Part shown: piece by piece, positions 1 to 64,000 of the stretch
How positions within the stretch are numbered: the stretch's first letter is position 1
Layout of the letters: the number at the start of each line of letters is the position of its first letter
Assembly (NCBI GenBank): GCA_965223705.1
Contig: OZ245015.1
Coordinates: 448,001 to 512,000 of the forward strand
Direction of reading: 5' to 3'
Length of the DNA stretch: 64,000 nt
Source: Myxococcota bacterium
GTDB taxonomy: Bacteria; Myxococcota_A; UBA9160; UBA6930
Program-made: the position numbers and the translations under genes
Notes under the pieces: model-generated
What the model saw: the letters and a program-made list of their open reading frames with translations, nothing else
Database searches by the model: none
Told to the model about the DNA's origin: nothing

Positions 1-2275
1 AACGCTCGTCGCTCCGCAACTGCTTCTCGAGACTCCGACGAGCCCAGAGGAATGGCGCGAGCTTCGCGAGCGCGTGCGGCGCAACCCCTCGGTCTACGGT
101 GTGCTCGTTTCCCTCGATGAGCGCGCGACTCTGGTGCGGACGAGTTTCATCGAATCGCGTATCGATTACGAAGCGCTTTTCAAGCACATGCGCTTCCTCG
201 AAGGCTTCGTCGAGGAAAACTATCCGGTCGACGTCTATTTGACCGGGCAGCCCATGCTCTTCGGCTGGAGCTACGCCTTCGCGACCGAGATTTTCCTCGT
301 GTTCCTGGCGACGATTCTCGTGTCCGTCGCGCTGCTCTGGTTCTATTTCCGCCGCGGCTACGGCGTGTTCCTGCCGCTTTCCGGAGCGGCGGTCAACGTC
401 GTTTGGGGCCTGGGTTTTGCCGGCTGGGTCGGCTTCAACATGGACCCCCTCGTGTTGGTGGTGCCGATGTTGATCACGGCGCGCGCCATCAGCCACTCCG
501 TGCAGTTCGTCGAACGGTTCTACGAGGAATACGAAGAGCTCGGGGACAAGGACGAAGCCTGCATTCGTTCCATGGCGGAACTGCTGCTGCCGGGAACCAT
601 GGCGATCCTCACGGACTGCGTCGGCCTCCTGACGATCGCTTTGGCGACGATCCCCCTGATCGAGAAGCTCGGATTGTTGTGCGCGTTCTGGGCGGCTTCG
701 ATCGCGGTCACGGAAATGCTGCTCAACCGCCTCTTGATTCTGTACCTGCCGGCGCCGAGGGAACGCGAACGAAGGGTGCCGGTTCTCGCTTCGCGGGTGC
801 TCAAGGCGGCGGGTCGTTGGGTGAGCAATCCGGGCAGCGCTACCGCGACGGCGGCCGGCTTCGCCTTCGCCGCGATCGGTAGCTTGCTCATCGCCGAGAG
901 TGTTCCCGTCGGAGAGAACCGCCCCGGCACGCCGATCCTCTACCCGGAGTCGGAGTTCAACATCGCGGCCGGAGAAATCGGGCGCCGTTTCTTCGGCCTC
1001 GACGAACTGTTGGTCGTCGCGCATTCCGACGTCCCGGGCCGGGTTTTCGCACCAGACGGGTTGAAGAACGTCGAGTCGCTGCAACGGGTTCTCGAAACGG
1101 ATCCCGCCGCCGGCGGCAGCGTGAGTCTCGTCGACCTGTTCAAGCAGACGAGCCGGTTGTTCCACAACAACGATCCGCGGTGGGGGATCTGGCTACAGAC
1201 GACGGCCGAAGTCGTCGGGTTCCAATACCTCCTCGAGACGTCCGTGCCCGCCCAAGGCGTGCTCGATCCCTACCGTTCCCAAGACGGCGAGTCGATGTCG
1301 ATTCGCGTGTTCTACCGCGATCACCAAGCCGAAACCGTGGCGCGCGCCGATGCGCTTCTCTCGCGTTTCATTCGCGATGAACGTGTGGCCGGTCCGCTGG
1401 CCGTTGAGCTCCTTCCCCCTCGAGTGAGCGCGCTGCGGAGATGGCTCGGGCCCTTGCTTCCCGATCCGCGTCCGACGCTCTCGGTGACGGTGCCCGGAGC
1501 GGACGGAAGTCGCGTCGCTCTCGAAGTGGAAGAGATTTCCGGAGAAGGCACCGTCTTCGCGCGCTGGACCGAACGCGACGGCGTCGGGCGCGCTGCCGAA
1601 CTCCGACGGGCCGGCTTGTACGAGCCCTACGAGCTCTGGGTGCGACGCCATGCCGACGCGCCTTGGGCGTCGCGCCACAACGGCTTGTGGCTGCCGGAGG
1701 GCATCGAGCTGCGTGCCGCCGCGGGCACCATGGGGGTTCTGGCCGCGGCGAATCAGGAAATCGAATCCAGCCACCGAGCGGGGTTGCTGGTCGTTTTCGC
1801 GGCGACGTTTTGCATCATCGCGCTGAGTTATCGCTCCTGGTTGGTCGGTGCTCTTCTCACGATGTCTCTCGGCACCGCCGCGCTCGCGGCACTCGCGGTG
1901 CAGGGAATCGCGGGGATCGGCATCAACGTCAACACCTTGCCGGTCCAAGCGATCGGTGTTGGGATCGGCGTCGACTACGCGATCTACATCGTCGATCGCG
2001 TCCGAGAGGAGCTGCGTCGCGGATTGGCGCGAGAAGCCGCGTTGGCGCGGGCGGTCGAGACGACGGGCCTCGCGATCGCGTTTACCGCCACAACCCTGCT
2101 GGCCGGGATCATCTTCTGGATCCCCATCTCGAGCCTTCGGTTTTCCGCCGATATGAGCTTGCTGTTGTCGGTGTTGATGGGCGTGAACGCCGTGGCGGCG
2201 ATCCTGCTCGTGCCGTCGCTGCTGCGACTCGTTCCCGAAAGCTGGATTCTTCCCAGGAACGAGAAGACACCCTGA
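1..2275 (+). CDS. MMPL/RND-family transporter (5' truncated by window)
   Basis: Frame is open from base 2. Two TM bundles with RND/MMPL motifs (ARAISHSVQF; GVGIGVDYAIY) separated by a periplasmic domain. Confidence 0.85.
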   Translation, partial: TLVAPQLLLETPTSPEEWRELRERVRRNPSVYGVLVSLDERATLVRTSFIESRIDYEALFKHMRFLEGFVEENYPVDVYLTGQPMLFGWSYAFATEIFLVFLATILVSVALLWFYFRRGYGVFLPLSGAAVNVVWGLGFAGWVGFNMDPLVLVVPMLITARAISHSVQFVERFYEEYEELGDKDEACIRSMAELLLPGTMAILTDCVGLLTIALATIPLIEKLGLLCAFWAASIAVTEMLLNRLLILYLPAPRERERRVPVLASRVLKAAGRWVSNPGSATATAAGFAFAAIGSLLIAESVPVGENRPGTPILYPESEFNIAAGEIGRRFFGLDELLVVAHSDVPGRVFAPDGLKNVESLQRVLETDPAAGGSVSLVDLFKQTSRLFHNNDPRWGIWLQTTAEVVGFQYLLETSVPAQGVLDPYRSQDGESMSIRVFYRDHQAETVARADALLSRFIRDERVAGPLAVELLPPRVSALRRWLGPLLPDPRPTLSVTVPGADGSRVALEVEEISGEGTVFARWTERDGVGRAAELRRAGLYEPYELWVRRHADAPWASRHNGLWLPEGIELRAAAGTMGVLAAANQEIESSHRAGLLVVFAATFCIIALSYRSWLVGALLTMSLGTAALAALAVQGIAGIGINVNTLPVQAIGVGIGVDYAIYIVDRVREELRRGLAREAALARAVETTGLAIAFTATTLLAGIIFWIPISSLRFSADMSLLLSVLMGVNAVAAILLVPSLLRLVPESWILPRNEKTP

Positions 2276-2317
2276 AAAAAGAAGACGCCCCGGAGCCGCT
2301 TTGGCAACCGGGGCGTC
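2275..2317 (-). terminator. Rho-independent terminator between convergent genes
   Basis: Perfect 10-bp stem GACGCCCCGG/CCGGGGCGTC (2284-2317) preceded by an A-tract, which is a U-tract on the minus strand. Confidence 0.65.
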
Positions 2318-2367
2318 CTATCCGAGCCTTACCCCCCCCTGGCGCAGCCCGGAACAACGATCTTCGA

Positions 2368-3348
2368 TCACTGTTTCGGCCGTACCGGGTCGGCCTTGAG
2401 GTTTTTTTGCCGATTCCCTGCGGGTCCCCGCGTACGCAAGAGCGGCGCCTGCTCAGGTGCTCTACGGACTGCAGGCCGGGGTGAATTGCCCTCTTCTCCG
2501 GGATCGAGAATCACGCCGCCGTCGTCATCGGCCCAGCGAATCTGGCGGTAGTCAAAGCCTCCCTCGGCGATGATGTTGAACTTCACGACCTCGAAGTACG
2601 GAGAGAGATCGAAATCTCGAGGCGTCAGCATCGTCGGGTGCCGGCGGTAGTAGAGCCCCCGCGTTCGCGGCTGTCCGCGCGACCATAATCGCCGCCAGGA
2701 GCGCGGCGGACGGAGCACATGGGGTTCGGCCGAAGAGAACTCGACACGCGGCAAGATCGGGAACCCGACATGGTGGAAGATCTGTCCGATCAAACTCGAG
2801 CAGATCACTTCTGTCGGGGCGCGGCTTCCGAGGCGCGAACGCGGTTTCGTGCGGGTGGGCGCGACCGCCAAGACGGCGAAGTAGCGCATGAGGTCGAGGA
2901 TGTTCCGCAAGTCGTAACGCCAGCCGAGCGCGGCGACGGCTTCGTCGAGAACTTGTTTCAGGTGCTCCGCGCGTAGACGGTAAGGTCGCAAGAGCCGAAT
3001 GTTCAAATGCAGATATTTGTCGGCCGGAACGGCCACGACGCCTTCCGGGAGCGCCTCGATCATCAAGCGGTCGGCATGGTCGCCAAACTTCGCCCGCGCT
3101 TCTTCCCGCGTGTCGTCCCTGCGAATCAACTCGTCGCCGATATAGAGCGCCAAGTGAGACCATGAACTCTGCGTCAAATACTTCGTGATCGCGGATACGC
3201 GGCTGTCTCCCTCGACGAGGACGACATCGCCCTTTCGGATTTGCGCGAAAAAACCCGACGGATCGTTCCAGGTGCGCCTTTCGTAGTGCGGAAGGCTTCG
3301 GGTCAAGAAGTCGACGACCCGGAGCGTGAGCCAGCTCCGGATACTCAT
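2368..3348 (-). CDS. Permuted papain-like NlpC/P60 (YiiX/YebB-like) cysteine hydrolase
   Basis: GDVVLVEG...TQSSWSHLALY (His) precedes ICSSLI (Cys), the permuted catalytic order. Confidence 0.75.
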   Translation of the reverse strand: MSIRSWLTLRVVDFLTRSLPHYERRTWNDPSGFFAQIRKGDVVLVEGDSRVSAITKYLTQSSWSHLALYIGDELIRRDDTREEARAKFGDHADRLMIEALPEGVVAVPADKYLHLNIRLLRPYRLRAEHLKQVLDEAVAALGWRYDLRNILDLMRYFAVLAVAPTRTKPRSRLGSRAPTEVICSSLIGQIFHHVGFPILPRVEFSSAEPHVLRPPRSWRRLWSRGQPRTRGLYYRRHPTMLTPRDFDLSPYFEVVKFNIIAEGGFDYRQIRWADDDGGVILDPGEEGNSPRPAVRRAPEQAPLLRTRGPAGNRQKNLKADPVRPKQ

Positions 3349-3393
3349 GACGGCTCCCTTGCTCGAAGGACGGGCTTGCTCGAGACTTGCGCG

Positions 3394-3882
3394 ATGGAAC
3401 GACTACGCGGCGTCGGCCTGGCGCTACTCGCGTTGTGTCTGGGCGTGTGGCCGGGCGCAGCGCTCTTGTTCACGTTCGCAGTAGCGCCCGCGATCTTCGC
3501 GTTGGCGGATCGGCCAGGAGAAGCCGGTGAGGCGATTGCCCATGTCCTAGCGGTTCTGCACATCGGTGGAGCCTGTGTCTTCTCCTCGGCCGGGCTACTG
3601 GCCTGGGCGCATCGGTTGGGCGCTTGGCTGCAGATCGGCCCGGTCGTCCTGGCGGCGCTGTGCCTCTTCTCCCATTTCGGCGTTTCCGGGCCGCTGGCTG
3701 AGCTGCGAGAACGCCCCGCTGAGGCGCGCACCGCCGCCGATCAGGAGTCGCAGCGACGCCTCCACCGGATCTCCGTGGCGGTATTTTCCATTGTGGGTGT
3801 CGGTAATTTGGTATTGCTTTACCGCTTCGGTGCGGAGGCCAGCGGGCCTATTTCACAACGCTCAAATCCGCGCATTTCTTGA
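3394..3882 (+). CDS. DUF4149-like 4-TM membrane protein
   Basis: Four hydrophobic segments, FAVAPAIF and RRLHRISV motifs; ATG at 3394. Confidence 0.6.
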   Translation: MERLRGVGLALLALCLGVWPGAALLFTFAVAPAIFALADRPGEAGEAIAHVLAVLHIGGACVFSSAGLLAWAHRLGAWLQIGPVVLAALCLFSHFGVSGPLAELRERPAEARTAADQESQRRLHRISVAVFSIVGVGNLVLLYRFGAEASGPISQRSNPRIS

Positions 3883-3998
3883 AAATCCGTAGCCCCGGCG
3901 CGGAGCGTTGTGTATGCTCCAGGCGACTGGAAACTCTACTGGTTTCAACGACTTACGTCGTGTCTGACCGTCTAAAGTTCGACCGGAGCTCAACCACC

Positions 3999-4214
3999 AT
4001 GGAAGTGCGCATCAAAGCCACTCTCTCGTTTACCGTCGCCGGTGGCGCACTAGAAGACGGCCTCGCCGAATACGACGAACTCTCCGTGGACGGCCTCCTC
4101 CGGGAAATCCTCGATAAAGCGCTCGCGGTCGACGATATCGAGGTCGTGGTGACCGAAGGCCCCAATAGCCTCGAAGAGTACGATTCCGTGCAGCAGCAGG
4201 CCGGCGGTTCCTAG
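3999..4214 (+). CDS. Small acidic hypothetical protein (71 aa)
   Basis: GGAG SD upstream of ATG 3999; typical high-GC codon usage; 16 D/E versus 4 K/R. Confidence 0.7.
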   Translation: MEVRIKATLSFTVAGGALEDGLAEYDELSVDGLLREILDKALAVDDIEVVVTEGPNSLEEYDSVQQQAGGS

Positions 4215-4225
4215 CCGGTAGCTCT

Positions 4226-4627
4226 CTAGAACAAGCTGAGTTGGCCGGATTCGGGGGCCGTTTTCCGCGGTTCTCGCGGCGCCGGCTCCGAGCGTTTCGG
4301 CCTCGGCCGATAAATCCCCTCGTCCCGCGCGTACTCGAGCACTTCGTGATAGAAGCGCTGGAACCTGGGACCGTGGTTGAAGTGGCGCAGGTGGGCGAGT
4401 TCATGGCACAGGGTGCTGATGAGGCTCGAATAGCGGAGGGGCTCGCGGGTTGTCACATGGTTGAGGCGCACGCGGATGGTCCCATCGGAGAAGCAAACGC
4501 CGTAGCGGTTCTTCACGTTGGCACGTTCCGCTTCGATCGCTCGGTAGCGCAGTCCGAATCGCTCGGCGATGCGGGCTCCGTCTCGGCGCAAACGCTCCAT
4601 CAATTCGCGGCGGGCTTTCCGGTCCAC
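4226..4627 (-). CDS. YgjP/WLM-like zinc metallopeptidase
   Basis: HELAHLRHFNHGPRF (HExxH plus a third His). Confidence 0.8.
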   Translation of the reverse strand: MDRKARRELMERLRRDGARIAERFGLRYRAIEAERANVKNRYGVCFSDGTIRVRLNHVTTREPLRYSSLISTLCHELAHLRHFNHGPRFQRFYHEVLEYARDEGIYRPRPKRSEPAPREPRKTAPESGQLSLF

Positions 4628-4668
4628 GTGATGAAGATAGCGACCGCCGTCCGGGCTACCCTAGGGAA

Positions 4669-5328
4669 ATGCCGCTTCCCGAAGCGCCGCTGCCCCTTTT
4701 TCCGTTAGCTGCGGTGGTCTTGTTCCCGGAGACCCAGGTCCCGCTGCATGTTTTCGAACCCCGGTACCGCCAGTTGATGGAGGACGTCGTCGAGGGAGAA
4801 GGACACATCGGCATGGTGACGGTCGTGCCGGAGCATCAGTCCTCGATGTCCGGAGATCCGCCGATCTTTCCGCTGGGGTGCGCGGGCGAAGTCGCGCAGC
4901 ATCAGCGCTTGCCCGACGGTCGCTACAACCTGATCTTGCGGGCCACGCACCGTTTCGAAGTGATCTCGGAACACCCGGTCACCGACGCGCGTCTGTATCG
5001 GCAGGCGGACGTTCGCCTCGTTCCCGAACGCGAGCCGACCGAAGATGGAGTGCTCGCAGAGACGCGGGAAACGGTCGTTCGGTTGCTCCGCGAGCTCCTC
5101 CGGATGACAACCGGACGTGAGGCCGAGTTGGATGAGAAGCGCCTCGGCGCTCTGACCGAGACAGCGTTCGTGAACACGATTTCGCAGGCGCTCGCGGTTT
5201 CTACGGTGGAAAAGCAGGGGCTCCTGGAAGCGCCCGGGGCCGAGGAACGATCGCGGCGACTGATCGACCTGTTGCGTTTCCAAATCGCCGCCGGATCGCG
5301 CGGCAGCGGGCCCGAAACGGTCCACTAG
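4669..5328 (+). CDS. Lon protease substrate-binding (N-terminal) domain protein
   Basis: LPLFPL..VVLFP..PLHVFEPRYRQL and LPDGRYNL motifs; no AAA+ or protease domain. Confidence 0.85.
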   Translation: MPLPEAPLPLFPLAAVVLFPETQVPLHVFEPRYRQLMEDVVEGEGHIGMVTVVPEHQSSMSGDPPIFPLGCAGEVAQHQRLPDGRYNLILRATHRFEVISEHPVTDARLYRQADVRLVPEREPTEDGVLAETRETVVRLLRELLRMTTGREAELDEKRLGALTETAFVNTISQALAVSTVEKQGLLEAPGAEERSRRLIDLLRFQIAAGSRGSGPETVH

Positions 5329-5776
5329 AGAAATCGAGTATTCTCGAGTTAACGTGCGTAAAACGAACTAAATCGTCGATTCGCAATTTTTAGAATCGCG
5401 TTTTTGTCCGCTCGTCTCGGCCTCGGAAAAACCTCTCGCAAAGTTCACCGAAACACCTGATTTTGCAGAAGCAATTGGCTTCGAGCGCACCGCTCACCGT
5501 CGCTGTGTACCCGAAACCTTGGCGTGTCGCCCAACGAGTACGATCGTCCGCAGCCCTCGTTGCGCGACTGCGGTGAGCGTGATTGAATGGCCACGGTGAT
5601 GGAGGTCCGTAGGCTGATTCTCGGGTGAAACCGCTGGAAAACCGGAAAAAACGGCTTCACCGATCCCCGCGAGGAGCCGATTCCAGCCCCCGCTGACGCC
5701 GCTCGGACGAGTGAGAGAACAACAGACAGTGCGGTCCCGCCAGCTGTAGCTCGTTGGGCCCGGAGCCAATCCGCGA

Positions 5777-7168
5777 ATGGAACCCCCCCGCGGCTTTTGG
5801 GACGGCGTGATACGCCGTCTCGACGGACGACTGCCACGTCACGCGGTTGACGCATGGATTCGACCCCTCGAGCCTCACTGGCGAGAGGGGCGCCTCGAGT
5901 TGCATGCTCCGGGCATCCTGTGCCGAGATCGCGTCGAAGCGCAGTACCGCGGGGAGATCGACGAGGCTCTGCGCGCCGAACTGGGTGAAGCCCAGGCCTT
6001 CGCGTTGCGCGTTGCCGATCCCGAGCCGAAGAAGGCCACGACCGAAGAGAAGACCACGCTTCCTCCTGCGGAGGAACTGCCCGCTGCGCCGGCGCTGCAG
6101 CGCAGAGCTCCGCCGGAACGCCGCACTCCGCCGGCCCGTCAGCAGAGTTTCCGTCGCGGGTTTGACGGGTTTCTCGTGTCGGACACGAACGCGCTCGCGC
6201 GCGAAGCGTCGCTAGCGCTCGCCCAGGGTCGGCAGCAGGGCCTGTCACCGCTCTGTCTCGTAGCGGGAACGGGTCTCGGGAAAACGCACTTGGCGAGAGC
6301 CGTGGTCGCCGAAGCGAGGTCCCGGGGAACGGCGCGTCCACTGTACGCGTCCGCCGAGCGCTTTACGACGGAGTTCACGAGCTCCCTTCACCGGAAGGAG
6401 ACGGCGGGCTTCAAGCGGCGGTTCCGTGAGGAATGCGAACTCCTCGTGCTGGAAGACCTTCAGTTTCTCGCCGGAAAGCGTTGGACGCAGCTCGAGCTTT
6501 TTCACACGCTCGAGCACCTGCAGGCGTCCGGAATTCCCGTCGTGCTCACCGCGGACCGCTTGCCCCGTGAAATCGACAAGCTCGACGAGCGGCTGGTCTC
6601 TCAGGTCGCGAGCGGGCTCGTCGCCGAGATCGAACCGCCGGACGTCGAGCTGCGCGGCCGCATTCTGCGGGCGCGAGCTGCGGCCGCGGGAGTGCGCGTT
6701 CCCGAGTCGTGCCTCGAGCGCCTGGCCGCGGCCGTCGAGGGAAGTGTGCGCGACCTCGAAGGCGTGCTCACCCAGTTGGTGGCGACCGCATCGCTCCTCA
6801 AACGCCCGATCGATCGCGAGCTCACCGAAGCGGCGCTTCGCAAAGTCGGCGGCGTGGCGATCGATGCGGGGCGGCGCCACACCATCGGGTCCGTACTCAA
6901 GGTCGTGACCGCGTTCTTCGGAGTGCGGGAGGCAGATCTTCGCTCGCGCTCGAGGAAGCGATCCGTGCTCGAACCACGCCAGCTCGCGATGTACTTCTGC
7001 CATCAGCTGACGAACGCGTCGCTTGCGGAGATCGGTCGCGCATTCGATCGGGAGCATTCCTCGGTTCGGAACGCGATCGATGCCGTAGAGCGAGCGATGT
7101 TGACGCGAGCGACGCTGCGCTATCGCGTTGAAGAGTTGGCGTCCCGCCTGCGTGACGCCGAGAGCTAG
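5777..7168 (+). CDS. dnaA: DnaA-family initiator paralogue
   Basis: Domain I (WIRPL), Walker A GTGLGKTHL, Walker B LEDLQFL, sensor RDLEG, domain IV RQLAMY...SLAEIGRAF. Not linked to dnaN. Confidence 0.85.
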   Translation: MEPPRGFWDGVIRRLDGRLPRHAVDAWIRPLEPHWREGRLELHAPGILCRDRVEAQYRGEIDEALRAELGEAQAFALRVADPEPKKATTEEKTTLPPAEELPAAPALQRRAPPERRTPPARQQSFRRGFDGFLVSDTNALAREASLALAQGRQQGLSPLCLVAGTGLGKTHLARAVVAEARSRGTARPLYASAERFTTEFTSSLHRKETAGFKRRFREECELLVLEDLQFLAGKRWTQLELFHTLEHLQASGIPVVLTADRLPREIDKLDERLVSQVASGLVAEIEPPDVELRGRILRARAAAAGVRVPESCLERLAAAVEGSVRDLEGVLTQLVATASLLKRPIDRELTEAALRKVGGVAIDAGRRHTIGSVLKVVTAFFGVREADLRSRSRKRSVLEPRQLAMYFCHQLTNASLAEIGRAFDREHSSVRNAIDAVERAMLTRATLRYRVEELASRLRDAES

Positions 7169-7174
7169 GTGCGC

Positions 7175-8437
7175 CTAGGCGGGTGCCGACGATTCGTCGG
7201 TTAGACCCGCGGCGCGGGCGCGGTTTTGCTCTTCCCGCAGTCGCCAGCGGGTCGGTCCCGAGAGCTCGCTCTTTTGAACCGGCTCGAGGGAGGGCGGATC
7301 TTTCTCGGGATCGTCGTAGCGCTCGATGATCTCGTAAGTGGTGCTGCGCTGCACCGGCGTGCGTCCCATTTCGCGGATCAATTGACGCATCGTCTCCGGC
7401 GGCGTGTTCTCTCCGTGGTTCGCACCGGACTCGCGACTGATGGACTCTTCCATCAGGGTGCCGCCGAAATCATTGCAGCCGGCCGACAGCGCGAGCTGCG
7501 CCATCTTGTGCCCCATCTTGACCCAGGACATCTGGACGTTCGTAATCCACGGGCGGAAGAACAGGCGGGCGACCGCCACCATCCGGAGGTCCTCCGCAGT
7601 GCTTGCGCCGGGGCGTGCGCCCATGTGGTTGAAGAGGATGTTCTTCTCGTGGATAAAGCCGAGCGGAACGAACTCGGTGAAACCGCCGGTATCTTTCTGG
7701 ATGTCCCGAACGACGGCCAAGTGCTGTGCGGCTTGATGGACCGTTTCCAAGTGTCCGTACATGATCGTGGCGGTCGAGCGAAGGCCGATGCTGTGCGCCG
7801 TGCGGACAATCTCGATCCAGCGGTCGCTCATCAATTTTCGCGGTGAGACGATCTTGCGAACGCTGTCGTCGAGGATTTCGGCGGCCGTCCCCGGCATCGT
7901 GCCAAGGCCCGCGTCGACGAGGAAGCGCAGGTAGTCCGCGAGCTCCATCCCGCTCTTCTTGTGCCCGAAATCGATTTCTTCGGGCGAGAACGCGTGAATG
8001 TGGAGGTCGGGATAGGCCTCTTTCAAGGCGACCAAGATATTGCGGTAGTCGTTGTGGTCTTTCTTCGGGTCGATGCCGCCCTGAATGCAGACCTCGGTGG
8101 CACCGCGCGAGACGGCGTCGCCGGCTTTTTCGATCAAGATTTTCAGGTCGTGGTCGTACGCGTCGTCGTCGTCGCGGTGACGCGAAAAGCCGCAGAAGCT
8201 GCAGCCCACGTAGCAGACGTTCGTGAAGTTGATGTTTCGACAGATGACGAAAGATACGTCGTCGCCGTTGTCTTCGGCGCGGGCGACGTCGGCCGCGCGA
8301 CACAGCGCCCAGAGGTTCGGCCCCTCCACGGTAAGCAGGACGGCGGCGTCAGCGACGCTGAGTTCACGTCCTTCCAAGGCACGATCCAAGACGCGCCCGA
8401 CGGTGGGGTCGACGTCGGAGAGAAGTCGCTCGAGCAT
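7175..8437 (-). CDS. cofH: FO synthase subunit 2 (radical SAM)
   Basis: NRNINFTNVC-like RNINFTNVCYVGCSFC, MPGTAAEILDD, EFVPLGF, NDFGGTLMEESI; ATG 8437, directly after cofG. Confidence 0.9.
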   Translation of the reverse strand: MLERLLSDVDPTVGRVLDRALEGRELSVADAAVLLTVEGPNLWALCRAADVARAEDNGDDVSFVICRNINFTNVCYVGCSFCGFSRHRDDDDAYDHDLKILIEKAGDAVSRGATEVCIQGGIDPKKDHNDYRNILVALKEAYPDLHIHAFSPEEIDFGHKKSGMELADYLRFLVDAGLGTMPGTAAEILDDSVRKIVSPRKLMSDRWIEIVRTAHSIGLRSTATIMYGHLETVHQAAQHLAVVRDIQKDTGGFTEFVPLGFIHEKNILFNHMGARPGASTAEDLRMVAVARLFFRPWITNVQMSWVKMGHKMAQLALSAGCNDFGGTLMEESISRESGANHGENTPPETMRQLIREMGRTPVQRSTTYEIIERYDDPEKDPPSLEPVQKSELSGPTRWRLREEQNRARAAGLTDESSAPA

Positions 8438-8439
8438 GC

Positions 8440-9657
8440 TTACGCCGCCTCTTGGCCGGGGTCGCCGGAAGTTTTTGCCATTCCGTTTTCGTCCGCGAGC
8501 TCCCCGATTCGCGCGAGCATCGTCGGGTCGAAGAACTCGGGCATCGCCAAGTGCTCCGGGTAGACCGGAAGCCTGTAGAGCAGCCGCTGTCCCGCCGCCT
8601 CGGTGCGTTCGCGCAGGGCGGCGAGCGCCGGCCACGGCGCTTCGGGGTTGATGAAGTCGACGGTGACGGGCGAAACACCGCCCCAATCGTTCACACCGGC
8701 GCGGAGCAAGGTTTCGAGCGCGTCCGACGCCAAGTTGGGCGGCGCTTGCACGTTCGCGGCGGAGCCCAACATGAGCCGCGCAAGAGCCACCCAGCCGGCG
8801 ACTTCGCGCTCGGTCAACGTCGCGACGAAGCGCATCGGTGTATCGGGCTTCGGGTGGAACGGCTGGATGATCGCTTCTTGAATGTGCCCGTAGTCGTCGG
8901 AGAGCTGACGGATCGCGGCGAGGGTTTCCGCCCGCTCGGCTTCGTTTTCCCCGATGCCGATCAACATGCCGGACGTGAACGGAATCTTGAGCTCGCCCGC
9001 TTCGCGGTGCATCCGGAGTCGAACCTCGGGATCCTTGTCGGGCGCGTAGCGGTGGGGCATGCCCTTCTCGCGGAGTCTCGGGCTCACGTTCTCGAGCATC
9101 AGGCCCATCGACGCGTTCCACGGACGCAGGGCTTCCATCTCTTCGATGGTCAGGATCCCGGCGTTCGTGTGCGGCAGGAGTCCGCCCTCGAAGGCGACCC
9201 GACAACCCGCGAGCAAATGGTCAGTGGTGGTTTGGTAGCCGCGCTCGGCCAGCCACTCGCGGTGGGAGCGATAGGCGATTTCGGGTTTGTCCCCGAGACA
9301 GAAGAGCGCCTCGATGCAGCCGGTCTTCACACCGCCCGCGACGACGGACGCCACTTCGTCGAGTGAATAGGTCTTCGCCTCGGGCGAGTCCGCGGTTTTC
9401 GAGAAGGTGCAGTAGGCGCAGCGATCGCGGCAGAGATTCGTCAGCGGAATAAAGACGTTCTTCGAGACGCTGACTTCGTCGCCTTTGCCCCGGGTCTTGC
9501 TCTCGCAGGCGGCGTCCAGCAGGGGCTCGAAGACCGCCGGATCGTCGAGTTGCCGGCCCAGCCGCGCGGCGGATTCCGTGTCGAGTCGATCTTCGTCGAG
9601 CGCGCGTCGCAGCATGCTTCGCACGTCGTCGGGCACGAGGGCGGGGGGGTTGGTCAC
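8440..9657 (-). CDS. cofG: FO synthase subunit 1 (radical SAM)
   Basis: FIPLTNLCRDRCAYC, LPHTNAG, SMGLMLE, QAPPNL, DWGGVSPVT. Confidence 0.9.
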   Translation of the reverse strand: MTNPPALVPDDVRSMLRRALDEDRLDTESAARLGRQLDDPAVFEPLLDAACESKTRGKGDEVSVSKNVFIPLTNLCRDRCAYCTFSKTADSPEAKTYSLDEVASVVAGGVKTGCIEALFCLGDKPEIAYRSHREWLAERGYQTTTDHLLAGCRVAFEGGLLPHTNAGILTIEEMEALRPWNASMGLMLENVSPRLREKGMPHRYAPDKDPEVRLRMHREAGELKIPFTSGMLIGIGENEAERAETLAAIRQLSDDYGHIQEAIIQPFHPKPDTPMRFVATLTEREVAGWVALARLMLGSAANVQAPPNLASDALETLLRAGVNDWGGVSPVTVDFINPEAPWPALAALRERTEAAGQRLLYRLPVYPEHLAMPEFFDPTMLARIGELADENGMAKTSGDPGQEAA

Positions 9658-9735
9658 AGACCCTCCAGGGAAGGCGAGAGCATACCACCCGCTGCGGGGA
9701 GCGCGCTCGGCCTGGAATGGATCCCCCTGGGGGGG

Positions 9736-10620
9736 TTACCCGGCCAACACGGGTCCGCGCCGACTCCGCTTCGAGGGATACGGTCGTGGCTCTCCAAAGG
9801 GTTGGGTGTGGAAGCGACGGTGCATCCAAGTCCATTGGCCTGGAAACCGGCGCACCGCACGCTCGATCGTGGCGTTGATGAGGCCGAGGTTCGCGCGCAG
9901 GGCGCCCTCGGCGTCGTACTCGAGTTCGAGCGGGGGCGCGATGTGCACCCGATGGCGTTCCCCCGAATCGATCCGTTCGATGAACGCCGGCACGATCGGG
10001 GCTCCGGTTCGCATCGCGAGCTTTGCGGGAGCTTTGCGGGTACACGCGAGTCTTCCGAAGAACGGGATGAATTCACCCTCGTCCCGGTTGCAATTCTGGT
10101 CGAGCGGAAGGGCGAGGATTTTGCCACCGCGGATTGCTCGCAAGGCTCCTCGCGCGGCCTCGCCACGGGTGAGTAGCTCGACGCCCCACGCGCCGCGCAG
10201 CCGCTCGACGAAACGCTCGAGCAGCGGGTTCTCTCTGGCGCGGGCGACCACGGTCAGTTCGTAGCCGTGGGCATGCATCAGAGCCGCGAACATCTCCCAG
10301 TTTCCGAGGTGAGCGGTCATGGCGATGACGCCGCCCGGAGCAGAGGATTCGAGCGCGCGCTCGAGGTGCTCGAGCCCGATGATCTCGGTTCGCGCCCGGA
10401 GTTCGTCCGGCGTGGCACCTCCCAACGTCAGGAGCTCGACGGCGCTCCGGCCGAGATTCTCGCAGCTCTCCCTGAAGACTCGGAGGCGCTGCTCTTCGCT
10501 CCAGTCGGGGAACGCGATGCGCAGATTGCACAGCGCGATCTCCCGTCGGCGTGGCACGGCTCTACCCAGAGCGCGCCCGACGAACGCGCCACACGCCAGC
10601 GCCCTGCGATGGGGCAGCAA
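9736..10620 (-). CDS. Lipid A lauroyl/late acyltransferase (LpxL/HtrB family)
   Basis: AHLGNWE, LDQN, PFFG, PGQWTWMHRRF motifs. The frame extends to a CTG at 10680. Confidence 0.8.
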   Translation of the reverse strand: MLPHRRALACGAFVGRALGRAVPRRREIALCNLRIAFPDWSEEQRLRVFRESCENLGRSAVELLTLGGATPDELRARTEIIGLEHLERALESSAPGGVIAMTAHLGNWEMFAALMHAHGYELTVVARARENPLLERFVERLRGAWGVELLTRGEAARGALRAIRGGKILALPLDQNCNRDEGEFIPFFGRLACTRKAPAKLAMRTGAPIVPAFIERIDSGERHRVHIAPPLELEYDAEGALRANLGLINATIERAVRRFPGQWTWMHRRFHTQPFGEPRPYPSKRSRRGPVLAG

Positions 10621-10688
10621 GCGCAGGCCGCTCCCGACAAACCGCGCCAGGGAGTCGGCGATGGTGGCTTCTCGGCTCAGGAGCGGCC

Positions 10689-12644
10689 CTAATCCTCTTC
10701 TGATTCGCGAATCTTCGCGAGCACGCTGTAGTCCTCGAGGGTCGACGTATCGCCGGCGGTCTCCTTGCCGCCTGCGATATCCCGAAGCAAGCGCCGCATG
10801 ATCTTTCCGGAGCGCGTTTTCGGGAGCGCTTCGGTAAAGCGGATGTCCGCGGGTTTGGCGATCGGCCCGATCTCCTTCGCCACGTGGTCGCGCAAGGTCT
10901 TCGAAAGTGCGTCGTCGGCCTGGGTGTCACTCGTCGGTGTCACGAACGCGACGATCGCCGTCCCGGTGATTTCGTCCGGACGTCCGACCACCGCGGATTC
11001 CGCGACGTTCGGATGCGAGACTAATGCACTCTCGACTTCCATGGTTCCGATGCGATGACCGGAGATGTTCATCACGTCGTCGACCCGGCCCATGATCCAG
11101 AAATATCCCTGCTTGTCGCGGTGGGCTCCGTCGCCGGCGAAGTACGTGTTCTTGTACTGGCTCCAGTACGTTTCCTTGAAGCGCGCTTTGTCGCCCCAGA
11201 TGCCGCGCAACATTCCGGGCCAGGGCTTTTGCACGACCAAGAACCCGCCATCCGGCGGCTTGGCTTCTTTACCGGATTCGTCGTAGATCGCCGCGTCGAT
11301 GCCGGGGAAGGGCAAGGTGGCCGAGCCCGGCTTCGTGTCGACGGCGCCCGGCAGCGGCGTGATCATGATTCCGCCGGTTTCGGTCTGCCACCACGTGTCG
11401 ACGATGGGGCAGCGCTTGTTGCCGATCACGCGGTGGTACCACATCCACGCTTCCGGATTGATCGGTTCGCCGACGCTTCCCAAGAGGCGCAGGCTCGACA
11501 GATCGTGTTTCGCCGGCAGTTCATCACCGAGGCGGATGAAGGTCCGGATCGCCGTCGGCGCGGTATAGAAGATCGTGACACCCCAGCGTTCGATGATGTC
11601 CCACCAACGATCGGGCGCGGGGTGCGTCGGCACGCCTTCGTACATCACGGTCGTCGCGCCGTTCGAGAGAATTCCGTAGACGACGTAGGAATGCCCGGTG
11701 ATCCAGCCGATGTCCGCCGTACACCAATAGGTGTCGGAATCCTTCAGGTCGAAGATCGCTTTCGCAGTCGTCGTGACATGTGTCAGGTAGCCACCCGTCG
11801 TGTGAAGGATCCCTTTGGGTTTGCCCGTGGTTCCGCTCGTGTAGAGGATGAAGAGCGGGTGTTCGGCCGGCAATTTTGCCGGCGCACAGACGGGGCTGGC
11901 GCCTTCCATGAGGTCCGACCACCAGTGATCGCGGCCGCTTCGCATGGTGACGTCTTCGCCTGTGCGCTTGACGACCACCACGTTTTCGACCGTCGACGCG
12001 CCTTCGAGCGCTTCGTCGACGGCTGGCTTCAGGGGGAGGGGGGCGCCGCGTCGGTAGCCGCCGTCTGCGGTGACGACAACTTTTGCACCCGCGTCGTTGA
12101 GACGGTCGCGCAGAGCGTCGGCCGAGAAGCCTCCGAAGACGATGCTGTGCGGTGCGCCGATCCGCGTGCAGGCGAGCATACCGATGGCGAGCTCGGGCAC
12201 GAGCGGCATGTAGAAGGCCACCCGATCGCCGCGCTTGACACCGAGGTCCTTCAGCACGTTCGCGAACTTGCACACTTCGCGGTGCAACTGCCCGTAGGTC
12301 AGAACGCGCGTATCACCGGGCTCTCCCTCCCAGATGATCGCCGCTTTGTTGCGCCGCCACGCGTTCTCGCCTTCCAGGTGACGATCGAGGCAGTTGTAGG
12401 AGACGTTGATCTTCCCGTCGGCGAACCATTTCGCGAACGGCGCTTTCCACTCGAGACCCTTTTTCGGCTTTGTGAACCAGGACAGGTTCTCCCGAGCCAT
12501 GGTCTTCCAAAACCGCTCCGGGTTCTTGGCAGCCATCTTGCGGTATTCCGCGACCTGCTTCTTGGTCCAATTGGCCCGCTTGGCCAAGTCTCGGTTCGGC
12601 TTGAACGAGCGTTTTTCTTTGAGTAGCGACTCGATATCCGCCAC
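10689..12644 (-). CDS. acs: Acetyl-CoA synthetase
   Basis: [34 protein letters not shown] 12644 with GAGG SD. Confidence 0.95.
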
Positions 12645-12655
12645 GGCGCGATCCT

Positions 12656-13948
12656 CTATCCCCGGACCCAAGCTTCGACTTGGTCCGTTGCTTTCGGGAT
12701 GGCTTCGGTCAAATTCTCGATGCCATCTTTCGTGATCAGCACATCATCTTCGATGCGCACGCCGATGCCGCGAAACGAAGCGTCGGCTTCGTCGTCGTCA
12801 TCAGCGATGTAAAGACCGGGTTCGATGGTGAACACCATGCCCGGCTCGAGCGGGCGGGGTTCTCCGTGGTCGGTGTAGACACCGACGTCGTGCACGTCGA
12901 GCCCGAGCCAGTGGCTCGTGTTGTGCATGTAGTACCGGCGGTACGCTTCCCGCGCGATCAGCTCGTCGCGGTCTCCCTCGAGGAGCTTCAGTTCGAGCAT
13001 ACCTTCCGTGAGCGCGCGAACCGACGCGTCGTGTACGGAACGGAGGGTGGCCCCTGGCCCCGCGGCCTCGAGTGACGCTTGCTGCGCCGCGAGCACCACG
13101 TCGTACACCGCTTTCTTCGCGCCCTCGAAGCGCCCACCGATTGGGTACGTGCGCGTGACGTCTGATGCGTAGCCGTCGAGTTCGCAACCGGCGTCGATCA
13201 GCAGCAGCTCACCTTCGACGAGCGGCTGATCGTTTTCGATGTAGTGCAGAATCGTCGCGTTACGGCCGCCGCCGACGATGGATGTATAGGCGGGTCCCGT
13301 GGCGCCGCGGCGGCGAAACGCGTAGGCGAGGGCGGCCTCGAGTTCGTATTCGAAGCGGCCGGGTTGCGCGAGCCGAGCCGCTTCGGCGTGGGCTTCCTTT
13401 GTAATCGCGGCGGCGCGCCGCATAATGTCGAGCTCTTCCGGTTCCTTGAAAAGGCGCATTTCGTGAATACGCGATCGCGGGTCGACGATTTCCGAAGCGG
13501 GATTGCGCCCCGCGCGCGACCGCAGCCGCATTTCGTCGAGGCTCGAAACCAGGAGGTCGTCGATCGCGGCGTCGCGTCCCAGCACGTGATAGATGCGCGA
13601 GGCTCCGGCGATGAGCTCCGGGAGTTGTTTCGCGAGCTCGCTCCGGGGGTGCGCGGCATCGGCTCCGTAGTCCCGAACGGCGCCTTCGACGCCGGGCCGG
13701 TAGCCCGTCCAGGTTTCGGCCGCGCGATCCCGGGGTTCTACGAACAGCGTGTATTGCGGCGTGCCCCCGGGTCGTAACACCGCCGCCGCATTCGGGTGGT
13801 CGAAACCCGTCAGATAGTGAAAGTCGCTTCCCTGGCGGAACGGAAAATCGGTGTCGTTCGATCGCGGCACGAGCGACGCACCGAGGAGCAGCACCACGGA
13901 GTCTTCGGGAAGGCCCTCGAGAAAACGGTCGCGCCGAGCAGCGAACAT
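12656..13948 (-). CDS. pepP: Xaa-Pro aminopeptidase
   Basis: [46 protein letters not shown]. Confidence 0.9.
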
Positions 13949-13979
13949 GGGGCGGAGGATAACAGAGGCCGTCGAGCGC

Positions 13980-14801
13980 TCAGCGCGGCGGACCGACGCA
14001 GCGGATCACCGTGGCGTCTCGGCACAACGTCGCGCACACGCGATCACCCACCGGTACGCCCGTATAGAAGAGACCTCCTCGCCCGTCACCCAGATGGCCC
14101 GTCTCGACGGCACCCCGACTTCCAAATCGGTGGTAGATGCCCGACCAGCGCTGGACGATGCCGTCGACGGCGCCGCCCGATCGCGTCAGCACGATGTCTT
14201 GGGCGAAGTCCACGGTTCGAGGGAAGCGCGCGTCGAGCAGAATATCGCGGAACGCGGTCTCGCCGGCTTCGCGAAAGCGGAGCCACAAGGCCTCGGAGGC
14301 GACGTCGACGATGGCGCCGACTCCGTCCTCGGCGAACGTCGCGAACTGGACCTCGCGATCGGTGATATGACGAAGGAGTTCCCCGGTTTCGTCGAGGACG
14401 AGAGCGTCGCGCGTTTTCGCTTCGCCCTCCGAACCGAGGCGATCCGCGATGACCCAGATCTCACGTCGCACGGGATCGTAGGCGACGCTCTTGGGAGCGA
14501 TCTGCAACGTGCCCGGTCCGGTCAGCGGGAACACCTTCGGGTTCTCGCCGTCCCTCCCGACGGAGAGCAGCCGGCTGTGGGCGTAGTCGGCAAAGAGAAG
14601 CGTTTCACCGGGGCCCGCGGCGAGCTCAGAGGTACCCGTCCCCAGGTGCTTCCAAACGGCACCGCCATGTCCGCTTCGAGAGACCCAGCCCGGTGAGCCG
14701 AAGAAGCGCGCGAAATAGATCCGCGAACCCAGGGCGAGCACGTCCCAAACTTCACCTTCACCGGGAACTTCGAGCGGCGATTCCGGGGTCTCCGTAGCCA
14801 A
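13980..14801 (-). CDS. Hypothetical beta-rich (propeller-like) protein, probably longer and frameshifted at the 5' end
   Basis: The frame stays open upstream to at least 14960. A lipoprotein-like signal lies in an adjacent frame near 15025. Confidence 0.55.
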   Translation of the reverse strand: MATETPESPLEVPGEGEVWDVLALGSRIYFARFFGSPGWVSRSGHGGAVWKHLGTGTSELAAGPGETLLFADYAHSRLLSVGRDGENPKVFPLTGPGTLQIAPKSVAYDPVRREIWVIADRLGSEGEAKTRDALVLDETGELLRHITDREVQFATFAEDGVGAIVDVASEALWLRFREAGETAFRDILLDARFPRTVDFAQDIVLTRSGGAVDGIVQRWSGIYHRFGSRGAVETGHLGDGRGGLFYTGVPVGDRVCATLCRDATVIRCVGPPR

Positions 14802-15021
14802 GTCGAACCGTCCGATCCGCGCACTCCCGGAGCCCGCGTGAAGCGGCGCGCGCGGTGGGGTCGCGGCGCGGTAGCGGGCCCAGAAGCGCGAGATCCCGAA
14901 ATAGAGCGTGTCGTCCTTTACGCTGCCGAACCAGGAGCAGGCCGCCGGGGTGCGCGGTGGGTGTCGGGTTCGCGTCCCGGTACACAGGCGCTCGCCAGGA
15001 GAAGGAGCGCGCCTGCGAGGA

Positions 15022-16209
15022 TCAGCCGGCCTTGGTGGCGTTTTCCTCGGCGAATAGCGCTACGACCTCGTTGCCGAAGTTCGCGCGAAACCAATGCTTG
15101 AGCTCCGGGATCTCGTCGAGGCGTTCGACGTCCTTGGGATGCGCGATCGCAATGGCCTCGAGTGAACTGTTCGGGCAGAGCACGCCCGGGTCCAGTCCGA
15201 GCTCCTTCGATCGATCGGTCCGCCACCGCTTGAGGGTTGCGACCCGGCGTTCCGCCCGGCGATCCATGCGTCGACGCGGCGTGGCGGACGTGGTCTTCGG
15301 GATCGGTCCGTGGGTCTTCTTTTCGCCGCGCTTCACCGCCGCGAGGATGTCGCGACCGAAGCGGCGGACGATGAGGTCCGTGATGCCCTTGATATCCGAC
15401 AACGTCTCCAGGCGGTCGGGCTTGGCCGCCGCGAGTTCGAGAAGCGTTCGATTGCCGAGCACCTTGAACGGCGGACGATCGAGGTCTCGGGCGCGTTTGT
15501 CGCGAACCCAATACAGCTCGCGCAACACCGCGAGCGCGTCGGAATCGAGTTTTCGCGCCCCCTTGATCTTCAAGTAGCCGAGCTTGTCGAATTCGCGCTC
15601 GGGCCACTCGCGCTGCGTCAACAACTTGAACTCTTCCTGTGCCCACTCGAGCCGCGACGCCTGTTCGAGCTCTCGCTCGAGCCTTTCGGCCAAGGGGATC
15701 AAGTACGCGACGTCGGCGGCGGCGTAGCCCAACTGCGATTCGCGCAGCGGGCGCATCGACCAGTCCGAGCGCTGCTCGTCCTTCGGGAGCCTCACATCGA
15801 AGTGGCGCTCTGCGAGGGCGGCGAGCCCGATCGCTCCGTAGCCCAGGAGCTGGGCCGAGATCATCGTGTCGAACAAGTTCGCGAAGTTGAATCGGCAGTC
15901 GCGCTTGAGGACGTACAGGTCGTACTCGGCCGCGTGAAAGATGGTCCGTACGCTCGGAGAATCAAAGACCGGGCCCAGCGGGGCCAGCATGTCGTGCCCC
16001 TCGTCGCGGAGGGGATCGAGCAGGTAGATCTGTTGGCGCGTCGCGATCTGCACCAGACAGGTCTTGTCGAAATAGTGGTAGAAGCTGTCCGCCTCCGTAT
16101 CGAAGGCGACGACGCTTTCTTGCAGCAGCTCCTGGGCGAGTGACTCCACGTCGGAGGCACGCTCGATGAGCTCGTAATCGGCCACTTCCCGCCTCACTGC
16201 GCTCTCCAC
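15022..16209 (-). CDS. rnd: Ribonuclease D
   Basis: AFDTEAD, HAAEYD, SDWSMRPL, YAAAD exonuclease motifs plus two HRDC-like domains. Confidence 0.9.
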   Translation of the reverse strand: MESAVRREVADYELIERASDVESLAQELLQESVVAFDTEADSFYHYFDKTCLVQIATRQQIYLLDPLRDEGHDMLAPLGPVFDSPSVRTIFHAAEYDLYVLKRDCRFNFANLFDTMISAQLLGYGAIGLAALAERHFDVRLPKDEQRSDWSMRPLRESQLGYAAADVAYLIPLAERLERELEQASRLEWAQEEFKLLTQREWPEREFDKLGYLKIKGARKLDSDALAVLRELYWVRDKRARDLDRPPFKVLGNRTLLELAAAKPDRLETLSDIKGITDLIVRRFGRDILAAVKRGEKKTHGPIPKTTSATPRRRMDRRAERRVATLKRWRTDRSKELGLDPGVLCPNSSLEAIAIAHPKDVERLDEIPELKHWFRANFGNEVVALFAEENATKAG

Positions 16210-16426
16210 CGCCCGGAGGAGGTGCGCGGCTTTAGGATTCCATCCTCGACCATAGTCGATTGATGGATTTTACCCTCACTTTCACTGGGGGCCGAACGAT
16301 CGCGGGAGACTGATCGCTGGAGGGGCGGAACGTAGCCGAGCGTTTCGGGCTCCGAAAGTTGCCATCCGCGCTTAGCTCCAGTTGTCGACGGCGCTTTTGG
16401 TACCGTCATAGCTACGAGGGGGTTTC

Positions 16427-18139
16427 GTGCGGTTTTCCCAATCCTTCATTCCCACCCTGCGGGACGATCCGGCGGACGCCGAGGCGGTCAGCCACAAACT
16501 ATTGGTTCGTGCGGGATACGTCCGCCAGCTCATGTCCGGGGTGTATTCGCTACTCCCATTGGGCCAGCGCGTCGCGGAAAAGGTCGAACGCGTGATCCGA
16601 GAGGAGATGGATCGGATCGGCGGGCAGGAATTCAAGCTCCCGGCGCTTCACCCCGCCGAGGTCTGGCAGAAATCCGGCCGCTGGGACGCCATCGGCGAAG
16701 AGCTCATGCGGTTTACCGATCGCCACGGCACGGATGTCTGCCTCGGGATGACCCACGAGGAAATCTTCGCGTGGATCGCGCGGGAGCTCCGGTCGTATCG
16801 CCAGCTGCCCCAGCTCTGGTACCAGCTCCAGACGAAGTTTCGCGACGAGGCGCGGCCGAAATCGGGCCTCCTCCGCGTGCGCGAGTTCGTAATGAAGGAT
16901 TCATACTCCTTCGACCTCGATCGCGACGGATTGGACCAGCAGTTCCAGAGACACTTCGAAGCCTATCGGCGGATCTTCGATCGCTGCGGCCTCGATCCGC
17001 TGGCCGTCGAGGCGTCGTCGGGCGCGATGGGCGGCAGCGAGTCCATTGAATTCATGGTGCCGAGTGACGCGGGTGAAGACTGGATCGCCTCGTGCGGTGC
17101 GTGCGGCTACGCCGCGAACGTCGAGCGCGCGACGTCGCTCTTGCCGCGCGTCGAGGACGAGGCCGGGCCCGACGCACCGGAGAAGTTCGCCACGCCGGGG
17201 ATGCGGAGCATCGAGGACATCGCCGGCTTTCCGGGGGGCGCCGAGGCGTCCCGCCAGATCAAAACCCTCGTCTATGTCCTCGACGACGTCCTTCATCTGG
17301 TGCTGCTGCGCGGTGACCATCCGCTGAACGAGCAGAAACTCGCCGACGGTCTCGGCGCGACGGCGTGTCGCCCAGCCCACGCGGGGGAAATCGGGGAAGC
17401 GCTCGGTGCGAGCCCCGGAAGTCTCGGCGCCGTCGGCGTCACGGGTGTTCCCATCGTGGCCGACTTGGCGCTCGAGAATCGCACCGACATGACGACGGGC
17501 GCGAACGAAGACGATTTCCACCTCCGCGGCGTGTCCGTCGCGCGGGACATCGCGGTCGATCGTTGGCTCGACGTGCGCGAAGTCGCGGAGGGCGAACCGT
17601 GCCCCGCCTGTGAGAATCCGCTCGCGGTCGAGAAGACCATCGAAGTGGGCCACATCTTCAAGCTCGGAACGAAATACAGCGAGTCGCTCGGCGCGAACGT
17701 TCTCGACGAAGCCGGGGAATCGCGCCCCATCATCATGGGCTCCTACGGAATTGGCGTCGGCCGTACGCTCGCCGCCGTCCTCGAGCGACATCACGACAAC
17801 GCGGGCATGATCTGGCCCGTGACGATCGCTCCGTACGAAGTGGTGGTGTCCGTCCTCAACCCGAAGGACGTGGAGACGAGTCAGGCGGGGGAGCGGGTCT
17901 ATGAAGCGCTACAGGAGCGTCGGATCGACGTCTTGCTCGACGACCGCGACGAACGCCCCGGAGTGAAGTTCAAGGACGCCGACTTGATCGGAATCCCCCA
18001 CCGCATCACTGTGGGACCGAAAGGGCTCGCGAACGGCAAAGTCGAATGGGCGCGCCGCGGACGCGAAGGTCGGCGGGATCTCGACATCAACAAGGCGGCC
18101 GATCACGTCGCCGAGGCCGTGTTGGAGGACCGTCGCTGA
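16427..18139 (+). CDS. proS: Proline--tRNA ligase (with editing domain)
   Basis: [60 protein letters not shown]. Confidence 0.97.
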
Positions 18140-18212
18140 TGCGTGCCCATGCCGTGTTGGAGGATCGTCGGTGATGCGTGCCCATGCCGTGTTGGAGGAT
18201 CGTCGGTGATGC
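18116..18212 (+). repeat. 35-bp tandem repeat (~2.8 copies) duplicating the proS 3' end, SD and TGATG
   Basis: Unit GCCGTGTTGGAGGATCGTCGGTGATGCGTGCCCAT at 18116 (2 mismatches), 18151 and 18186 (partial). Confidence 0.95.
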
Positions 18213-19264
18213 ATTTCGGAGTCGCGTTCGCCTCGAAGATTCGAGATTTCGAGCACGTCAAGCTCGCCGAACAGTTGGGTTACGACCACGCGTGGTTCTT
18301 CGATTCCCAGATGATCTACTCCGACGTGTACGCGACGATGGCCCTGGCGGCGCATCACACGTCGACGATTCGGTTGGGGACGGGGGTCGCGGTCCCCACG
18401 ACGCGCCTCGCTCCGACGGTCGCGCATTCGATCGCGACGATTCATGAGCTCGCACCGGGTCGGGTGGAGCTCGGCGTCGGTACCGGCAACACGGCGCGCC
18501 TGACGATGGGCTTCCGGCCGATCACCCTCGGCAAGATGAAGGAGGAGATCGCGATCATCCGCGCACTTCTCCGCGGAGAGGAAGCGACGCTCACCTTGGA
18601 CGGCGAATCGCATCCGATCAAACTCCTGCACCCGCGCGGCGGCTTCATCAACATCGAAACGCCGATCCCGATTTCGGTCTCGGCCTTCGGCCCCAAGACG
18701 CTCGCCTACTGCGGGGCGGAGACCGACGGCCACATTACCTGGGGCGTCAGTCCGGACGAGCTGCGCGAGAGCCGCAAGCTTCTCGCAGAGGCGGCGCAAG
18801 GAGCCGGTCGGGACCCCGCCGAGGTTCCGAGCAAAGGCATCTTCCCGCTCGCGGTGCTCGGCGACGGCGAAACCTCGGGGTCACAGAGAGTTCTCAACTC
18901 ACTCGAAAGCTTCATCACGAACTTCCTCCACGTCCAGGTAGAATGGGGCGAGGAATTGCTCAGTGCCGAAGGCCCGGTGGGGGAGTGGATTGCGCGCTAC
19001 CGAGAGCACGCACTGAAGCTCCCGAAAGATCGCGCGCACCTGACGCTGCACGAAGGCCACTTGGTCTACGCGCGCGAAGAGGAGCGCGAATTCATCGTGC
19101 CCGAGTTGGCCGAAGCGGTGGCCATGATCGGCGAACCCGACGCGCTCATCGAACGCATTCGCGCGCTCGAAGCCGCTGGCCTCAGCCACTTCTCATTCCA
19201 GGTCACCGACGACCCGAAACGGCAGATCGAGGATTTCGCGAGGGGCGTCATCGAGCGCTACTAG
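18209..19264 (+). CDS. LLM-class flavin/F420-dependent oxidoreductase
   Basis: AEQLGYDHAWFFDSQ, IRLGTGV, GRVELGVGTG, SAFGPK; ATG 18209 with GGAGG. Confidence 0.85.
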   Translation: MHFGVAFASKIRDFEHVKLAEQLGYDHAWFFDSQMIYSDVYATMALAAHHTSTIRLGTGVAVPTTRLAPTVAHSIATIHELAPGRVELGVGTGNTARLTMGFRPITLGKMKEEIAIIRALLRGEEATLTLDGESHPIKLLHPRGGFINIETPIPISVSAFGPKTLAYCGAETDGHITWGVSPDELRESRKLLAEAAQGAGRDPAEVPSKGIFPLAVLGDGETSGSQRVLNSLESFITNFLHVQVEWGEELLSAEGPVGEWIARYREHALKLPKDRAHLTLHEGHLVYAREEEREFIVPELAEAVAMIGEPDALIERIRALEAAGLSHFSFQVTDDPKRQIEDFARGVIERY

Positions 19265-20286
19265 AGCGTGTCGGGCGCGTTCCCTTCGAGCGGCTCTCCG
19301 AGCGCTTCCCGGGCGAGCTCGAGATTGCGGATTACACGCAACACACCTTCGCCTCGCACCGACAGAGCCTTCTCATAGGACGCGATCGCGAGACCGTAGT
19401 CGCCGCGAAGGTACTGGGCGTAGCCCAAGTTGTTGTGGGCTTCGGGCTCGGTCGCGATCTCTTGAAACACCTCGAGCGCTTCCTGGTCGTTGCCGGAAAG
19501 CGCGAGGGCGAGGCCCAGGTTGTTTCGCAGAGCGGGATCCCGCGGCTCGAGAACAATGGCGCGCTCGAGATGCGGAACCGCTCGCGCGGGCTCGCCGGAC
19601 AGCATGAACGAGACCGCGAGGTTGTTCGGAATCGAGTAGTCCGACGGACGTAGCTCCGCGGCGATCAAGTACGACTCCTGCGCGGCGCCGTGCTCGCCGG
19701 CGCGGTCGTAGATCACGCCGAGAATGCACCGCGGTGTCGCGGCGTTCGGGTCGAGCTCGATCGCTTGGAATAGCTCTTCTCGCGCCTCGTCGAGCTTGTC
19801 TTGCGCGAGAAACGCCAGCGCGAGACCCGAGTGAAGGCTCGATTGCCCGGGTCGACTCGAGATGAGCTCTTCGAGGATCATCTGCGCGCGCTCGGGTTCG
19901 CGACGAAGGTGAAGCAGCGCGACGCGCTCGACGGGCGCGATGTTGTTGTGATCCGCACGATAGGCCTGGAGATACGAGAAGAGAGCCGCGGCGAGTTCGC
20001 CGCTGTCGCGTTTCTGATCGCCCTCGGCCATGAGATTGACCGGGTCGGGCAGGGACTCGCGCTTCGCTTCTCGATCGCGGTCCGAGATCGCCTGCTGCTC
20101 CGCGCGCGCCTGGCGATACGACTCGATGGCCGCGGCGGCGCGATCACTCGAAGCGGTGGGCGCGTACGCCACAGGCGCGGTTTGGCAAGCCGAAAGGGTG
20201 GCGATAGCTCCGAGGGCGACAAACGAGCGCCACCGGGCAACCGATACAACGATCTTGGTCAGCAACATTCCCATTCCCCTAAACAA
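19261..20286 (-). CDS. tadD: TPR lipoprotein, TadD-like pilotin
   Basis: Lipobox LSAC, multiple TPRs (NNLAVS, NNLGL, HNNLGY); last gene of the tad operon. Confidence 0.7.
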   Translation of the reverse strand: MFRGMGMLLTKIVVSVARWRSFVALGAIATLSACQTAPVAYAPTASSDRAAAAIESYRQARAEQQAISDRDREAKRESLPDPVNLMAEGDQKRDSGELAAALFSYLQAYRADHNNIAPVERVALLHLRREPERAQMILEELISSRPGQSSLHSGLALAFLAQDKLDEAREELFQAIELDPNAATPRCILGVIYDRAGEHGAAQESYLIAAELRPSDYSIPNNLAVSFMLSGEPARAVPHLERAIVLEPRDPALRNNLGLALALSGNDQEALEVFQEIATEPEAHNNLGYAQYLRGDYGLAIASYEKALSVRGEGVLRVIRNLELAREALGEPLEGNAPDTL

Positions 20287-20308
20287 GCAGTTCCAAGCGC
20301 TTTTCGGA

Positions 20309-21229
20309 CTACTGTCCGGCGAGCGCAGAGATCAGCTTCAGAATCCCAGGTCCCGCGATGAAGATCAGCGTCGCGGGGAAAATCAATGCACCCGCCGGGA
20401 AGAGCATCTTGACCGGCGCTTTGGCGGCGGCTTCTTCGGCGATTTGGATGCGACGCTTGCGCATCCCGTCAGCGTGAACGCGCAAGGCGTCGGCGACGCT
20501 CGTCCCGAAGCGTTCGGTTTGGATCAGCATCGCCGTGAGCGAACTCACTTCGGACACGCCGGTTCGTTCGGCGAGGGCGCGCAGCGCGTCGACATTGGAC
20601 TTGCCGGCCTGGACTTCCAGGGACACCAACTCGAGTTCTTCGGCGAGTACCCGGCGCGAGGAGCCGAACTCGTTGGCGACGCGGGACAGTCCGGCCGTCA
20701 GGCCGAGACCCGACTCGACGCAGACCACCATCAAATCGAGCGCGTCCGGCAGCGCGTGCTCGATCTCGAGTTGTCGTCGGCGAACGCGGCGATCGAGAAG
20801 AAAGCTCGGGAGGACCAGGCCGCAGCCCGCTGCGAGCGCCATCGCGAACCCCGCGCGCGCCGGACTGAGGTCACCGTAGAAGGGCATGTTGGCGAGCAGA
20901 AGCGGTACGAGGACCGCCAGCGCCAGTCGAAGGCCGAAGTAGATCTGAACGGCGCCGGGCCGCCGGTAGCCCGCGTGGACCAGTCGTTTCCGCGCTTTCG
21001 ATGCGGAGGGGTCGTTCGGATCGGCGCGTTTACCGAGCCTCGCCAGGAAACGCGAGACGACGTTCGTTCGCTCCCTGAGAAGGAGGCTCGAATCGAGCGG
21101 CGCGCTGCCACCGAGTCGCCGAAGGCGCGCGAGTCGCGCGTTGACGGCGTCGGTTTTCGCCAGCAAAGAAATTCCCACGATGAGGAACGCCGCCGCGAGG
21201 AAACTCAAGATCGAGATGACGATGACCAT
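20309..21229 (-). CDS. tadC: Tad inner-membrane platform protein
   Basis: LPDALDLMVVCVESGLG, QTERFGTS, AEEAAAKAPVKM. Confidence 0.9.
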   Translation of the reverse strand: MVIVISILSFLAAAFLIVGISLLAKTDAVNARLARLRRLGGSAPLDSSLLLRERTNVVSRFLARLGKRADPNDPSASKARKRLVHAGYRRPGAVQIYFGLRLALAVLVPLLLANMPFYGDLSPARAGFAMALAAGCGLVLPSFLLDRRVRRRQLEIEHALPDALDLMVVCVESGLGLTAGLSRVANEFGSSRRVLAEELELVSLEVQAGKSNVDALRALAERTGVSEVSSLTAMLIQTERFGTSVADALRVHADGMRKRRIQIAEEAAAKAPVKMLFPAGALIFPATLIFIAGPGILKLISALAGQ

Positions 21230-21238
21230 GGCGAGCCT

Positions 21239-22252
21239 CTAGATCCTGACCACGCCGAGGCGTCGGCAGAGGGCGTATCCCACCAGCACCATGAGCGTCG
21301 CGAGGCCGGCGATCACACGCCCCGGTACGGTTTCGAAAAGCGGCGCGACGTAGTCCGGCCGCATCAACTTCATCATCAACACGAAGGCGAATGGAGCGAG
21401 GAGCAGGACGTTGGCCGACCAACGGGTCTGCGCGGTCAGCGATTTGATCTTGCCCTCGGTGCCGTGACGTTCGCGAATGACGGCGGCCAGGCTGTCGACG
21501 ATCTCGGCGAGGTTGCCGCCGGTCTCGCGCTGGATCATCAAGGCCGTCACGAAGAAGGGGAGGTCCGGAACGTCGATGCGATGTGCGAGGTTCGAGAGGG
21601 CCGCCGGCACGTCAAGTCCGAGTCGGATCTCCTCGGCAATGAGAGCGAACTCCGTTCCGACAGGATCACTCAGTTCGTCTCCAACCATTTGTAGGCTCGG
21701 CGTCACGGCGTGTCCGGCGCGAAGCGCTCGCGACAGGAGTTCGAGCGCGTCGGGCATCATCCGTTCAAAGCGCCGCATGCGCGCGTGCTTGCGACGCCAC
21801 ACCCAGAGGAGCGGGAGAAGCCCCGAAGCGAGCAGCGCCACGGCCATGCGAGGATCGGACAAGACGACCCACCCGATGAAGCCGCCACCCAGGCAAAGGG
21901 CCAGGGAGAGCCACAGGAACTCGGGGACGCGCAGCGGACGGCCGGCGCGGTATAGGAGCAGGTTCAGTTGTTCGAGAAGCGGGAGACGGGCGCTCCAGCC
22001 GGAGGTCATGCCCCATTCTTCGCGCAAGATGCTGGTCTTGTCCGCGGCTTGTTCTGAACGGAGTCGGGTGGCGAGATCCGTCAAGCGGGCCCTCGCGCGC
22101 CCTCCGCGCCGCACCCGGAACGCATCGATCGCCAGCATCAGGAACTCGACGAACATGAACGTCGAGAGCAAGATCAAGCCGTAGATGATGAGCTTGTGGT
22201 GCGCACGAGGTAGCAGCGCCGCAAGGTCGAAGATGCCCCACCAATCCGACAT
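21239..22252 (-). CDS. tadB: Tad inner-membrane platform protein
   Basis: PDALELLSRALRAGH, IQRETGGNLAE. Confidence 0.9.
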   Translation of the reverse strand: MSDWWGIFDLAALLPRAHHKLIIYGLILLSTFMFVEFLMLAIDAFRVRRGGRARARLTDLATRLRSEQAADKTSILREEWGMTSGWSARLPLLEQLNLLLYRAGRPLRVPEFLWLSLALCLGGGFIGWVVLSDPRMAVALLASGLLPLLWVWRRKHARMRRFERMMPDALELLSRALRAGHAVTPSLQMVGDELSDPVGTEFALIAEEIRLGLDVPAALSNLAHRIDVPDLPFFVTALMIQRETGGNLAEIVDSLAAVIRERHGTEGKIKSLTAQTRWSANVLLLAPFAFVLMMKLMRPDYVAPLFETVPGRVIAGLATLMVLVGYALCRRLGVVRI

Positions 22253-22254
22253 GA

Positions 22255-23613
22255 CTAGTCGCCCCGCGCGAAGAACAAATCGTGGCGCAGCGAGATGCCC
22301 GCCGCGGCGAGCTTCTCGACGAATCGCGGTCGCACGCCGGTGGGCGAGAGCTCGCCGAGAACTTGTCCCTTCTCGCCGGTTCCGGTGCGTTCGAAGCGGA
22401 AGATCTCTTGGGTGGTTACGACCGGACCTTCCATCCCGGTGATCTCGTGCATGCTGACAAGCCGCCTGGAACCGTCCGGCAAGCGGGAGAGCTGGACGAC
22501 GAGTTCGATGGCCGACGCGATCTGCTCTCGGACCGCCGATTGCGGGATGTCGAGTCCGCTCATGGCGACCATCGTCTCGACGCGGGAAATCGCGTCTCGC
22601 GGGCTGTTCGCGTGAATCGTGGTGAGCGATCCGTCGTGACCCGTGTTCATGGCCTGCAGCATGTCGAGGGCCTCAGACCCGCGGACCTCGCCGACGATGA
22701 TCCGGTCGGGGCGCATCCGAAGACTGTTGATCAAGAGCTCGCGTTGTGTGATCTGCCCGCGGCCTTCGACGTTCGGAGGGCGCGTTTCGAGTCGCACGAC
22801 GTGCCGCTGCTGGAGCTGCAGTTCCGCGGAGTCCTCGATGGTGACGATCCGCTCGGTCTCGCCGATGAAGCGCGAGAGCACGTTCAGCAGCGTCGTCTTG
22901 CCGGCGCCCGTTCCGCCGGACACGACGATGTTGAGCCGGGCGCCCACCGCCGCTTCCAGCAGCTCGACGACTTCCTCGGTGAGGCTTCCGTTCGCGATCA
23001 GTTCGCGCTCGCCCAACCGATCCGCACCAAAACGCCGAATCGAAAGGACGGGGCCGTCGATCGCCAAGGGCGGGATGATCGCGTTGACGCGCGATCCGTC
23101 GGCGAGCCGCGCATCGACCATCGGCGAGGTTTCGTCGACGCGTCGCCCGACCCCGGAGACGATCTTGTCGATAATCCGCATCAGGTGGTCGTCATCTTTG
23201 AACCGCGCGACGGTCTCTTCCAGCCGGCCGGAACGTTCGACGTAGATCTGGTCGAAACGATTGACGAGGACGTCGTCGACGGTCGGGTCCTGGAGCAACG
23301 GCTCGAGGGGGCCCAAGCCGAAGATCTCGTCTTTGACTTCGTCGACGACCCGATCGCGCTCCTGTCGCGTCAGAGGAACGTTTTCCTTTTCGAGGATCTT
23401 CTCGATGACGCGCTGAATGTCGGAACCGACCTGTTCGGCACTGGTCTCCGCGAGACGTGTCAGATCGATGTGCTCAAAGAGGCTGTTGTGAAGCCGCGAC
23501 TTGAGCTCCTGGTACTCGATCCGACGGATGCGGGCATCTTGCTCGTAGCGCCCTCCGTCAGCAGAGGAGACGAGCTCCAGACGGCGGCTGCGAAGGCGTT
23601 CAATGAGAGCCAT
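22255..23613 (-). CDS. cpaF: Tad assembly ATPase CpaF/TadA
   Basis: [42 protein letters not shown]. Confidence 0.95.
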
Positions 23614-24811
23614 GGAGTGCTCGCTTTAGGTAACCGCGGAGACCCTTCCGCGCGGTGGTGTCTTGAGTGTCTCCGCGACCGGAGAAGCCGCGGACAGCGC
23701 TCGCGAGTTCCTCGAAAGCTCCTGCGAGCCGGCTGCGGGGTGCCGCTTCGATGAGGGACTTTCCGTAGCTCACACACTCTCGCGCGGCTTCGAAGTCGTT
23801 CGGGAGCTTCGCGTCGAAGCTTCGCTCGAGGAACTCCGTCAAGTCGCGTTCGCTGACCGAGTTCTTGTCGCTGTCGCGGTTCAACACGAGCCGAATCTTC
23901 GAGGCCGGGAATCCGATTCGTTCCAGGAGCTCGATTCGTCGGCGCGTGTGGTGGAGTGTCGGAATGCACGCGTTCGTCACCAGCAACAGCGTGTCGAGGC
24001 GGTCGAGCGCCCGTAGCGTGACGTCGTCGAAATCCCGAGAGAGGTCGAAGAGGAGCCAATCGGCTTCTTCCCCAAGCACCTCGACCACGGTGTCGACGTG
24101 GCGTCCGCTGACGAGTTCGCCGTCCTCCATCTGTCGCGGCGCAGCGAGGATCGAGACGCCCGACGCGTGGCTATGGAGGATCGTTTTGAGATACGCCCCG
24201 TCGATTTCGCCCGTTCGTTTCGCGACGTCGGCGATGGTGTAGGCCGGATCGAGATCGAAGTAGAGGCTCACGTCTCCCTGCCGGAGGTCGAGATCGCAGA
24301 GCGTCACCCGATCGCCCGATCGACGCAGGGCCGTCGCGAGCTGGCAAGTCACGAACGTGCTCCCGGTGCCGCCCTTGGTCCCCATGACGCCGATGATGCT
24401 CGCCTTCGAGCCCGAGCCTCCTCCGAGCCCGAGCGAATCTTCGACGCCGCGCACCGAAGCGCGCAGCTCACGGATTCCCGCGCTGTTCGGGAGGTATTCC
24501 CGCGCGCCGGTGCGCATCGCCCGCAGGATGAGCTGGCTGTCGTCCTCGGGGCCGACGACTACGATGGTCGGGCGCGGAGCCGCGAGGCCTTCGACCGCGC
24601 GCAAGACCGCGTCGGCCTGCGCACCGAGACCCACGAGAAGCGCTTGCGGCGCTTCTTCTGCGACGCGCCGCACGAGCTCGTTCGGGAGCGCAACGGTCGC
24701 GTGCCGCTCCGCCGGCTGGTCGCCAGAGACGGCTTCCAGCAGGCGCGCCGTAAGCCCCGCGTCATCCGCGCAAATCACCCACGAGATTTCAGACATGCCA
24801 GTCTCCCACAC
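23600..24811 (-). CDS. cpaE: CpaE/TadZ (receiver-like + MinD-like ATPase)
   Basis: [25 protein letters not shown]. Confidence 0.85.
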
Positions 24812-24820
24812 CGAATCGAG

Positions 24821-25108
24821 TTATCGGCCGACGCCGATCACGTTGACGGTGGAACGATTCTTCGACGGTCGCCGGTGCTCCTGAGCGTCCTGGCCTTTTT
24901 CGTAGTTCTTGATTACGTGCTCGGCGCTCTTCGCATCGAGACCCTGATGCGCTTCTTGGAAGCCCGCATTGGGGTTCTCGACCATTCGCTCGTGAGCGGC
25001 GCGCGTCGAGTCTCCCCAGGTCTTGTCGAGCCGCGTCGGGGCGTCGCTTGCGCACGCCGTTGCGAACGCGAACAGAAAAACAGATGCCGTCGTCAGAAAG
25101 AGGCGCAT
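24821..25108 (-). CDS. Small tad-associated lipoprotein
   Basis: Lipobox ATAC; lies between the secretin and cpaE genes. Confidence 0.7.
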   Translation of the reverse strand: MRLFLTTASVFLFAFATACASDAPTRLDKTWGDSTRAAHERMVENPNAGFQEAHQGLDAKSAEHVIKNYEKGQDAQEHRRPSKNRSTVNVIGVGR

Positions 25109-26614
25109 TTACGGAAGCTCCTTTTCCGCCTCGGCGATCGACAGGCGGTGGCCCGTCTTCCCGAACATTCCGCTCGGGGTCGTATCGGCGGTCTCGGAGG
25201 AACCGCTGTCGCGGCCCTCCATCGCATTCGTCAGGTAGAACTCGTAGTCGCTCGGCTCGACAAAGTTGTCCGTGGGCAGAGCGGGGCGGTCGCCGTCGAG
25301 CGGTTTCACCAGTCGCGGGCGCACGATCATGACGAGCTCCGTCTCTTCGCGTCGGTACTGCTTGCTCCGGAAAAGCGTGCCGAGAACCGGGATGTCGCCG
25401 AGCACCGGGTACTGGCTCGCGGCCTCGCGCACGTCATCCGAGAGAAGTCCCGCGATGGCGAACGCCTGGCCGTCGCCGAGCTCGACGCCCGTCGACGCGC
25501 GACGGGTTCGGAAACCCGGGACCGTGCTTCCGGCCACCGCGGTTCCCAAGGTGAAGTCGGGCTCGCTGACTTCGGGCGTGATCTCCATGTGGATCCGGTT
25601 CGCGTCGAGCACCGTCGGCGTGAACTCGACGCCGATGCCGAACTGCTTGAAGCGGATCGTGATGGAGTTGAAACCGCCGCCTTGGGCGATCGGGATCGGG
25701 ACTTCGCCGCCGACCAGGAAGTTCGAGGACTGGCCGCTGCGGGCGACCAGCGTCGGTTCCGCGAGGATCTTCACCAGTCCGCGACCCTTCAAGAAGTTGA
25801 GGAGCAGGTCGTAGCGAGCGTTCGCCCCGTCGAAGGCGGAAAGAAGGAGGTTCACCCGATCGTTGAAGAGGAGCGCTCCGTTGCTGAAGTCGTCCGTCAG
25901 TTCGAGACGAGACAGGCTGTCCTGAAAATTGAAGGCCTGGAAGCCCGTGTCGCCGCGGAGATCTTGGACGGCGAAATTCGTCTCCATCTCCCGCGTGAAG
26001 GTCCGGGACATTTCCGCGATCGTGACTTCGATCATGACCTGCTGGTTGCTACCGACCTCGAGGAGGTTGATGATCTGGCCTTCGCCCTTCTTCTCCGGCA
26101 TGAGCGCCGCAGCCACGCGGAGGGCGCGGTCGACATCGGCGGCGCCGTCGACGCTGCCTTTCAGGACGATCGAGTTGCCGACGCTCTGCACGCGGATATC
26201 GTCCGCCGACATCACTTCGCGAAGGGTCGATTCCACCGCGCCGTGGGCGCGGCCGACGATGAGCTCGATAATCGACTGTGCGCGACCGGCGCGATCCCAG
26301 AGGATCACGTTTGTCTCGCCCACCGATCGGGTTACGAGATTGATCTCGCGCGAACCCAACACGACGAAGTCCGCGATTTCCGGGTCGGCGATCGAGACGC
26401 GCTTGACGGCGTAGTCGGTCCGCAGCAGGGCGCTCTTGCCGACCTGGAGGTTCAGGGAGCGCAACTGGCGCCCGCGGTCGCCTCCGTTGAGCTCGACCGT
26501 GGAGCTTCCCGCGCTCGTCGTGAACGCATGGTTCTCGGCGATCGCGCCGCTTGCGAGCAGGCAGGTTACGGCGAGGACAATTCCTGCGCGGAGTAGCTTG
26601 GTTCGAAGTGTCAT
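25109..26614 (-). CDS. cpaC: Tad secretin CpaC/RcpA
   Basis: Signal peptide, SIADPEIAD, LAEPTLVARSG..FLVGGEVP, PVLGDIPVLGTLF, ETELV. Confidence 0.92.
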   Translation of the reverse strand: MTLRTKLLRAGIVLAVTCLLASGAIAENHAFTTSAGSSTVELNGGDRGRQLRSLNLQVGKSALLRTDYAVKRVSIADPEIADFVVLGSREINLVTRSVGETNVILWDRAGRAQSIIELIVGRAHGAVESTLREVMSADDIRVQSVGNSIVLKGSVDGAADVDRALRVAAALMPEKKGEGQIINLLEVGSNQQVMIEVTIAEMSRTFTREMETNFAVQDLRGDTGFQAFNFQDSLSRLELTDDFSNGALLFNDRVNLLLSAFDGANARYDLLLNFLKGRGLVKILAEPTLVARSGQSSNFLVGGEVPIPIAQGGGFNSITIRFKQFGIGVEFTPTVLDANRIHMEITPEVSEPDFTLGTAVAGSTVPGFRTRRASTGVELGDGQAFAIAGLLSDDVREAASQYPVLGDIPVLGTLFRSKQYRREETELVMIVRPRLVKPLDGDRPALPTDNFVEPSDYEFYLTNAMEGRDSGSSETADTTPSGMFGKTGHRLSIAEAEKELP

Positions 26615-26640
26615 GATGGCTCCGTCATCCGCCCGCGCGG

Positions 26641-27459
26641 CTAGTTTCCGTACTCGGAGCGCGAGCGCTCCGTGCCTTTGATGATTTCGATGAATTCTTT
26701 CTGCACGTTGCGCTTCTTCTTCACCGGGCGCGGTTGCGCCTTCTTCTTCGCGGCTCCGTACAGGTCTCCCGCGCGAACCGCCTGGGTCTTCACGACTTCT
26801 TCGTCACCGGGGTTGCGCAGGGCGAGCTGGAGGCGCCCTTCGTGGGCGGCGTGGATCAAGCGCTCGGCGTTCTGAGGTTCGACCTCGAGCGTCACGACGT
26901 TGACGACCTTCGGTTCGCCGTCGGTCGTGTCTTCCAGCGCTTGGTCGACGGCGAGGACGCGGACATCCTGCAGTACGACCTTGGAGAAGTGCTGGTTGTC
27001 GGATCGGCGAAGCGTGGCCAACACGTCGACGCGCGTCCCGGGCTTGATGAAGCCGGCGACGCCGATCACGGCGTCGACCTTGACGGAGACCGCGCGGTGG
27101 CCTTCACCGATCATCGATACGAGACCGGACACCGCTCCTTCGGGCAGCAACAGCGACGGGAAGATCGGGTCGCCTTCCGAGAGCGGGTGGCGCAGCACGC
27201 GCCCGTTGAGTTCGGCCTTGCTTCCGAACGCCTTCTTCGGCGCGTGCGTCTCGGGCCATTCGACGAGTCGGATGTCATCGGCACCGATTGCGGTGCCGAC
27301 CGGAAGGTCGTGCGCGGCGAGGGCGACTTCGACGAGCCCGATCTCTTCCAAGACCGGTGCGGCTGCCGCTTTAGCCAAGTAGGTGCGCGTCAGGCCCATG
27401 GCTGCGAACCCAAAGACCACGGCGAGGACCAAGAACAAGAGGGAGCGTCGGTTCAACAT
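26641..27459 (-). CDS. cpaB: Flp pilus assembly protein CpaB/RcpC
   Basis: SAF domain, GVAGFIKPGTRVDV, VLAVDQ, LQLALRNP. Confidence 0.92.
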   Translation of the reverse strand: MLNRRSLLFLVLAVVFGFAAMGLTRTYLAKAAAAPVLEEIGLVEVALAAHDLPVGTAIGADDIRLVEWPETHAPKKAFGSKAELNGRVLRHPLSEGDPIFPSLLLPEGAVSGLVSMIGEGHRAVSVKVDAVIGVAGFIKPGTRVDVLATLRRSDNQHFSKVVLQDVRVLAVDQALEDTTDGEPKVVNVVTLEVEPQNAERLIHAAHEGRLQLALRNPGDEEVVKTQAVRAGDLYGAAKKKAQPRPVKKKRNVQKEFIEIIKGTERSRSEYGN

Positions 27460-27474
27460 CGGAAGTCCTTACAG

Positions 27475-27897
27475 CTACTCGTTGCGCATGACCGACGCGC
27501 CTTGAAGCGCGAGGCCATCCGAGAAGGCGGGAATCATGTTCGAGAGGACGGGGAACTGGAACGCGTAATCCACGCGAACCGTCGCGTTCGTTCCCGCGTC
27601 CCCGCATGCATTGGTGGTGGTCACGGTGACTTCGCCGGCGGGGATCCCGGCCGCGGCGACAAACTGGTTCACAATGGCTTCGACTTGCGTTTCGGCGGTC
27701 GCCGGATCGCAACCGGCCAGCGAAGCCACTCGCGCACCTTCGCGCGACGCGGCGGACAGGACCTGCCAGCGCTGGAACGCGATGCCCCACTCGATCACCG
27801 CGAACAGGATCAGCGCGAGGAGCGGCATGATGATCGCCATTTCGACCATTGCCGTTCCGCGAGTCGCCTTCTGTCGATGTCGCAACGCTATGCCCAT
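27475..27897 (-). CDS. tadE: TadE-like pseudopilin
   Basis: RG^TAMVEMAII prepilin site; SREGAR motif. Confidence 0.85.
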   Translation of the reverse strand: MGIALRHRQKATRGTAMVEMAIIMPLLALILFAVIEWGIAFQRWQVLSAASREGARVASLAGCDPATAETQVEAIVNQFVAAAGIPAGEVTVTTTNACGDAGTNATVRVDYAFQFPVLSNMIPAFSDGLALQGASVMRNE

Positions 27898-28568
27898 GGT
27901 GTCCCCCAAAGGAACTGCGCAGTAACCGAGCACCCCAGCACACAGGCGAAGGGCAGTACTCGCGTCGCCGCGGATCCTGCTTCGGGCGCCAAGTAAGTGA
28001 ACCGTTTGGTGTAAAAGGTGATGACGAAACTGCCGGCCCATCGGGTCAGGGCGTCCCAAAGTCCCCGATGCAGCAACAAGATGGCAACTCCGCACACCCC
28101 GCCGAGCAACGCCGACCAAACCAGCAACGAAGCGAGCACCGGAGCACCAAACCACGCGCCGAGCGCCATCGCGGCTTTGACATCCCCGGCGCCGAGGAAG
28201 CCCGTGACGTAGGGGAGGAGCAGGATTGCGAAGCCCGCGCCGATGCCGGCGAACGCGAAGCCCGCGCCGGAGACGCCAGAGAGCGCGGTGTGAAACAACA
28301 CAGCCGCGAACATCGCCGCGGCGTTGAGTGCGTTCGGAATACGAAAGCTTCGCACGTCGAAATAGACGGCGAGGGGGAGGAAGGCCGCTGCCCACACGAG
28401 CGTGGGCAGCGGCTCCTCGGCTCCGGTCGCGAGCAGTCCTACGACGAGCAGTCCCGCGAAAAGGAAAGAGCACGCGGAACGTCGCCGGGTCGTTGCGCTA
28501 GACGAACGTACCGGTTGCGGTGCGTCGGTGCGCGCGACACCGTCTGTAGAAGTGCACGACATCTCCAT
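27888..28568 (-). CDS. cpaA: A24 prepilin peptidase CpaA/TadV
   Basis: FDVRSFRIPN and GAGDVK aspartic motifs, LPFA. Confidence 0.85.
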   Translation of the reverse strand: MEMSCTSTDGVARTDAPQPVRSSSATTRRRSACSFLFAGLLVVGLLATGAEEPLPTLVWAAAFLPLAVYFDVRSFRIPNALNAAAMFAAVLFHTALSGVSGAGFAFAGIGAGFAILLLPYVTGFLGAGDVKAAMALGAWFGAPVLASLLVWSALLGGVCGVAILLLHRGLWDALTRWAGSFVITFYTKRFTYLAPEAGSAATRVLPFACVLGCSVTAQFLWGTPWA

Positions 28569-28593
28569 CTCTACTGAGAAAGAGGGGCCGGAG

Positions 28594-28767
28594 CTATTCC
28601 AGGTTCGTGATTTCGTCTTCGACGATTTGAAGGGCTTGCCCGATCGCTTCATCGAGTTCCGTCCACGCCGTAATGGCAGCGACTGCGAACACGACTGCGA
28701 CGATGGTCCACTCGACCATCTCCATGCCGTTCTCGTCTCGAACAAAATCCTTGAAGAACTTCAGCAT
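28594..28767 (-). CDS. flp: Flp/Fap major pilin (57 aa)
   Basis: RDENG^MEMVEW followed by a hydrophobic helix; GAGGTG SD. Confidence 0.85.
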   Translation of the reverse strand: MLKFFKDFVRDENGMEMVEWTIVAVVFAVAAITAWTELDEAIGQALQIVEDEITNLE

Positions 28768-28899
28768 CTTCCACCTCACCTGCCAGCGCTGGCTGGCGCA
28801 CGAACGCCAGTCCCCACCGAAAACTAAGTGGCACAGAGACACTCGTACGTGACGAGCGAATCGAACCCCATCGCCGATTACCCGGCCGACTTTCCTATC

Positions 28900-28914
28900 G
28901 CAAACCGCGTGCCG
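28900..28914 (-). promoter_or_regulatory. sigma54 (-24/-12) promoter for the flp-tad operon
   Basis: CGGCACGCGGTTTGC, exact GG-N10-GC spacing. Confidence 0.7.
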
Positions 28915-29015
28915 CGGAGCGCCGCAGCCTGGAACGGGAAGACAATCAATGAACTCGGGAGAGGAATGCGCGAACGTTGCGCGTGCAGCCCGCGCGCATG
29001 GTGGCAAGCGAGTGC

Positions 29016-30140
29016 CTACTTAACGACGCGCAGGGGGGTCTCGGTCAAAATTGACGTCAGGATGTCGTCGAGTTCATCGGCGTTGGGCGTCGTAAAGTAC
29101 TGACCGAACCCTGTCGTCATCTGTTGCATGAAGTTCGGATTGACAAGATGTTCGACGTCCTGGCACAGCATCGTGGGGTTCATCGTCACCTCGTAATAGA
29201 TCGCGAACGTTGAGATTCCTTCGGCTTCGGCCCTGTCTCGTGCCGCCAGGGCTTCGTTGATGCGCTGTTGTGTGAGAGCCTCGTTGGCTCTGGCACAGGG
29301 AACGCCATCCGAGACGAGAACGACGACGCGGGATCCGTCGCGCTGTTCCGCCGCGAGCAGAGTGTCGATAGCCTCGTTCAGGCCGGCGCCGATGTGGGTG
29401 CCATCGCAGGGGAAGAAACCTGCGCTGGCGCACCAATTGCCATCGAGCGCTGAGATTGCATCCAAGGTCGGCGGTAGCGCCTCAGGGAGCGCCGACAGCG
29501 GGCTGTCTACCTGAGAGGCCTCATTAAAAGACACGAGCCCCAACCGATCCCCAGCGATGGACTGATCGGACATCAGGTTCGAGAAAGAGCTAAGGGCGGC
29601 GATTGCGTCAGCTCGATCGTCGTGGAATGAGCGCGAAATGTCCTGAGCCATCATCACGTCCCGGGTTCCGATCCCCGCGACCGAAGACGCGCGCACGTTC
29701 GCCGTGTCCTTTCCCAAGAGCGGGGCGAAGAAGAGATCGAGGGGGCCTCCGGGTGAGCCGTTCGTGCGGCGGGCCGTCACGCGGACGGCGGAGATTCCGC
29801 CGAGGCCGCCGGGGGTGAACGTGCCGGTTGCGTAGTCGAAGCTGCCGAACTGCACGTCGGAGGCGTCGATTTCCACGGGGTCGCCGCCGGCGCGGTGGAG
29901 GCCGGCGACTTCGATCGCGGCGTTGATGGCTTCGCTCTGGAGAAGGCCTCCGCGCACTTCGGCCATCGCCGCGAGGGCGGCGGCGTCGGCGGCGTTCTGC
30001 AGTTGCGTGCGGGTTGCCAGCATGAGGCCGTTATCGATCGAGAGCGATACGGCACCCAGCAAGGCGATGAGCGCAGCGAGTACCAGCACCGTGACGGTGC
30101 CGCGGCTTCGACGCGCCGAATTTCGTTTGAAGGAAGGCAT
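29016..30140 (-). CDS. tadG: TadG-like tip pilin with vWA domain
   Basis: RG^TVT, LQNAADAAALA; MIDAS DISRS...GT...SDG. Confidence 0.85.
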   Translation of the reverse strand: MPSFKRNSARRSRGTVTVLVLAALIALLGAVSLSIDNGLMLATRTQLQNAADAAALAAMAEVRGGLLQSEAINAAIEVAGLHRAGGDPVEIDASDVQFGSFDYATGTFTPGGLGGISAVRVTARRTNGSPGGPLDLFFAPLLGKDTANVRASSVAGIGTRDVMMAQDISRSFHDDRADAIAALSSFSNLMSDQSIAGDRLGLVSFNEASQVDSPLSALPEALPPTLDAISALDGNWCASAGFFPCDGTHIGAGLNEAIDTLLAAEQRDGSRVVVLVSDGVPCARANEALTQQRINEALAARDRAEAEGISTFAIYYEVTMNPTMLCQDVEHLVNPNFMQQMTTGFGQYFTTPNADELDDILTSILTETPLRVVK

Positions 30141-30222
30141 CCCAGCTACTCCGCTCCTCGCCGGGACGAGCCCGCGGGAGTCGTTCCAGAAACGCGGACA
30201 GATCTCCACGGCGAGTTACTAC

Positions 30223-30237
30223 GCAAACCCTGTGCCT
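30223..30237 (-). promoter_or_regulatory. sigma54 (-24/-12) promoter for tadG
   Basis: AGGCACAGGGTTTGC, exact GG-N10-GC spacing. Confidence 0.7.
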
Positions 30238-30385
30238 CTGGGCGCTGCGGGCGACGAAGCTTCGCGTCGGCGGGTCGTTGCCGCGATTGGCTGCGGGCGG
30301 GCTGCCGCTGCTCCCACGCCGAAAAGTGGGTGAAGTTGTTCCCAGGAAGGGAACCGCCCTATATGTAGGAACCGGCGGGGGAACG

Positions 30386-31288
30386 ATGTCGGCCCGGAAG
30401 CGCGCTCATATTTTCGACAGTCACGTGTACATCTTTCGGGCCTATTACTCGTTGCCCGAAATGGAGGCGCCGGACGGCACGCCCACCGCCGCCGTCTACG
30501 GGTTCGCGAACACGCTCCTCAAGTACCTGGCGGAAGAGACGCCGACCCACATCGCTTGCTGCTTCGATCACGCGATGACGAGCTTCCGCAACGAGCTCTT
30601 CTCGGGCTACAAGGCGTCTCGGCTCGAAGCGCCGGCCGATCTCGAACCCCAGTTCGGATTGTGCGTCGAGGTCGCCGAAGCGCTCGGGATCGCTTCATTC
30701 TCGGAGCCGGATTTCGAAGCGGACGACCTGATCGGCACGCTGACGGAGCGGTTCGCCAGTGAGGGCGCGAGCGTCCGGGTGATCAGCTCCGACAAGGATC
30801 TCTCGCAGCTCGTCACCGAGAACGGCAAGGTCACACTCTTCGACCTCGCTCGCGACCGTGAGTTCGACGCGGACGGCGTGCGCGAGAAGTTCGGCGTCTC
30901 CCCCGAACAGATCCCCGACTATCTGGGTCTCGTCGGGGACGCGGTGGATGAGCTCCCGGGGGTGCCGGGAGTCGGGCCGAAGAGCGCCGCCGCCGCACTC
31001 GGCGCTTTCGGAGCACTCGACGCATTTCCGGAGAGCCTCAACGTTTGGGAAGGTGTGCCGATCCGCGGCGCGCGACGACTCGGCGAGCGCGTCAACGAGC
31101 ACCGGGAGCACGCCGCGAAGATCCGCGACCTAGCGACGGTCGTGCGCGACGTGCCCGGACTGTCGCGCGTGCGTTTCGGCGATGTCGTGTACCGCGGCGC
31201 CGACCGGGAGCGCGTAGAGTCACTGTTCGAGCGCCTCGGATGGGGCCAGATCGCTACGCGTGTCCCCCAGTTTGCCCCCAGGGACTGA
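30386..31288 (+). CDS. Stand-alone 5'-3' exonuclease/flap endonuclease (PolA N-terminal type)
   Basis: FRAYY, YKASR, EADDLIG, SDKDL, LVGDAVDELPGVPGVGPK. Confidence 0.88.
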   Translation: MSARKRAHIFDSHVYIFRAYYSLPEMEAPDGTPTAAVYGFANTLLKYLAEETPTHIACCFDHAMTSFRNELFSGYKASRLEAPADLEPQFGLCVEVAEALGIASFSEPDFEADDLIGTLTERFASEGASVRVISSDKDLSQLVTENGKVTLFDLARDREFDADGVREKFGVSPEQIPDYLGLVGDAVDELPGVPGVGPKSAAAALGAFGALDAFPESLNVWEGVPIRGARRLGERVNEHREHAAKIRDLATVVRDVPGLSRVRFGDVVYRGADRERVESLFERLGWGQIATRVPQFAPRD

Positions 31289-31383
31289 AATTTCCCCAAC
31301 CCTCGACCCGAACCCAGTAAGATCGGGATCCCCCGATGGACCGTCCATCGAGCTAACCGCAGGACTTTTTGGAGGAGCTTTTG

Positions 31384-32091
31384 ATGGAACTCTTTACGAC
31401 TGCCGACGGCTGGCAATTCCTGTTTCGATGGATCCACTTCCTCGCAGGCATTACTTGGATCGGCGTCCTCTACTACTTCAACTTCATTCAAACGCCGTTC
31501 TTCGGGACGGACCTCGGGGGGCAAGCCCGCGGCTTCGTCACTCGCGGCCTTGTGCCCAACGCGCTCTGGTGGTTCCGCTGGGGCGCCATGTTCACCTTCA
31601 TTTCCGGCTGGCTCATCATCTTCATGCGCCTGCATCAGGGCGTGGCTCTCACCGACGGCTACATGACCCGCATCCTGACGGGCGGCATCATGGGCAGCTT
31701 CATGTGGTTCAACGTCTGGTTCGTCATCTGGCCGATCCAGCAGAAAGTGATCGCGTCGGCGAACGCGGTGGCCGGCGGCGGCGAAGCCGATCCCGAGGCG
31801 GCCGCCCTCGCGCCGAAGGCGGCCAATGCATCTCGTACGAACACGCTGTTCTCGATCCCGATGCTGTTCTTCATGGCGTCGGCGAGCCACTTGGTGAGCT
31901 TCAACAACGGCACCAACGACATGATGTACTGGATCGCCGCGGCCATTCTCATCCTGCTCGTCGAGGTGAACGGCATCTCCGCACCTGGCAAGGGAAGCCA
32001 GAAGATGCTGGCGAGCGTGTCGGGGACCATCCACGCCGGCGTAATCCTGACGGTGCTGCTCTACCTGGCCGGCACCTTCCTGAACGGCTAG
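31384..32091 (+). CDS. PuuD/Urate_ox_N-like membrane protein
   Basis: RWIHFLAGITWIG..YYFN, WWFRW, NVWFVIWP.Q, SRTNT motifs. Confidence 0.75.
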   Translation: MELFTTADGWQFLFRWIHFLAGITWIGVLYYFNFIQTPFFGTDLGGQARGFVTRGLVPNALWWFRWGAMFTFISGWLIIFMRLHQGVALTDGYMTRILTGGIMGSFMWFNVWFVIWPIQQKVIASANAVAGGGEADPEAAALAPKAANASRTNTLFSIPMLFFMASASHLVSFNNGTNDMMYWIAAAILILLVEVNGISAPGKGSQKMLASVSGTIHAGVILTVLLYLAGTFLNG

Positions 32092-32108
32092 CGCAGGCTC
32101 GCGAGCCG

Positions 32109-32459
32109 CTAGCTCCCCGGTGCTGCCGCCGCCTCGAGGTAGGCGTGCAGCGCCGGGAGCTCGGCTTCGAGGAAGGGAAGCGCGACCATCACCCGACTGT
32201 CGCGTTTCGGCGTGTAGCCCTCCGGGTACTCCGCCCGCAGCACCCGCGCCTCGAGAAGTTCGAGGGAGGCTCCTGCGACCGAGGGACCCAGCCCGCCTTC
32301 CTGGTTCGGGTCGGGGGCGTGGCACGCCATGCAATTGTTCTGGTAGACGACCTTGCCCCGCGCAGCGAGGGCGTCGCCGGCGGGCGCTTCGGGTCCGCCG
32401 CCGCACGCCAAGGTCGAGCCCGCTAAGAGGAGCAGGGCTCCGTATCGGATCCGATTCAT
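32109..32459 (-). CDS. Monohaem cytochrome c lipoprotein
   Basis: Lipobox TLAC, CMACH, distal Met. Confidence 0.85.
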   Translation of the reverse strand: MNRIRYGALLLLAGSTLACGGGPEAPAGDALAARGKVVYQNNCMACHAPDPNQEGGLGPSVAGASLELLEARVLRAEYPEGYTPKRDSRVMVALPFLEAELPALHAYLEAAAAPGS

Positions 32460-32502
32460 GCGTCTCCTCGAGAAGAGAGCGCAGCTTAGCTACCTCCCCG
32501 GG

Positions 32503-33045
32503 GTGAGGCATCGCACCGAATCGAACTTCCGCTTGACGCCTCCTCACTTCCTGACGGCATCGCGGGTTCTCGCGGGACCGCTGATCTTGGTTCTGCTCAC
32601 GCGGCCCGCTCCCGGCTGGGCCTCCCTCGTGTTTGCACTCGCCGTGGCCAGCGATCTCGTCGACGGGCGTATTGCCCGCGCTCGGGGAGAAGCGACAAGC
32701 GGCGGTACTTTCTTCGATCACGCGGCCGATGCGTGGTTCGTCACCTTCGGGCTCCTGGCCTACGCCGCGCGTTTGCCGCTGACGCCGCTTCTGCCGCTCG
32801 GGATCGCCCTCTCGTTCCTCGAGTACGGCTGGCCCTACCTCCGTCGAAGGGAGCCCGTACGGGGCAGCCCCTTGGGACGCTTCAACGGAGTGGCGTACTA
32901 CGCCTTGCTCGGGACGCTACTCGGCGCCGACGTGCTCGCTTGGGACGCGTTCGCTGCGGGTGTCGCGCGGTTCGCCGGCGCGGCGCTCGTCGCGACGACC
33001 GTCGCTTCAGTCCTGTTGCGGCGCCGGTCCCGTCGCTTCGTCTAG
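32503..33045 (+). CDS. CDP-alcohol phosphatidyltransferase
   Basis: DLVDGRIAR..G...D..AD signature. Confidence 0.85.
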   Translation: MRHRTESNFRLTPPHFLTASRVLAGPLILVLLTRPAPGWASLVFALAVASDLVDGRIARARGEATSGGTFFDHAADAWFVTFGLLAYAARLPLTPLLPLGIALSFLEYGWPYLRRREPVRGSPLGRFNGVAYYALLGTLLGADVLAWDAFAAGVARFAGAALVATTVASVLLRRRSRRFV

Positions 33046-33969
33046 TGCGCGATTCGCCCGGGACAAGAAGATCAGCCCGATCGCCGCGTTGAACAACACG
33101 AAGAAGTTGTGCTGCACGAACCCGAAGGCCGCCATCGGTCCCGGATGATCCGGGTAGAGGGTGGGCCAAAGCGATACCGCCACCGCCCGAAAAGGGCCCG
33201 GAACGAAGGTGCCAAAGAAGATCACGGGAAGTGTCGCGAGCATCTCTCCGAAACTGGTTTCCACCCCGAACAGAGACAGCGCCTGGGAGTAGACCAATAC
33301 GCCGGCGACCAGAGCGGGCGACCGCATCGCCATCACCGTCAGGTACTGCCACGCCCGCGCTTTGCGGAAGCTCGCGAAGAGGGGCTTTCGGGTGAGCGCG
33401 ATCCGGGCGCCGACGGGCGTTCGGAAGAGGGCCAACACGACGCCCCAGATGACCAGGCCGCCCACGGCGAGCGCCGGCACCCCCCGAAAGATGGTCATCA
33501 CTTCCGGGAGGACGTCCCAACGCAGCAAGATTCCCGCCGCCGCCCACATCAAGAGATAGAGGAACTCGCAGAACATGATGACGAGCATCGTCGAGCCCAG
33601 CTCCCAACCGGGCACGCCTTCGCGGCGATTGAGATAGAGCGCGATGGCGCCTTTGCCGACCTGCTCGTTCAGGATCGACAAGATGTACGCGCTCGCTCGG
33701 ACCGGGAGCAAGCTCGAGAACGAGATCCGCTTGTTCCACCACGAGACGCAGCGCCACAGGATCGCCGTATCGATCAGAAAGAAGACCACCGAATACGGAA
33801 TCATCCAGGCGAGCCACGCGAGCCAGTTGACGGACGCGAACACGCCGCCGAGGTACCCGAAGACCGTGTCGCCATGGCGCGCGGCGGCCGCCGCGATGCG
33901 CGTGTACAGGTAGCCGAAGCACAGTGCGGTGATGAGCCAGGGGATCGCTTGCCGGAAGAAGCGTTTCAT
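33007..33969 (-). CDS. Lysylphosphatidylglycerol-synthase-like/flippase membrane protein
   Basis: About 8 TM helices; family call from overall pattern only. Confidence 0.55.
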   Translation of the reverse strand: MKRFFRQAIPWLITALCFGYLYTRIAAAAARHGDTVFGYLGGVFASVNWLAWLAWMIPYSVVFFLIDTAILWRCVSWWNKRISFSSLLPVRASAYILSILNEQVGKGAIALYLNRREGVPGWELGSTMLVIMFCEFLYLLMWAAAGILLRWDVLPEVMTIFRGVPALAVGGLVIWGVVLALFRTPVGARIALTRKPLFASFRKARAWQYLTVMAMRSPALVAGVLVYSQALSLFGVETSFGEMLATLPVIFFGTFVPGPFRAVAVSLWPTLYPDHPGPMAAFGFVQHNFFVLFNAAIGLIFLSRANRALDEATGPAPQQD

Positions 33970-34883
33970 TGCGGGCTTGTCCTACTCGCTTCGCGGCGCA
34001 GCACGTGCCGCAAGGTGTCGTCCAGGGGCCGAGGTGTCGTGCCGAGCGCCTGGAAGAGCGGGGAAGGGTCGACTTCGTCGTCGTGAAGGAGCACGCCGAG
34101 CATCGCTTCAGTAAGCGGCGGGTTTGCGGAAAAACGCTCGGCCATGCGCGCGAGCCAGCGGACGACGGTGACAGGTACATGCAAGGGGCGAGGGTTCGTT
34201 CCGAGCAGTGAGGCGGCGCGCAACACCAAGTCGCGATGGGTCAGGCATTCGGGGCCGGCGATTTCGAACGCGCCGGTCAGCGGTTCGCCGCGCAAGGCGG
34301 CGGTGCAAGTCGACTCGACGAAATCTCGCGCGTCGAGAGGCTGCTCTTTCGACATGCCGTCGCCGATCCACACCGCCCGGCCGCTCGCGCGGGAATAAAG
34401 CGCCCGGGCGGCGGGGCTCTCCGGTGACAAAACCATCGGGGCCCGCAGCACCAGGGCGGGCAGGTCGCTGTCCATGAGCAGCGCATCGCTCCGCCCGCGG
34501 GACGCCAGGCACGAGTTCGCGGCGTTCGGGTCCGCGCCGACGATGCTCGCGGCGACAACGCGCAAACCGCCCACTTCCCGGAGCGCGGAGATGAGTGCGC
34601 GGGTGACGCCTTCGTGGGTGTCCGCGTAGCGCGCCGCGCGGGTCTCCTTGATGATCCCGACCAGGTGGATCACCGCATCGCAACCTTCGGCCGCCCGAGC
34701 GAGCGCCGCATCGTCGTGATAGTCGACGCGGACGATTTCCGGAGGGCGCGAAGCGAGGTGGCTGGCGACCATGGCCTTCGCGCGCTCCGAGCGAACGAGT
34801 GCGCGCGCGGCAATCCCCCGCAACCCCAACAAACGAAGGAGCGGGATTCCCAGTTCACCGTTGGCGCCCGTGACGAGCAGCAT
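33966..34883 (-). CDS. NAD(P)-binding epimerase/NDUFA9-like SDR
   Basis: LVTGANGELG Rossmann motif, HLVGIIKE. Confidence 0.8.
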   Translation of the reverse strand: MLLVTGANGELGIPLLRLLGLRGIAARALVRSERAKAMVASHLASRPPEIVRVDYHDDAALARAAEGCDAVIHLVGIIKETRAARYADTHEGVTRALISALREVGGLRVVAASIVGADPNAANSCLASRGRSDALLMDSDLPALVLRAPMVLSPESPAARALYSRASGRAVWIGDGMSKEQPLDARDFVESTCTAALRGEPLTGAFEIAGPECLTHRDLVLRAASLLGTNPRPLHVPVTVVRWLARMAERFSANPPLTEAMLGVLLHDDEVDPSPLFQALGTTPRPLDDTLRHVLRREASRTSPQ

Positions 34884-34967
34884 GGCCGCATGGTACTGCG
34901 CGAGAGGCCTGCGCCACGCCCCTGCTACACTGACCGCCAGCCGTTCCCAGGCCGCTCGAGGGGTACC

Positions 34968-36560
34968 GTGTCCACCGTCGTCCAGAGTCTCCTCGCGCTG
35001 CAGCATCGTGAAGGATGGCTTCCTCCCGACGAGCTTCGAAAACTCGCCCGAGAACGCCGGTTGCCGCTCCACCGCATCGAGAGCGTCGCGAGTTTCTACA
35101 CACACTTTCGACGCACGCCCCCGCCGAAGCACACGGTCGCCGTCTGCCGCGATCTCTCTTGCGCGCTCGCCGACGCAGGGGCTTGCCCTTCGATTCGCAG
35201 CGCTCTGGCGTCTCGCGGAGACGTGGAAGTCGCCGAGGTCTCCTGCCTCGGGCGTTGCGAAGATGCCCCGGCGGCAGCATTGGACGACCGCCCGCTGCGC
35301 GCCGACCCGGCTGTTGTCGCCCGCGCGCTCGACGGCGACGAGACCGCTTTTCTCGAATTGGCTCCCCCGAGCAGTTGGGACGCAGAAATCTACGCGGATC
35401 GGTCTGCACGCTACGGCACGTTGCGCAGGGCACTCGGCGCTCCGCGAGAACGGCTGGCGGAAGAGTTGTCGCAGGCGGGCTTGCGGGGGATGGGCGGCGC
35501 GGGCTTTCCGACCGGCCGCAAGTGGCAACTCGTCGCGGCGGAGAGCGAGCCCGAGAAGTACGTCATTTGCAACGCCGACGAGAGCGAGCCCGGGACCTTC
35601 AAAGACCGCCAAATCTTGGCGGATCTCCCCCACCTCGTGATCGAGGGCATGGTGCTCGGCGGCTACGCCATCGGCGCGAGGCACGGAACGATCTTCATCC
35701 GCAATGAATACGCCCTCGAGCGTGCTCGCGTAGAAGAAGCGGTCGAGGAAGCGCGTGCGATCGGAGCGATCGGCTCCGACGTATTCGGGAGCGGTTGGTC
35801 TTTCGACGTCGATGTTTTCGTTTCGCCGGGTGGCTACATCCTCGGCGAAGAGAGCGCGCTTCTCGAGTGCATGGAAGACCGCCGCGGCGAGCCTCGCAAC
35901 AAGCCGCCCTTCCCGGGGACGTCGGGCCTCTACGGAAAGCCGACGCTCATCAACAACGTCGAGACGTTTGCGCACGCGACGGCCATCATCGCGCGCGGCG
36001 CGGCGTGGTGGGAGACGTTGGCCTCCGGCGAGTTCGCCGGTCACAAGTGGATCAGTGTAAGTGGCGACGTCGCCCGGCCAGGCGTCGTCCTCGTTCCCAT
36101 CGGAACGACGCTCGGCGGTTTGCTCGAGCGCTGCGGCGGGATGCGCGACGGTGCGAAGCTCGCGGCGGTGGCGCCCGGAGGTGCGTCGAGCAATTTCCTG
36201 CCTCCGAGCGCACTCGACACGCCTCTCGATTTCGAGGCGCTGCAACAAGCGGGCTCGATGCTCGGTTCCGGCGCCGTGATCTTCCTCGCCGAAGGGCAGT
36301 CCCTCTTGTCGGCCGGCACCAACGTCGCGCGGTTCTTTCGGAACGAGTCCTGCGGCAAGTGTGTTCCGTGCCGCGTCGGGACGGAAAAGGCCCTCGACAT
36401 GTTGGGAGAAGGCGAGGCGCTCACCGGCGCAAGCGAAGCACGCCTGCGCGAGCTCCACGAAACGCTGCGCCGTACGAGCATTTGCGGTTTGGGTCAGGTC
36501 GCCCTCGCGCCGCTGCTCTCGATCCTCGATCGCTTCCCCGACGCAAAGACCGGCACTTGA
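34968..36560 (+). CDS. NuoE-NuoF fusion (NADH-binding diaphorase, FdsG/FdsB-like)
   Basis: CRDLSC/CLGRC 2Fe-2S; GLRGMGGAGFPTG, NADESEPGTFKD, YILGEE, SCGKCVPCR...CGLG. Confidence 0.9.
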   Translation: MSTVVQSLLALQHREGWLPPDELRKLARERRLPLHRIESVASFYTHFRRTPPPKHTVAVCRDLSCALADAGACPSIRSALASRGDVEVAEVSCLGRCEDAPAAALDDRPLRADPAVVARALDGDETAFLELAPPSSWDAEIYADRSARYGTLRRALGAPRERLAEELSQAGLRGMGGAGFPTGRKWQLVAAESEPEKYVICNADESEPGTFKDRQILADLPHLVIEGMVLGGYAIGARHGTIFIRNEYALERARVEEAVEEARAIGAIGSDVFGSGWSFDVDVFVSPGGYILGEESALLECMEDRRGEPRNKPPFPGTSGLYGKPTLINNVETFAHATAIIARGAAWWETLASGEFAGHKWISVSGDVARPGVVLVPIGTTLGGLLERCGGMRDGAKLAAVAPGGASSNFLPPSALDTPLDFEALQQAGSMLGSGAVIFLAEGQSLLSAGTNVARFFRNESCGKCVPCRVGTEKALDMLGEGEALTGASEARLRELHETLRRTSICGLGQVALAPLLSILDRFPDAKTGT

Positions 36561-37378
36561 TGTCCGTTGCTGGGGCGGTCCTGTGCGGTGGCCTTTCGAG
36601 CCGTATGGGGCGACCGAAAGCCCTTCTCCCGTGGCAGGGTACGACCCTCGTGGAACACATGGTCTCGGCACTTCGGCCGGTCGTCGATCGCGTTCTGGTG
36701 ATTTCGTCGGAAGCGCTGGCCCTACCGGGTCTCGATGCGTCCGTCGTGGTCGACCGCGAGCCAGAGCTCGGTCCCCTCGGTGCGATTCGAGAGGCGTTGG
36801 CAGCGGCTACCGAGAAGAGAGTCGTCGTCGTCGCGACCGACGCCCCGTTTCTCACGCGGGAGTTTCTCGCGGCCTTGCTCGACGCTGGTGACGTCGTCGC
36901 CGCGCGCGACGAAGAGGGCATCGTCCAACCTCTCGTCGCCGTCTATCCGACGGCCGGATCGGACACCGCGCAGCGGATGGTCGAAGCCGGCGTGCGGAAA
37001 CCGATGCAGCTTCTCGAAGAACTCGGCGTTCGCCCCATCGATCCCGAAGCCTTGCCGCGCGTTCAGAGCCTTCGCGGTTTCAATACGCCCGAGTCGTACC
37101 TGTCCGCGGTTCGCAGCGTCGAACCCGAAGCGAAAGCGACGGTCGAGTTCTTCGGGCGCCCGCGCCTGGCCGTCGGGGCGCGTCGGCGACAGGCGCGGAT
37201 CAATGCGCTCGGGGCGCTCTTGGAAGAAGCGGCACCCGAAGTCACGTGGCTCGAAGACGGGAAACTGTCTCGCGAGTTCCTCATCTCGCTCGACGGCCGC
37301 GCCTTCGTCCGCAACACGTCGCTGCCGGTGGGTCCCGGAGAGACCGTCATTGCGCTCGACGCACCCGCCGGAGGGTAG
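36560..37378 (+). CDS. mobA: MobA guanylyltransferase fused to a C-terminal MoaD/ThiS-like domain
   Basis: LCGGLSSRMG.PKA, GPLG, DAPF, FNTP, then a beta-grasp domain ending PAGG. Confidence 0.8.
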   Translation: MSVAGAVLCGGLSSRMGRPKALLPWQGTTLVEHMVSALRPVVDRVLVISSEALALPGLDASVVVDREPELGPLGAIREALAAATEKRVVVVATDAPFLTREFLAALLDAGDVVAARDEEGIVQPLVAVYPTAGSDTAQRMVEAGVRKPMQLLEELGVRPIDPEALPRVQSLRGFNTPESYLSAVRSVEPEAKATVEFFGRPRLAVGARRRQARINALGALLEEAAPEVTWLEDGKLSREFLISLDGRAFVRNTSLPVGPGETVIALDAPAGG

Positions 37379-39088
37379 ATGTTCGGTTACCACGGGCGGT
37401 ACCTGCGGAGCGATCTTACGACCGGCGAGTGCGTCGCGGTCGACATCCCCGACGATGTGTTTCGGCGCTACATCGGCGGCGTGGGCCTCGCCGCGTGGTT
37501 GCTCCAGCGGGAGCATCCGACAGGCGTGTCCGCCCTCGACCCACGCGCGGCGCTGGTGTTCGCGTTTTCTCCGCTCGTCGGCACCGGTGTGACCACCTCG
37601 GCAAAGTTCGCCGTGGCCGGGAAATCCCCTCTCACCGGGATGTTCTGCGACGCGATGTCGAGCTCTCACTTCGCGATCGCGGGGAAGGGGCTCGGCGCCG
37701 ATGCGCTCGTTTTCGTCGGCGCGGCGCCGGGGCCGTCGATATGGGTCAACGGGGTTTTGGAGCCCACGGATCTCTTTGGCCAGAGCCCCGCCGAAGTCGG
37801 CAAAGCCATGCGCTCGCGGGGGCGTTGTGTTGCGATCGGGGTCGCCGGAGAGAACCGGGTTCCGTTCGCGTGCCTTTCTTCGGAGGGACGCCACGCCGGA
37901 CGGGGTGGGCTCGGCGCCGTCATGGGCGCAAAACGGCTCAAGGCGATTGTCGCCTGGGGCCACGCGGAGACCGCCGTCGCAGATCCCGCGCGCCTGACCG
38001 CGCTGACGCGCGAATGGCGCGAACGAAGCCTCGGCCCGGGCACCGCGAAGTACCGAGAGCTCGGAACGGCGGCGAACGTGGCGGCCTTCAACCGACTCGG
38101 GCTCCTCCCCACGCGCAACTTCCGGTCCGGGCACTTCGACGGCGCCGAGGACGTTTCGGCCGAGCGCCTGGGCATCGGAAGAGCCCGAGAGCGGCGATCG
38201 TGCGCGTCGTGCACGATCGGTTGTGACCATCGCTACGGAACCGGCGACGGGAAAACCGTGCGGGCCGAGTACGAGAGCTTGTTCGCCCTGGGGCCGCTTT
38301 GCGGTGTGGCGAATCCCGATGCAATTCTCCGGGCAGCGGCCCGCTGCGATGTGCTCGGACTCGATACGGTGTCGACGGGCGTTACCCTCGCGTTCGCGAT
38401 GGAGTGCCGCGAAAAGGGCTGGCTCGACACAGGCCCCGCTCCCACGGACGGAGAGGCTTGGCTCGACGCGATCGACGATATCGCGCAGCGGCGCGGGGTG
38501 GGCGAGCTGTTGGCTCAGGGGTCGCGCCATCTCGCGCGAATGCTCGGGCCGGAAGCGCAGGCGATCGCCCCGGAGGTCAAAGGTCTGGAGCTTCCGGGCT
38601 ACGAGCCCCGCGCGCTTCCCTATATGGCTTTGGGGTTCGCGGTCGGTACACGAGGAGCGGACCACAATCGCAGCAGTGCGTACGAAGTCGACTTTTCGCC
38701 CGAATCGGATCGAGGCGTGGCCGCCGTCGTCGCTGCAGAAGACCGCTCCGCACTGCTCGACTCGCTCATTTTGTGCAAGTTCCTGCGCGGGGCCTTCGAC
38801 GACTTCGAAGCCGAGGCGGCGGCATTGCTCTCCGCGGTCACTGGAGTGCCGTTTGGCGCGGGCGAGCTGCGAGAAATCGCGGCGCGGATCGTGACAGCAC
38901 GCAAATGTTTCAACGTTCGAGAGGGCTGGACCCCGAGCGACGATACGCTGCCCGCCCGCTTCTTCGACGAGCCCCTCGACGATCGTACGCCGGCACTCTC
39001 GCGCGAGGCGTTGGCGAACAGGATCAGGGAGTACAATCTCGCTCGGGGCTGGCAACCCGATGGTTATCCCGAGGGAGAAGGCGCGTGA
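37379..39088 (+). CDS. aor: Aldehyde:ferredoxin oxidoreductase (W/Mo-pterin AOR family)
   Basis: KSPLTG, AGRGGLGAVMGAK.LKA, CASCTIGC, EYES, GLDTVS, RGADH. Confidence 0.9.
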   Translation: MFGYHGRYLRSDLTTGECVAVDIPDDVFRRYIGGVGLAAWLLQREHPTGVSALDPRAALVFAFSPLVGTGVTTSAKFAVAGKSPLTGMFCDAMSSSHFAIAGKGLGADALVFVGAAPGPSIWVNGVLEPTDLFGQSPAEVGKAMRSRGRCVAIGVAGENRVPFACLSSEGRHAGRGGLGAVMGAKRLKAIVAWGHAETAVADPARLTALTREWRERSLGPGTAKYRELGTAANVAAFNRLGLLPTRNFRSGHFDGAEDVSAERLGIGRARERRSCASCTIGCDHRYGTGDGKTVRAEYESLFALGPLCGVANPDAILRAAARCDVLGLDTVSTGVTLAFAMECREKGWLDTGPAPTDGEAWLDAIDDIAQRRGVGELLAQGSRHLARMLGPEAQAIAPEVKGLELPGYEPRALPYMALGFAVGTRGADHNRSSAYEVDFSPESDRGVAAVVAAEDRSALLDSLILCKFLRGAFDDFEAEAAALLSAVTGVPFGAGELREIAARIVTARKCFNVREGWTPSDDTLPARFFDEPLDDRTPALSREALANRIREYNLARGWQPDGYPEGEGA

Positions 39089-41907
39089 GCGAAGACTCGC
39101 TAATCGAGCTGACGATCGACGGGCGCGCGGTGCGTGTCGCGCCGGGTACGACCCTCTGGGACGCAGCCCGGCAGATGGGGGTCGAGATTCCCACGCTGTG
39201 TCACGACCCCGCTCTGCGCCCTGTCGGCGTATGTCGAATGTGCGTGGTCGAAGTGGGCGCGGGAGCCCTCGCCGCTTCGTGCGTGCGGGCTTGCGAGCCC
39301 GGCATGGAAGTCACGACGCGAAACGCCGAGATCGAGGGGCATCGCGCAGTGCTCACCGAACTCCTCATGGCGGACCAACCGCCTCGCGACGCCGACCCGA
39401 AGGAGCAGACCGTCGGAGGAAACGAGCTGCTCGCGTTGGCCGATCGGTACGACGCCCACGGCGACACGTTCCGGGCGAGCCGCTCGGGGTCTGCCGAGGT
39501 GCGGGGAGCGGACTCGAGTTCGCCCGTCATCGCCGTCGATCACCAGGCGTGCATCCTGTGCGACCGCTGCATCCGCGCGTGCGACGACATACAGAGCAAC
39601 GAAGTGATGGGCCGAACCGGCAAGGGCTACGGCGCGCGGATCGCGTTCGATCTCGATCAACCGATGGGCGAGAGCAGTTGCGTGTCCTGCGGCGAGTGCG
39701 CCGCGGCGTGTCCTACCGGGGCGCTGGTCGACAAGGCGGTCGGTGCGCCGCTCGCACCACGGGAGGCGCTCACGCAGGTCGACAGCGTATGTCCTTACTG
39801 CGGGGTGGGTTGTGCGATCCGCTACCACGTCGACCGACCCAACAATCGGGTAGTGTTCGCCGAAGGTCGCGAGAGCCCCGGAAATCACAGCCGCTTGTGC
39901 GTCAAGGGACGCTATGGCTGGGATTACACCCAACACCCGCAACGGCTTACCCGACCTCTCATCCGCCGCGAAGACGCGTACCCCAAGGGTCCGTTGTCCC
40001 GCGATGTCCGGGGAGAGCACGACGGTCGCCGCAAGCCGGGCGGAGTGGTCGACTACAACGAAGTCCTGCCCGCGTTTCGCGAAGCCACCTGGGAAGAGGC
40101 GCTCGACTTGGTTGCGGAGCGACTCCTCGCGGTTCGCGAAGAGCACGGGGCGCGGGCGCTCGCCGGGTTCGGGAGCGCCAAGTGCTCGAACGAAGAAGCG
40201 TATCTGTTTCAAAAGCTCGTTCGGACGGCGTTCGGCACCAACAACGTCGACCACTGTACGCGCTTGTGCCACGCGTCGAGCGTCGCGGCGCTGCTCGAAG
40301 GCATCGGCAGCGGCGCCGTCACCACCACCTACGGTGACATCGCCAACGCCGACGCCGCGCTTCTCGCGGGGACGAACACCACGTCGAATCATCCCGTGGC
40401 GGCGAGCTTCTTCAAGGAAGCGCGCAAGCGGGGAACGAGGTTGATCGTCGCCGATCCCCGGGAGTCCGAGATCGCTGCCCACGCGGACTACTACTGTCGC
40501 CTGAAGCCCGGGACCGATGTCGCTTTCTATAACGCGCTCATGCACGTGATCCTCGAAGAGGGTCTCGAGGATCGGGCGTTTATCGACGCGCGCACCGAGG
40601 ATTTCGAAGCGCTTCGCGAACACGTCAAGCGCTACGACCCGAAGCGCGCCGCGGCGATCTGCGGCGTCCCCGCCGATGTGATTCGCGAAGTCGCGCGCAT
40701 TCTCGGCCGGGCGAACAGCGCCGTGATCTATTGGGGCATGGGCATCTCGCAGCACGTGTACGGGACGAACAACGCGCGCTGTTTGATCGCGCTGGCGCTG
40801 TTGACGGGGAACGTCGGCAAACCCGGTGCCGGACTCCACCCGCTGCGCGGCCAGAACAACGTTCAGGGCGCCAGCGACGCGGGCCTCATCCCGATGGTGT
40901 ATCCGGACTACCAGCCCGTCGAGGATCCGGCGATTCGGGCCAAGTTCGAGAAAGCCTGGGGACGCGCGCTCGATCCGGAGCGGGGCTTGACCGTGGTGGA
41001 GATCGCGGCCGGGGCACTCGCCGGAACCATCCGCGGCATGTACATCATGGGCGAGAACCCGTTTCTGTCCGATCCGAACACCAACAAGGTGAGAAAGGCG
41101 CTCGCGAATCTCGACTTCCTCGTTGTTCAAGACATCTTCCTGACGGAAACGGCGGAGTTCGCCGACGTGATCCTCCCCGCCGGCGCCTACCTCGAGAAGC
41201 TCGGGACGTACACCAACACCGATCGCCGGGTGCAGATCGGAAAGCCGGCGCTCGAGATGCCCGGCGAGGCGCGCTTCGACTGGGAGATCTTGTGCGACAT
41301 TGCGACCCGCATGGGCGTCCCGATGCGCTACGACTCGCCCCGTGAGATCTTCGACGAGTTCGCCGGCCTGACCAGCGCGTATCAGACACTCACCTACGAG
41401 AATCTCGGCCCGACGGGAAAGCTGTGGCCGAACCCGAACCCGGAAACGGACGACGGTCCGGTCGTGCTGTTTGATGACGCGTTCCCGACGGAAAGCGGGC
41501 GCGCTCGTTTCGTTCCCGCCGAGTGGACGGCCGCACCGGAGCTCCCGAGCGATGAATACCCACTGGTCCTCAACACCGGCCGTTTGCTCGAACATTGGCA
41601 CACGGGATCGATGACGCGACGAAGCAAAGCCCTCGACGCAATCGTTCCCGAAGCGGCCGTCGCGATGCATCCCGACGACGCGGAAAAGCTCGGCATCCGG
41701 GCCGGGGACCGCGTTCGCGTCACGAGCGCGCGAGGCTCGGTCTCCCTCCGAGCGGATCTCTCGGAGCGCGAATGCCCGGGGGCCGTGTTTATTCCGTTCC
41801 ACTTCCGAGAAGCGGCCGCCAATTTGTTGACGCTCGATGAGCTCGATCCCGACGGAAAGATCCCGGAATTCAAGTTCTGCGCGGTCCGTGTGGAGCCTTG
41901 CGATTAG
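39085..41907 (+). CDS. fdhF: Formate dehydrogenase alpha subunit (Cys-type, with N-terminal Fe-S module)
   Basis: IPTLC..CRMC, two 4Fe-4S motifs, CPYCGVGC, DHCTRLCH, PLRGQNNVQG, IPEFK. Confidence 0.92.
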   Translation: MSEDSLIELTIDGRAVRVAPGTTLWDAARQMGVEIPTLCHDPALRPVGVCRMCVVEVGAGALAASCVRACEPGMEVTTRNAEIEGHRAVLTELLMADQPPRDADPKEQTVGGNELLALADRYDAHGDTFRASRSGSAEVRGADSSSPVIAVDHQACILCDRCIRACDDIQSNEVMGRTGKGYGARIAFDLDQPMGESSCVSCGECAAACPTGALVDKAVGAPLAPREALTQVDSVCPYCGVGCAIRYHVDRPNNRVVFAEGRESPGNHSRLCVKGRYGWDYTQHPQRLTRPLIRREDAYPKGPLSRDVRGEHDGRRKPGGVVDYNEVLPAFREATWEEALDLVAERLLAVREEHGARALAGFGSAKCSNEEAYLFQKLVRTAFGTNNVDHCTRLCHASSVAALLEGIGSGAVTTTYGDIANADAALLAGTNTTSNHPVAASFFKEARKRGTRLIVADPRESEIAAHADYYCRLKPGTDVAFYNALMHVILEEGLEDRAFIDARTEDFEALREHVKRYDPKRAAAICGVPADVIREVARILGRANSAVIYWGMGISQHVYGTNNARCLIALALLTGNVGKPGAGLHPLRGQNNVQGASDAGLIPMVYPDYQPVEDPAIRAKFEKAWGRALDPERGLTVVEIAAGALAGTIRGMYIMGENPFLSDPNTNKVRKALANLDFLVVQDIFLTETAEFADVILPAGAYLEKLGTYTNTDRRVQIGKPALEMPGEARFDWEILCDIATRMGVPMRYDSPREIFDEFAGLTSAYQTLTYENLGPTGKLWPNPNPETDDGPVVLFDDAFPTESGRARFVPAEWTAAPELPSDEYPLVLNTGRLLEHWHTGSMTRRSKALDAIVPEAAVAMHPDDAEKLGIRAGDRVRVTSARGSVSLRADLSERECPGAVFIPFHFREAAANLLTLDELDPDGKIPEFKFCAVRVEPCD

Positions 41908-43117
41908 CACCGCTCCCGAGCTCCCCTCACAAGCCCGCGCTTGGTGGGTGGTTGCAGCGCTCTTCGTCGTCCTGATGTCTTCGTCCGGCCTGGCCTTCTA
42001 CAGCCTGCCCATCCTGGTTCGGGTGATGAGCGAGGAGGGTCTCTTCTCGGTCCACACGGTGTCGAGCGCCAGCGCCATCTTTTTCCTGGCGAGCGGCCTG
42101 GCGGGACTCGTGGTGGCGCGTGCCCTGCATCGTTTCGATGTCCGCATCGTCGTGACGGTGGGTAGCTTGGTCTGCGCACTCTGTTTGCTCGCACTCGGTC
42201 GCGTCGAGGATCGGGCTTCGCTCTTTGGGGTGTACGCGCTGTTCGGAGCCGGCTTCGCCGCGACTTCGCTGATCCCGGCGATGACCGTGGTGGCGCGTTG
42301 GTTCGACGAGCACCGCGCGATCGCGGTGGGTGTGGTCTCGACGGGCCTCTCGTTCGGGGGCATCGCCGTTGCGCCGGCTACCGCCCACTTCGCCGAAGCC
42401 TACGGACTGCGGGTCGTGGTGCCGTGGCTGGCGGGCGCCTATCTGCTGGGGACGATTCCACTCTGCTGGGCGTTCGTGCGCGACGGTCCCGATCGGGACG
42501 AGACGGCGGTTCCGGAAACCGCGGCGGCGAGCTACCGCGCAGCGGTGCGCACGCCGTTCTTTCTGTGGATGAGCCTCGCCTACGTCTGCCTGATGGGCGC
42601 TCAAGTGGGCGCCATGATGCACATCTACAACCTGGCTGCTTCACGCATCGATCCGACCTTCGGCCAATTCGTCGTCTCGCTCGTCGCCTTCGCGAGCGTG
42701 TGCGGGCGTTTCGGCGGCGGCTTCGTGCTGACGAAAATTTCGGTCTATCCGGCGGCCTCCGTGCTGACTCTGCTCCAGGCGGTGTCGCTGGCCGCACTGT
42801 GCGCCGGCGAGACCCGACTCGCGATCGGAGTGGCGGTCGTGGCCTTCGGCCTCTCGGTGGGCAATCTGCTGATGATGCAGCCCCTCATCCTGATCGACGC
42901 CTTCGGGGTCCGCGACTACGCGAAGATCTACGCGTTGAGCCAGTTGCTCACGACGGCGGGCTACGCCGCCGGCCCAGAGGTCATGGGCGCGATGTTCGAT
43001 CGGTTCGGGGGGTACGAGGCCGCTTTCGGGCTCGCGGCGGGATTCGCGGGGCTGGGCTTCGTTTGCTTCCGCGTCGCGATGCGTTGGCGACCGCAGATCG
43101 GCGTTCGGGAGCAATAG
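41888..43117 (+). CDS. MFS transporter (OFA/MCT-like)
   Basis: 12 TM helices, ARWFDEHRAIAVG, FDRFGGY; start uncertain. Confidence 0.8.
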   Translation: MWSLAISTAPELPSQARAWWVVAALFVVLMSSSGLAFYSLPILVRVMSEEGLFSVHTVSSASAIFFLASGLAGLVVARALHRFDVRIVVTVGSLVCALCLLALGRVEDRASLFGVYALFGAGFAATSLIPAMTVVARWFDEHRAIAVGVVSTGLSFGGIAVAPATAHFAEAYGLRVVVPWLAGAYLLGTIPLCWAFVRDGPDRDETAVPETAAASYRAAVRTPFFLWMSLAYVCLMGAQVGAMMHIYNLAASRIDPTFGQFVVSLVAFASVCGRFGGGFVLTKISVYPAASVLTLLQAVSLAALCAGETRLAIGVAVVAFGLSVGNLLMMQPLILIDAFGVRDYAKIYALSQLLTTAGYAAGPEVMGAMFDRFGGYEAAFGLAAGFAGLGFVCFRVAMRWRPQIGVREQ

Positions 43118-43135
43118 ACAGCGGGCCCGGCCGGA

Positions 43136-43474
43136 TCACATTCCGAGCTCGAGCCTCGCCGCTTCGGACATCATGGTGGGATCCCACGGCGGATCCCAAA
43201 CGAGATCGAGTTGAACGTTGCCAACCCCGGCGACGCTTCGCGCTTTGGCCTCGACTTCCGGGGGCAGCGTCTCGGCGACGGGGCACATCGGCGACGTCAG
43301 CGTCATGCGGATACCGACGTCACAAGCGTCAGAGACGTCGACGTCATAGATGAGACCCATGTCGTAGATATTCACAGGAATCTCGGGATCGTAAATCGTC
43401 CGCAAGATGTCGATGACGTCGAGTCGAATCGATTCGGCTTTCGACGGTGCTTGCTGCGAGATCTCTTCACTCAC
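43136..43474 (-). CDS. sufT: SUF-associated DUF59/SufT protein
   Basis: DPEIPVNIYDMGL, TSPMCP, WDPPW. Confidence 0.9.
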   Translation of the reverse strand: MSEEISQQAPSKAESIRLDVIDILRTIYDPEIPVNIYDMGLIYDVDVSDACDVGIRMTLTSPMCPVAETLPPEVEAKARSVAGVGNVQLDLVWDPPWDPTMMSEAARLELGM

Positions 43475-43483
43475 TGGGGTTCC

Positions 43484-43936
43484 TCATTCTGTCTTGACCG
43501 TCTCGCCGTTGCCGGCGACCGCCGCGCGGAGGGTGTGCCAGGCCAGCGTCGCGCACTTGACGCGCATCGGGAATTCTCGGACACCGGCGAAGATTGCGAG
43601 CTTGCCGAGGCCCTCGGTATCCGGCGGGACCGTCGGATCGCTCGTCACCAGTTCTTTGAACTCTTCGAAGAGGCGCTCGGCTTCGGCCAGCGGCTGTCCT
43701 TTGAGGCGTTCCGTCATCATCGACGCCGAGGCCTTGGAAATGGCGCAGCCGGAGCCTTCGAAAGAAACGTCTGAAATGTTCTCGCCGTCGAGCTCCAAGT
43801 ACACGGTGATCTTGTCGCCGCAGAGCGGATTGTCGCCGCGCGCTTCGCGGTTCGCGTCCGGCAAGCGCCCGAAGTTTCGCGGGTGCTTGTTGTGATCGAG
43901 AATCGTCGTTTGGTAGAGCTCGCGCAGGTCGGACAT
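43484..43936 (-). CDS. sufU: SUF sulfur-transfer protein
   Basis: NPLCGD, GCAIS.AS, RVKCA. Confidence 0.92.
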   Translation of the reverse strand: MSDLRELYQTTILDHNKHPRNFGRLPDANREARGDNPLCGDKITVYLELDGENISDVSFEGSGCAISKASASMMTERLKGQPLAEAERLFEEFKELVTSDPTVPPDTEGLGKLAIFAGVREFPMRVKCATLAWHTLRAAVAGNGETVKTE

Positions 43937-45159
43937 CAGGTCAAGAGCTCGATGGTGGTGAGGATCGCCTCGTACAGGCGATCGAGATCTTCCGTGGTGT
44001 TGTAGACGCCGAGCGAGGCGCGCGCGGTCGCCGGCACACCCAAGCGTTCCATGAGCGGCTGCGCACAGTGGTGTCCCGCGCGAATCGCTACCCCCTCTTG
44101 ATCGAGCACGGTGCCGATGTCGTGGGGATGAACGCCTTCAATCACGAACGAGAGAACGCCGGTCTTGCGCGGCGCGGTTCCGATCAACGTGACCTCGGGA
44201 ATCGATTCGAGTCGTTCCGTTCCGTACGCGAGAAGCGCTTCTTCGTGTGCTTCGATGGCCGAAAGTCCGACGGATTCGACGTAGTCGATCGCGGCGCCGA
44301 GGCCCACCGCCCCGGCGATATCCGGGGTGCCCGCCTCGAAGCGCTGCGGGATATCAGCGTACGTCGTTTCTTCGAAACTCACCGTTCGGATCATATCGCC
44401 GCCGCCCTGGTAGGGCGGCATCGAGGCGAGGAGGTCGGCGCGACCGTAGAGCGCACCCATCCCGCTCGGGCCGTAGAGCTTGTGGCTCGAAAAGACGTAG
44501 AAGTCGCAGCCCAGGGCTCCTACGTCGACGGGGAACCGCGGCACGGCCTGGGCACCATCGACGAGTACGACGGCGCCGCGCCCATGCGCACGCTCGACAA
44601 TTTGAGCGACCGGGTTGATCGTCCCCAGCGCGTTCGACACGTGCCCCACAGCGACGATCCGCGTGCGCTCGGTCAGCAGTGCATCGAAAGCGTCCATGCG
44701 AAGCACGCCGCGATCGTCGATCGGCGCCACGCGCAGCTTCGCACCGGTCACTTGGCAAATCATCTGCCAGGGGACGATGTTCGCGTGGTGCTCCATCTCG
44801 GTGATGAGAATCTCGTCCCCCGAGCCGAGCGTCGTTCGTCCGAACGTCTGTGCGACGAGGTTGATCGCTTCCGTGGCGTTGCGCGTGAAGACGATCTCGC
44901 GAGGCTCTCGCGCGCCGAGAAAGCGCGCCACTTTCGCACGCGCCTCATCGTGGAACCGCGTGGCCGTCGCGGAGAGCTCGTAGACCCCGCGGTGGATGTT
45001 CGCGTAGTTCTGCCGGTAGAAAGCGTCCATCGCTTCGAGGACGACGCGCGGCTTTTGGGCGCTGGCGGCGGTATCCAGATAGACCAGCGGCTTGCCGTTC
45101 ATCGGGCGCTCGAGGATCGGAAAGTCCCGACGCACCGCAGTGACGTCGAAGGCGCTCAC
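43936..45159 (-). CDS. sufS: Cysteine desulfurase
   Basis: YLDTAASAQKP, SSHKLYGP, RAGHHCAQP. Confidence 0.95.
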   Translation of the reverse strand: MSAFDVTAVRRDFPILERPMNGKPLVYLDTAASAQKPRVVLEAMDAFYRQNYANIHRGVYELSATATRFHDEARAKVARFLGAREPREIVFTRNATEAINLVAQTFGRTTLGSGDEILITEMEHHANIVPWQMICQVTGAKLRVAPIDDRGVLRMDAFDALLTERTRIVAVGHVSNALGTINPVAQIVERAHGRGAVVLVDGAQAVPRFPVDVGALGCDFYVFSSHKLYGPSGMGALYGRADLLASMPPYQGGGDMIRTVSFEETTYADIPQRFEAGTPDIAGAVGLGAAIDYVESVGLSAIEAHEEALLAYGTERLESIPEVTLIGTAPRKTGVLSFVIEGVHPHDIGTVLDQEGVAIRAGHHCAQPLMERLGVPATARASLGVYNTTEDLDRLYEAILTTIELLT

Positions 45160-46331
45160 AACGCCGCCCCGAGCTGCGCGAGCGAAGATTCGAGGAGCCG
45201 TTCCCGCAAGCTGTCGTCAGAGATCTCCGCCAGGGCTTCGGCCGCGAAGCCGCGGACCAGGAGCCGCCCCGCTTCCTGTGGATCGATCCCTCGGGTGCGC
45301 AGGTAGTAGAGCGCTTCCGCGTCGAGTTGGCCGATCGTCGCCCCGTGTGTACAGCGCACGTCGTCGGCGTAGATCTCGAGCTGGGGTTTCGTGTCGACTT
45401 CCGCTCGCTCGTCGAGGAGGAGATTCGGGTTGCTCTGGAGCGCCTGCGTCTTCTGGGCGTCCGGTCGAACCACGACGCGACCTCGGAATACACCGCGCCC
45501 GGTTCCCGACACGACGCCCTTGTAGAGCTGATCGCTCGATCCGTGAGGAACCGCGTGGTCGACCACGGTGTGGTGATCGCAGACACCGCCTTCGGAAGTG
45601 CCGAAGAGACTCCGCAAGCGGCATGACGCGCCTTCGCCGGCGAGGGTGACCGCCAGGTCTTGACGCGTGAACGCTCCTTCGAGGGTCACGGCGTGGTAGA
45701 GCAATTGGCTGTCGCTCGCCTGGTGGATCGCGACCGTACTCGTCGAAGCGGAGCGGCCACTCTTGTGGAACACGAATTCGACGACCGCTCCCGGCTCGAG
45801 AAACAACTCGACGACGTCGTTGCGCCAACACGTTTCATCCGCCGGCGCTTCTCCGATCCGGATGCGGGCCGTCGCGTTCGCCCCGATGCGGCCCAAGACA
45901 CGCGCCGCGTGCGCCTGCGCGCGGCGAAGTGTCGGAAAGGTGATGTTGATCGGTTCGGCGATGTGGGCACCCGATTCGACCGAGAACGCTGTGCCGGCGC
46001 CGAGGAGGGCCGTGTTGAGCGCCGCCACCGGATGTGATTTCAGGTCGATGAGCTCGCCGAGCCCCGGTGCGGGGTCGGACCGGAGTGGAGCGACCGAGAC
46101 GCCTTCTTCCCGACCGATCTCGACGTGGACGGGTTCGAGAGACAGGGCGTGTTCTTCCGCGATGACGGAAGTGAGATTCGTGTAGCGCCACTCTTCGACC
46201 CGCGTGTCCGGAAAACCGCGATCCGAAAAATCGCGGAGTGCGGCCGCTCGCAAACCGGCGTGCGGGCCTTCGTGGGCGGCCGCGATCGCTGCCCACCGGT
46301 CGGTGGCCTTCGCAAAGGTCGCGCCGCTCAC
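45156..46331 (-). CDS. sufD: Fe-S assembly protein
   Basis: EEWRYT, PQLEIYADDVRCTHG, YLRTRGI. Confidence 0.92.
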   Translation of the reverse strand: MSGATFAKATDRWAAIAAAHEGPHAGLRAAALRDFSDRGFPDTRVEEWRYTNLTSVIAEEHALSLEPVHVEIGREEGVSVAPLRSDPAPGLGELIDLKSHPVAALNTALLGAGTAFSVESGAHIAEPINITFPTLRRAQAHAARVLGRIGANATARIRIGEAPADETCWRNDVVELFLEPGAVVEFVFHKSGRSASTSTVAIHQASDSQLLYHAVTLEGAFTRQDLAVTLAGEGASCRLRSLFGTSEGGVCDHHTVVDHAVPHGSSDQLYKGVVSGTGRGVFRGRVVVRPDAQKTQALQSNPNLLLDERAEVDTKPQLEIYADDVRCTHGATIGQLDAEALYYLRTRGIDPQEAGRLLVRGFAAEALAEISDDSLRERLLESSLAQLGAAL

Positions 46332-47083
46332 GTCGCGGCTCCGTCCTCTTCGATCCAGCCGTAACCCTTTTCTTCGAGCTCGAGCGCCAGCTCCTTGCCT
46401 CCGGAGCGGACGATGCGGCCCTTCGAAAGCACGTGGACGTGGTCGGGAACGATGTAGTCGAGGAGCCGCTGGTAGTGCGTGATGACCAGCATGCCCCGCT
46501 CCGGTGAACGCAGATGGTTGACGCCGCCGGCGACGGTGCGGAGCGCGTCGATGTCGAGCCCCGAATCGGTCTCGTCCAAGATGGCGAGCTTGGGTTCGAG
46601 CAACAACATTTGCAGTACTTCGTTGCGCTTCTTCTCCCCGCCGGAGAAGCCTTCGTTGATTGCGCGGTTCATCAAGTCTTCGGGCATCTCGACGAGCTTC
46701 ATCTTCTCTCGCACGAGCGTCAGGAAATCGAATGCGTCGAGCTCTGGCTCTCCGCGGTGGCCACGGATCGCATTGAGCGACGCTTTGAGGAAGTAGTTGT
46801 TGCCGACTCCCGGGATCTCGACGGGATACTGGAACGCGAGGAAGATGCCCTCCCGCGCGCGTTCTTCGGGCGCCAAGTCGAGGAGTGCGCGGCCTTCGAA
46901 CAGCACCTCACCTTCGGTGACTTCAAAATCGTCGCGCCCGGCGAGAACACCGGCGAGGGTGCTCTTGCCGGAACCATTGGGTCCCATGACCGCGTGGACC
47001 TCCCCCGGATCGATTCTCAAGTCGATCCCGCGGAGGATCGCCTTGCCGTCGGCGGAAGCGTGTAGATTCCGGATTTCGAGCAC
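46328..47083 (-). CDS. sufC: Fe-S assembly ATPase
   Basis: GPNGSGKST, FSGGEKKR, DETDSGLD. Confidence 0.95.
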   Translation of the reverse strand: MLEIRNLHASADGKAILRGIDLRIDPGEVHAVMGPNGSGKSTLAGVLAGRDDFEVTEGEVLFEGRALLDLAPEERAREGIFLAFQYPVEIPGVGNNYFLKASLNAIRGHRGEPELDAFDFLTLVREKMKLVEMPEDLMNRAINEGFSGGEKKRNEVLQMLLLEPKLAILDETDSGLDIDALRTVAGGVNHLRSPERGMLVITHYQRLLDYIVPDHVHVLSKGRIVRSGGKELALELEEKGYGWIEEDGAAT

Positions 47084-48537
47084 TAGCCCACGCTCCCTTC
47101 GAGGCTCACGCCGAGGAGTTGTTGCGCCTCGACGGCGAACTCCATCGGGAGCTCCTTGAGGACTTCTTTACAGAACCCGTTCACGATCATGGAAACCGCG
47201 TCTTCCTCCGACAGGCCACGCTGCCGGCAGAAGAACAATTGGTCCTCGCCGATCTTGGATGTCGTCGCTTCGTGCTCCACGGTGGCGCTTGAGTTCTTCA
47301 CCTCCACGTAGGGAAACGTGTGAGCGCCGCACCGATCGCCGATGAGGAGCGAATCGCATTGCGAATAATTTCTGGCATTCGAAGCTTTCGGCCCGATCCG
47401 GACCAGCCCGCGGTAGGCCTGGGAGCCATGGCCCGCGGAGATCCCTTTGCTGATGATCGTGCTGCGCGTGTTCTTGCCGATGTGCAGCATCTTGGTGCCG
47501 GTATCGGCTTGCTGGCGATTCGTCGTCATCGCGACGGAGTAGAACTCCCCGATCGATTCGTCGCCCTGAAGAATGCAGCTCGGGTACTTCCAGGTGATGG
47601 CGGAGCCCGTCTCGACCTGGGTCCAAGAAATCTTCGAGCGGCGTCCCGCACACTTGCCGCGCTTCGTCACGAAGTTGTAGATGCCGCCTTTGCCGTCTTT
47701 GTCACCCGGGTACCAGTTCTGAACGGTCGAGTACTTGATCTCCGCTTCCTCGAGCGCGACGAGTTCGACGACGGCTGCGTGCAACTGATTCTCATCGCGC
47801 ATCGGCGCGGTGCAGCCCTCCAGGTAACTGACGTAGGCGTTGTCTTCGGCGACGATCAGCGTGCGTTCGAACTGCCCGGTCTCCTGGGCGTTGATCCGAA
47901 AGTACGTCGAGAGCTCCATCGGGCAGCGCACGCCCTTCGGAATGAACGCGAACGACCCGTCGCTGAAGACGGCGGAGTTGAGTGCCGCGAAAAAGTTGTC
48001 GGAGTAGGGAACGACGGAGCCCAGATACTTCTTGACGAGCTCTGGGTGATTCTTGACCGCCTCGGAAAACGAACAGAAGATGACACCGTGTTTCTCGAGT
48101 TCGGCCTTGTAGGTCGTCGCCACGGAGACGCTGTCGAAAACGGCATCGACGGCCACCCCGGCGAGCCGCTTCTGTTCTTCGAGCGGGATTCCGAGCTTGT
48201 TGTACGTATCGAGAAGCTCGGGATCGACTTCGTCGAGGCTCGACAGCTGCTTCTTCGGTTTCGGAGCGGCGTAATAGTACATGTCCTGGTAGTCGATCTT
48301 CGGGTAGTCGACTTGCGCCCAGGTCGGCTCACTCTCTTCTTCGAGCATCGAAACAAACCGCCGGTAAGCGCGAAGGCGCCAATCGAGGAGCCACTCGGGC
48401 TCCTCCTTCTTCTCTGAGATGAGCCGGACGGTGGCTTCCGACAAGCCCTTCGGTGCGTATTCCGTCTCGATATCGGTAGCGAAGCCGTACTCGTAGTCGC
48501 GGTTCGCCAGTTTTTCGAGCGTTGTCGATTCGGACAT
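47083..48537 (-). CDS. sufB: Fe-S assembly protein
   Basis: GQFERTL, EGCTAP, YNFVTKR, EHEATTS. Confidence 0.95.
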
Positions 48538-48565
48538 CGGGTTGGAGATTCCTTCGGAAAGTTCT

Positions 48566-49045
48566 CTAGTTCGCCGGCCGGTCGGCGACCAAGCGGAGTG
48601 CTGCAATAGATCGCTCTCCCGGGGTCACCAGGTCGGCCAGCGTGATCTCAGCGAGTGCGTCGCGCACCGCCTCGTTGATTCGCAGCCAGGGATCGCGAAT
48701 GCGACAGGTCGACTCCTGGTCGCAATGGCCCGGGCCGGCAGTGCACGCCATGAGGGCGATCGGTCCTTCGAGCGCCTCGATGATGTCGTTGACACGGATC
48801 TCTTCCGGCGGACGCGAGAGGGCGTAGCCGCCTTTCGCTCCCCGTTGAGATACGAGGAGCTCCTCTTGCGCCAGGTTCTTCAAGATCTTGCTCACCGCCG
48901 GGTAGGGCAGCAGCGTCGCCTCGGACATCTCACGCGCGTTGCGAGTCGCAGCGTCGGGGCCGGCGCTACCCGCCGCCTCGGCCGCTTCGGCAAAATGTGC
49001 CAGAAGGACCAGGCCGTAGTCCGTGAGCTTGCTGATGCGAAGCAT
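48566..49045 (-). CDS. Rrf2-family SUF regulator
   Basis: [16 protein letters not shown], three Cys (C..C..C). Confidence 0.88.
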
Positions 49046-49053
49046 CGGCTGAG

Positions 49054-49104
49054 AATATCGGACTGAATTGGTGCTGTAAATATCGGACCGTTCCAGTCCG
49101 GTTT
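49054..49104. promoter_or_regulatory. Putative Rrf2 operator upstream of suf
   Basis: AATATCGGAC repeated 25 bp apart; the second copy forms the palindrome CGGAC-N7-GTCCG. Confidence 0.5.
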
Positions 49105-50311
49105 ACTCGCCGCCGTCGAGCTTTTCGAGATCCGTCCAGTTTCCGATCGGGTGTAAAAAGGCCCAGTTCCCGTGGGACCAATCCAAGGGGGGAGCCTGCA
49201 TCCGGCCCACGCGACAGATCCTGGAGGGAGCCAACCGTGCCAGGGTGTCCGCCGCTCGGGTCGCGTCGGCTCCGAACCCCGCGAGTCCCAGGGCCGCGAG
49301 CGAGCCGCGCATTGGACCGAGGCCTTGTAGCAACGCCGCGAGGTCGTCGAAGGGGTGGAGTCGCAAGAAGCGGTGGAGCGGGTGAGGGCGCGCTTCGTGT
49401 CGGCTCTCGCGCACCACGGCCCAGCGGTTCTCGGAGTCCGCCGCGACCCGAACCCCGGGCTCTGTCGCCGCTCGAAACGCCGCTTCCGTGACCGAATCGC
49501 CAAACGCGACCCGCACTTCCACCGGGCACGCGCCCCGCGGAAGCTCTTCTTCGACCGCGGCGAACGCGTCGGCCAGAGCGTCCATCAACGGATCGATGGC
49601 GGAGCGGTGCGCGTAGACGCCCCGCGGCGAGAGGCAACCCAGTTGATCCCACAACGCGACGTCGAAGGCGATGGCGTGCGCCGTACGTTCGATTTCTGCT
49701 TCACCACCCGCGCTACCGACTACGGCGAAGGATTCGCGATGTCCGTGACCGACGAAGCGCCGGTCGGCGCGGACGCGCGCGCCGAGGGCGCGGATCGTCT
49801 CGTCGTTCCCGTAGGCGACGACGCAGTCCGCGTCGAGAAAAGGGAGCCACGACGGGTCGTCTGGCCCCGGAAGATCGCGAACCGAGACACAAGCAGCGTG
49901 GGCGGGGCTCGTCGCTTCGAGCGCTTCGCGAAACGCCGCCGCGGAAACGGGATCGTGGCGGGCGGGCTTTGCGCGAACGTCGGCGCGCGTTACCAAGGGC
50001 AACAACAGCGCCGACCACGTTGGCATCGGCAGAGCGCCGGCGAGAACCAAGGCGATGTCCCGGAACCCGGTGAAGCGTCGCGGTCCGTTCGCGAAGTGCG
50101 GTTCGACGCTACGGAGAAAAGCCGCGCTGGAGAAGTGTTCCCAGGCGTGGGCGAGGCCGGCTCGAATGACGGCCGGGTGAAACCCCGTCGCGGGGGGAAG
50201 CCTTTCCTCGAGAAGTTTCCGAGGGAGGCCGTCCGCGTGTGACCACGTGGCGACGAACTCGGCCAACCGTCCGAGGTGTTCTTCGTCCGAAAGACCGTCG
50301 AGGGCGCTCAC
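49103..50311 (-). CDS. LuxC-like acyl-CoA/acyl-protein reductase
   Basis: VAYGNDET, GHRESF, DVALWDQLGCLSP (catalytic Cys), MQAPP..WSHG; GTGA overlap with luxE. Confidence 0.8.
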   Translation of the reverse strand: MSALDGLSDEEHLGRLAEFVATWSHADGLPRKLLEERLPPATGFHPAVIRAGLAHAWEHFSSAAFLRSVEPHFANGPRRFTGFRDIALVLAGALPMPTWSALLLPLVTRADVRAKPARHDPVSAAAFREALEATSPAHAACVSVRDLPGPDDPSWLPFLDADCVVAYGNDETIRALGARVRADRRFVGHGHRESFAVVGSAGGEAEIERTAHAIAFDVALWDQLGCLSPRGVYAHRSAIDPLMDALADAFAAVEEELPRGACPVEVRVAFGDSVTEAAFRAATEPGVRVAADSENRWAVVRESRHEARPHPLHRFLRLHPFDDLAALLQGLGPMRGSLAALGLAGFGADATRAADTLARLAPSRICRVGRMQAPPLDWSHGNWAFLHPIGNWTDLEKLDGGE

Positions 50312-51396
50312 GGCAGCGCGTCGATCAATTGCGCGTCCGCGGCGACGGAGCACCCGCGCACATCGCTACCCGAGCCGCGGCCCAGAACCTCGAAGCCCGT
50401 AGGAAGCTCCCGCCCGAGGTCGGCGGTCTGCAGCGCGAGCACGCTCCCGGTGTTCGCGAGGTCGAAGATGCGGATCATGCCGACCTCGCCGGGTGCGCAA
50501 TCGGTTCCGTTCTCGGGGCGTGTCACGCGCACCCGTACCCACGGCGGCCGCTCTTTGTGGCGCGGGACTCCCGGCCGCGCGAGCACGCTGTCGTAGAACT
50601 GGCTGCCGAGTTCAGTCATTCCGTACTGATTCACGATGCGATGTTCCGGAACGCCCAATCGGTCCGTAAGGGCTCCGTAGAGCTCGTTCCGAGGGACTTC
50701 TCGCGAGCGCCCCTTGAAGCCGCCGGTTTCCATGACCCGCGCCGCGGCACCCAGGGAAACGCGGGCGCCAGCGGCCTCGAGCGCGTCGAGCAGGTGCACG
50801 AAGGCGAACGCCGTTCCCGCGACGAGGACCGGCGCATCGCAGGCCTCGGCCGCTTCTAGCGCGTCGCGGAGGGGCGCGAGCGCCAACGCACCTTCGCGCA
50901 GGAAGAACGCACTCTCGCGGTCACCGCGTTCGCGGCGCATGACGTCGAACATGTACGAGAGCGATGAGTCCGACGCTTCGTCGAGAGACGGGGCGAGAAG
51001 AAGCATCCGGACCGGTCCATCGACATCGGGCAGCACGCCGCGTGTAAAGCTCGCGCGGAGAGACGCTTCGTAGAGCTCCGTCGTGTCGAGGTAGAGCGCG
51101 CCGCGCGTACTCCCTGTCGTTCCGCTGGTCCGGAACACTCGGACCGTCCTTTTCTCTTCGAAGCTGCAGAGGCGGGCGGATTTGAACGCACCGGTCGGGA
51201 CGCAGGGAATTTCGGTCCAGGACGAGAGAGCGTCGGGACGCACGCCGAGGCTTTCACAAAACGCCCGGTACGGATCGCAGCGCTCGAACTGGTAGCGGAA
51301 CACACGGAGGGCCAGCTCGTCGAAGCGCGCCTCGGAATCGTCCCAGGGCTCCCCCATCCAGGAGAGCACATCGCGGTCGATCGCCTCTCGGGTCAC
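50308..51396 (-). CDS. LuxE-like acyl-protein synthetase
   Basis: FRTSGTT, ETGGFKGR, YGMTEL, TADLG, FEVLGR...RGCS (C-terminal Cys). Confidence 0.85.
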   Translation of the reverse strand: MTREAIDRDVLSWMGEPWDDSEARFDELALRVFRYQFERCDPYRAFCESLGVRPDALSSWTEIPCVPTGAFKSARLCSFEEKRTVRVFRTSGTTGSTRGALYLDTTELYEASLRASFTRGVLPDVDGPVRMLLLAPSLDEASDSSLSYMFDVMRRERGDRESAFFLREGALALAPLRDALEAAEACDAPVLVAGTAFAFVHLLDALEAAGARVSLGAAARVMETGGFKGRSREVPRNELYGALTDRLGVPEHRIVNQYGMTELGSQFYDSVLARPGVPRHKERPPWVRVRVTRPENGTDCAPGEVGMIRIFDLANTGSVLALQTADLGRELPTGFEVLGRGSGSDVRGCSVAADAQLIDALP

Positions 51397-52667
51397 CCGA
51401 TGACCTCGCAGAGCGTCTCGAGCGCTGCGTGGAATACCTCTCGCTCGATGTTCAGAGCCGGCGTGATCGACAGCACGGAGCCCAGGGGGCCGGAGGGCAA
51501 GGTGATTACGCCGCGCTCGAGCGCGGCGCGGCACGTCGCGATTGAGCTTTCCGGTCGCGCGAATTCGATGCCGATCATCAAGCCGAGCCCGCGAACGCAA
51601 CGGACGCTCGCACGAGCGTCGAGCGCGTCCGTCAAGAACGCGCGGGCTTCGTCGCCGACGCGCGCGGCGCGCTCGGGAAGTTTCTCTTCCTCGATCACGG
51701 CCATGTTGGCCAGCGCGGCCGCGCAGCTCGGCGGATGTCCGAGGAAGGTCTGGGTATGCAACGCCTCGCCCGTCGACACCGGCCAAGCGTCCATCACGTG
51801 CTCGAGACCGAGACACGCGGAAATCGGCATCCCGCCGCTCAGCCCTTTGCCGACGCACATCAAGTCGGGGACTACGTCTTCGTGCTCGCAAGCGAACCAG
51901 GTCCCGGTCCGACCGAAGCCCGTGTACACCTCGTCCGCGATGAGGAGGTAGCCCTGATCATCGCAAAGCGATCGCAACTCGCGGAGGAAGCCCCGCGGAG
52001 GGACGACCTCGCCGCCGCGACCGAGGACGGGCTCGACGAGAACGGCGCCCACCGGGGTCGGGCAGGTTTCCGCTGCGCGAAGGACGTCCGCTGCGTCGCC
52101 GTAGCGCGCAAAGCGCGTCGTTTCGGGAAGCCGCCCGACGAACGGCGCTCGGAAGCGCTCGCCGTGGGTGACCGCCAACGTGCCGAGGGAGACGCCGTGG
52201 TAGGAGCCTTCGAAAGCGACGACACCGTCGCGGCCTGTGGCGAGCGACGCGGTCTTGAGTGCGGTTTCAACGGCATCGGCGCCGCTCGACACCAGGGTGA
52301 CCCGGGCCTTGGCGCCGCCGGGGTAGCGACCCGAGAGCGCTTCGAGCAGCTCGACCTTGACCGCCGACGGGTAGACGTCGCCCATCCCGTGCAGCAACGC
52401 GCCGGCTTGTTCGCGGACAGCGGCGACCACGCGGGGGTGGCTGTGCCCGGTGTTCGCGACGCCGAACGCGGCGGATAGGTCGACGAACCGGTTGCCGTCG
52501 ACGTCCCAGACGTTGGCACCGGACGCGCGCTCCCAGAAAATGGGAAGCGGATCGATGCAAGTGACGTCGGAGGTCTCGGCTTGCGCGAGGCGCGAGGCGA
52601 GGGCGCGGGAACGCGGCCCCGGGATTTCGCTGCGAGCTTCCGGCGGGTATGTCTGCGGGGCCGCCAT
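51393..52667 (-). CDS. Class III PLP aminotransferase
   Basis: DVDGNRFVD, FEGSYHG, EPVLG.GG, ADEVYTGFGRTG, GKGLSGG, TFLGHP. Confidence 0.9.
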   Translation of the reverse strand: MAAPQTYPPEARSEIPGPRSRALASRLAQAETSDVTCIDPLPIFWERASGANVWDVDGNRFVDLSAAFGVANTGHSHPRVVAAVREQAGALLHGMGDVYPSAVKVELLEALSGRYPGGAKARVTLVSSGADAVETALKTASLATGRDGVVAFEGSYHGVSLGTLAVTHGERFRAPFVGRLPETTRFARYGDAADVLRAAETCPTPVGAVLVEPVLGRGGEVVPPRGFLRELRSLCDDQGYLLIADEVYTGFGRTGTWFACEHEDVVPDLMCVGKGLSGGMPISACLGLEHVMDAWPVSTGEALHTQTFLGHPPSCAAALANMAVIEEEKLPERAARVGDEARAFLTDALDARASVRCVRGLGLMIGIEFARPESSIATCRAALERGVITLPSGPLGSVLSITPALNIEREVFHAALETLCEVIG

Positions 52668-52697
52668 TGCGCCAGTGTAGCGAGTAGACTTCCGCCG

Positions 52698-53225
52698 ATG
52701 GCCGGAAGCGCCAACTGCTATGTCGCGCTCGGTGCGAACCTCGGAGATCGACTCGAGCACCTGGAGCTCGCGTTGCGCTGCTTCTCGGGCGATCCCCGCC
52801 TCGACGTCGTGGCGGTGTCGCACGTGTATGAGACCGCCCCGGTGGGCGGACCCGCGGACCAACCCGCTTACTTGAACGCGGCGGCGGCTCTGCGCGCCGA
52901 CGTCTCTCCCGAGGATCTACTTGCGAAGCTCCTCCGCATCGAATCGCGCGCCGGTCGCCGTCGCGACGGTGTCCGCGACGCGCCCCGGGAGCTCGATCTC
53001 GATCTGCTCGATTTCTCCGGGCGCAGCATCGAGTCGCCGGAGCTCGTGTTGCCCCACCCGAGGCTCCATCTGCGCGCTTTTGCCTTGTTGCCCCTGCGAG
53101 ACGTCGCACCCGATTGGGTGCATCCGGTAACCGGACGTACCGTAGATGCTCTGTTGGAAGAGGCGGTGGACCGCCGCGACGCGCGCCGCCTAGAAGGAGT
53201 CCGCCTGTGGCCATTGTCGCCGTAA
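52698..53225 (+). CDS. folK: HPPK
   Basis: VALGANLGDR, YLN, PRELDLDLL, LPHPR...RAFAL.P. Confidence 0.93.
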   Translation: MAGSANCYVALGANLGDRLEHLELALRCFSGDPRLDVVAVSHVYETAPVGGPADQPAYLNAAAALRADVSPEDLLAKLLRIESRAGRRRDGVRDAPRELDLDLLDFSGRSIESPELVLPHPRLHLRAFALLPLRDVAPDWVHPVTGRTVDALLEEAVDRRDARRLEGVRLWPLSP

Positions 53226-53512
53226 GCCTTTCTCCCGTCGGTGAGGGCGTCAGCGTCGGTGCCGACGTCGCCCGAGCCCTCGCCGTGTTGAAGAATCAAG
53301 ACCGGGTTCGCTGGGAGCTCGGCGCCATGTTTACGACCTTGGAAGGCGAGTTGCCCGAGATCTTCGATCTGATCCTCGCGATGCGAGAAGCCATCTTCGA
53401 GGCGGGCGCCCTGCGCGTCGGTGCCGTCATCAAAGTCGACGAGCGGCGCGACCGTTCGGTGTCGATCGACGACAAACTCGCCTCGGTGGAAGCGCGCCTC
53501 GAGGATCAGTAG
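53207..53512 (+). CDS. MTH1187/YkoF thiamine-binding family protein
   Basis: SLSPVG, AMFTTLEG, RV...KVDER; GTG with AGGAG SD. Confidence 0.85.
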   Translation: MAIVAVSLSPVGEGVSVGADVARALAVLKNQDRVRWELGAMFTTLEGELPEIFDLILAMREAIFEAGALRVGAVIKVDERRDRSVSIDDKLASVEARLEDQ

Positions 53513-53543
53513 CGTTGCTCGCGGAAGCAGTGGGAGACCCACC

Positions 53544-54089
53544 ATGACCAAGAGGATCGAGGCGCCTTTCATCCTGGGGCGGAGACAGTTCTTGGCGGCG
53601 ACAGCTTGCGTGCTCGCGTCACCGGTTCAGGCCGTCGCGCGCGACGCTGCACCGGCGCTTTCCGAGTCGACGCGTACGGCTCTCGCAAAGAGCAAGTTCG
53701 TCTACGTCTCCCCGATTCAGTCAAACGGTGAGGAGAGTCGCTGCCACGGCGAGGTGTGGTACGGCTGGCTCGAGGGCTCGGTCTTCATGACGTGCGCCTC
53801 GGACAGTTGGAAGGTGCGGGCGGTGAAGAAGGGCCTCGACCGCGCGCGAATTTGGGTGGGCGACTACGGGCGCTGGCGGAAGGCGCTCGGAGAGAACCGG
53901 GATTTCTTGAATGGGCCCCGCTTCGAGGCGGCGGCCAGCGTCTCCGAAGACACGGATCAGGTGGCGAGGCTCCTCGCGGAGCTCGCCCGCAAGTACCCGA
54001 AGGAGTTCCCCGGCTGGAAGGACCGAATGGAGTCGGGCCACCGCGACGGCTCGCGGTTGCTACTCCGCTACACGCCGGTTTCCGCTTAG
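53544..54089 (+). CDS. Tat-exported PPOX/split beta-barrel-like protein
   Basis: GRRQFL Tat motif with VQA cleavage site; VW...SWKV...LARKY pattern. Confidence 0.55.
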   Translation: MTKRIEAPFILGRRQFLAATACVLASPVQAVARDAAPALSESTRTALAKSKFVYVSPIQSNGEESRCHGEVWYGWLEGSVFMTCASDSWKVRAVKKGLDRARIWVGDYGRWRKALGENRDFLNGPRFEAAASVSEDTDQVARLLAELARKYPKEFPGWKDRMESGHRDGSRLLLRYTPVSA

Positions 54090-54178
54090 CCGGGCCCCTC
54101 CGGGGCTTTCGTCAAGCGAGCTCTTCTGACGGCCGATACGACCTGTAGCCCTCGTGTGATGGGCAACCGGAGACGGCC

Positions 54179-54541
54179 ATGCGGAAACTCTTGTCCTTGG
54201 CGAAACAAACTGGCGGCGGGTTCGCCCTCGCGGCGGCACTCGTGCTCGCTCCCGGCGGTGTCACGTTGGTCCACGCCGGAACCTCGGATCGGCAAACCGT
54301 TCGCGGTCCGGTCGCGGGTGTCAAGGACGAGGCGATCTGCACCGCCGACGATCAGCCCGGCCCGGCCAAAGCGCTCGCCGCGCACCGGGAGATGCGGGCG
54401 AAGCTCGCGGCCGAGATGGAAGCCGCCAAGGCATCTGGCGAGTTCATTCCGCTCGACGGCAATGGCTACAACTACGCCCTCGAAGATCGGCAGCGCGGGG
54501 AACTCATCCGCGCAGCGCTCGAAGCGGCGGAGAAGCGGTAG
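54179..54541 (+). CDS. Secreted hypothetical protein
   Basis: GGAG SD, signal peptide ending VHA. Confidence 0.65.
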   Translation: MRKLLSLAKQTGGGFALAAALVLAPGGVTLVHAGTSDRQTVRGPVAGVKDEAICTADDQPGPAKALAAHREMRAKLAAEMEAAKASGEFIPLDGNGYNYALEDRQRGELIRAALEAAEKR

Positions 54542-54607
54542 CCCGAAGTCACATTGCGTCGGATCGTCTGAGCTACCGTTTCGCGAACTCGCGGAAAGGG
54601 GCTCACA

Positions 54608-55636
54608 ATGAAGCTCGGACTCATGGTCGGGTACTCCGGCGGCTCGATGACCATCGACACAGAATCAATCCTCGAGGCCGAGCGTCTCGGGTTTGACTCC
54701 GTATGGACGGCCGAGGCTTACGGCTCTGACGCGGCTACACCGCTGGCCTACATCGCCGCGCTGACGGACCGCATCAAGCTCGGTACCGCGATCTTCCAGA
54801 TGCCGGCGCGCACGCCCGCGATGACCGCGATGACGGCGATGAGTCTCGACGCATTGTCCGGCGGGCGCTTCATCCTCGGGCTCGGCCCGAGTGGTCCCCA
54901 AGTGGTCGAAGGGTGGCACGGGGTGCCCTACGGCCGCCCGCTGACGCGCACGAAGGAATACATCCAGATCGTGCGGAAAATCTTGGCGCGCGAAGGACCC
55001 CTCGAGCACAAGGGCTTTCACTACGAGATCCCCTACATGGGAGATGGCTCGACCGGGCTCGGCAAGCCGCTAAAGAGCATTCTCCGCGGTCGGCCCGACA
55101 TGGAAATCTTCACCGCGTCCATCGGTCCGAAGGGCATCGCGTGCAGCGGCGAAGTCGCGGACGGTCTGTTTCCGGTTTGGATGGATCCGCAGAAGCCCGA
55201 ACTGTTCGACCCGTATCTCGCCGAGGGGTTCGCGAAGCGAACCGACGGCAAGAAGCGGGAGACGTTCCGCATGGCGCCGTTCGTCACCTGCGTGATGGGC
55301 GACGACCTCGAACGTTGCCGCATGCCGGTGAAGGGGATGCTCGCCCTCTACATCGGCGGCATGGGGGCGCGCGGGAAGAATTTCTACAACGACTATGCGA
55401 AGCGCATGGGCTACGAAGCCGAAGCCGTGGAGATCCAAGATCTCTACCTCGCGGGCAACAAGAACGAAGCGATGGCCAAGGTCCCCGACGCGCTGGTCGA
55501 TGAGGTCGCGCTGGTCGGCTCGGCGGATCGCATTCGCGATCAGCTCGCCAGGTGGAAGGGCACGACGGTGAACGACATGCTCATCTCGTGCAATCAGAAG
55601 CCCGCGCTGCGTGTGTTGGCCGAGTCGATTCTCTAG
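54608..55636 (+). CDS. LLM-class F420-dependent oxidoreductase (Rv3520c-like)
   Basis: [45 protein letters not shown]. Confidence 0.88.
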
Positions 55637-56646
55637 TCGACGCGCTTCCGCGCTCGAGTGAGCGCGTCGATCGCGTCGTCGATGTCAGCGCGCGTGACAC
55701 CCAGGTGCGTCACCGCGCGGAAGCGCGTCGCGGCGAAAGCGATCAAGAGGACGCCTTCCTCACGCGCCGCTTCGAGAAACCGCGATCCGGCGTCACAGTG
55801 AAACATCACGATGTTGGTTTCCGGCTCTTCGACGGCGAAACCGCGCTCGCGAAGTCCGGTGGCGAGCCGCCTCGCGTTGTCGTGATCTTCGGCCAGCCGG
55901 TCCAGGTGATGCTCGAGGGCGTAGAGTCCGCCGGAGGCGACGATCCCCGCTTGTCGCATCCCGCCGCCCATACGCTTGCGGAACCGGTGAAGCGTTTCGG
56001 CGTAGGCCGAACTCGTCGCGACGAGCGAGCCCACCGGCGCACCGAGTCCTTTCGACAGGCAGCACGAGACCGTGTCGAAGGGAGCGGCAAAATCGCGGAG
56101 GGGAACCCCCGTGGCGACGGAGGCGTTCCAGATGCGTGCGCCGTCCAGGTGAATTGCCAGGCCGCCCGCACGACCGGCGTCCGCGATTTTTCGAATCGTC
56201 TCGAGCGGGAAGATTCTCCCGCCCGCGGCGTTATGGGTGTTCTCGATGGCCACCACGGTCGCCGGAGCTCGGTGGGGATCTCGCGGGGGGAGCGCTTCGC
56301 GGAGGTCGTTTTCGTCGAAGAGGCCCGTCTCGCCCAACGTGTGGATGTGCAACCCCGCCAGTGCCGAAGCCGCGCCGGATTCGTAGCGCAGGATGTGCGC
56401 GCCGTGCCCCGCGATGACGACGTCCCCCGGACGGGTCAACGTCTGCAACGCGACTTGGTTGGCCATGGTTCCGGACGGGAAGAAGAGCGCCGTCTCTTTC
56501 CCGAGCAGGGACGCAACGCGCTCCTGCAAACGATTCACGCTCGGATCTTCGGCGAAGACGTCGTCCCCGACGGGGGCGTCCGCCATCACTTTTCGCATGG
56601 CATCGGTAGGGCGCGTCAACGTGTCGCTGCGGAGGTCGATCGGCAT
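55633..56646 (-). CDS. ltaE: Low-specificity L-threonine aldolase
   Basis: [35 protein letters not shown]. Confidence 0.93.
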
Positions 56647-56702
56647 GCGGAAAAGCATAGCCCCGGCGGCGACCGCTCCCGAGGGTACGTTAGCGTTGCG
56701 CC

Positions 56703-57473
56703 GTGACCTCCGAAGAGCGAAATCGAGAAGCGCAGCTCGCCGATGCTTGGCGCCGCGCATCGCGCGTTTCGATCCTCACGGGAGCCGGCCTTTCCACGGC
56801 GTCGGGTATTCCCGATTTCCGCTCCCCAGGTGGGCGTTGGGAACGCTACCAGCCCGTTCCGCTCCCGGAGTTTCTCGAGAGCGAGACGTCTCGCGAAACG
56901 TATTGGGGCTACAAGCGCGAGACGTGGCCGGTCATCCAGGCCGCCGAGCCGAATCCCGCCCACGACGCACTGGCCTCACTCGGCCGAGCCGGGAAAATCG
57001 CGTTGTTGGTCACCCAGAACGTCGATGGTCTGCACGAACGCAGCGGGTTTCCGACAGACCGCCTGGTGAACATTCACGGCACCGACGCTCGGGTCCGGTG
57101 TTTGTCGTGCAGCGAGGGGTTCAGTCGGGAGGCGATTCAACATCGGCTCGAGGAAGGCGAGCGGGTCCCGCGGTGCGCGTGCGGAGGGTTGCTCAAACCC
57201 GAGACGATCTCCTTTGGACAAAGTCTCGTCGAAGACGATTTGCAACGCGCGTTCGAGGGCGCGGCGAAGTGCGACTTGTTCGTCGCCGTGGGAACGTCTC
57301 TGGTGGTCGGTCCGATCAACGCGATGTTTGACATCGCGGAGCGGGCGGGAGCCGAGACCGCGATCTTGACCGCGAGCGAGACACCTTTCGATGAGCGGGC
57401 GGGACACCGGCTCCACAGTCCACTCGAAACGGTGCTGCCGGCCTTGTGTGCCGGCGTTCTCGGAACGCACTAG
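56703..57473 (+). CDS. cobB: Sir2/CobB NAD-dependent protein deacylase
   Basis: [24 protein letters not shown], CxxC/CxC Zn site, GTSL.V. Confidence 0.92.
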
Positions 57474-57517
57474 TCCCGAAATCGGCAGGTAGAAGGCGTC
57501 TCGCGGCGTTTTTTTGT

Positions 57518-57545
57518 TTGACTCCGTCGGTGGAATTCGTAACAT
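57518..57545 (+). promoter_or_regulatory. sigma70-type promoter for the histone gene
   Basis: TTGACT-N16-TAACAT with an upstream T-tract. Confidence 0.55.
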
Positions 57546-57633
57546 CCGGCGGCCCGCAACGAACGGGATCGCGTTTCGCGGCTCGGCGGGTCCATCGAAA
57601 AGTTAAAACCGTTCACGGGGAAAGAGGTAGGAC

Positions 57634-57849
57634 ATGGCAGCACGAAGAAAGAAGACGACCCGCCGCCGCTCGTCGAAGCCGGCAGAGCTGATTATTTCGA
57701 AGGCTCGCACGAAGGCTTCCGTCAAGAAGTGCAACGTTGGCGCGGAATTCTACGAGGCCCTCGACAAGGTCGTCCGCGACATGATCAAGGGCGCCGAGGC
57801 GCGCGCGATCGGCAACAAGCGCAAGACGCTGAAAGCGGTCGATCTCTAG
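57634..57849 (+). CDS. Bacterial histone-fold protein with a basic N-terminal tail
   Basis: 71 aa; alpha1 LIISKARTK, alpha2 AEFYEALDKVVRDMIKGAEARA, RKTLKAVDL (RKTxxxxD) terminus; AGAGG SD. Confidence 0.88.
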   Translation: MAARRKKTTRRRSSKPAELIISKARTKASVKKCNVGAEFYEALDKVVRDMIKGAEARAIGNKRKTLKAVDL

Positions 57850-57877
57850 CAGCGCTTTGCCGGAAACGGCACGATAA

Positions 57878-57919
57878 AAGGCGGCGCGGGTCAAAGCCCG
57901 CGCCGCCTTCGTCGTTTTT
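57878..57919. terminator. Bidirectional hairpin terminator
   Basis: 13-bp stem AAGGCGGCGCGGG/CCCGCGCCGCCTT flanked by A- and T-runs, between convergent genes. Confidence 0.75.
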
Positions 57920-59081
57920 AACCGTCCTCTTGGTCTTCGAGGGGTTCCGTGAAATGCGCGGGAACGACGCTTCGGTCGAGGTTGGCTCCGACTCGGAACA
58001 GATGAACGAGGGAGACTCGCCGCGCGACCTCTTCGAGGCCGAGCCCGCGTCGCGCCGCCACGTACTCGAGGCCCGCGCTGGCAATGGTGAGCGCTTTGCG
58101 GAGTGCCGCGGGTAGCGTTTCGGCATCGCCCAGCGGAAGGCGGTCCGCCACCGCGACCCGGTTCGCAAGCGCAATCAGACGAAACAACGCCGCCTGCCTG
58201 TGTCCCTCGTCGAGTGCCTGCAAAGCGAGGAGCAAACTCGGGGTGTCCTCCCGCAGGTCCGGAAGCCGCGGGATCCACACCGGAAGGGACCAGGTTCCGA
58301 TCTCGTGTTCTTCTGGCACGAGATCCCACGTGTGCTCCGGGACGAGGGCGTAGATCTCCAGCGAGGTTTCCTCGTCGGGGAACCCGAGATCCTGCAAGCG
58401 CCCTTCTCTCCAACGCCGCGCCCACTCGCGGTTTTCCGTCGGAAGCTCCCACGACACGGCCTGCAACATGCGGAAATAGCGCCAGTAGTCCTTCTGGAAG
58501 AGGATCCGCAGGAACGTGGTCACGTCCGCAAGATCATCCTGCTCGCGCCGCGCGGTGTAGTAGAACTGACCGTCGAGACTTTGGGCCGCGTCCGGAACTT
58601 TCTCTTCGTCCTCTTTGGTTTTCATGAAGACGTCGACCCGGTCCGCTAGCCAGAGGTAGACGAGCTCGGGATCGAGTTCGTGGCTCACTCGGAGCGCGGC
58701 GTCCTCGCCGGAATTGACGAGTGCGACCATCCACTCGGAGAACTTTGTGGGATCGGGCTCCCGGATGCCCCACGTATCGAGATCCACGCACGCGACCCAC
58801 TGCTCCGGCGTCGCGATGCCGAGCAGCCAGCCGGCATCGTGGAGCCCGATCGCTTTGGCGGTAAAACAGAGCTCGGCTTCCGGCAGCAACGGGACCACGT
58901 TTTCGGGTTCATCGAGGAGACCGAGAAGTTCGGCACGCGCCGCAACCGGGGTTTCGCAGATCACGGCGACGCACTGATCCGCGTCGAGCGAATTCAGTGT
59001 CGCAGAGGCCGCCGCGCGGTCTCGCCGAGCGAGACGCAGCAGATCGCCAGACAGTTCCCGAGGCGCCGCAACGGGTTTCAT
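57918..59081 (-). CDS. DUF6178-like protein
   Basis: ATPEQ..CVDLDTW, RWREGRLQDLGFP, LANRVAVAD, LFRVG recalled from this family. Confidence 0.65.
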   Translation of the reverse strand: MKPVAAPRELSGDLLRLARRDRAAASATLNSLDADQCVAVICETPVAARAELLGLLDEPENVVPLLPEAELCFTAKAIGLHDAGWLLGIATPEQWVACVDLDTWGIREPDPTKFSEWMVALVNSGEDAALRVSHELDPELVYLWLADRVDVFMKTKEDEEKVPDAAQSLDGQFYYTARREQDDLADVTTFLRILFQKDYWRYFRMLQAVSWELPTENREWARRWREGRLQDLGFPDEETSLEIYALVPEHTWDLVPEEHEIGTWSLPVWIPRLPDLREDTPSLLLALQALDEGHRQAALFRLIALANRVAVADRLPLGDAETLPAALRKALTIASAGLEYVAARRGLGLEEVARRVSLVHLFRVGANLDRSVVPAHFTEPLEDQEDG

Positions 59082-59158
59082 AGCCGCAATCTAGCGCGCG
59101 CGGCGTCAAAGCTATGATCCCTGTCCGTGATGTGTTCCGGACGAGGAGGCGGGCTCCC

Positions 59159-59764
59159 GTGATCAGGCTCCCCGAGATTCGAGGCGCGCTCCGGGCCAAG
59201 ACGCCCGCGGAGATGGATCCCGAGGGGCGCAACCAGGCGGCCGTGGCGATGGTTTTCCGCGACGAGCCCGAAGCGACCGAAGTGCTCTTCATCGAGCGCG
59301 CGAGCCATCCGGCGGATCCGTGGTCCGGCCACATGGCCTTTCCCGGCGGGCGTGTCGATCCGGTGGACGCATCCCTCCGGGCGGCCGCCGAGCGCGAGAC
59401 GCGGGAGGAAGTCGGTGTCGAGCTCCGCGGTGCCGAATATCTGGGACGGCTCGACGACATCGAGGGCTATCGGGGCGGTCGCAAAGTGGGCCTCGTGATC
59501 AGCGCGTTCGCGTACTACCACCCGGAGCCGGAAGAGCTCATCCCGTCCTACGAAGTCGCCGAGGCACTTTGGGTGCCGGTCTCACGGCTCTGGGATCCCA
59601 CGCACCGGGTCGATCATCACCACCAGGGGGCGGGGCCGTATCCGGGAATTCAGGTCAGCGAGTCGGCGAGCCACATCGTGTGGGGCCTCACGTACCGCTT
59701 CGTGCAGAACTTCCTCGACTCACTGGGCTTGGACCGCGCCGGAGGCGCCGGGCCGCATCCCTAG
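59159..59764 (+). CDS. Nudix CoA pyrophosphatase
   Basis: DPWSGHMAFPGG, RETREEVG, VWGLT; GTG after GAGGAGG. Confidence 0.88.
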   Translation: MIRLPEIRGALRAKTPAEMDPEGRNQAAVAMVFRDEPEATEVLFIERASHPADPWSGHMAFPGGRVDPVDASLRAAAERETREEVGVELRGAEYLGRLDDIEGYRGGRKVGLVISAFAYYHPEPEELIPSYEVAEALWVPVSRLWDPTHRVDHHHQGAGPYPGIQVSESASHIVWGLTYRFVQNFLDSLGLDRAGGAGPHP

Positions 59765-59949
59765 CGTTCGTTCGAATACCCCGCGCATTCTCGGACCGGA
59801 AGCTCGGGGTAGCGGCGAAAGGCCGGGTTCTCGTCGGCCAAGCCGCAGCGATAGAACGCACTGCCTCGCCGATTGCGGGTGATGCGGGCGTGTCGGCAAG
59901 CGGCGCACAAGCCCGCCGTGCCGTTTTCGTCGCGACTCGGTTTTCCCAC
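59761..59949 (-). CDS. Small Cys-rich hypothetical protein
   Basis: GLCAAC...FYRC...YPELPVREC; TAGACT 6 nt before GTG. Confidence 0.65.
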   Translation of the reverse strand: MGKPSRDENGTAGLCAACRHARITRNRRGSAFYRCGLADENPAFRRYPELPVRECAGYSNER

Positions 59950-59973
59950 GCGGCGAGTCTACAATCCGCGACC

Positions 59974-60858
59974 ATGCCCCGCAGAGGACGCCGCGACCGA
60001 ATCGACCGAATCCTCGAGCTGACCGAGCGTCTGCTCGGCCGCCACGTGCCGGATCCCCCCGGAAAGGACGTCTTTCGAGACACGGCGGCGTTTCGCTGGG
60101 ATGCCCGGCGCGGGCTCGGCGCCCTTGTGCCGATCGCAGCGCCGCAAGGTTTTGATCTCGACGACTTGGTCGGCGTCGACCGCGCCCGGACGCGACTCCT
60201 CGACAACACGCGTCAGTTCTTGGCGGGCGTCCCTTCGAACCACGTCCTTCTCTACGGCGAACGCGGGACCGGGAAATCTTCGGCGGTGCGCGGCCTCCTG
60301 ACGCGCTTCGCGTCCGAGGGCTTGCGGCTCATCGAGCTCCACAAGAGCGATCTCGTCCATCTTCCCGAGGTGCTCGAAGCGATTCGCGGCGCGCCGTTCC
60401 GGTTCCTGTTGTTCTGCGATGACCTCTCCTTCGACGAGGGGGAGACGGGCTACCGCGAACTCAAGGCGGCATTGGAGGGAAGCCTCGAGGCACCACCCGA
60501 GAACGTGCGGATCATCGCCACCAGCAACCGCCGCTATCTCCTACCGCAGAAGCGCTCCGAGAACGCCGAAGTGCGGGTCGACGAAGACGGAGAGCTCCAT
60601 CCCGGCGAGGCCCTCGAAGAGAAGCTCGCGCTCGCCGATCGCTTCGGACTCGTGCTCGGTTTTTTCTCCTTCGACCAAGACACGTATCTGGCGATCGTCC
60701 GGCGCTACCTCGAGAAAGACGGCGGGCCCGAGCTCGACCCGGGGCTTCGGGAGGAAGCGCTGCGCTGGGCGCTCGATCGCTCGAGCCGATCCGGGCGCAC
60801 GGCGCGCCAATTCGTCGATGACGTTCTCGGCAGGGAGGCGCTCGCCGCCGAGCGCTAG
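59974..60858 (+). CDS. DUF815 AAA+ ATP-binding protein
   Basis: NHVLLYGERGTGKSS, FCDDLSF, ATSNRR, DRFGL, RSGRTA.QF. Confidence 0.88.
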   Translation: MPRRGRRDRIDRILELTERLLGRHVPDPPGKDVFRDTAAFRWDARRGLGALVPIAAPQGFDLDDLVGVDRARTRLLDNTRQFLAGVPSNHVLLYGERGTGKSSAVRGLLTRFASEGLRLIELHKSDLVHLPEVLEAIRGAPFRFLLFCDDLSFDEGETGYRELKAALEGSLEAPPENVRIIATSNRRYLLPQKRSENAEVRVDEDGELHPGEALEEKLALADRFGLVLGFFSFDQDTYLAIVRRYLEKDGGPELDPGLREEALRWALDRSSRSGRTARQFVDDVLGREALAAER

Positions 60859-61733
60859 TCGTCTCCGAGGGCGAAGCGCTTCACCGCTTCGGCGAACCCC
60901 TCGGGGTTGTCGGTCATGACGGAATGACTGGCGCGCCCGACGATCTCGAGCGTCCCGTTCGGCAACACCTCGACCATGCGATCCACCGTCTCGGCGGCGA
61001 GTACGTCTGAAGCGGCGCCCCGAATCACCAGGGTCGGGCAGGGAATCTTCTCGAGAGCCGCCCACAGCGTCGCCGTCATTTCCGCGGACCTCGCACGCTG
61101 CTCGTCTTCACTGAGCTCCGAGCGTCGGACATGAAATTTTCGATCGGTTTTGCGCTCGTAGCGCCCGTCGTCGCGCTTGCGCACACCGTGTTTCGCGAGA
61201 CGGCGAATGGTCTTTCGGCTCGAAGCGGGATAGGCCCGCGCCATGACATCCTCGAACTCCGCGACGGACGCGAAGCTTTCCTCTCGCTTTTGGTGGCGCT
61301 CGGTGTCGGTGCGAATCCGCGACGTTCCCCGCTCATCGAACTCCGGACCGGAATCGACGATCACGAGCCCGGCCATGCGGTCAGGGTGCTTCGCGGCAAA
61401 CAAGGTCGCGACGCGGCCGCCGAAGGAGTGGCCCACGAGAACGAAGCGGTCGATTCCCAGAGCAGCGGTGGCGCTTTCCAGATCCGCGACGTGATAGGGG
61501 TAGTCGTAACGGCCCTCGGCGTCGTGGGGCGAATCGCCGTGGCCTCGAAGGTCCAGGGCGAGCGTGCGGTAGTAGGGTGCGACTTCGGGAGCGAACTCCT
61601 CCCAGATGTGCGCGTCATTGCCGAAACCGTGGAGCATCAAGAAGGGAACCCCCTCCGCGCTCCAGACCAATCCATGCAGGATCAGGCCATCGGCTCCCGC
61701 GACTTGAATCGAAGTGGGTTCCGCGTTCATCAC
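60855..61733 (-). CDS. Alpha/beta hydrolase
   Basis: [18 protein letters not shown]-terminal His. Confidence 0.88.
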
Positions 61734-61801
61734 CCCATCCTATACCGTCACCTTCCGGAAAACCGCTACGATCGCCGACCCTACGGAGGTCCCACGGAGA
61801 G

Positions 61802-64000
<2,199 letters not shown>

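What the first reader, a model, noticed from the sequence alone, without database searches (positions are those of the whole stretch)
49103..52667. Aminotransferase-LuxE-LuxC operon without luciferase: putative carboxylic acid to aldehyde to amine pathway
Seen: three genes translationally coupled by GTGA overlaps (51393-51396, 50308-50311) with intact LuxE and LuxC catalytic Cys, and no luxAB or luxD. Established: LuxE/LuxC reduce fatty acids to aldehydes, and class III transaminases aminate aldehydes, as in reductase/transaminase logic for fatty amines. Inference: an uncharacterised fatty-amine or amino-lipid pathway, or the reverse amine catabolism.
Basis: partly seen in the sequence, partly recalled or inferred. 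Interest (0 to 1): 0.7.

Follow-up and report, generated by a model that had tools for sequence, protein, structure and literature searches.

The report
Likely nitrile-free route to preQ1
Three overlapping genes probably turn an acid group into an amine to make preQ1, the precursor of the tRNA base queuosine, standing in for the two standard enzymes (QueC and QueF), which this bacterium and most relatives carrying the trio appear to lack; this is inferred from genomes and has not been assayed.

Summary
In detail: class III aminotransferase, LuxE-like and LuxC-like genes, two GTGA overlaps, catalytic Cys/Lys intact. Acid to aldehyde to amine is well supported; a fatty substrate is not. The LuxC-like protein lacks the C-terminal segment that forms the myristoyl cleft, and no lipid genes recur nearby. 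Best reading: the trio converts 7-carboxy-7-deazaguanine (CDG, the QueE product) to preQ1, replacing QueC+QueF. This genome has folE, a divergent queE, tgt, queA and queG, but no queC, queF or yhhQ was found. In 201 genomes of the phylum, 167 have this LuxE type without QueC and 30 have QueC without it. One has both (its queC lies in a DNA-modification island) and 3 have neither. In metagenomes luxE-luxC abuts queD (15 of 80 loci, one clade) or follows queE-aminotransferase (2 of 80). Caveats: no assay; kin are not independent; no canonical QueD here; thiamin-linked relatives exist. The scan noted this trio and this hypothesis before on other DNA; I took the lead from those notes and tested it. 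Six literature searches found no description.

The parts
51393..52667 (-). Class III (fold type I) PLP aminotransferase, 424 aa; proposed 7-formyl-7-deazaguanine to preQ1 transaminase. PLP Lys274, Asp245, Thr307; family-specific Asp97, Arg217, His304
50308..51396 (-). LuxE-like acyl-protein synthetase (short ANL adenylating enzyme), 362 aa; Lys228, Arg340, swinging-arm Cys349; proposed to adenylate CDG and hold it as a Cys thioester
49103..50311 (-). LuxC-like acyl-thioester reductase (ALDH fold), 402 aa; Cys226; lacks most of the C-terminal cleft-forming segment of luminous LuxC
51393..51396 (-). GTGA stop/start overlap, aminotransferase to LuxE-like
   Evidence: four-base overlap in 69 of 77 related loci
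50308..50311 (-). GTGA stop/start overlap, LuxE-like to LuxC-like
   Evidence: four-base overlap in 57 of 74 related loci
52698..53512 (+). Context only: divergent folK (HPPK) and a thiamine-binding-protein-family ORF, 30 bp from the aminotransferase start; synteny within the order, not seen in distant families
48566..49045 (-). Context only: Rrf2 regulator heading the suf operon, 57 bp downstream of the trio; synteny within the order only

Best explanation
The trio is a QueC/QueF-independent route to preQ1 for queuosine tRNA modification. The LuxE-like enzyme adenylates the carboxyl of 7-carboxy-7-deazaguanine (CDG, made by QueE) and takes it up as a Cys349 thioester. The acyl group passes to Cys226 of the LuxC-like enzyme and is reduced by NAD(P)H to 7-formyl-7-deazaguanine. 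The aminotransferase converts that aldehyde to 7-aminomethyl-7-deazaguanine (preQ1), which Tgt, QueA and QueG use. Shown: genes, folds, catalytic residues, distribution, linkage. Inferred from LuxCE mechanism: the three reaction types. Inferred from genomics only: the substrate.
For: (1) Pathway hole. This genome has folE, a QueE-like radical SAM gene, a tgt with the Cys/Val pocket motifs of preQ1-using enzymes, queA, queG and four GUN tRNAs. It has no QueC (its two weak hits are asparagine synthases), no QueF (weak hit is FolE) and no YhhQ. (2) Order sample of 61 genomes: no full-length QueC (all hits 31 bits or less, nearly all PP-loop only) and only weak QueF-model hits (31 bits or less), while 56 of 61 have the QueE-like gene. 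(3) Phylum sample of 201: LuxE-type only 167, QueC only 30, both 1, neither 3. None of the 26 QueC+QueF genomes has this LuxE type. 128 of 134 LuxE-type genomes outside the order have a QueE-model hit (counted by hand from 42, 48, 80). (4) Exceptions fit: G228's two queC lie with TGT-like, DndB-like and FolE2 genes. G175 lacks the LuxE type that its four family mates have and carries adjacent queC-queF. Two of the three double negatives also lack a QueE hit. (5) Linkage: queD directly after luxC in 15 of 80 metagenome loci, CxxxHGH motif read in 13; queE directly before the aminotransferase in 2 of 80, one with fused LuxE-LuxC (72, 114); queE about 3 kb upstream in G106. (6) LuxC lacks the long-chain cleft element.
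Against: No enzyme assay. Related genomes are not independent, and no species tree was built, so the Fisher P overstates. The 15 queD-linked loci form one clade. This genome's only PTPS has ExxHGH (PTPS-III, folate type by PMC5041015), not the QueD motif, so the source of CPH4 is unexplained; family f32 mostly lacks PTPS (2 of 14). The QueE-like protein scores 77 bits against a cut-off of 206. None of the 80 closest loci has a que gene nearby, and 36 of 39 phylum loci have no que or folE neighbour. Six LuxE-type genomes have a QueF-model hit (56-64 bits); the one inspected lacks the catalytic Cys (96). The aminotransferase was not found adjacent in 11 of 39 phylum loci and was not sought elsewhere in those genomes. 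Relatives at 38% identity sit behind TPP riboswitches.
Confidence: 0.8

Rival explanations
1. Thiamin salvage: the trio reduces and aminates the pyrimidine carboxylate PCA to the aminomethyl-pyrimidine that TenA converts to HMP.
For: LuxE relatives (38-40%) in Pantoea and Azospirillum lie with LuxC and an SDR-type reductase behind TPP riboswitches, and nest inside the same family in an unrooted tree with weak deep support. TenA is present here. A thiamine-binding-protein-family ORF is nearby. PMC11223231 proposes such carboxyl reduction for TPP-regulated oarX clusters.
Against: No riboswitch in window 44000-60000 (66) or in 12 metagenome loci. The TPP-linked loci have no aminotransferase. ThiC is present. 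TenA was not found in 2 of 5 LuxE-type genomes tested and is interrupted by a stop in a third. It does not explain the exclusion with QueC/QueF or the queD/queE linkage. The OarX paper's genetic tests of PCA salvage were negative in C. glutamicum.
Confidence: 0.07
2. First reader's fatty acid to fatty aldehyde to fatty amine (amino-lipid) pathway, as in tambjamine tail synthesis.
For: Closest solved relatives by sequence are LuxE and LuxC of 7XC6. Reductase plus omega-transaminase logic makes dodecylamine in tambjamine pathways (10.1101/2025.08.11.669332).
Against: The cleft-forming C-terminal segment is largely missing. No recurring ACP, LuxD, FAS or exporter among 150 flanking ORFs. The LuxE model's best fold matches are PaaK-type ligases, several for aromatic acids (LuxE itself resembles PaaK, so this is weak). 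It does not explain the QueC exclusion.
Confidence: 0.05
3. Another small acid/amine pair (for example a pterin or aromatic carboxylate, or amine catabolism in reverse); the exclusion with QueC reflects shared ancestry, and Q comes from an unknown salvage route.
For: folK is the divergent neighbour in 56 of 80 close loci and folE is near in 2 phylum loci. Canonical QueD is missing here. Lineage effects are not controlled.
Against: The folK link disappears outside the order. QueE would be left without a downstream step in over a hundred genomes. The within-family switch in G175 and direct queD/queE coupling in other clades are unexplained. An ATP-driven LuxE step argues against the catabolic direction (inference).
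Confidence: 0.08

Closest known systems
LuxC-LuxE fatty acid reductase of luminous bacteria (P. phosphoreum, PDB 7XC6; PMC9157457)
   Same: Same folds (LuxC model vs 7xc6_A: Z 38.2, rmsd 2.5, 390 aligned) and the same catalytic Lys/Arg/Cys and Cys (11, 67, 92, 93).
   Different: 18% structural identity for LuxC; far below equivalog cut-offs; C-terminal cleft segment largely missing; no luxAB or luxD adjacent; coupled to an aminotransferase.
QueC + QueF step of queuosine synthesis (CDG to preQ0 to preQ1; PMC13740343)
   Same: Proposed same substrate and product; both use ATP activation and NAD(P)H. The genomes keep folE, queE, tgt, and here queA and queG.
   Different: No homology. The route would go through a thioester and an aldehyde instead of amide and nitrile, with nitrogen from an amino acid, so no preQ0 would be made.
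Tambjamine alkylamine tail enzymes TamA/TamH and TabE/TabA (10.1101/2025.08.11.669332)
   Same: Acyl thioester reduction to an aldehyde followed by omega-transamination.
   Different: Those use ACP-bound C12 chains in secondary-metabolite clusters; here there is no ACP, a LuxE Cys carries the acyl group, and the genes are single-copy and near-universal in the order.
TPP-riboswitch LuxE-LuxC-SDR operons of Pantoea and Azospirillum (uncharacterised; SDR possibly OarX-like, not tested; PMC11223231)
   Same: Same LuxE family (38-40% identity) plus LuxC; plausibly also acting on a heteroaromatic acid.
   Different: An SDR instead of an aminotransferase (alcohol rather than amine product); riboswitch present there, none found here.

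Membership tests
lux fatty acid reductase (LuxCDE) | LuxE adenylation residues and C-terminal Cys | tested here: met
   K228, R340, C349 invariant in 104 of 104; match K238/R355/C364
lux fatty acid reductase (LuxCDE) | LuxC ALDH fold with catalytic Cys | tested here: met
   C226 in 126 of 126; Z 38.2 to 7xc6_A
lux fatty acid reductase (LuxCDE) | NCBIfam equivalog scores for LuxE and LuxC | tested here: not met
   54 vs 550 and 58 vs 750 (8)
lux fatty acid reductase (LuxCDE) | C-terminal P460-P488 element forming the long acyl cleft | tested here: not met
   Profile ends at about residue 458 and model at 464 of 488; tail median 16 vs 44 residues
lux fatty acid reductase (LuxCDE) | Operon with luxAB and luxD | tested here: not met
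   None adjacent in the window or among 150 flanking ORFs; luxD not searched genome-wide
Class III aminotransferase (PF00202) | Pfam score and PLP-binding Asp/Lys/Thr | tested here: met
   331 bits; D245, K274, T307 in 119 of 119
GABA / (acetyl)ornithine transaminases | Equivalog cut-off; substrate-binding Arg and the Glu/Arg switch (their roles recalled, not from a call) | tested here: not met
   Below cut-off in all 25 shown; HG-V/L for HG-R, Arg217 for Glu (116 of 119), no Arg at 400 among the commonest residues
De novo queuosine pathway | FolE, Tgt, QueA, QueG present | tested here: met
De novo queuosine pathway | QueE present | tested here: inconclusive
   Best matches are five QueE models, all below cut-off (77 vs 206); CxxxCxxC intact; conserved in 56 of 61
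De novo queuosine pathway | QueD with CxxxHGH motif | tested here: not met
   Only an ExxHGH PTPS in this genome; canonical QueD in many other trio genomes
De novo queuosine pathway | QueC and QueF | tested here: not met
   Not found in this genome (95% complete) or as strong hits in 60 relatives
De novo queuosine pathway | preQ1 formed from CDG; Q in tRNA | not testable with these tools
   Needs assay
TPP-regulated thiamin salvage operon | TPP riboswitch upstream | tested here: not met
   No Rfam hit of note in window 44000-60000 (66); found for the plasmid relatives

The most novel reading that the evidence does not exclude
Most lineages of this phylum, and several other uncultured groups, make preQ1 de novo without a nitrile: a LuxE/LuxC-type carboxylate reductase and a dedicated transaminase replace QueC and QueF. 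If so, LuxE/LuxC form a broad family of heteroaromatic-acid reductases (deazaguanine with an aminotransferase; a thiamin-derived acid with an SDR), of which the bioluminescence enzymes are one specialised branch. These genomes may also hide a non-canonical QueD.
Probability: 0.75. Interest if true: 0.88.

Novelty: new variant of a known kind. Interest (0 to 1): 0.8.

Why it matters
The passages of two 2026 reviews that I read give only one de novo route to preQ1, through QueC and the nitrile reductase QueF. A second route would reclassify many bacteria now read as queuosine auxotrophs as producers, including 167 of 201 genomes sampled here, which matters for where environmental queuine comes from. 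It would assign a function to a large orphan LuxE/LuxC family and offer a natural acid-to-amine cascade for heteroaromatic acids. One complementation test in laboratory E. coli can decide it.

Tried and rejected
Housekeeping GABA/ornithine transaminase: rejected. Luciferase-like gene at 54608 as a luxA stand-in: opposite strand, one of dozens of paralogue hits; a different LLM follows luxC in only 5 of 80 loci. folK and suf as pathway members: synteny within the order only. B12 radical SAM and cation-efflux genes inserted in some relatives: optional. Phage link: no relative in viral contigs (43, aminotransferase query) or annotated phages (58, LuxE query). Riboswitches: none found. Weak QueC and QueF hits in this genome: asparagine synthases and FolE. 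Two other CxxxHGH strings in the genome: one lies in a 2-oxoglutarate dehydrogenase-like ORF (read by eye), one in a short spurious frame. The ORF upstream of queE in L191 is not QueD. G191 (QueC+QueF) has a distant, more canonical LuxE (Pfam 178 bits) with LuxC and no aminotransferase seen in a 4 kb locus; I counted it as negative, and counting it positive gives 2/167/29/3 (88). No complex prediction was run. Literature searches found no description; the 2024 MMBR review on deazaguanines was not available, and subscription journals are largely outside the library.
Full report
Observation. The proteins belong to Aminotran_3, LuxE and LuxC by Pfam, but all fall below the NCBIfam equivalog cut-offs shown. 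AlphaFold models are confident (pLDDT 94 and 97). The LuxC-like model matches 7xc6_A at Z 38.2; the LuxE-like model matches PaaK-type ligases best and the resolved fragment of 7xc6_E at rmsd 1.7. LuxE K228, R340 and C349 are invariant in 104 of 104 aligned homologues, chosen from the 150 returned. They correspond to K238, R355 and C364 of P. phosphoreum. LuxC C226 is in 126 of 126.

Conservation. Named close loci are mostly labelled Myxococcota or Deltaproteobacteria MAGs. In 61 genomes of the order, the LuxE-like gene matched in 60 (a few only weakly), the aminotransferase in 59 and LuxC in 58. In the 80 best loci of 386, the order of genes and the overlaps are kept. Across 39 loci from other families the flanking genes vary: 150 of 153 flanking ORFs were scanned and no lipid-synthesis gene recurs. 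The aminotransferase was found near LuxE in 28 of those 39. The trio therefore behaves like a self-contained housekeeping module.

Against a fatty substrate. PMC9157457 (passages read) attributes the long myristoyl cleft of LuxC to the C-terminal segment P460-P488. The family profile ends at chain residue 447, about 458 in the paper's numbering, and the model's last residue aligns to 464. The tail after the HDG motif is a median 16 residues in the 90 of 126 sequences where the motif was found, against 44. The aminotransferase keeps the PLP residues but has Leu/Val where GABA and ornithine transaminases have the Arg of HGR, and Arg217 where they have Glu (the roles of those residues are recalled). 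An argD-like gene lies elsewhere.

The lead. At my reading was an acid-to-amine pathway of unknown substrate. Earlier scan notes offered two ideas: thiamin salvage (e1-5027126) and a route to preQ1 (e1-4788216; also e1-933149, e1-1151187, e1-7712262). They are unchecked AI notes; I used them as hypotheses and tested both.

Test 1, pathway hole. The genome (95% complete) has folE, two tgt genes over the equivalog cut-off, queA, queG, a QueE-like gene and tRNAs for Tyr, Asp, Asn and His. One Tgt reads DECTP and GGVSVGE, which I match by recall of the motifs to Cys158 and Val233, the preQ1-type residues of PMC3660597 (passages). No QueC, QueF or YhhQ was found; the weak hits are asparagine synthases and FolE. 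Other transporter families were not searched. In the 61-genome order sample no QueC- or QueF-model hit exceeded 31.2 bits, where true members score over 100, while 56 of 61, and 36 of 36 high-quality genomes, keep the QueE-like gene.

Test 2, distribution. In 201 genomes of the phylum, the single LuxE query found 154 at E 1e-30, QueC was found in 31 and QueF in 32. All 47 LuxE-negative genomes were re-searched with a profile: 14 of the 17 without QueC had the gene, some in fragments, while 28 of the 30 with QueC had nothing, one a 30-bit generic ligase and one a distant canonical LuxE. Final table: LuxE-type only 167, QueC only 30, both 1, neither 3. By family (49, counted by hand): 32 LuxE-only, 14 QueC-only, 2 mixed, 1 neither. 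The one double genome, G228, has its two queC genes among TGT-like, DndB-like and FolE2 genes, a DNA-modification-type island, and no QueF hit. G175 is the only one of five family members without the LuxE type and has adjacent queC and a long-form queF. The marker here is LuxE, not the whole trio, and kin are not independent.

Test 3, linkage. None of the 80 closest loci has a que gene nearby. Among the 80 best of 600 metagenome matches, queD follows luxC directly in 15, all in one clade, and queE precedes the aminotransferase in 2, from another clade. L191 reads queE, aminotransferase, fused LuxE-LuxC. G106 has queE about 3 kb upstream on the same strand. That is two or three separate linkage events.

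Test of the thiamin rival. Plasmid and chromid relatives in Pantoea and Azospirillum do sit behind TPP riboswitches, with LuxC and an SDR but no aminotransferase. No riboswitch was found here. This genome has both ThiC and TenA, so the rival is possible here, but TenA was not found in 2 of 5 other LuxE-type genomes and is interrupted in a third. PMC11223231 (first quarter and passages read) proposes carboxyl reduction in such clusters and reports negative genetic tests.

What remains unexplained. The only PTPS here has ExxHGH, which PMC5041015 (passages) assigns to folate-type PTPS-III, although FolB is also present. Canonical QueD is common in other trio genomes, but family f32 mostly lacks any PTPS. 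Either that protein is promiscuous, or another enzyme makes CPH4, or the reading is wrong for this lineage. The QueE-like protein is divergent.

Mechanism. Shown: anatomy, residues, distribution, linkage. From established LuxCE chemistry: adenylation, Cys-to-Cys transfer, hydride reduction. Inferred: CDG as substrate, 7-formyl-7-deazaguanine as intermediate (known as a hydrolysis product of QueF mutants; PMC13740343, passages), preQ1 as product. Confidence 0.8.

Novelty. Passages of two 2026 reviews list only FolE-QueD-QueE-QueC-QueF for de novo synthesis. Searches returned nothing describing this route; I saw only listings and abstract openings for most hits, could not read the 2024 MMBR review, and read no supplements. 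The tambjamine preprint (first fifth and passages) gives the chemical precedent. The scan has reported this trio and this hypothesis on other genomes. Verdict: a new variant of a known pathway, built from known enzyme families, directly testable; interest 0.8.

Noticed in passing
G000:C1:60950-62092 and C1:2191394-2192533 (L121, L122): Two Tgt paralogues over the equivalog cut-off (44% identical). The one beside queA has DHFLP and GGLGLGE where the other has DECTP and GGVSVGE, suggesting an altered base pocket or different substrate.
   Followed up: partly
G000:C1:4085984-4086454 (L120, L123): The only PTPS has the ExxHGH motif although FolB is present; a candidate non-canonical QueD.
   Followed up: partly
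Family f32, e.g. G120:C4:287751-287972 (L319): QueE in 14 of 14 but PTPS in only 2 of 14; six carry a weak QueF-like T-fold protein, and the one inspected lacks the catalytic Cys. It could be a QueD substitute.
   Followed up: partly
L175 (G228:C41:78000-95000): Island with two queC, a radical SAM gene, a FolE2-HTH fusion, a TGT-like gene and two DndB-like genes; resembles a 7-deazaguanine DNA-modification cluster.
   Followed up: partly
L176 5776-9321, L177 5676-11812: TPP riboswitch followed by LuxE-LuxC-SDR (plus an ABC transporter in Azospirillum): a likely thiamin-related acid-to-alcohol salvage operon.
   Followed up: partly
G140 (L138, L287): A 1.8 Mb single-contig genome keeps the trio, canonical QueD, QueE and tgt, while its TenA-like gene is interrupted by a stop.
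   Followed up: partly
window 43136-49045 (-): Rrf2-sufB-sufC-sufD-sufS-sufU-SufT-like operon directly downstream of the trio (names other than Rrf2 read by eye); Rrf2 is near in 45 of 80 close loci.
   Followed up: no
window 52668-52697: Only 30 bp separate the divergent start codons of the aminotransferase and folK, so their promoters must overlap coding sequence.
   Followed up: no
G000:C1:2596157-2597161 (L325): A second, divergent folE-like gene (40% to the first) in a variable region.
   Followed up: no
whole genome: About 80 tblastn hits to the luciferase-like monooxygenase at window 54608: a very large paralogue expansion.
   Followed up: no

Follow-up and report, generated by a model that had tools for sequence, protein, structure and literature searches.

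A tailed face-to-face-type histone of Myxococcota and the sirtuin gene upstream of it: probably neighbours rather than a dedicated modification system

Bacterial histones were discovered recently and, to our knowledge, bench studies exist only for HBb and HLp. The stretch of 64,000 nucleotides analysed here (the window), taken from a Myxococcota genome, contains a small gene for a protein of 71 amino acids (57634..57849, + strand) which starts 160 bp behind a co-oriented gene for a Sir2-family NAD-dependent protein deacylase (56703..57473, + strand, 256 aa, GTG start). A sequence-only reading of the window described both genes correctly and proposed that a tailed histone and its own deacylase form a bacterial histone-modification system. 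This raises the question of what the small protein is, and whether the sirtuin is its partner or just the gene next door. The explanation that we consider probable as a whole is that the protein is a histone, that it belongs to the face-to-face (FtF) type and that the sirtuin is a neighbour only.

The 71-aa open reading frame encodes a true alpha3-truncated histone. Its ATG at 57634 is the first start past an in-frame stop and follows an AGAGG-type ribosome site, and the protein ends in NKRKTLKAVDL. Chance is no plausible source of this frame: at E<=1e-3, 1624 proteins in the database match it, and the best 120 of these 1624 measure 69-125 aa at 73-100% identity. Establishing the product as a histone required a family profile and a fold model, as searches of the 71-aa protein against Pfam and NCBIfam gave no match and a single-sequence search of the PDB gave a marginal one only (E 0.015). 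With the family profile the PDB matches were HTkC (9f2c, 1.2e-15), HLp (9qt0, 4.3e-12) and HBb (8cmp, 1.2e-10), so that both FtF histones, HTkC and HLp, rank before HBb, a histone of the dimer type.

The AlphaFold model (mean pLDDT 81) shows helices at residues 23-29, 37-60 and 68-70, with a pLDDT of 88-94 across the fold and 53-60 in the first 20 residues. The same three proteins are the top Foldseek matches (TM-score by target 0.77-0.87), and the eight best matches, all of them chains of HTkC, HLp and HBb, superpose with an rmsd of 1.1-1.9 A. Because the histone is short, the Foldseek E-values all exceed 0.001, and we therefore relied on the TM-score, the rmsd and the identity of the matches. 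Residues 1-17 form a disordered Arg/Lys-rich tail and residues ~18-71 the histone fold, in which model and structural matches give the expected order of helix, loop, long helix, loop and short helix. Alpha2 has 24 residues, the shortened form seen in alpha3-truncated histones; alpha3 comprises only residues 68-70, the chain stopping at L71, three residues past the start of this helix. The RxTxxxxD motif of alpha3-truncated histones is present as R63-K-T65-L-K-A-V-D70. Among 32 diverse histone sequences T65, D70 and N61 are invariant, and R57 and R63 are conserved in at least 90%. Reading frame, profile and fold model agree with the histone-fold pattern ending in RKTLKAVDL that had been noticed in the sequence.

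The lysines K6, K7 and K15 indeed lie in the tail, where the sequence-only reading had placed them. At the protein level the N-terminal start MAA[RK][RK]KK is conserved and K6 is nearly invariant, while Arg and Lys interchange at positions 4-5, a pattern in the aligned sequences that would be compatible with selection for charge. In the window the tail is rich in arginine (5 R, 3 K). A basic tail of 8-21 residues was found in 57 of 57 loci examined, with or without a sirtuin nearby, so that the proposed synteny survey of linkage against tail presence yields no correlation. Nor do tail length and lysine content differ with linkage: sirtuin-linked tails average 15.1 residues and 4.4 lysines against 14.3 residues and 4.8 lysines for unlinked ones (13 versus 44 loci), and the tail does not track the presumed eraser. 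The accompanying remark that bacterial histones are mostly tail-less applies to dimers of the Bd0055 type, but not to bacterial FtF histones, among which basic tails are common according to the sections of Schwab et al. used here (2024, PMC11390915).

Among the 151 genomes of the order, 144 have the histone, and so do 89 of the 91 that are of high quality; the present genome, which is 95% complete in 2 contigs, carries a single copy. The sirtuin orthologue, defined by an identity of at least 62% (other genomes hold only paralogues of 35-48% identity), occurs in 31 of the 151. Of these 31 genomes, 23 have it no more than 3 kb from the histone, seven have it on another contig and away from every block gene, and the remaining one is a genome in which no histone was found. 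Two genomes of the same genus (87% and 75% complete) yielded no orthologue. Unlinked copies were seen in all six sampled genomes of family f12, in one f10 genome and in one genome of the sister order; in families f1, f5, f7, f8 and f9 every orthologue present (22 of 22 genomes) precedes the histone by 0.2-3 kb and shares its strand. The placement in these five families is neater than random, though not beyond that of the aldolase, DUF6178 and NUDIX genes.

Counted over species-representative loci, the sirtuin orthologue is found within 6 kb of the histone in 13 of 57 and within 400 bp in only 3. A minus-strand hydrolase gene separates the two in 9 of the 13 linked loci. The conserved local block consists of aldolase, sirtuin, usually hydrolase, histone, DUF6178, NUDIX and DUF815, and it is solely through the absence of the hydrolase gene that sirtuin and histone adjoin in this genome. 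The most persistent neighbour of the histone is the DUF6178 gene (57918..59081, - strand; Pfam DUF6178, E 5.2e-64), which is present in 43 of 57 loci and convergent within 700 bp in 39; we do not claim it as a functional part of the histone locus. The sirtuin tree shows one orthogroup in which linked copies are mixed with unlinked ones, the linkage state changing at least 2 times (best estimate 4), and the nearest relative of the window's sirtuin is an unlinked copy. Across the phylum sample the orthologue was found only in the histone-bearing class (10 of 201 genomes), and it occurs in none of the histone loci that are labelled with names of other phyla and lack the block genes.

The sirtuin itself matches Pfam SIR2 over the full profile (positions 1-180 of 180; E 4.2e-40, 138 bits). 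It had been labelled Sir2/CobB; the first half of this label holds, whereas for the second the protein stays below the cut-offs of both the NCBIfam CobB equivalog NF040867 (209.9 versus 320 bits) and the subfamily model NF001753 (215 versus 243). The closest solved structures are Sir2-Af2 (1ma3, 2.7e-39) and Sir2Tm (1yc5). When aligned to Sir2-Af2, the motifs GAGxS...GIPxFR, TQNxD and HG and the first CxxC pair match, and the second Cys pair reads CxC instead of CxxC. We take these motifs to serve in NAD binding, in catalysis (HG) and in zinc binding (Cys pairs), and judged by them the enzyme looks intact. The genome has two Sir2 genes, of which this one is an accessory paralogue. The other (G000:C1:49143-49952) is 37% identical to it and scores somewhat better against the CobB model (240 versus 210 bits), so the sirtuin beside the histone could be a specialised copy. 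An acetyl-CoA synthetase (Acs) gene does occur in the window, as had been pointed out (10689-12671, - strand; ACAS_N and AMP-binding). Acs was considered as the client of the sirtuin and set aside, since 44 kb separate the two genes and no linkage is implied.

Signals around the histone gene suggest that it can be transcribed independently. A pattern scan of the plus strand found a promoter-like site (TTGACT, 16 nt, TAACAT) at 57518..57545, one against 0.1 expected in shuffles, which would give the histone mRNA a 5' UTR of ~80 nt; the promoter of its own that had been suggested for the histone is therefore likely. Similar sites occur in 26 of 55 upstream regions, window included (25 of 54 others), as a raw count without shuffle control; their spacer is always 16 nt and they lie 75-148 nt before the ATG. 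Besides this site, the spacer between sirtuin and histone (57474..57633, + strand, 160 bp) contains, at ~57491-57516, a weak hairpin that has a U7 run. Its fold is no more stable than that of shuffles (z = 0.90), and no terminator was called in the pattern scan of 57474-57633. As the spacer has no clear terminator, co-transcription of sirtuin and histone is possible in this genome. Between the convergent histone and DUF6178 genes lies an intrinsic-terminator-like hairpin (57878..57909, + strand) with T runs on both sides, having a stem of 14 pairs (11 of them G-C) followed by CGTCGTTTTT. Rfam gave nothing credible over 57300-58000, the best E-value being 0.16, far under the gathering scores.

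How, then, might sirtuin and histone be related? One possibility, to which we give real weight without thinking it the likelier case, is that the histone is acetylated non-specifically, like HU-type proteins, and cleared by any Sir2 present; the window's Sir2 would contribute among many other substrates, and the position of its gene would be irrelevant. Some Sir2 is encoded in 148 of the 151 genomes of the order, with two in this genome, and Sir2-Af2 and Sir2Tm are described by their depositors only as NAD-dependent deacetylases or deacylases. Acetylation of HU-family proteins is documented in Bacillus and in Streptomyces (for the latter, in the part of PMC11229371 consulted). Against this, the literature searched holds no acetylome or activity data for any FtF histone. 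Such housekeeping is compatible with the explanation that we prefer and does not oppose it.

A dedicated switch, as the sequence-only reading had it, is considerably less probable. The adjacent Sir2 would erase acyl marks on K6, K7 and K15 of the tail and, what we find just as doubtful, acetylation would cut the charge and loosen the DNA, with NAD-dependent deacetylation restoring compaction and so tying chromatin to metabolism. The adjacent and co-oriented genes of the window speak for it, together with the same-strand upstream position in 22 other genomes of five families, the apparently intact enzyme and the precedents of CobB1 acting on the lysine-rich HupS of Streptomyces (PMC11229371, in part) and of Asgard SIR2 acting on histone tails (bioRxiv 10.64898/2026.07.02.735847, in part). 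The confinement of the orthologue to the histone-bearing class might be added, but restriction to one class is expected of any clade-specific gene. Of the genomes with the same tailed histone, however, roughly four in five lack the orthologue, and where the orthologue does occur it may be unlinked, as in family f12. Linked sirtuins form no distinct clade, tail features do not follow linkage and no acetyltransferase gene was seen in the neighbourhood of the histone. Moreover, arginine, in which the window's tail is rich, cannot be deacylated. Because linkage is not conserved in relatives, a dedicated system is not supported. The caveat that the adjacency may be due to chance turns out to be the better reading: an opposite-strand gene usually splits the pair and the histone has a promoter-like site of its own.

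It is likewise improbable that the Sir2 acts as a facultative eraser, deacylating the near-invariant K6 and nearby tail lysines in the fifth of the order that keeps it. If true, this would amount to an NAD-linked switch of nucleoid compaction and a bacterial histone-fold counterpart of Sir2-Alba, CobB1-HupS and the Asgard SIR2-histone pair. Our literature search returned no report of a gene pair of sirtuin and FtF histone; these Myxococcota tails may already be shown in the supplementary figures of PMC11390915.

Returning to the histone as such, its residues R57, N61, R63, T65 and D70 form the FtF signature: the pattern R57-x3-N61-x-R63-x-T65-x4-D70 has the spacing of the logo residues R48, N52, R54, T56 and D61 as quoted in the text of PMC11390915. 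In the profile alignment the columns of R57 and N61 hold R and N in HLp and S and D in HBb, and the dimer-dimer pair of the R48/N52 type is thereby present. We modelled four copies of residues 16-71 and obtained an ipSAE of 0.87 (0.00 for the best of 3 controls), with 100% agreement of contacts between runs and a partner pLDDT of 91. Of 30 proteins solved as pairs, 20 attained that ipSAE mark, as did 1 of 23 proteins solved as single chains; this calibration is based on two copies and not on four. Besides the dimer, the model predicts a second interface formed by residues 56-57, 60-61, 63 and 69-70, with R57 and N61 at the dimer-dimer contact, and hence a closed tetramer of two dimers. Since the FtF tetramers 9F2C and 9QT0 had already been solved, this outcome may reflect likeness to them or model memory.

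These structural data also bear on whether the histone could instead be a dimer of the Bd0055/HBb type, which bends DNA, and not a DNA-wrapping FtF tetramer. HBb is a good match as well (profile E 1.2e-10, TM-score by target 0.77-0.81), and 'bacterial dimer' histones are reported from Myxococcota_A in the available part of PMC11390915. The same part of that source, however, describes bacterial dimers as lacking the R and the N, whereas here R57 is nearly invariant and N61 invariant; the FtF proteins outscore HBb in sequence, and in the four-copy model a second, confidently predicted interface falls exactly on the R57/N61 region. We therefore hold a dimer of this kind to be unlikely. The 71-aa protein belongs to the already described tetramer-forming FtF type.

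Taken together, the small protein would act as a nucleoid protein of which two chains form a histone-fold dimer, and two dimers would combine into a closed tetramer, with the end of alpha2 and the short alpha3 (R57, N61, R63, D70) as their contact. By analogy with Leptospira HLp, for which this was shown, the tetramer may bind and wrap DNA non-specifically. The disordered tail would add positive charge and most likely strengthen DNA binding. The gene is a core single-copy gene of the order and probably has a promoter and a terminator to itself. Upstream of it, the Sir2 would be a general protein deacylase; it is an accessory member of the local block and seems to be a dispensable neighbour that stays there through local gene order, not a dedicated histone-modifying partner.

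Tailed FtF histones such as this one make up a large and very uniform group that almost every member of one mostly uncultured Myxococcota order possesses, and with its near-complete genome the present histone could be a useful reference sequence for this group. The comparison with relatives also spares effort on a false lead, as the idea of a bacterial histone code written beside its gene does not survive it.

Sirtuins acting on nucleoid proteins are known from other systems. In Sulfolobus, Sir2 reportedly deacetylates the nucleoid protein Alba and raises its affinity for DNA. In Streptomyces venezuelae, deacetylation of the lysine-rich nucleoid protein HupS by CobB1 likewise raises DNA affinity (PMC11229371, in part). 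Both cases were shown by experiment and not from gene adjacency, whereas partial synteny is what links the genes here; also, their substrates have the Alba and HU folds and ours the histone fold. In Asgard archaea, as in this genome, Sir2-family enzymes occur together with a histone whose N-terminal tail bears lysines. For Asgard, in vitro measurements exist of both the acetylation and the deacetylation of tail peptides, while Sir2 of B. subtilis did not complement yeast silencing (both in the available part of bioRxiv 10.64898/2026.07.02.735847).

Among histones, HBb (Bd0055) of Bdellovibrio bacteriovorus (8CMP, 8FVX) shares the truncated alpha3, the RKT...D motif and a similar monomer fold. 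It differs in having S and D at the R/N dimer-dimer columns and no basic tail, and is described in the excerpts used here as bending or coating DNA as a dimer. More closely related in type are HLp, the FtF histone of Leptospira perolatii (PDB 9QT0-9QT2; Hu et al. 2025, PMC12701072), and HTkC, that of Thermococcus kodakarensis (PDB 9F2C; Schwab et al. 2024, PMC11390915, in part), even though the identity to them is only 23-34%. Differences concern L1, which is two residues shorter than in HLp, and the 17-residue Arg/Lys tail, against about six disordered N-terminal residues in crystallised HLp and none in HTkC. In addition, this genome has two genes of the HU/IHF family, unlike Leptospira as described in PMC12701072. 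The R-x3-N-x-R-x-T-x4-D pattern is common to HLp and the present histone, HTkC having E for N. All three have a histone fold of ~55 residues with alpha3 cut to one turn and a single histone gene per genome, and the tetramer predicted for our protein would assemble through the same interface.

In the window, the sirtuin beside the histone belongs to an inherited gene block as a member that varies. The 256-aa sirtuin ORF (56703-57473, + strand) matches Pfam SIR2 end to end (E 4.2e-40), and 160 bp past it lies the co-oriented 71-aa histone ORF (57634-57849, +), which itself has no match in Pfam or NCBIfam. The ORF listing and the SIR2 match agree with the sequence-only reading on this gap and orientation, on the RKTLKAVDL C-terminus and on lysines K6, K7 and K15; Acs is also present as described, at 10689-12671 and 44 kb from the pair. 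No earlier start than the histone ATG at 57634 follows the in-frame stop, the next methionine is only M50, and an AGAGG-type ribosome site lies upstream of the ATG.

According to the same reading the histone appeared to have its own promoter, and a promoter-like site does lie on the + strand at 57518-57545 (TTGACT, 16 nt, TAACAT; one site against 0.1 expected in shuffles). Of 55 upstream regions, 26 have a similar site with the fixed 16-nt spacer 75-148 nt 5' of the ATG, those of the sirtuin-adjacent loci L012 and L059 among them; a rough estimate puts the chance expectation at about 2. This conserved position implies that the histone mRNA carries a long 5' UTR (57546-57633 in the window), a region that matches no Rfam family and whose fold is not unusually stable. 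Downstream, a strong hairpin terminator (57878-57909) is common to the histone and the convergent DUF6178 gene (57918-59081, -), whose product holds a weak MgtE_N-like stretch (E 0.059).

An ORF of the GntG/low-specificity threonine aldolase family (55633-56760, -) is divergent from the sirtuin ORF, and as called the two share 58 bp where their 5' ends meet; probably one of the two starts lies further in. The block continues past DUF6178 with a NUDIX gene (59114-59764, +), whose resemblance to CoA pyrophosphatase is weak (54.6 bits, the cut-off being 134), and a DUF815 AAA ATPase gene (59920-60858, +). The histone gene lies about 50 kb from dnaA (5777-7168, +) and so probably close to the replication origin, where a high gene dosage is favoured. 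A Tad/Flp-type pilus cluster (19261-30209, -) contains a secretin, RcpC/CpaB, a ParA-like ATPase, a T2SSE ATPase, two T2SSF genes, a prepilin peptidase and a TadG-like VWA protein.

Neighbours were counted by tblastn with the window's neighbouring genes against 57 representative loci. DUF6178 is the most persistent (43 loci, in 39 of them convergent within 700 bp), followed by NUDIX (39), an alpha/beta-hydrolase on the minus strand directly upstream of the histone (31), the DUF815 ATPase (27) and the PLP-dependent aldolase (26). The sirtuin occurs in 13 loci, 12 of them among the 47 with at least 4 kb upstream, and lies within 400 bp in three. It is divergent from the aldolase gene in 10 of these 13, and in 9 the opposite-strand hydrolase gene stands between sirtuin and histone; the tight adjacency in the window reflects the missing hydrolase gene. 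Among the 57, the sirtuin is absent from all loci without the other block genes; every locus labelled Latescibacterota, Methylomirabilis/NC10, Eisenbacteria, Planctomycetota or Gammaproteobacteria is of this sort. These counts and this absence are the grounds for regarding the sirtuin as a variable block member.

Within the window's order, 144 of 151 sampled genomes have the histone, nearly always as a single copy; it is present in 89 of the 91 genomes of high quality and in 64 of the 65 genera. The window's genome has one, besides two HU/IHF-family genes and two Sir2 genes. In a phylum sample the family profile matches 50 of 201 genomes, including every sampled family of the order and 5/5 genomes of a sister family belonging to its class; outside these groups the matches are weaker and scattered.

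In the 151 genomes of the order, matches to the window's Sir2 fall into two tiers. An orthologue (62-69% identity, E<=4e-94) is present in only 31 genomes including the window's, against 144 for the histone, so the linkage is not conserved in relatives, an outcome that the sequence-only reading had named as refuting its idea. All other Sir2 matches are at most 48% identical, some Sir2 being present in 148 genomes; two genomes of the same genus (87% and 75% complete) have this distant tier only. Comparing sirtuin and histone coordinates in the 30 other orthologue-bearing genomes, we find that in 22 (families f1, f5, f7, f8 and f9 of the order) the orthologue precedes the histone, co-oriented with it, by 0.2-3.0 kb; four of these show direct adjacency (204-261 bp). 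In seven (all six sampled genomes of family f12 and one of f10) the two genes are on different contigs, and one f10 genome has no histone match. Up to 12 kb around the sirtuin in these eight contains no histone, aldolase or DUF6178, and up to 12 kb around the histone in the seven contains no sirtuin; there the hydrolase gene adjoins the histone in 6/7 and DUF6178 is present in 4/7. The sirtuin has stayed near the histone in 22 of the 29 other genomes that have both genes, about as often as genes without a conceivable histone role. In the phylum sample the orthologue occurs in 10 of 201 genomes, all of the histone-bearing class; in one of these, from a sister order, separate contigs carry the sirtuin and the histone.

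In a maximum-likelihood tree with the genome's second Sir2 for outgroup, 22 orthologues (14 linked including the window's, 8 unlinked) cluster in a single tight group of poor resolution, in which linked and unlinked copies are intermixed and no histone-linked subclade appears. Linkage changes four times on the best tree, at least two changes being forced by well-supported branches, and the nearest relative of the window's sirtuin is an unlinked copy.

That the pair constitutes a histone-modification system, as proposed from the adjacency, is thus not supported by the comparative evidence and has a low probability. In favour of the proposal, sirtuin and histone are co-oriented wherever linked, and the weak hairpin ahead of a U run in the 160-bp spacer makes read-through possible. 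The second Sir2 (G000:C1:49143-49952, or L075:3144-3953), which is 37% identical to the window's, belongs to the tier that almost every genome of the order has. Its score against the CobB model is slightly higher (240 bits, compared with 210 for the window's copy; neither reaches the 320 cut-off), so that the latter could be specialised. Real precedents exist for the control of basic nucleoid proteins by sirtuins, Sir2-Alba among them. CobB1 is described as acting on HupS in Streptomyces (PMC11229371), and an Asgard SIR2 as acting on tailed histones (bioRxiv 10.64898/2026.07.02.735847). None of these points, however, separates a dedicated pair from generic deacetylation. No acetyltransferase gene was found among the 46 window ORFs scanned or the six immediate neighbours, and the literature searched contains no report of this gene pair.

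The basic tail is a feature already described: such tails are reported to be common in bacterial FtF histones (PMC11390915). Residues 1-17 carry five Arg and three Lys and are predicted to be disordered in the AlphaFold model. A basic stretch of 8-21 residues, usually opening MAA[RK][RK]KK, precedes the conserved ELIISK-type alpha1 start in 57/57 loci (species-representative genomes), although in three no ATG was found and the tail start is uncertain. Arg and Lys exchange freely at positions 4-5, which fits selection for charge; K6 is nearly invariant. Tail length and lysine count are not tied to sirtuin linkage: mean length is 15.1 residues in 13 linked and 14.3 in 44 unlinked loci, and mean Lys count 4.4 and 4.8, which is no difference.

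The small protein is a tailed bacterial face-to-face (FtF) histone, of a kind already known. Its relatives number 1624 at E<=1e-3; most of the best 120 have a length of about 70 aa, identity across the 120 is 73-100%, and source names among the relatives listed include 'histone H3/H4' and 'DUF1931'. Fused doublets also occur: relative P0001 (125 aa) has two fold repeats, and at G052:C50:163422-163790, in another genome, a single open frame of 167 aa contains two tandem matches and would encode a pseudodimeric FtF histone.

Against solved structures, a profile of 32 diverse members ranks HTkC first (9F2C, 1.2e-15), described as the FtF histone of Thermococcus kodakarensis (PMC11390915), followed by HLp (9QT0, 4.3e-12) and the Bdellovibrio dimer histone HBb (8CMP, 1.2e-10; 8FVX, 5.4e-10), with eukaryotic and archaeal nucleosomal histone-fold proteins far behind. 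The AlphaFold model (mean pLDDT 81; 88-94 across the fold) has helices at 23-29 and 37-60 and a one-turn helix at 68-70, the first 20 residues being of low confidence, and in Foldseek chains of HTkC, HLp and HBb take the top eight places (TM by target 0.77-0.87, rmsd 1.1-1.9 A). A four-copy model of residues 16-71 gives an ipSAE of 0.87 against 0.00 for the best of three controls, a score attained by 20 of 30 proteins whose solved structures are pairs and by 1 of 23 whose solved structures are single chains; because the calibration used two copies and similar tetramers are already solved, this modelled pass shows likeness to FtF tetramers and not binding in the cell. The runs have 100% contact agreement and a partner pLDDT of 91, and besides the ordinary dimer interface they predict a second one at 56-57, 60-61, 63 and 69-70.

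The FtF logo of Schwab et al. is described as having R48 and N52 at the dimer-dimer contact, absent from 'bacterial dimers', together with R54, T56 and D61 (PMC11390915). R57, N61, R63, T65 and D70 of the window histone have identical spacing; across the 32 diverse sequences N61, T65 and D70 do not vary, and conservation of R57 and R63 is 90% or more. At the columns aligned with R57 and N61, HLp shares the R and N of the window histone, whereas HBb has S and D.

Follow-up and report, generated by a model that had tools for sequence, protein, structure and literature searches.

The stretch of DNA analysed here (the window, 64,000 nucleotides) comes from a Myxococcota bacterium of the class UBA9160, and an earlier note on it had pointed to a short gene whose product looked like a histone with a basic N-terminal tail. 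The locus raises the question of whether this is a real histone, to which type it belongs, whether the tail is made, and whether it serves as a platform for modification or as an electrostatic grip.

Reading frame and start codon

Translation of the window ORF at 57634–57849 (+) gave a protein of 71 aa. Its residues 1–18 (57634–57687, +) comprise a K/R-rich tail with 5 R, 3 K and 4 S/T, which was predicted to be disordered (pLDDT 53–64 over residues 1–20). Residues 19–71 and the stop codon (57688–57849, +) make up an alpha3-type, face-to-face (FtF) fold, as assigned by profile search, model, fold searches, four-copy prediction and comparison of all 89 loci. It was found that 27 residues separate V35 and R63 and that the chain ends with D70-L71. 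The residue counts, the 27-aa segment from L1 to RKT and the DL end given in the earlier note were all borne out by the translation.

An in-frame TAG was found two codons upstream of the histone ATG, and a Shine-Dalgarno (SD)-like GAGGT lies at 57624–57628, 5 nt 5' of it. No ATG, GTG or TTG was found in the window sequence between this ATG and the start of the fold. The start is therefore fixed in the upward direction, and could be shifted downward only to a rare CTG or ATT codon.

For comparison with relatives, 110 loci were reduced to 89 distinct ones by removal of 21 duplicates; these were the best-scoring of 414 relatives plus the top 30 of the class-genome matches, a selection which favours tailed copies. 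It could be supposed that translation begins from the CTG/ATT codons at the fold edge, in which case no tail would be produced and the basic leader would be an error of annotation. There is a precedent for such an error, as a 77-residue database form of HLp was judged to have a wrong start, according to PMC12701072, and an ATG, GTG or TTG occurs just before the fold in 16/89 relatives and in several of the further fetched class members. Nevertheless, the window copy has no such codon, and an in-frame ATG was observed 9–20 codons before the fold (median 17) in 89/89 loci, with every length change keeping the frame. The upstream ATG is preceded by an SD motif in 83/89 loci, and 84/89 tails start with MAA[RK][RK]. 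Therefore, loss of the tail through a downstream start is hardly credible, and the translated 18-aa basic tail described in the earlier note was upheld, both in the window and by its conservation among relatives. In L175–L178, L185 and L189, a Met codon directly before the fold could yield a tailless isoform, with no clear SD ahead of it.

Fold assignment

The 71-aa histone was recognised by neither Pfam nor NCBIfam, and a V-ATPase E row at E 0.14 was dismissed as noise. Alignment A1 contained 116 close relatives (from a list of 120, the 4 of greater length were left out), and the top two rows of its profile against the PDB were HTkC of Thermococcus kodakarensis (9F2C, E 1.9e-6) and HLp of Leptospira perolatii (9QT0, E 0.11). 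Alignment A2 contained 95 sequences, namely 20 close relatives and 75 picked for fold coverage from 150 listed. The AlphaFold2 model made from A2 exhibited helices at residues 23–29, 37–60 and 68–70, with a pLDDT of 88–95 beyond the low-scoring first 20 residues and of 89–95 over residues 21–70.

Searching 48,161 chains with VIA-align, we found HLp at Z 7.1 (rmsd 1.2, 54 residues aligned), HBb at 6.8 (1.4, 53) and HTkC at 6.8 (1.5, 54), followed by the next row at Z 4.8; all these Z values are below 8, a range in which, by the tool's own account, small helical proteins commonly fall. The top eight rows of Foldseek were again HLp, HBb and HTkC, none of them at E 0.001 or better. The histone-fold call was therefore made from the distance in Z between these three and the row that followed, the cover of the whole domain, the motifs and the concordance with what the sequence search had found, and it was confirmed, as far as model and sequence go, that the product of 57634–57849 is a real alpha3 histone.

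The short geometry proposed in the earlier note was also recovered. The alpha3 histones are marked by an alpha3 of just 3–4 residues and an alpha2 that falls four to five residues short of the nucleosomal length. Here, alpha3 is truncated, with a helix at 68–70 and the chain end at 71, and the three best hits of the fold search all belong to this group. Alpha2 is short, as indicated by the V35–R63 spacing of 27 residues compared with 31 in the full-length histone of the same genome, which aligns with H3 without a gap. A nucleosomal (HMf-type) identity was rejected, because the protein lacks the full-length alpha2 and the ten-residue alpha3 and has no PF00808 match; a DUF1931 pseudodimer was rejected as well, the protein being a 71-aa singlet, not a doublet, without a Pfam match. 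PF09123 was not found in the genome, which is 95% complete.

Face-to-face type of the histone

The earlier note had matched the protein to Bd0055 and to face-to-face histones alike. According to PMC11390915, FtF histones are defined by a predicted ring tetramer together with the profile residues R48, N52, R54, T56 and D61; R48 and N52 are missing from bacterial dimers, for example Bd0055/HBb. The FtF residues of the histone are R57, N61, R63, T65 and D70, which were found in 89/89 distinct loci and in 88/95 A2 sequences. Among them, R63, T65 and D70 form the RxTxxxxD motif of FtF histones (89/89 loci), while R57 and N61, which correspond to profile R48 and N52, lie six and two residues before R63. 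All 89 loci share a fold length of 53 aa with an R-x3-N-x-R-x-T-x4-D-x ending. The alpha1 lysine (profile K16; HTkC K11) is K27, invariant in the 116 close relatives and K/R in 93/95 A2 sequences.

Prediction with four copies gave a score of 0.86, a mark reached by 20/30 solved pairs and 1/23 single chains; the best of 3 controls scored 0.01. This score is dominated by the dimer and may reflect memory of the solved HLp/HTkC complexes. At least 84% of the contacts agreed between the four-copy runs, and the partner pLDDT was at least 80. Cross-dimer contacts were predicted at residues 56–57, 60–61, 63 and 69–70 (error under 8 Å; listed for one chain only), and their places match R49, S52, N53, R55, T61 and F63 of HLp as described in PMC12701072. 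The oligomer prediction that the earlier note had proposed thus pointed to the residues of the FtF dimer–dimer interface, in a setting where solved look-alikes exist.

A Bd0055/HBb-type dimer, bending or coating DNA instead of wrapping it round a tetramer, would also be compatible with part of these data, since HBb superposes on the monomer model no worse than HTkC (Z 6.8, rmsd 1.4) and RKT with a lysine is, according to PMC11390915, a motif of the bacterial dimers as well. However, HBb has S and D where the histone has R57 and N61 in 89/89 loci, the chain stops one residue past D70 as the R-to-carboxyl salt bridge requires, and the sequence search returned HTkC and HLp, not HBb. We regard the dimer as very unlikely. 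Carrying R57 and N61, which HBb lacks, the histone is by its residues and predicted assembly of the FtF type and not of the Bd0055 type. Of the double match in the earlier note, the face-to-face half therefore stood and the Bd0055 half fell.

Promoter, leader and terminator

A sigma-70-type promoter, TTGACT-16 nt-TAACAT, was predicted at 57518–57545 (+) with a T run ahead of it. Within 2.5 kb no other promoter-like site was seen (1 observed vs 0.1 expected), and such a site was found within 220 nt upstream in 74/89 distinct related loci, compared with 5.9 in shuffled controls and 2.7 in random windows. The T run at 57507–57517, just 5' of the –35 box, was seen (uncounted) in many related loci and may resemble an UP element.

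The ~80-nt 5' leader (57546–57633, +) contains the GAGGT described above, and an SD of at least 4 nt is present in 83/89 loci. When a structured conserved leader was sought, none was seen: the window leader folds like its shuffles (z 0.5), and leader lengths in related loci, compared by eye, differ widely from ~40 to 190 nt.

Downstream, a 14-bp G+C-rich terminator-like hairpin was found at 57878–57909 (no strand assigned; –43 kcal/mol, z –5.2 on the + strand and –4.8 on the – strand). Lying between the histone stop and the convergent stop of a DUF6178 gene, it probably serves both genes. Stems of at least 10 bp follow the stop codon in 58/89 loci, vs 5% of control windows, while the hairpin between the sirtuin and histone genes was no better than chance (z –0.2). 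On account of the promoter-like sites (74/89) and the downstream hairpins (58/89), a stand-alone transcription unit is, judged from sequence, the rule across related loci, which is in line with the earlier description of the gene as having its own promoter, SD and strong terminator. The conserved promoter and terminator, together with the analogy of other FtF histones, suggest that the histone would be highly expressed.

Distribution in the class

The histone gene was found in 188/201 genomes of the class and in 116/118 good ones, nearly always once. Outside the class, only 12/122 genomes of the phylum had any A2 match, many of which were ZZ histones. By these counts, the tailed FtF histone is a core gene of the whole uncultured class. 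The closest named records are mostly titled Myxococcota or Deltaproteobacteria. Several records titled Spirochaetales or Spirochaetaceae (L006, L009, L010, L011, L017, L020, L023 and others) have a Myxococcota-type gene and neighbours, and their labels are probably wrong. No literature on the class UBA9160 in connection with histones was found.

Composition of the tail across relatives

Over the 89 loci, the tails consist of 34% K, 29% A, 12% R and 5% S+T, with a net charge of +2 to +9. S and T are absent from 45/89 tails, and the window copy, with 4, has the most. The motif ARK[ST] was found in 3/89 tails and ARTK in 0/89, both of which we take to be motifs used as eukaryotic-type fixed modification motifs. 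A search of the PDB with tail residues 1–22 returned no match at E 10, a short query of low power.

To these were added 15 class members from weaker rows, one of which proved to be the same locus as L063. K/R-rich tails were found in 12 of them, and short one-lysine leaders in 3. The 3 tail-poor members all belong to small genomes of 2.2–2.8 Mb, and one is a fused tandem doublet. Among matches outside the class, a basic tail was found in 1/5. The doublet (L185, G061:C50:163422-163787, 2.8-Mb genome) is an FtF histone in which two almost identical copies follow a short leader with hardly any charge, and matches of ~120 aa with two stretches in the wider relative search may be further doublets. 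The other two (L179 and L186, in G033 and G122) are small-genome members of one genus, with a short leader containing one lysine.

These data indicate, at the level of sequence, that what is kept in the tails is lysines and net charge, and that phosphorylation sites are not kept. The "eukaryote-like" character given to the tail in the earlier note therefore stood for the basic, predicted disordered N-terminal extension, as in eukaryote-type tails, but not for S/T, and the proposed role of S/T as phosphorylation sites was not sustained.

Neighbouring genes and the sirtuin

The upstream neighbour of the histone gene is a Sir2-family NAD-dependent deacylase (56703–57473, +; PF02146, E 4e-40), and the convergent neighbour is a DUF6178 protein (57918–59081, –; PF19676, E 5e-64). 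DUF6178 lies within 4.9 kb downstream in 57/64 loci with enough flank. It forms with a Nudix hydrolase a divergent pair (57918–59764) that occurs near the histone across the class (89/110 and 66/110 loci, respectively). Clustering of the neighbouring ORFs revealed no new fixed partner, the signal being swamped by shadow frames. Farther upstream, at 49103–52862 (–), there is a gene run with an aminotransferase class III-like member; the ORFs after it are presumably LuxE-like and LuxC-like acyl-protein synthetase/reductase genes.

The sirtuin next to a basic tail would suit a site-specific modification platform, in which a writer marks the lysines, the sirtuin or a classical deacetylase erases the marks and the ZZ-finger histone reads the free N-terminus, as a bacterial counterpart to the regulation of tails in eukaryotes and Asgard archaea. 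Several observations are in its favour. The sirtuin is directly upstream. Of the 20 other class genomes that bear it, 18 could be placed, and in 13 of these the sirtuin gene precedes the histone gene by no more than 3 kb in the same orientation (5 on another contig; 2 genomes unplaceable). The genome gave matches to 2 SIR2, 2 Hist_deacetyl and 1 SET, and ZZ-finger histones are matched, whole or in part, in 108/121 class genomes. The five N-terminal residues of the tail are conserved in 84/89 loci. Furthermore, Asgard sirtuins remove acetyl from Asgard histone tails, as stated in a preprint (bioRxiv 10.64898/2026.07.02.735847).

Against this, a sirtuin ortholog was found in just 21/121 class genomes. 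Where 4.9 kb of upstream DNA was available, it was present in 14/67 loci and adjacent in 4, and in 13/14 of these loci it was accompanied by its ltaE-like neighbour. SET matches are patchy (61/121 class genomes, 2/17 in the own family), and the SIR2 and Hist_deacetyl families are also found in 10/14 and 9/14 control genomes. According to Schwab et al. (PMC11390915), bacterial ZZ histones have not kept the binding pocket of their eukaryotic ZZ counterparts. Tail length, the choice of K or R and the S/T content vary freely. Inherited gene order, lost in many lineages, accounts for the proximity of sirtuin and histone without a functional tie, although such a tie may exist. Consequently, a site-specific platform appears unlikely, and SET and sirtuin were dropped as dedicated tail enzymes owing to their patchy distribution. 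The sirtuin gene and the gene of the ltaE-like PLP enzyme (55633–56760) point away from each other, and their starts overlap or abut.

A broader form of this idea would have the class run a multi-histone chromatin, with the tailed FtF histone as bulk packager, HMf-shaped and ZZ histones as variants, the ZZ histone reading the Ala-Ala-basic N-terminus and the sirtuin erasing acyl marks. We give it a slight chance; if true, it would mean that reader/eraser logic acting on a histone tail had originated separately in bacteria.

Other histones of the genome

The genome contains a second histone (G000:C1:4129105-4129317, –; L111:5106-5318), a tailless singlet of 70 aa that has alpha2 and alpha3 at their full length and aligns with H3 without a gap. 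Published surveys describe histones of nucleosomal length as archaeal only (PMC11390915). The full-length histone was found in 77/121 class genomes and in 0/42 of family f5, and larC lies upstream of it in 30/30 loci. An SOS link was dropped, because lexA is downstream in only 1/30 loci, that of this genome; a literature search on a lexA/SOS link to the second histone returned nothing relevant. In family f5, in which the full-length histone was not found, there is often an extra stand-alone HBb-like singlet (e.g. L147:1322-1555, G011), possibly a replacement.

The third histone (G000:C1:821916-822383, –; L143:2417-2884) is a protein of 155 aa with a ZZ-type zinc finger, a variable linker and an HBb-like fold, the C-terminal part of which matches HBb at E 7e-9. 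Some of the rows behind its count in the class genomes are matches to the histone part alone. In a sensitive six-frame search of the genome with two profiles, no clear fourth histone was found.

Comparison with known systems

HTkC and HLp are described as tetramers in solution wrapping ~60 bp (bioRxiv 10.64898/2025.12.06.692711; PMC12701072). For HTkC, it is reported that tetramer formation depends on R45 and that DNA is touched by K7, K9, K11, R51, K52 and T53 (bioRxiv 10.64898/2025.12.06.692711). The latter correspond to K23, R25, K27, R63, K64 and T65 of the histone. HTkC was the best sequence match, with 35% identity in the structural alignment, the same short alpha2 and alpha3, R45 equivalent to R57 and full-length histones in the same genome. 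Nevertheless, it is archaeal, has 59 aa and no basic tail, its L1 is ~4 residues longer, and its R22 and E49 are both N in the Myxococcota histone.

HLp (9QT0-9QT2), which is bacterial, was the best structural match, and its tetramer residues R49/N53/R55 and clamp D62, as given in PMC12701072, correspond to R57/N61/R63/D70. In contrast, its identity is 24%, and it is described with approximately seven unresolved N-terminal residues, not with an 18-residue K/R tail. Leptospira is reported in the same source to have no HU and one histone, whereas two HU/IHF matches and three histones were found here. Bd0055/HBb (8CMP, 8FVX) has the same alpha3 geometry but neither of the two tetramer residues; it is a DNA-bending dimer with no basic tail.

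The tailed nucleosomal histones of eukaryotes and Asgard archaea likewise have a basic, lysine-rich, predicted disordered N-terminal extension before the fold. They differ in their full-length alpha2/alpha3, in nucleosome stacking and in a poorer fit to the model (Z at most 4.8, rmsd at least 1.9 among the top rows); modifications were measured there, including, for Asgard archaea, modifications of the tails and their removal by sirtuins (2026 preprint, bioRxiv 10.64898/2026.07.02.735847), whereas the present histone is known from sequence and model. As for bacteria, Hocher et al. 2023 (PMC10627809) describe most singlet histones as being without long tails. For FtF histones of bacteria, basic tails have already been published: Schwab et al. 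(2024, PMC11390915) name Myxococcota as a main host of tailed FtF histones and call the tails "common" and mostly positively charged. An experimental test of the function of a bacterial histone tail was not found in the literature searched, which did not extend to subscription papers.

Proposed mechanism

We consider it probable that the gene encodes an abundant housekeeping FtF histone, a bulk nucleoid protein that forms a DNA-wrapping tetramer whose tail adds electrostatic grip. The gene would be transcribed alone from its sigma-70-type promoter, whose conservation suggests a high level of expression. Two chains would form a histone-fold dimer, and two dimers are predicted to join into a ring-shaped tetramer, with the last part of alpha2, L2 and the shortened alpha3 as contact surface (R57, N61, R63, D70 and the C-terminal carboxyl). 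By analogy with HLp, ~60 bp of DNA per tetramer would run round a basic rim via K23/R25/K27 and K62–K67, and the residue matches suggest that wrapping would be without sequence preference. The disordered tail, variable in length but with its K/R run kept, may grip flanking DNA or neighbouring particles electrostatically. The tail lysines may undergo acylation, as happens in other nucleoid proteins of bacteria, presumably without a site-specific histone code. The FtF histone would act beside HU/IHF and the two other histone types, rather than as the sole nucleoid protein.

Two observations do not fit this explanation well. The minor-groove R22 of HTkC is N34 in the histone. The strong conservation of the first five tail residues is more than charge alone needs, and may reflect constraints of translation start or processing.

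Significance

The histone represents the tailed FtF type of bacteria in a clear form with well-defined limits, and its tail is longer and more basic than in either FtF histone studied so far. As the protein is small and easily expressed, the role of a bacterial histone tail would be directly testable. The presence of three histone types in one genome suits the study of the division of labour among bacterial histone variants. Should the tail prove to carry marks that are read, bacteria would have evolved histone-tail regulation on their own, apart from the Asgard–eukaryote line.
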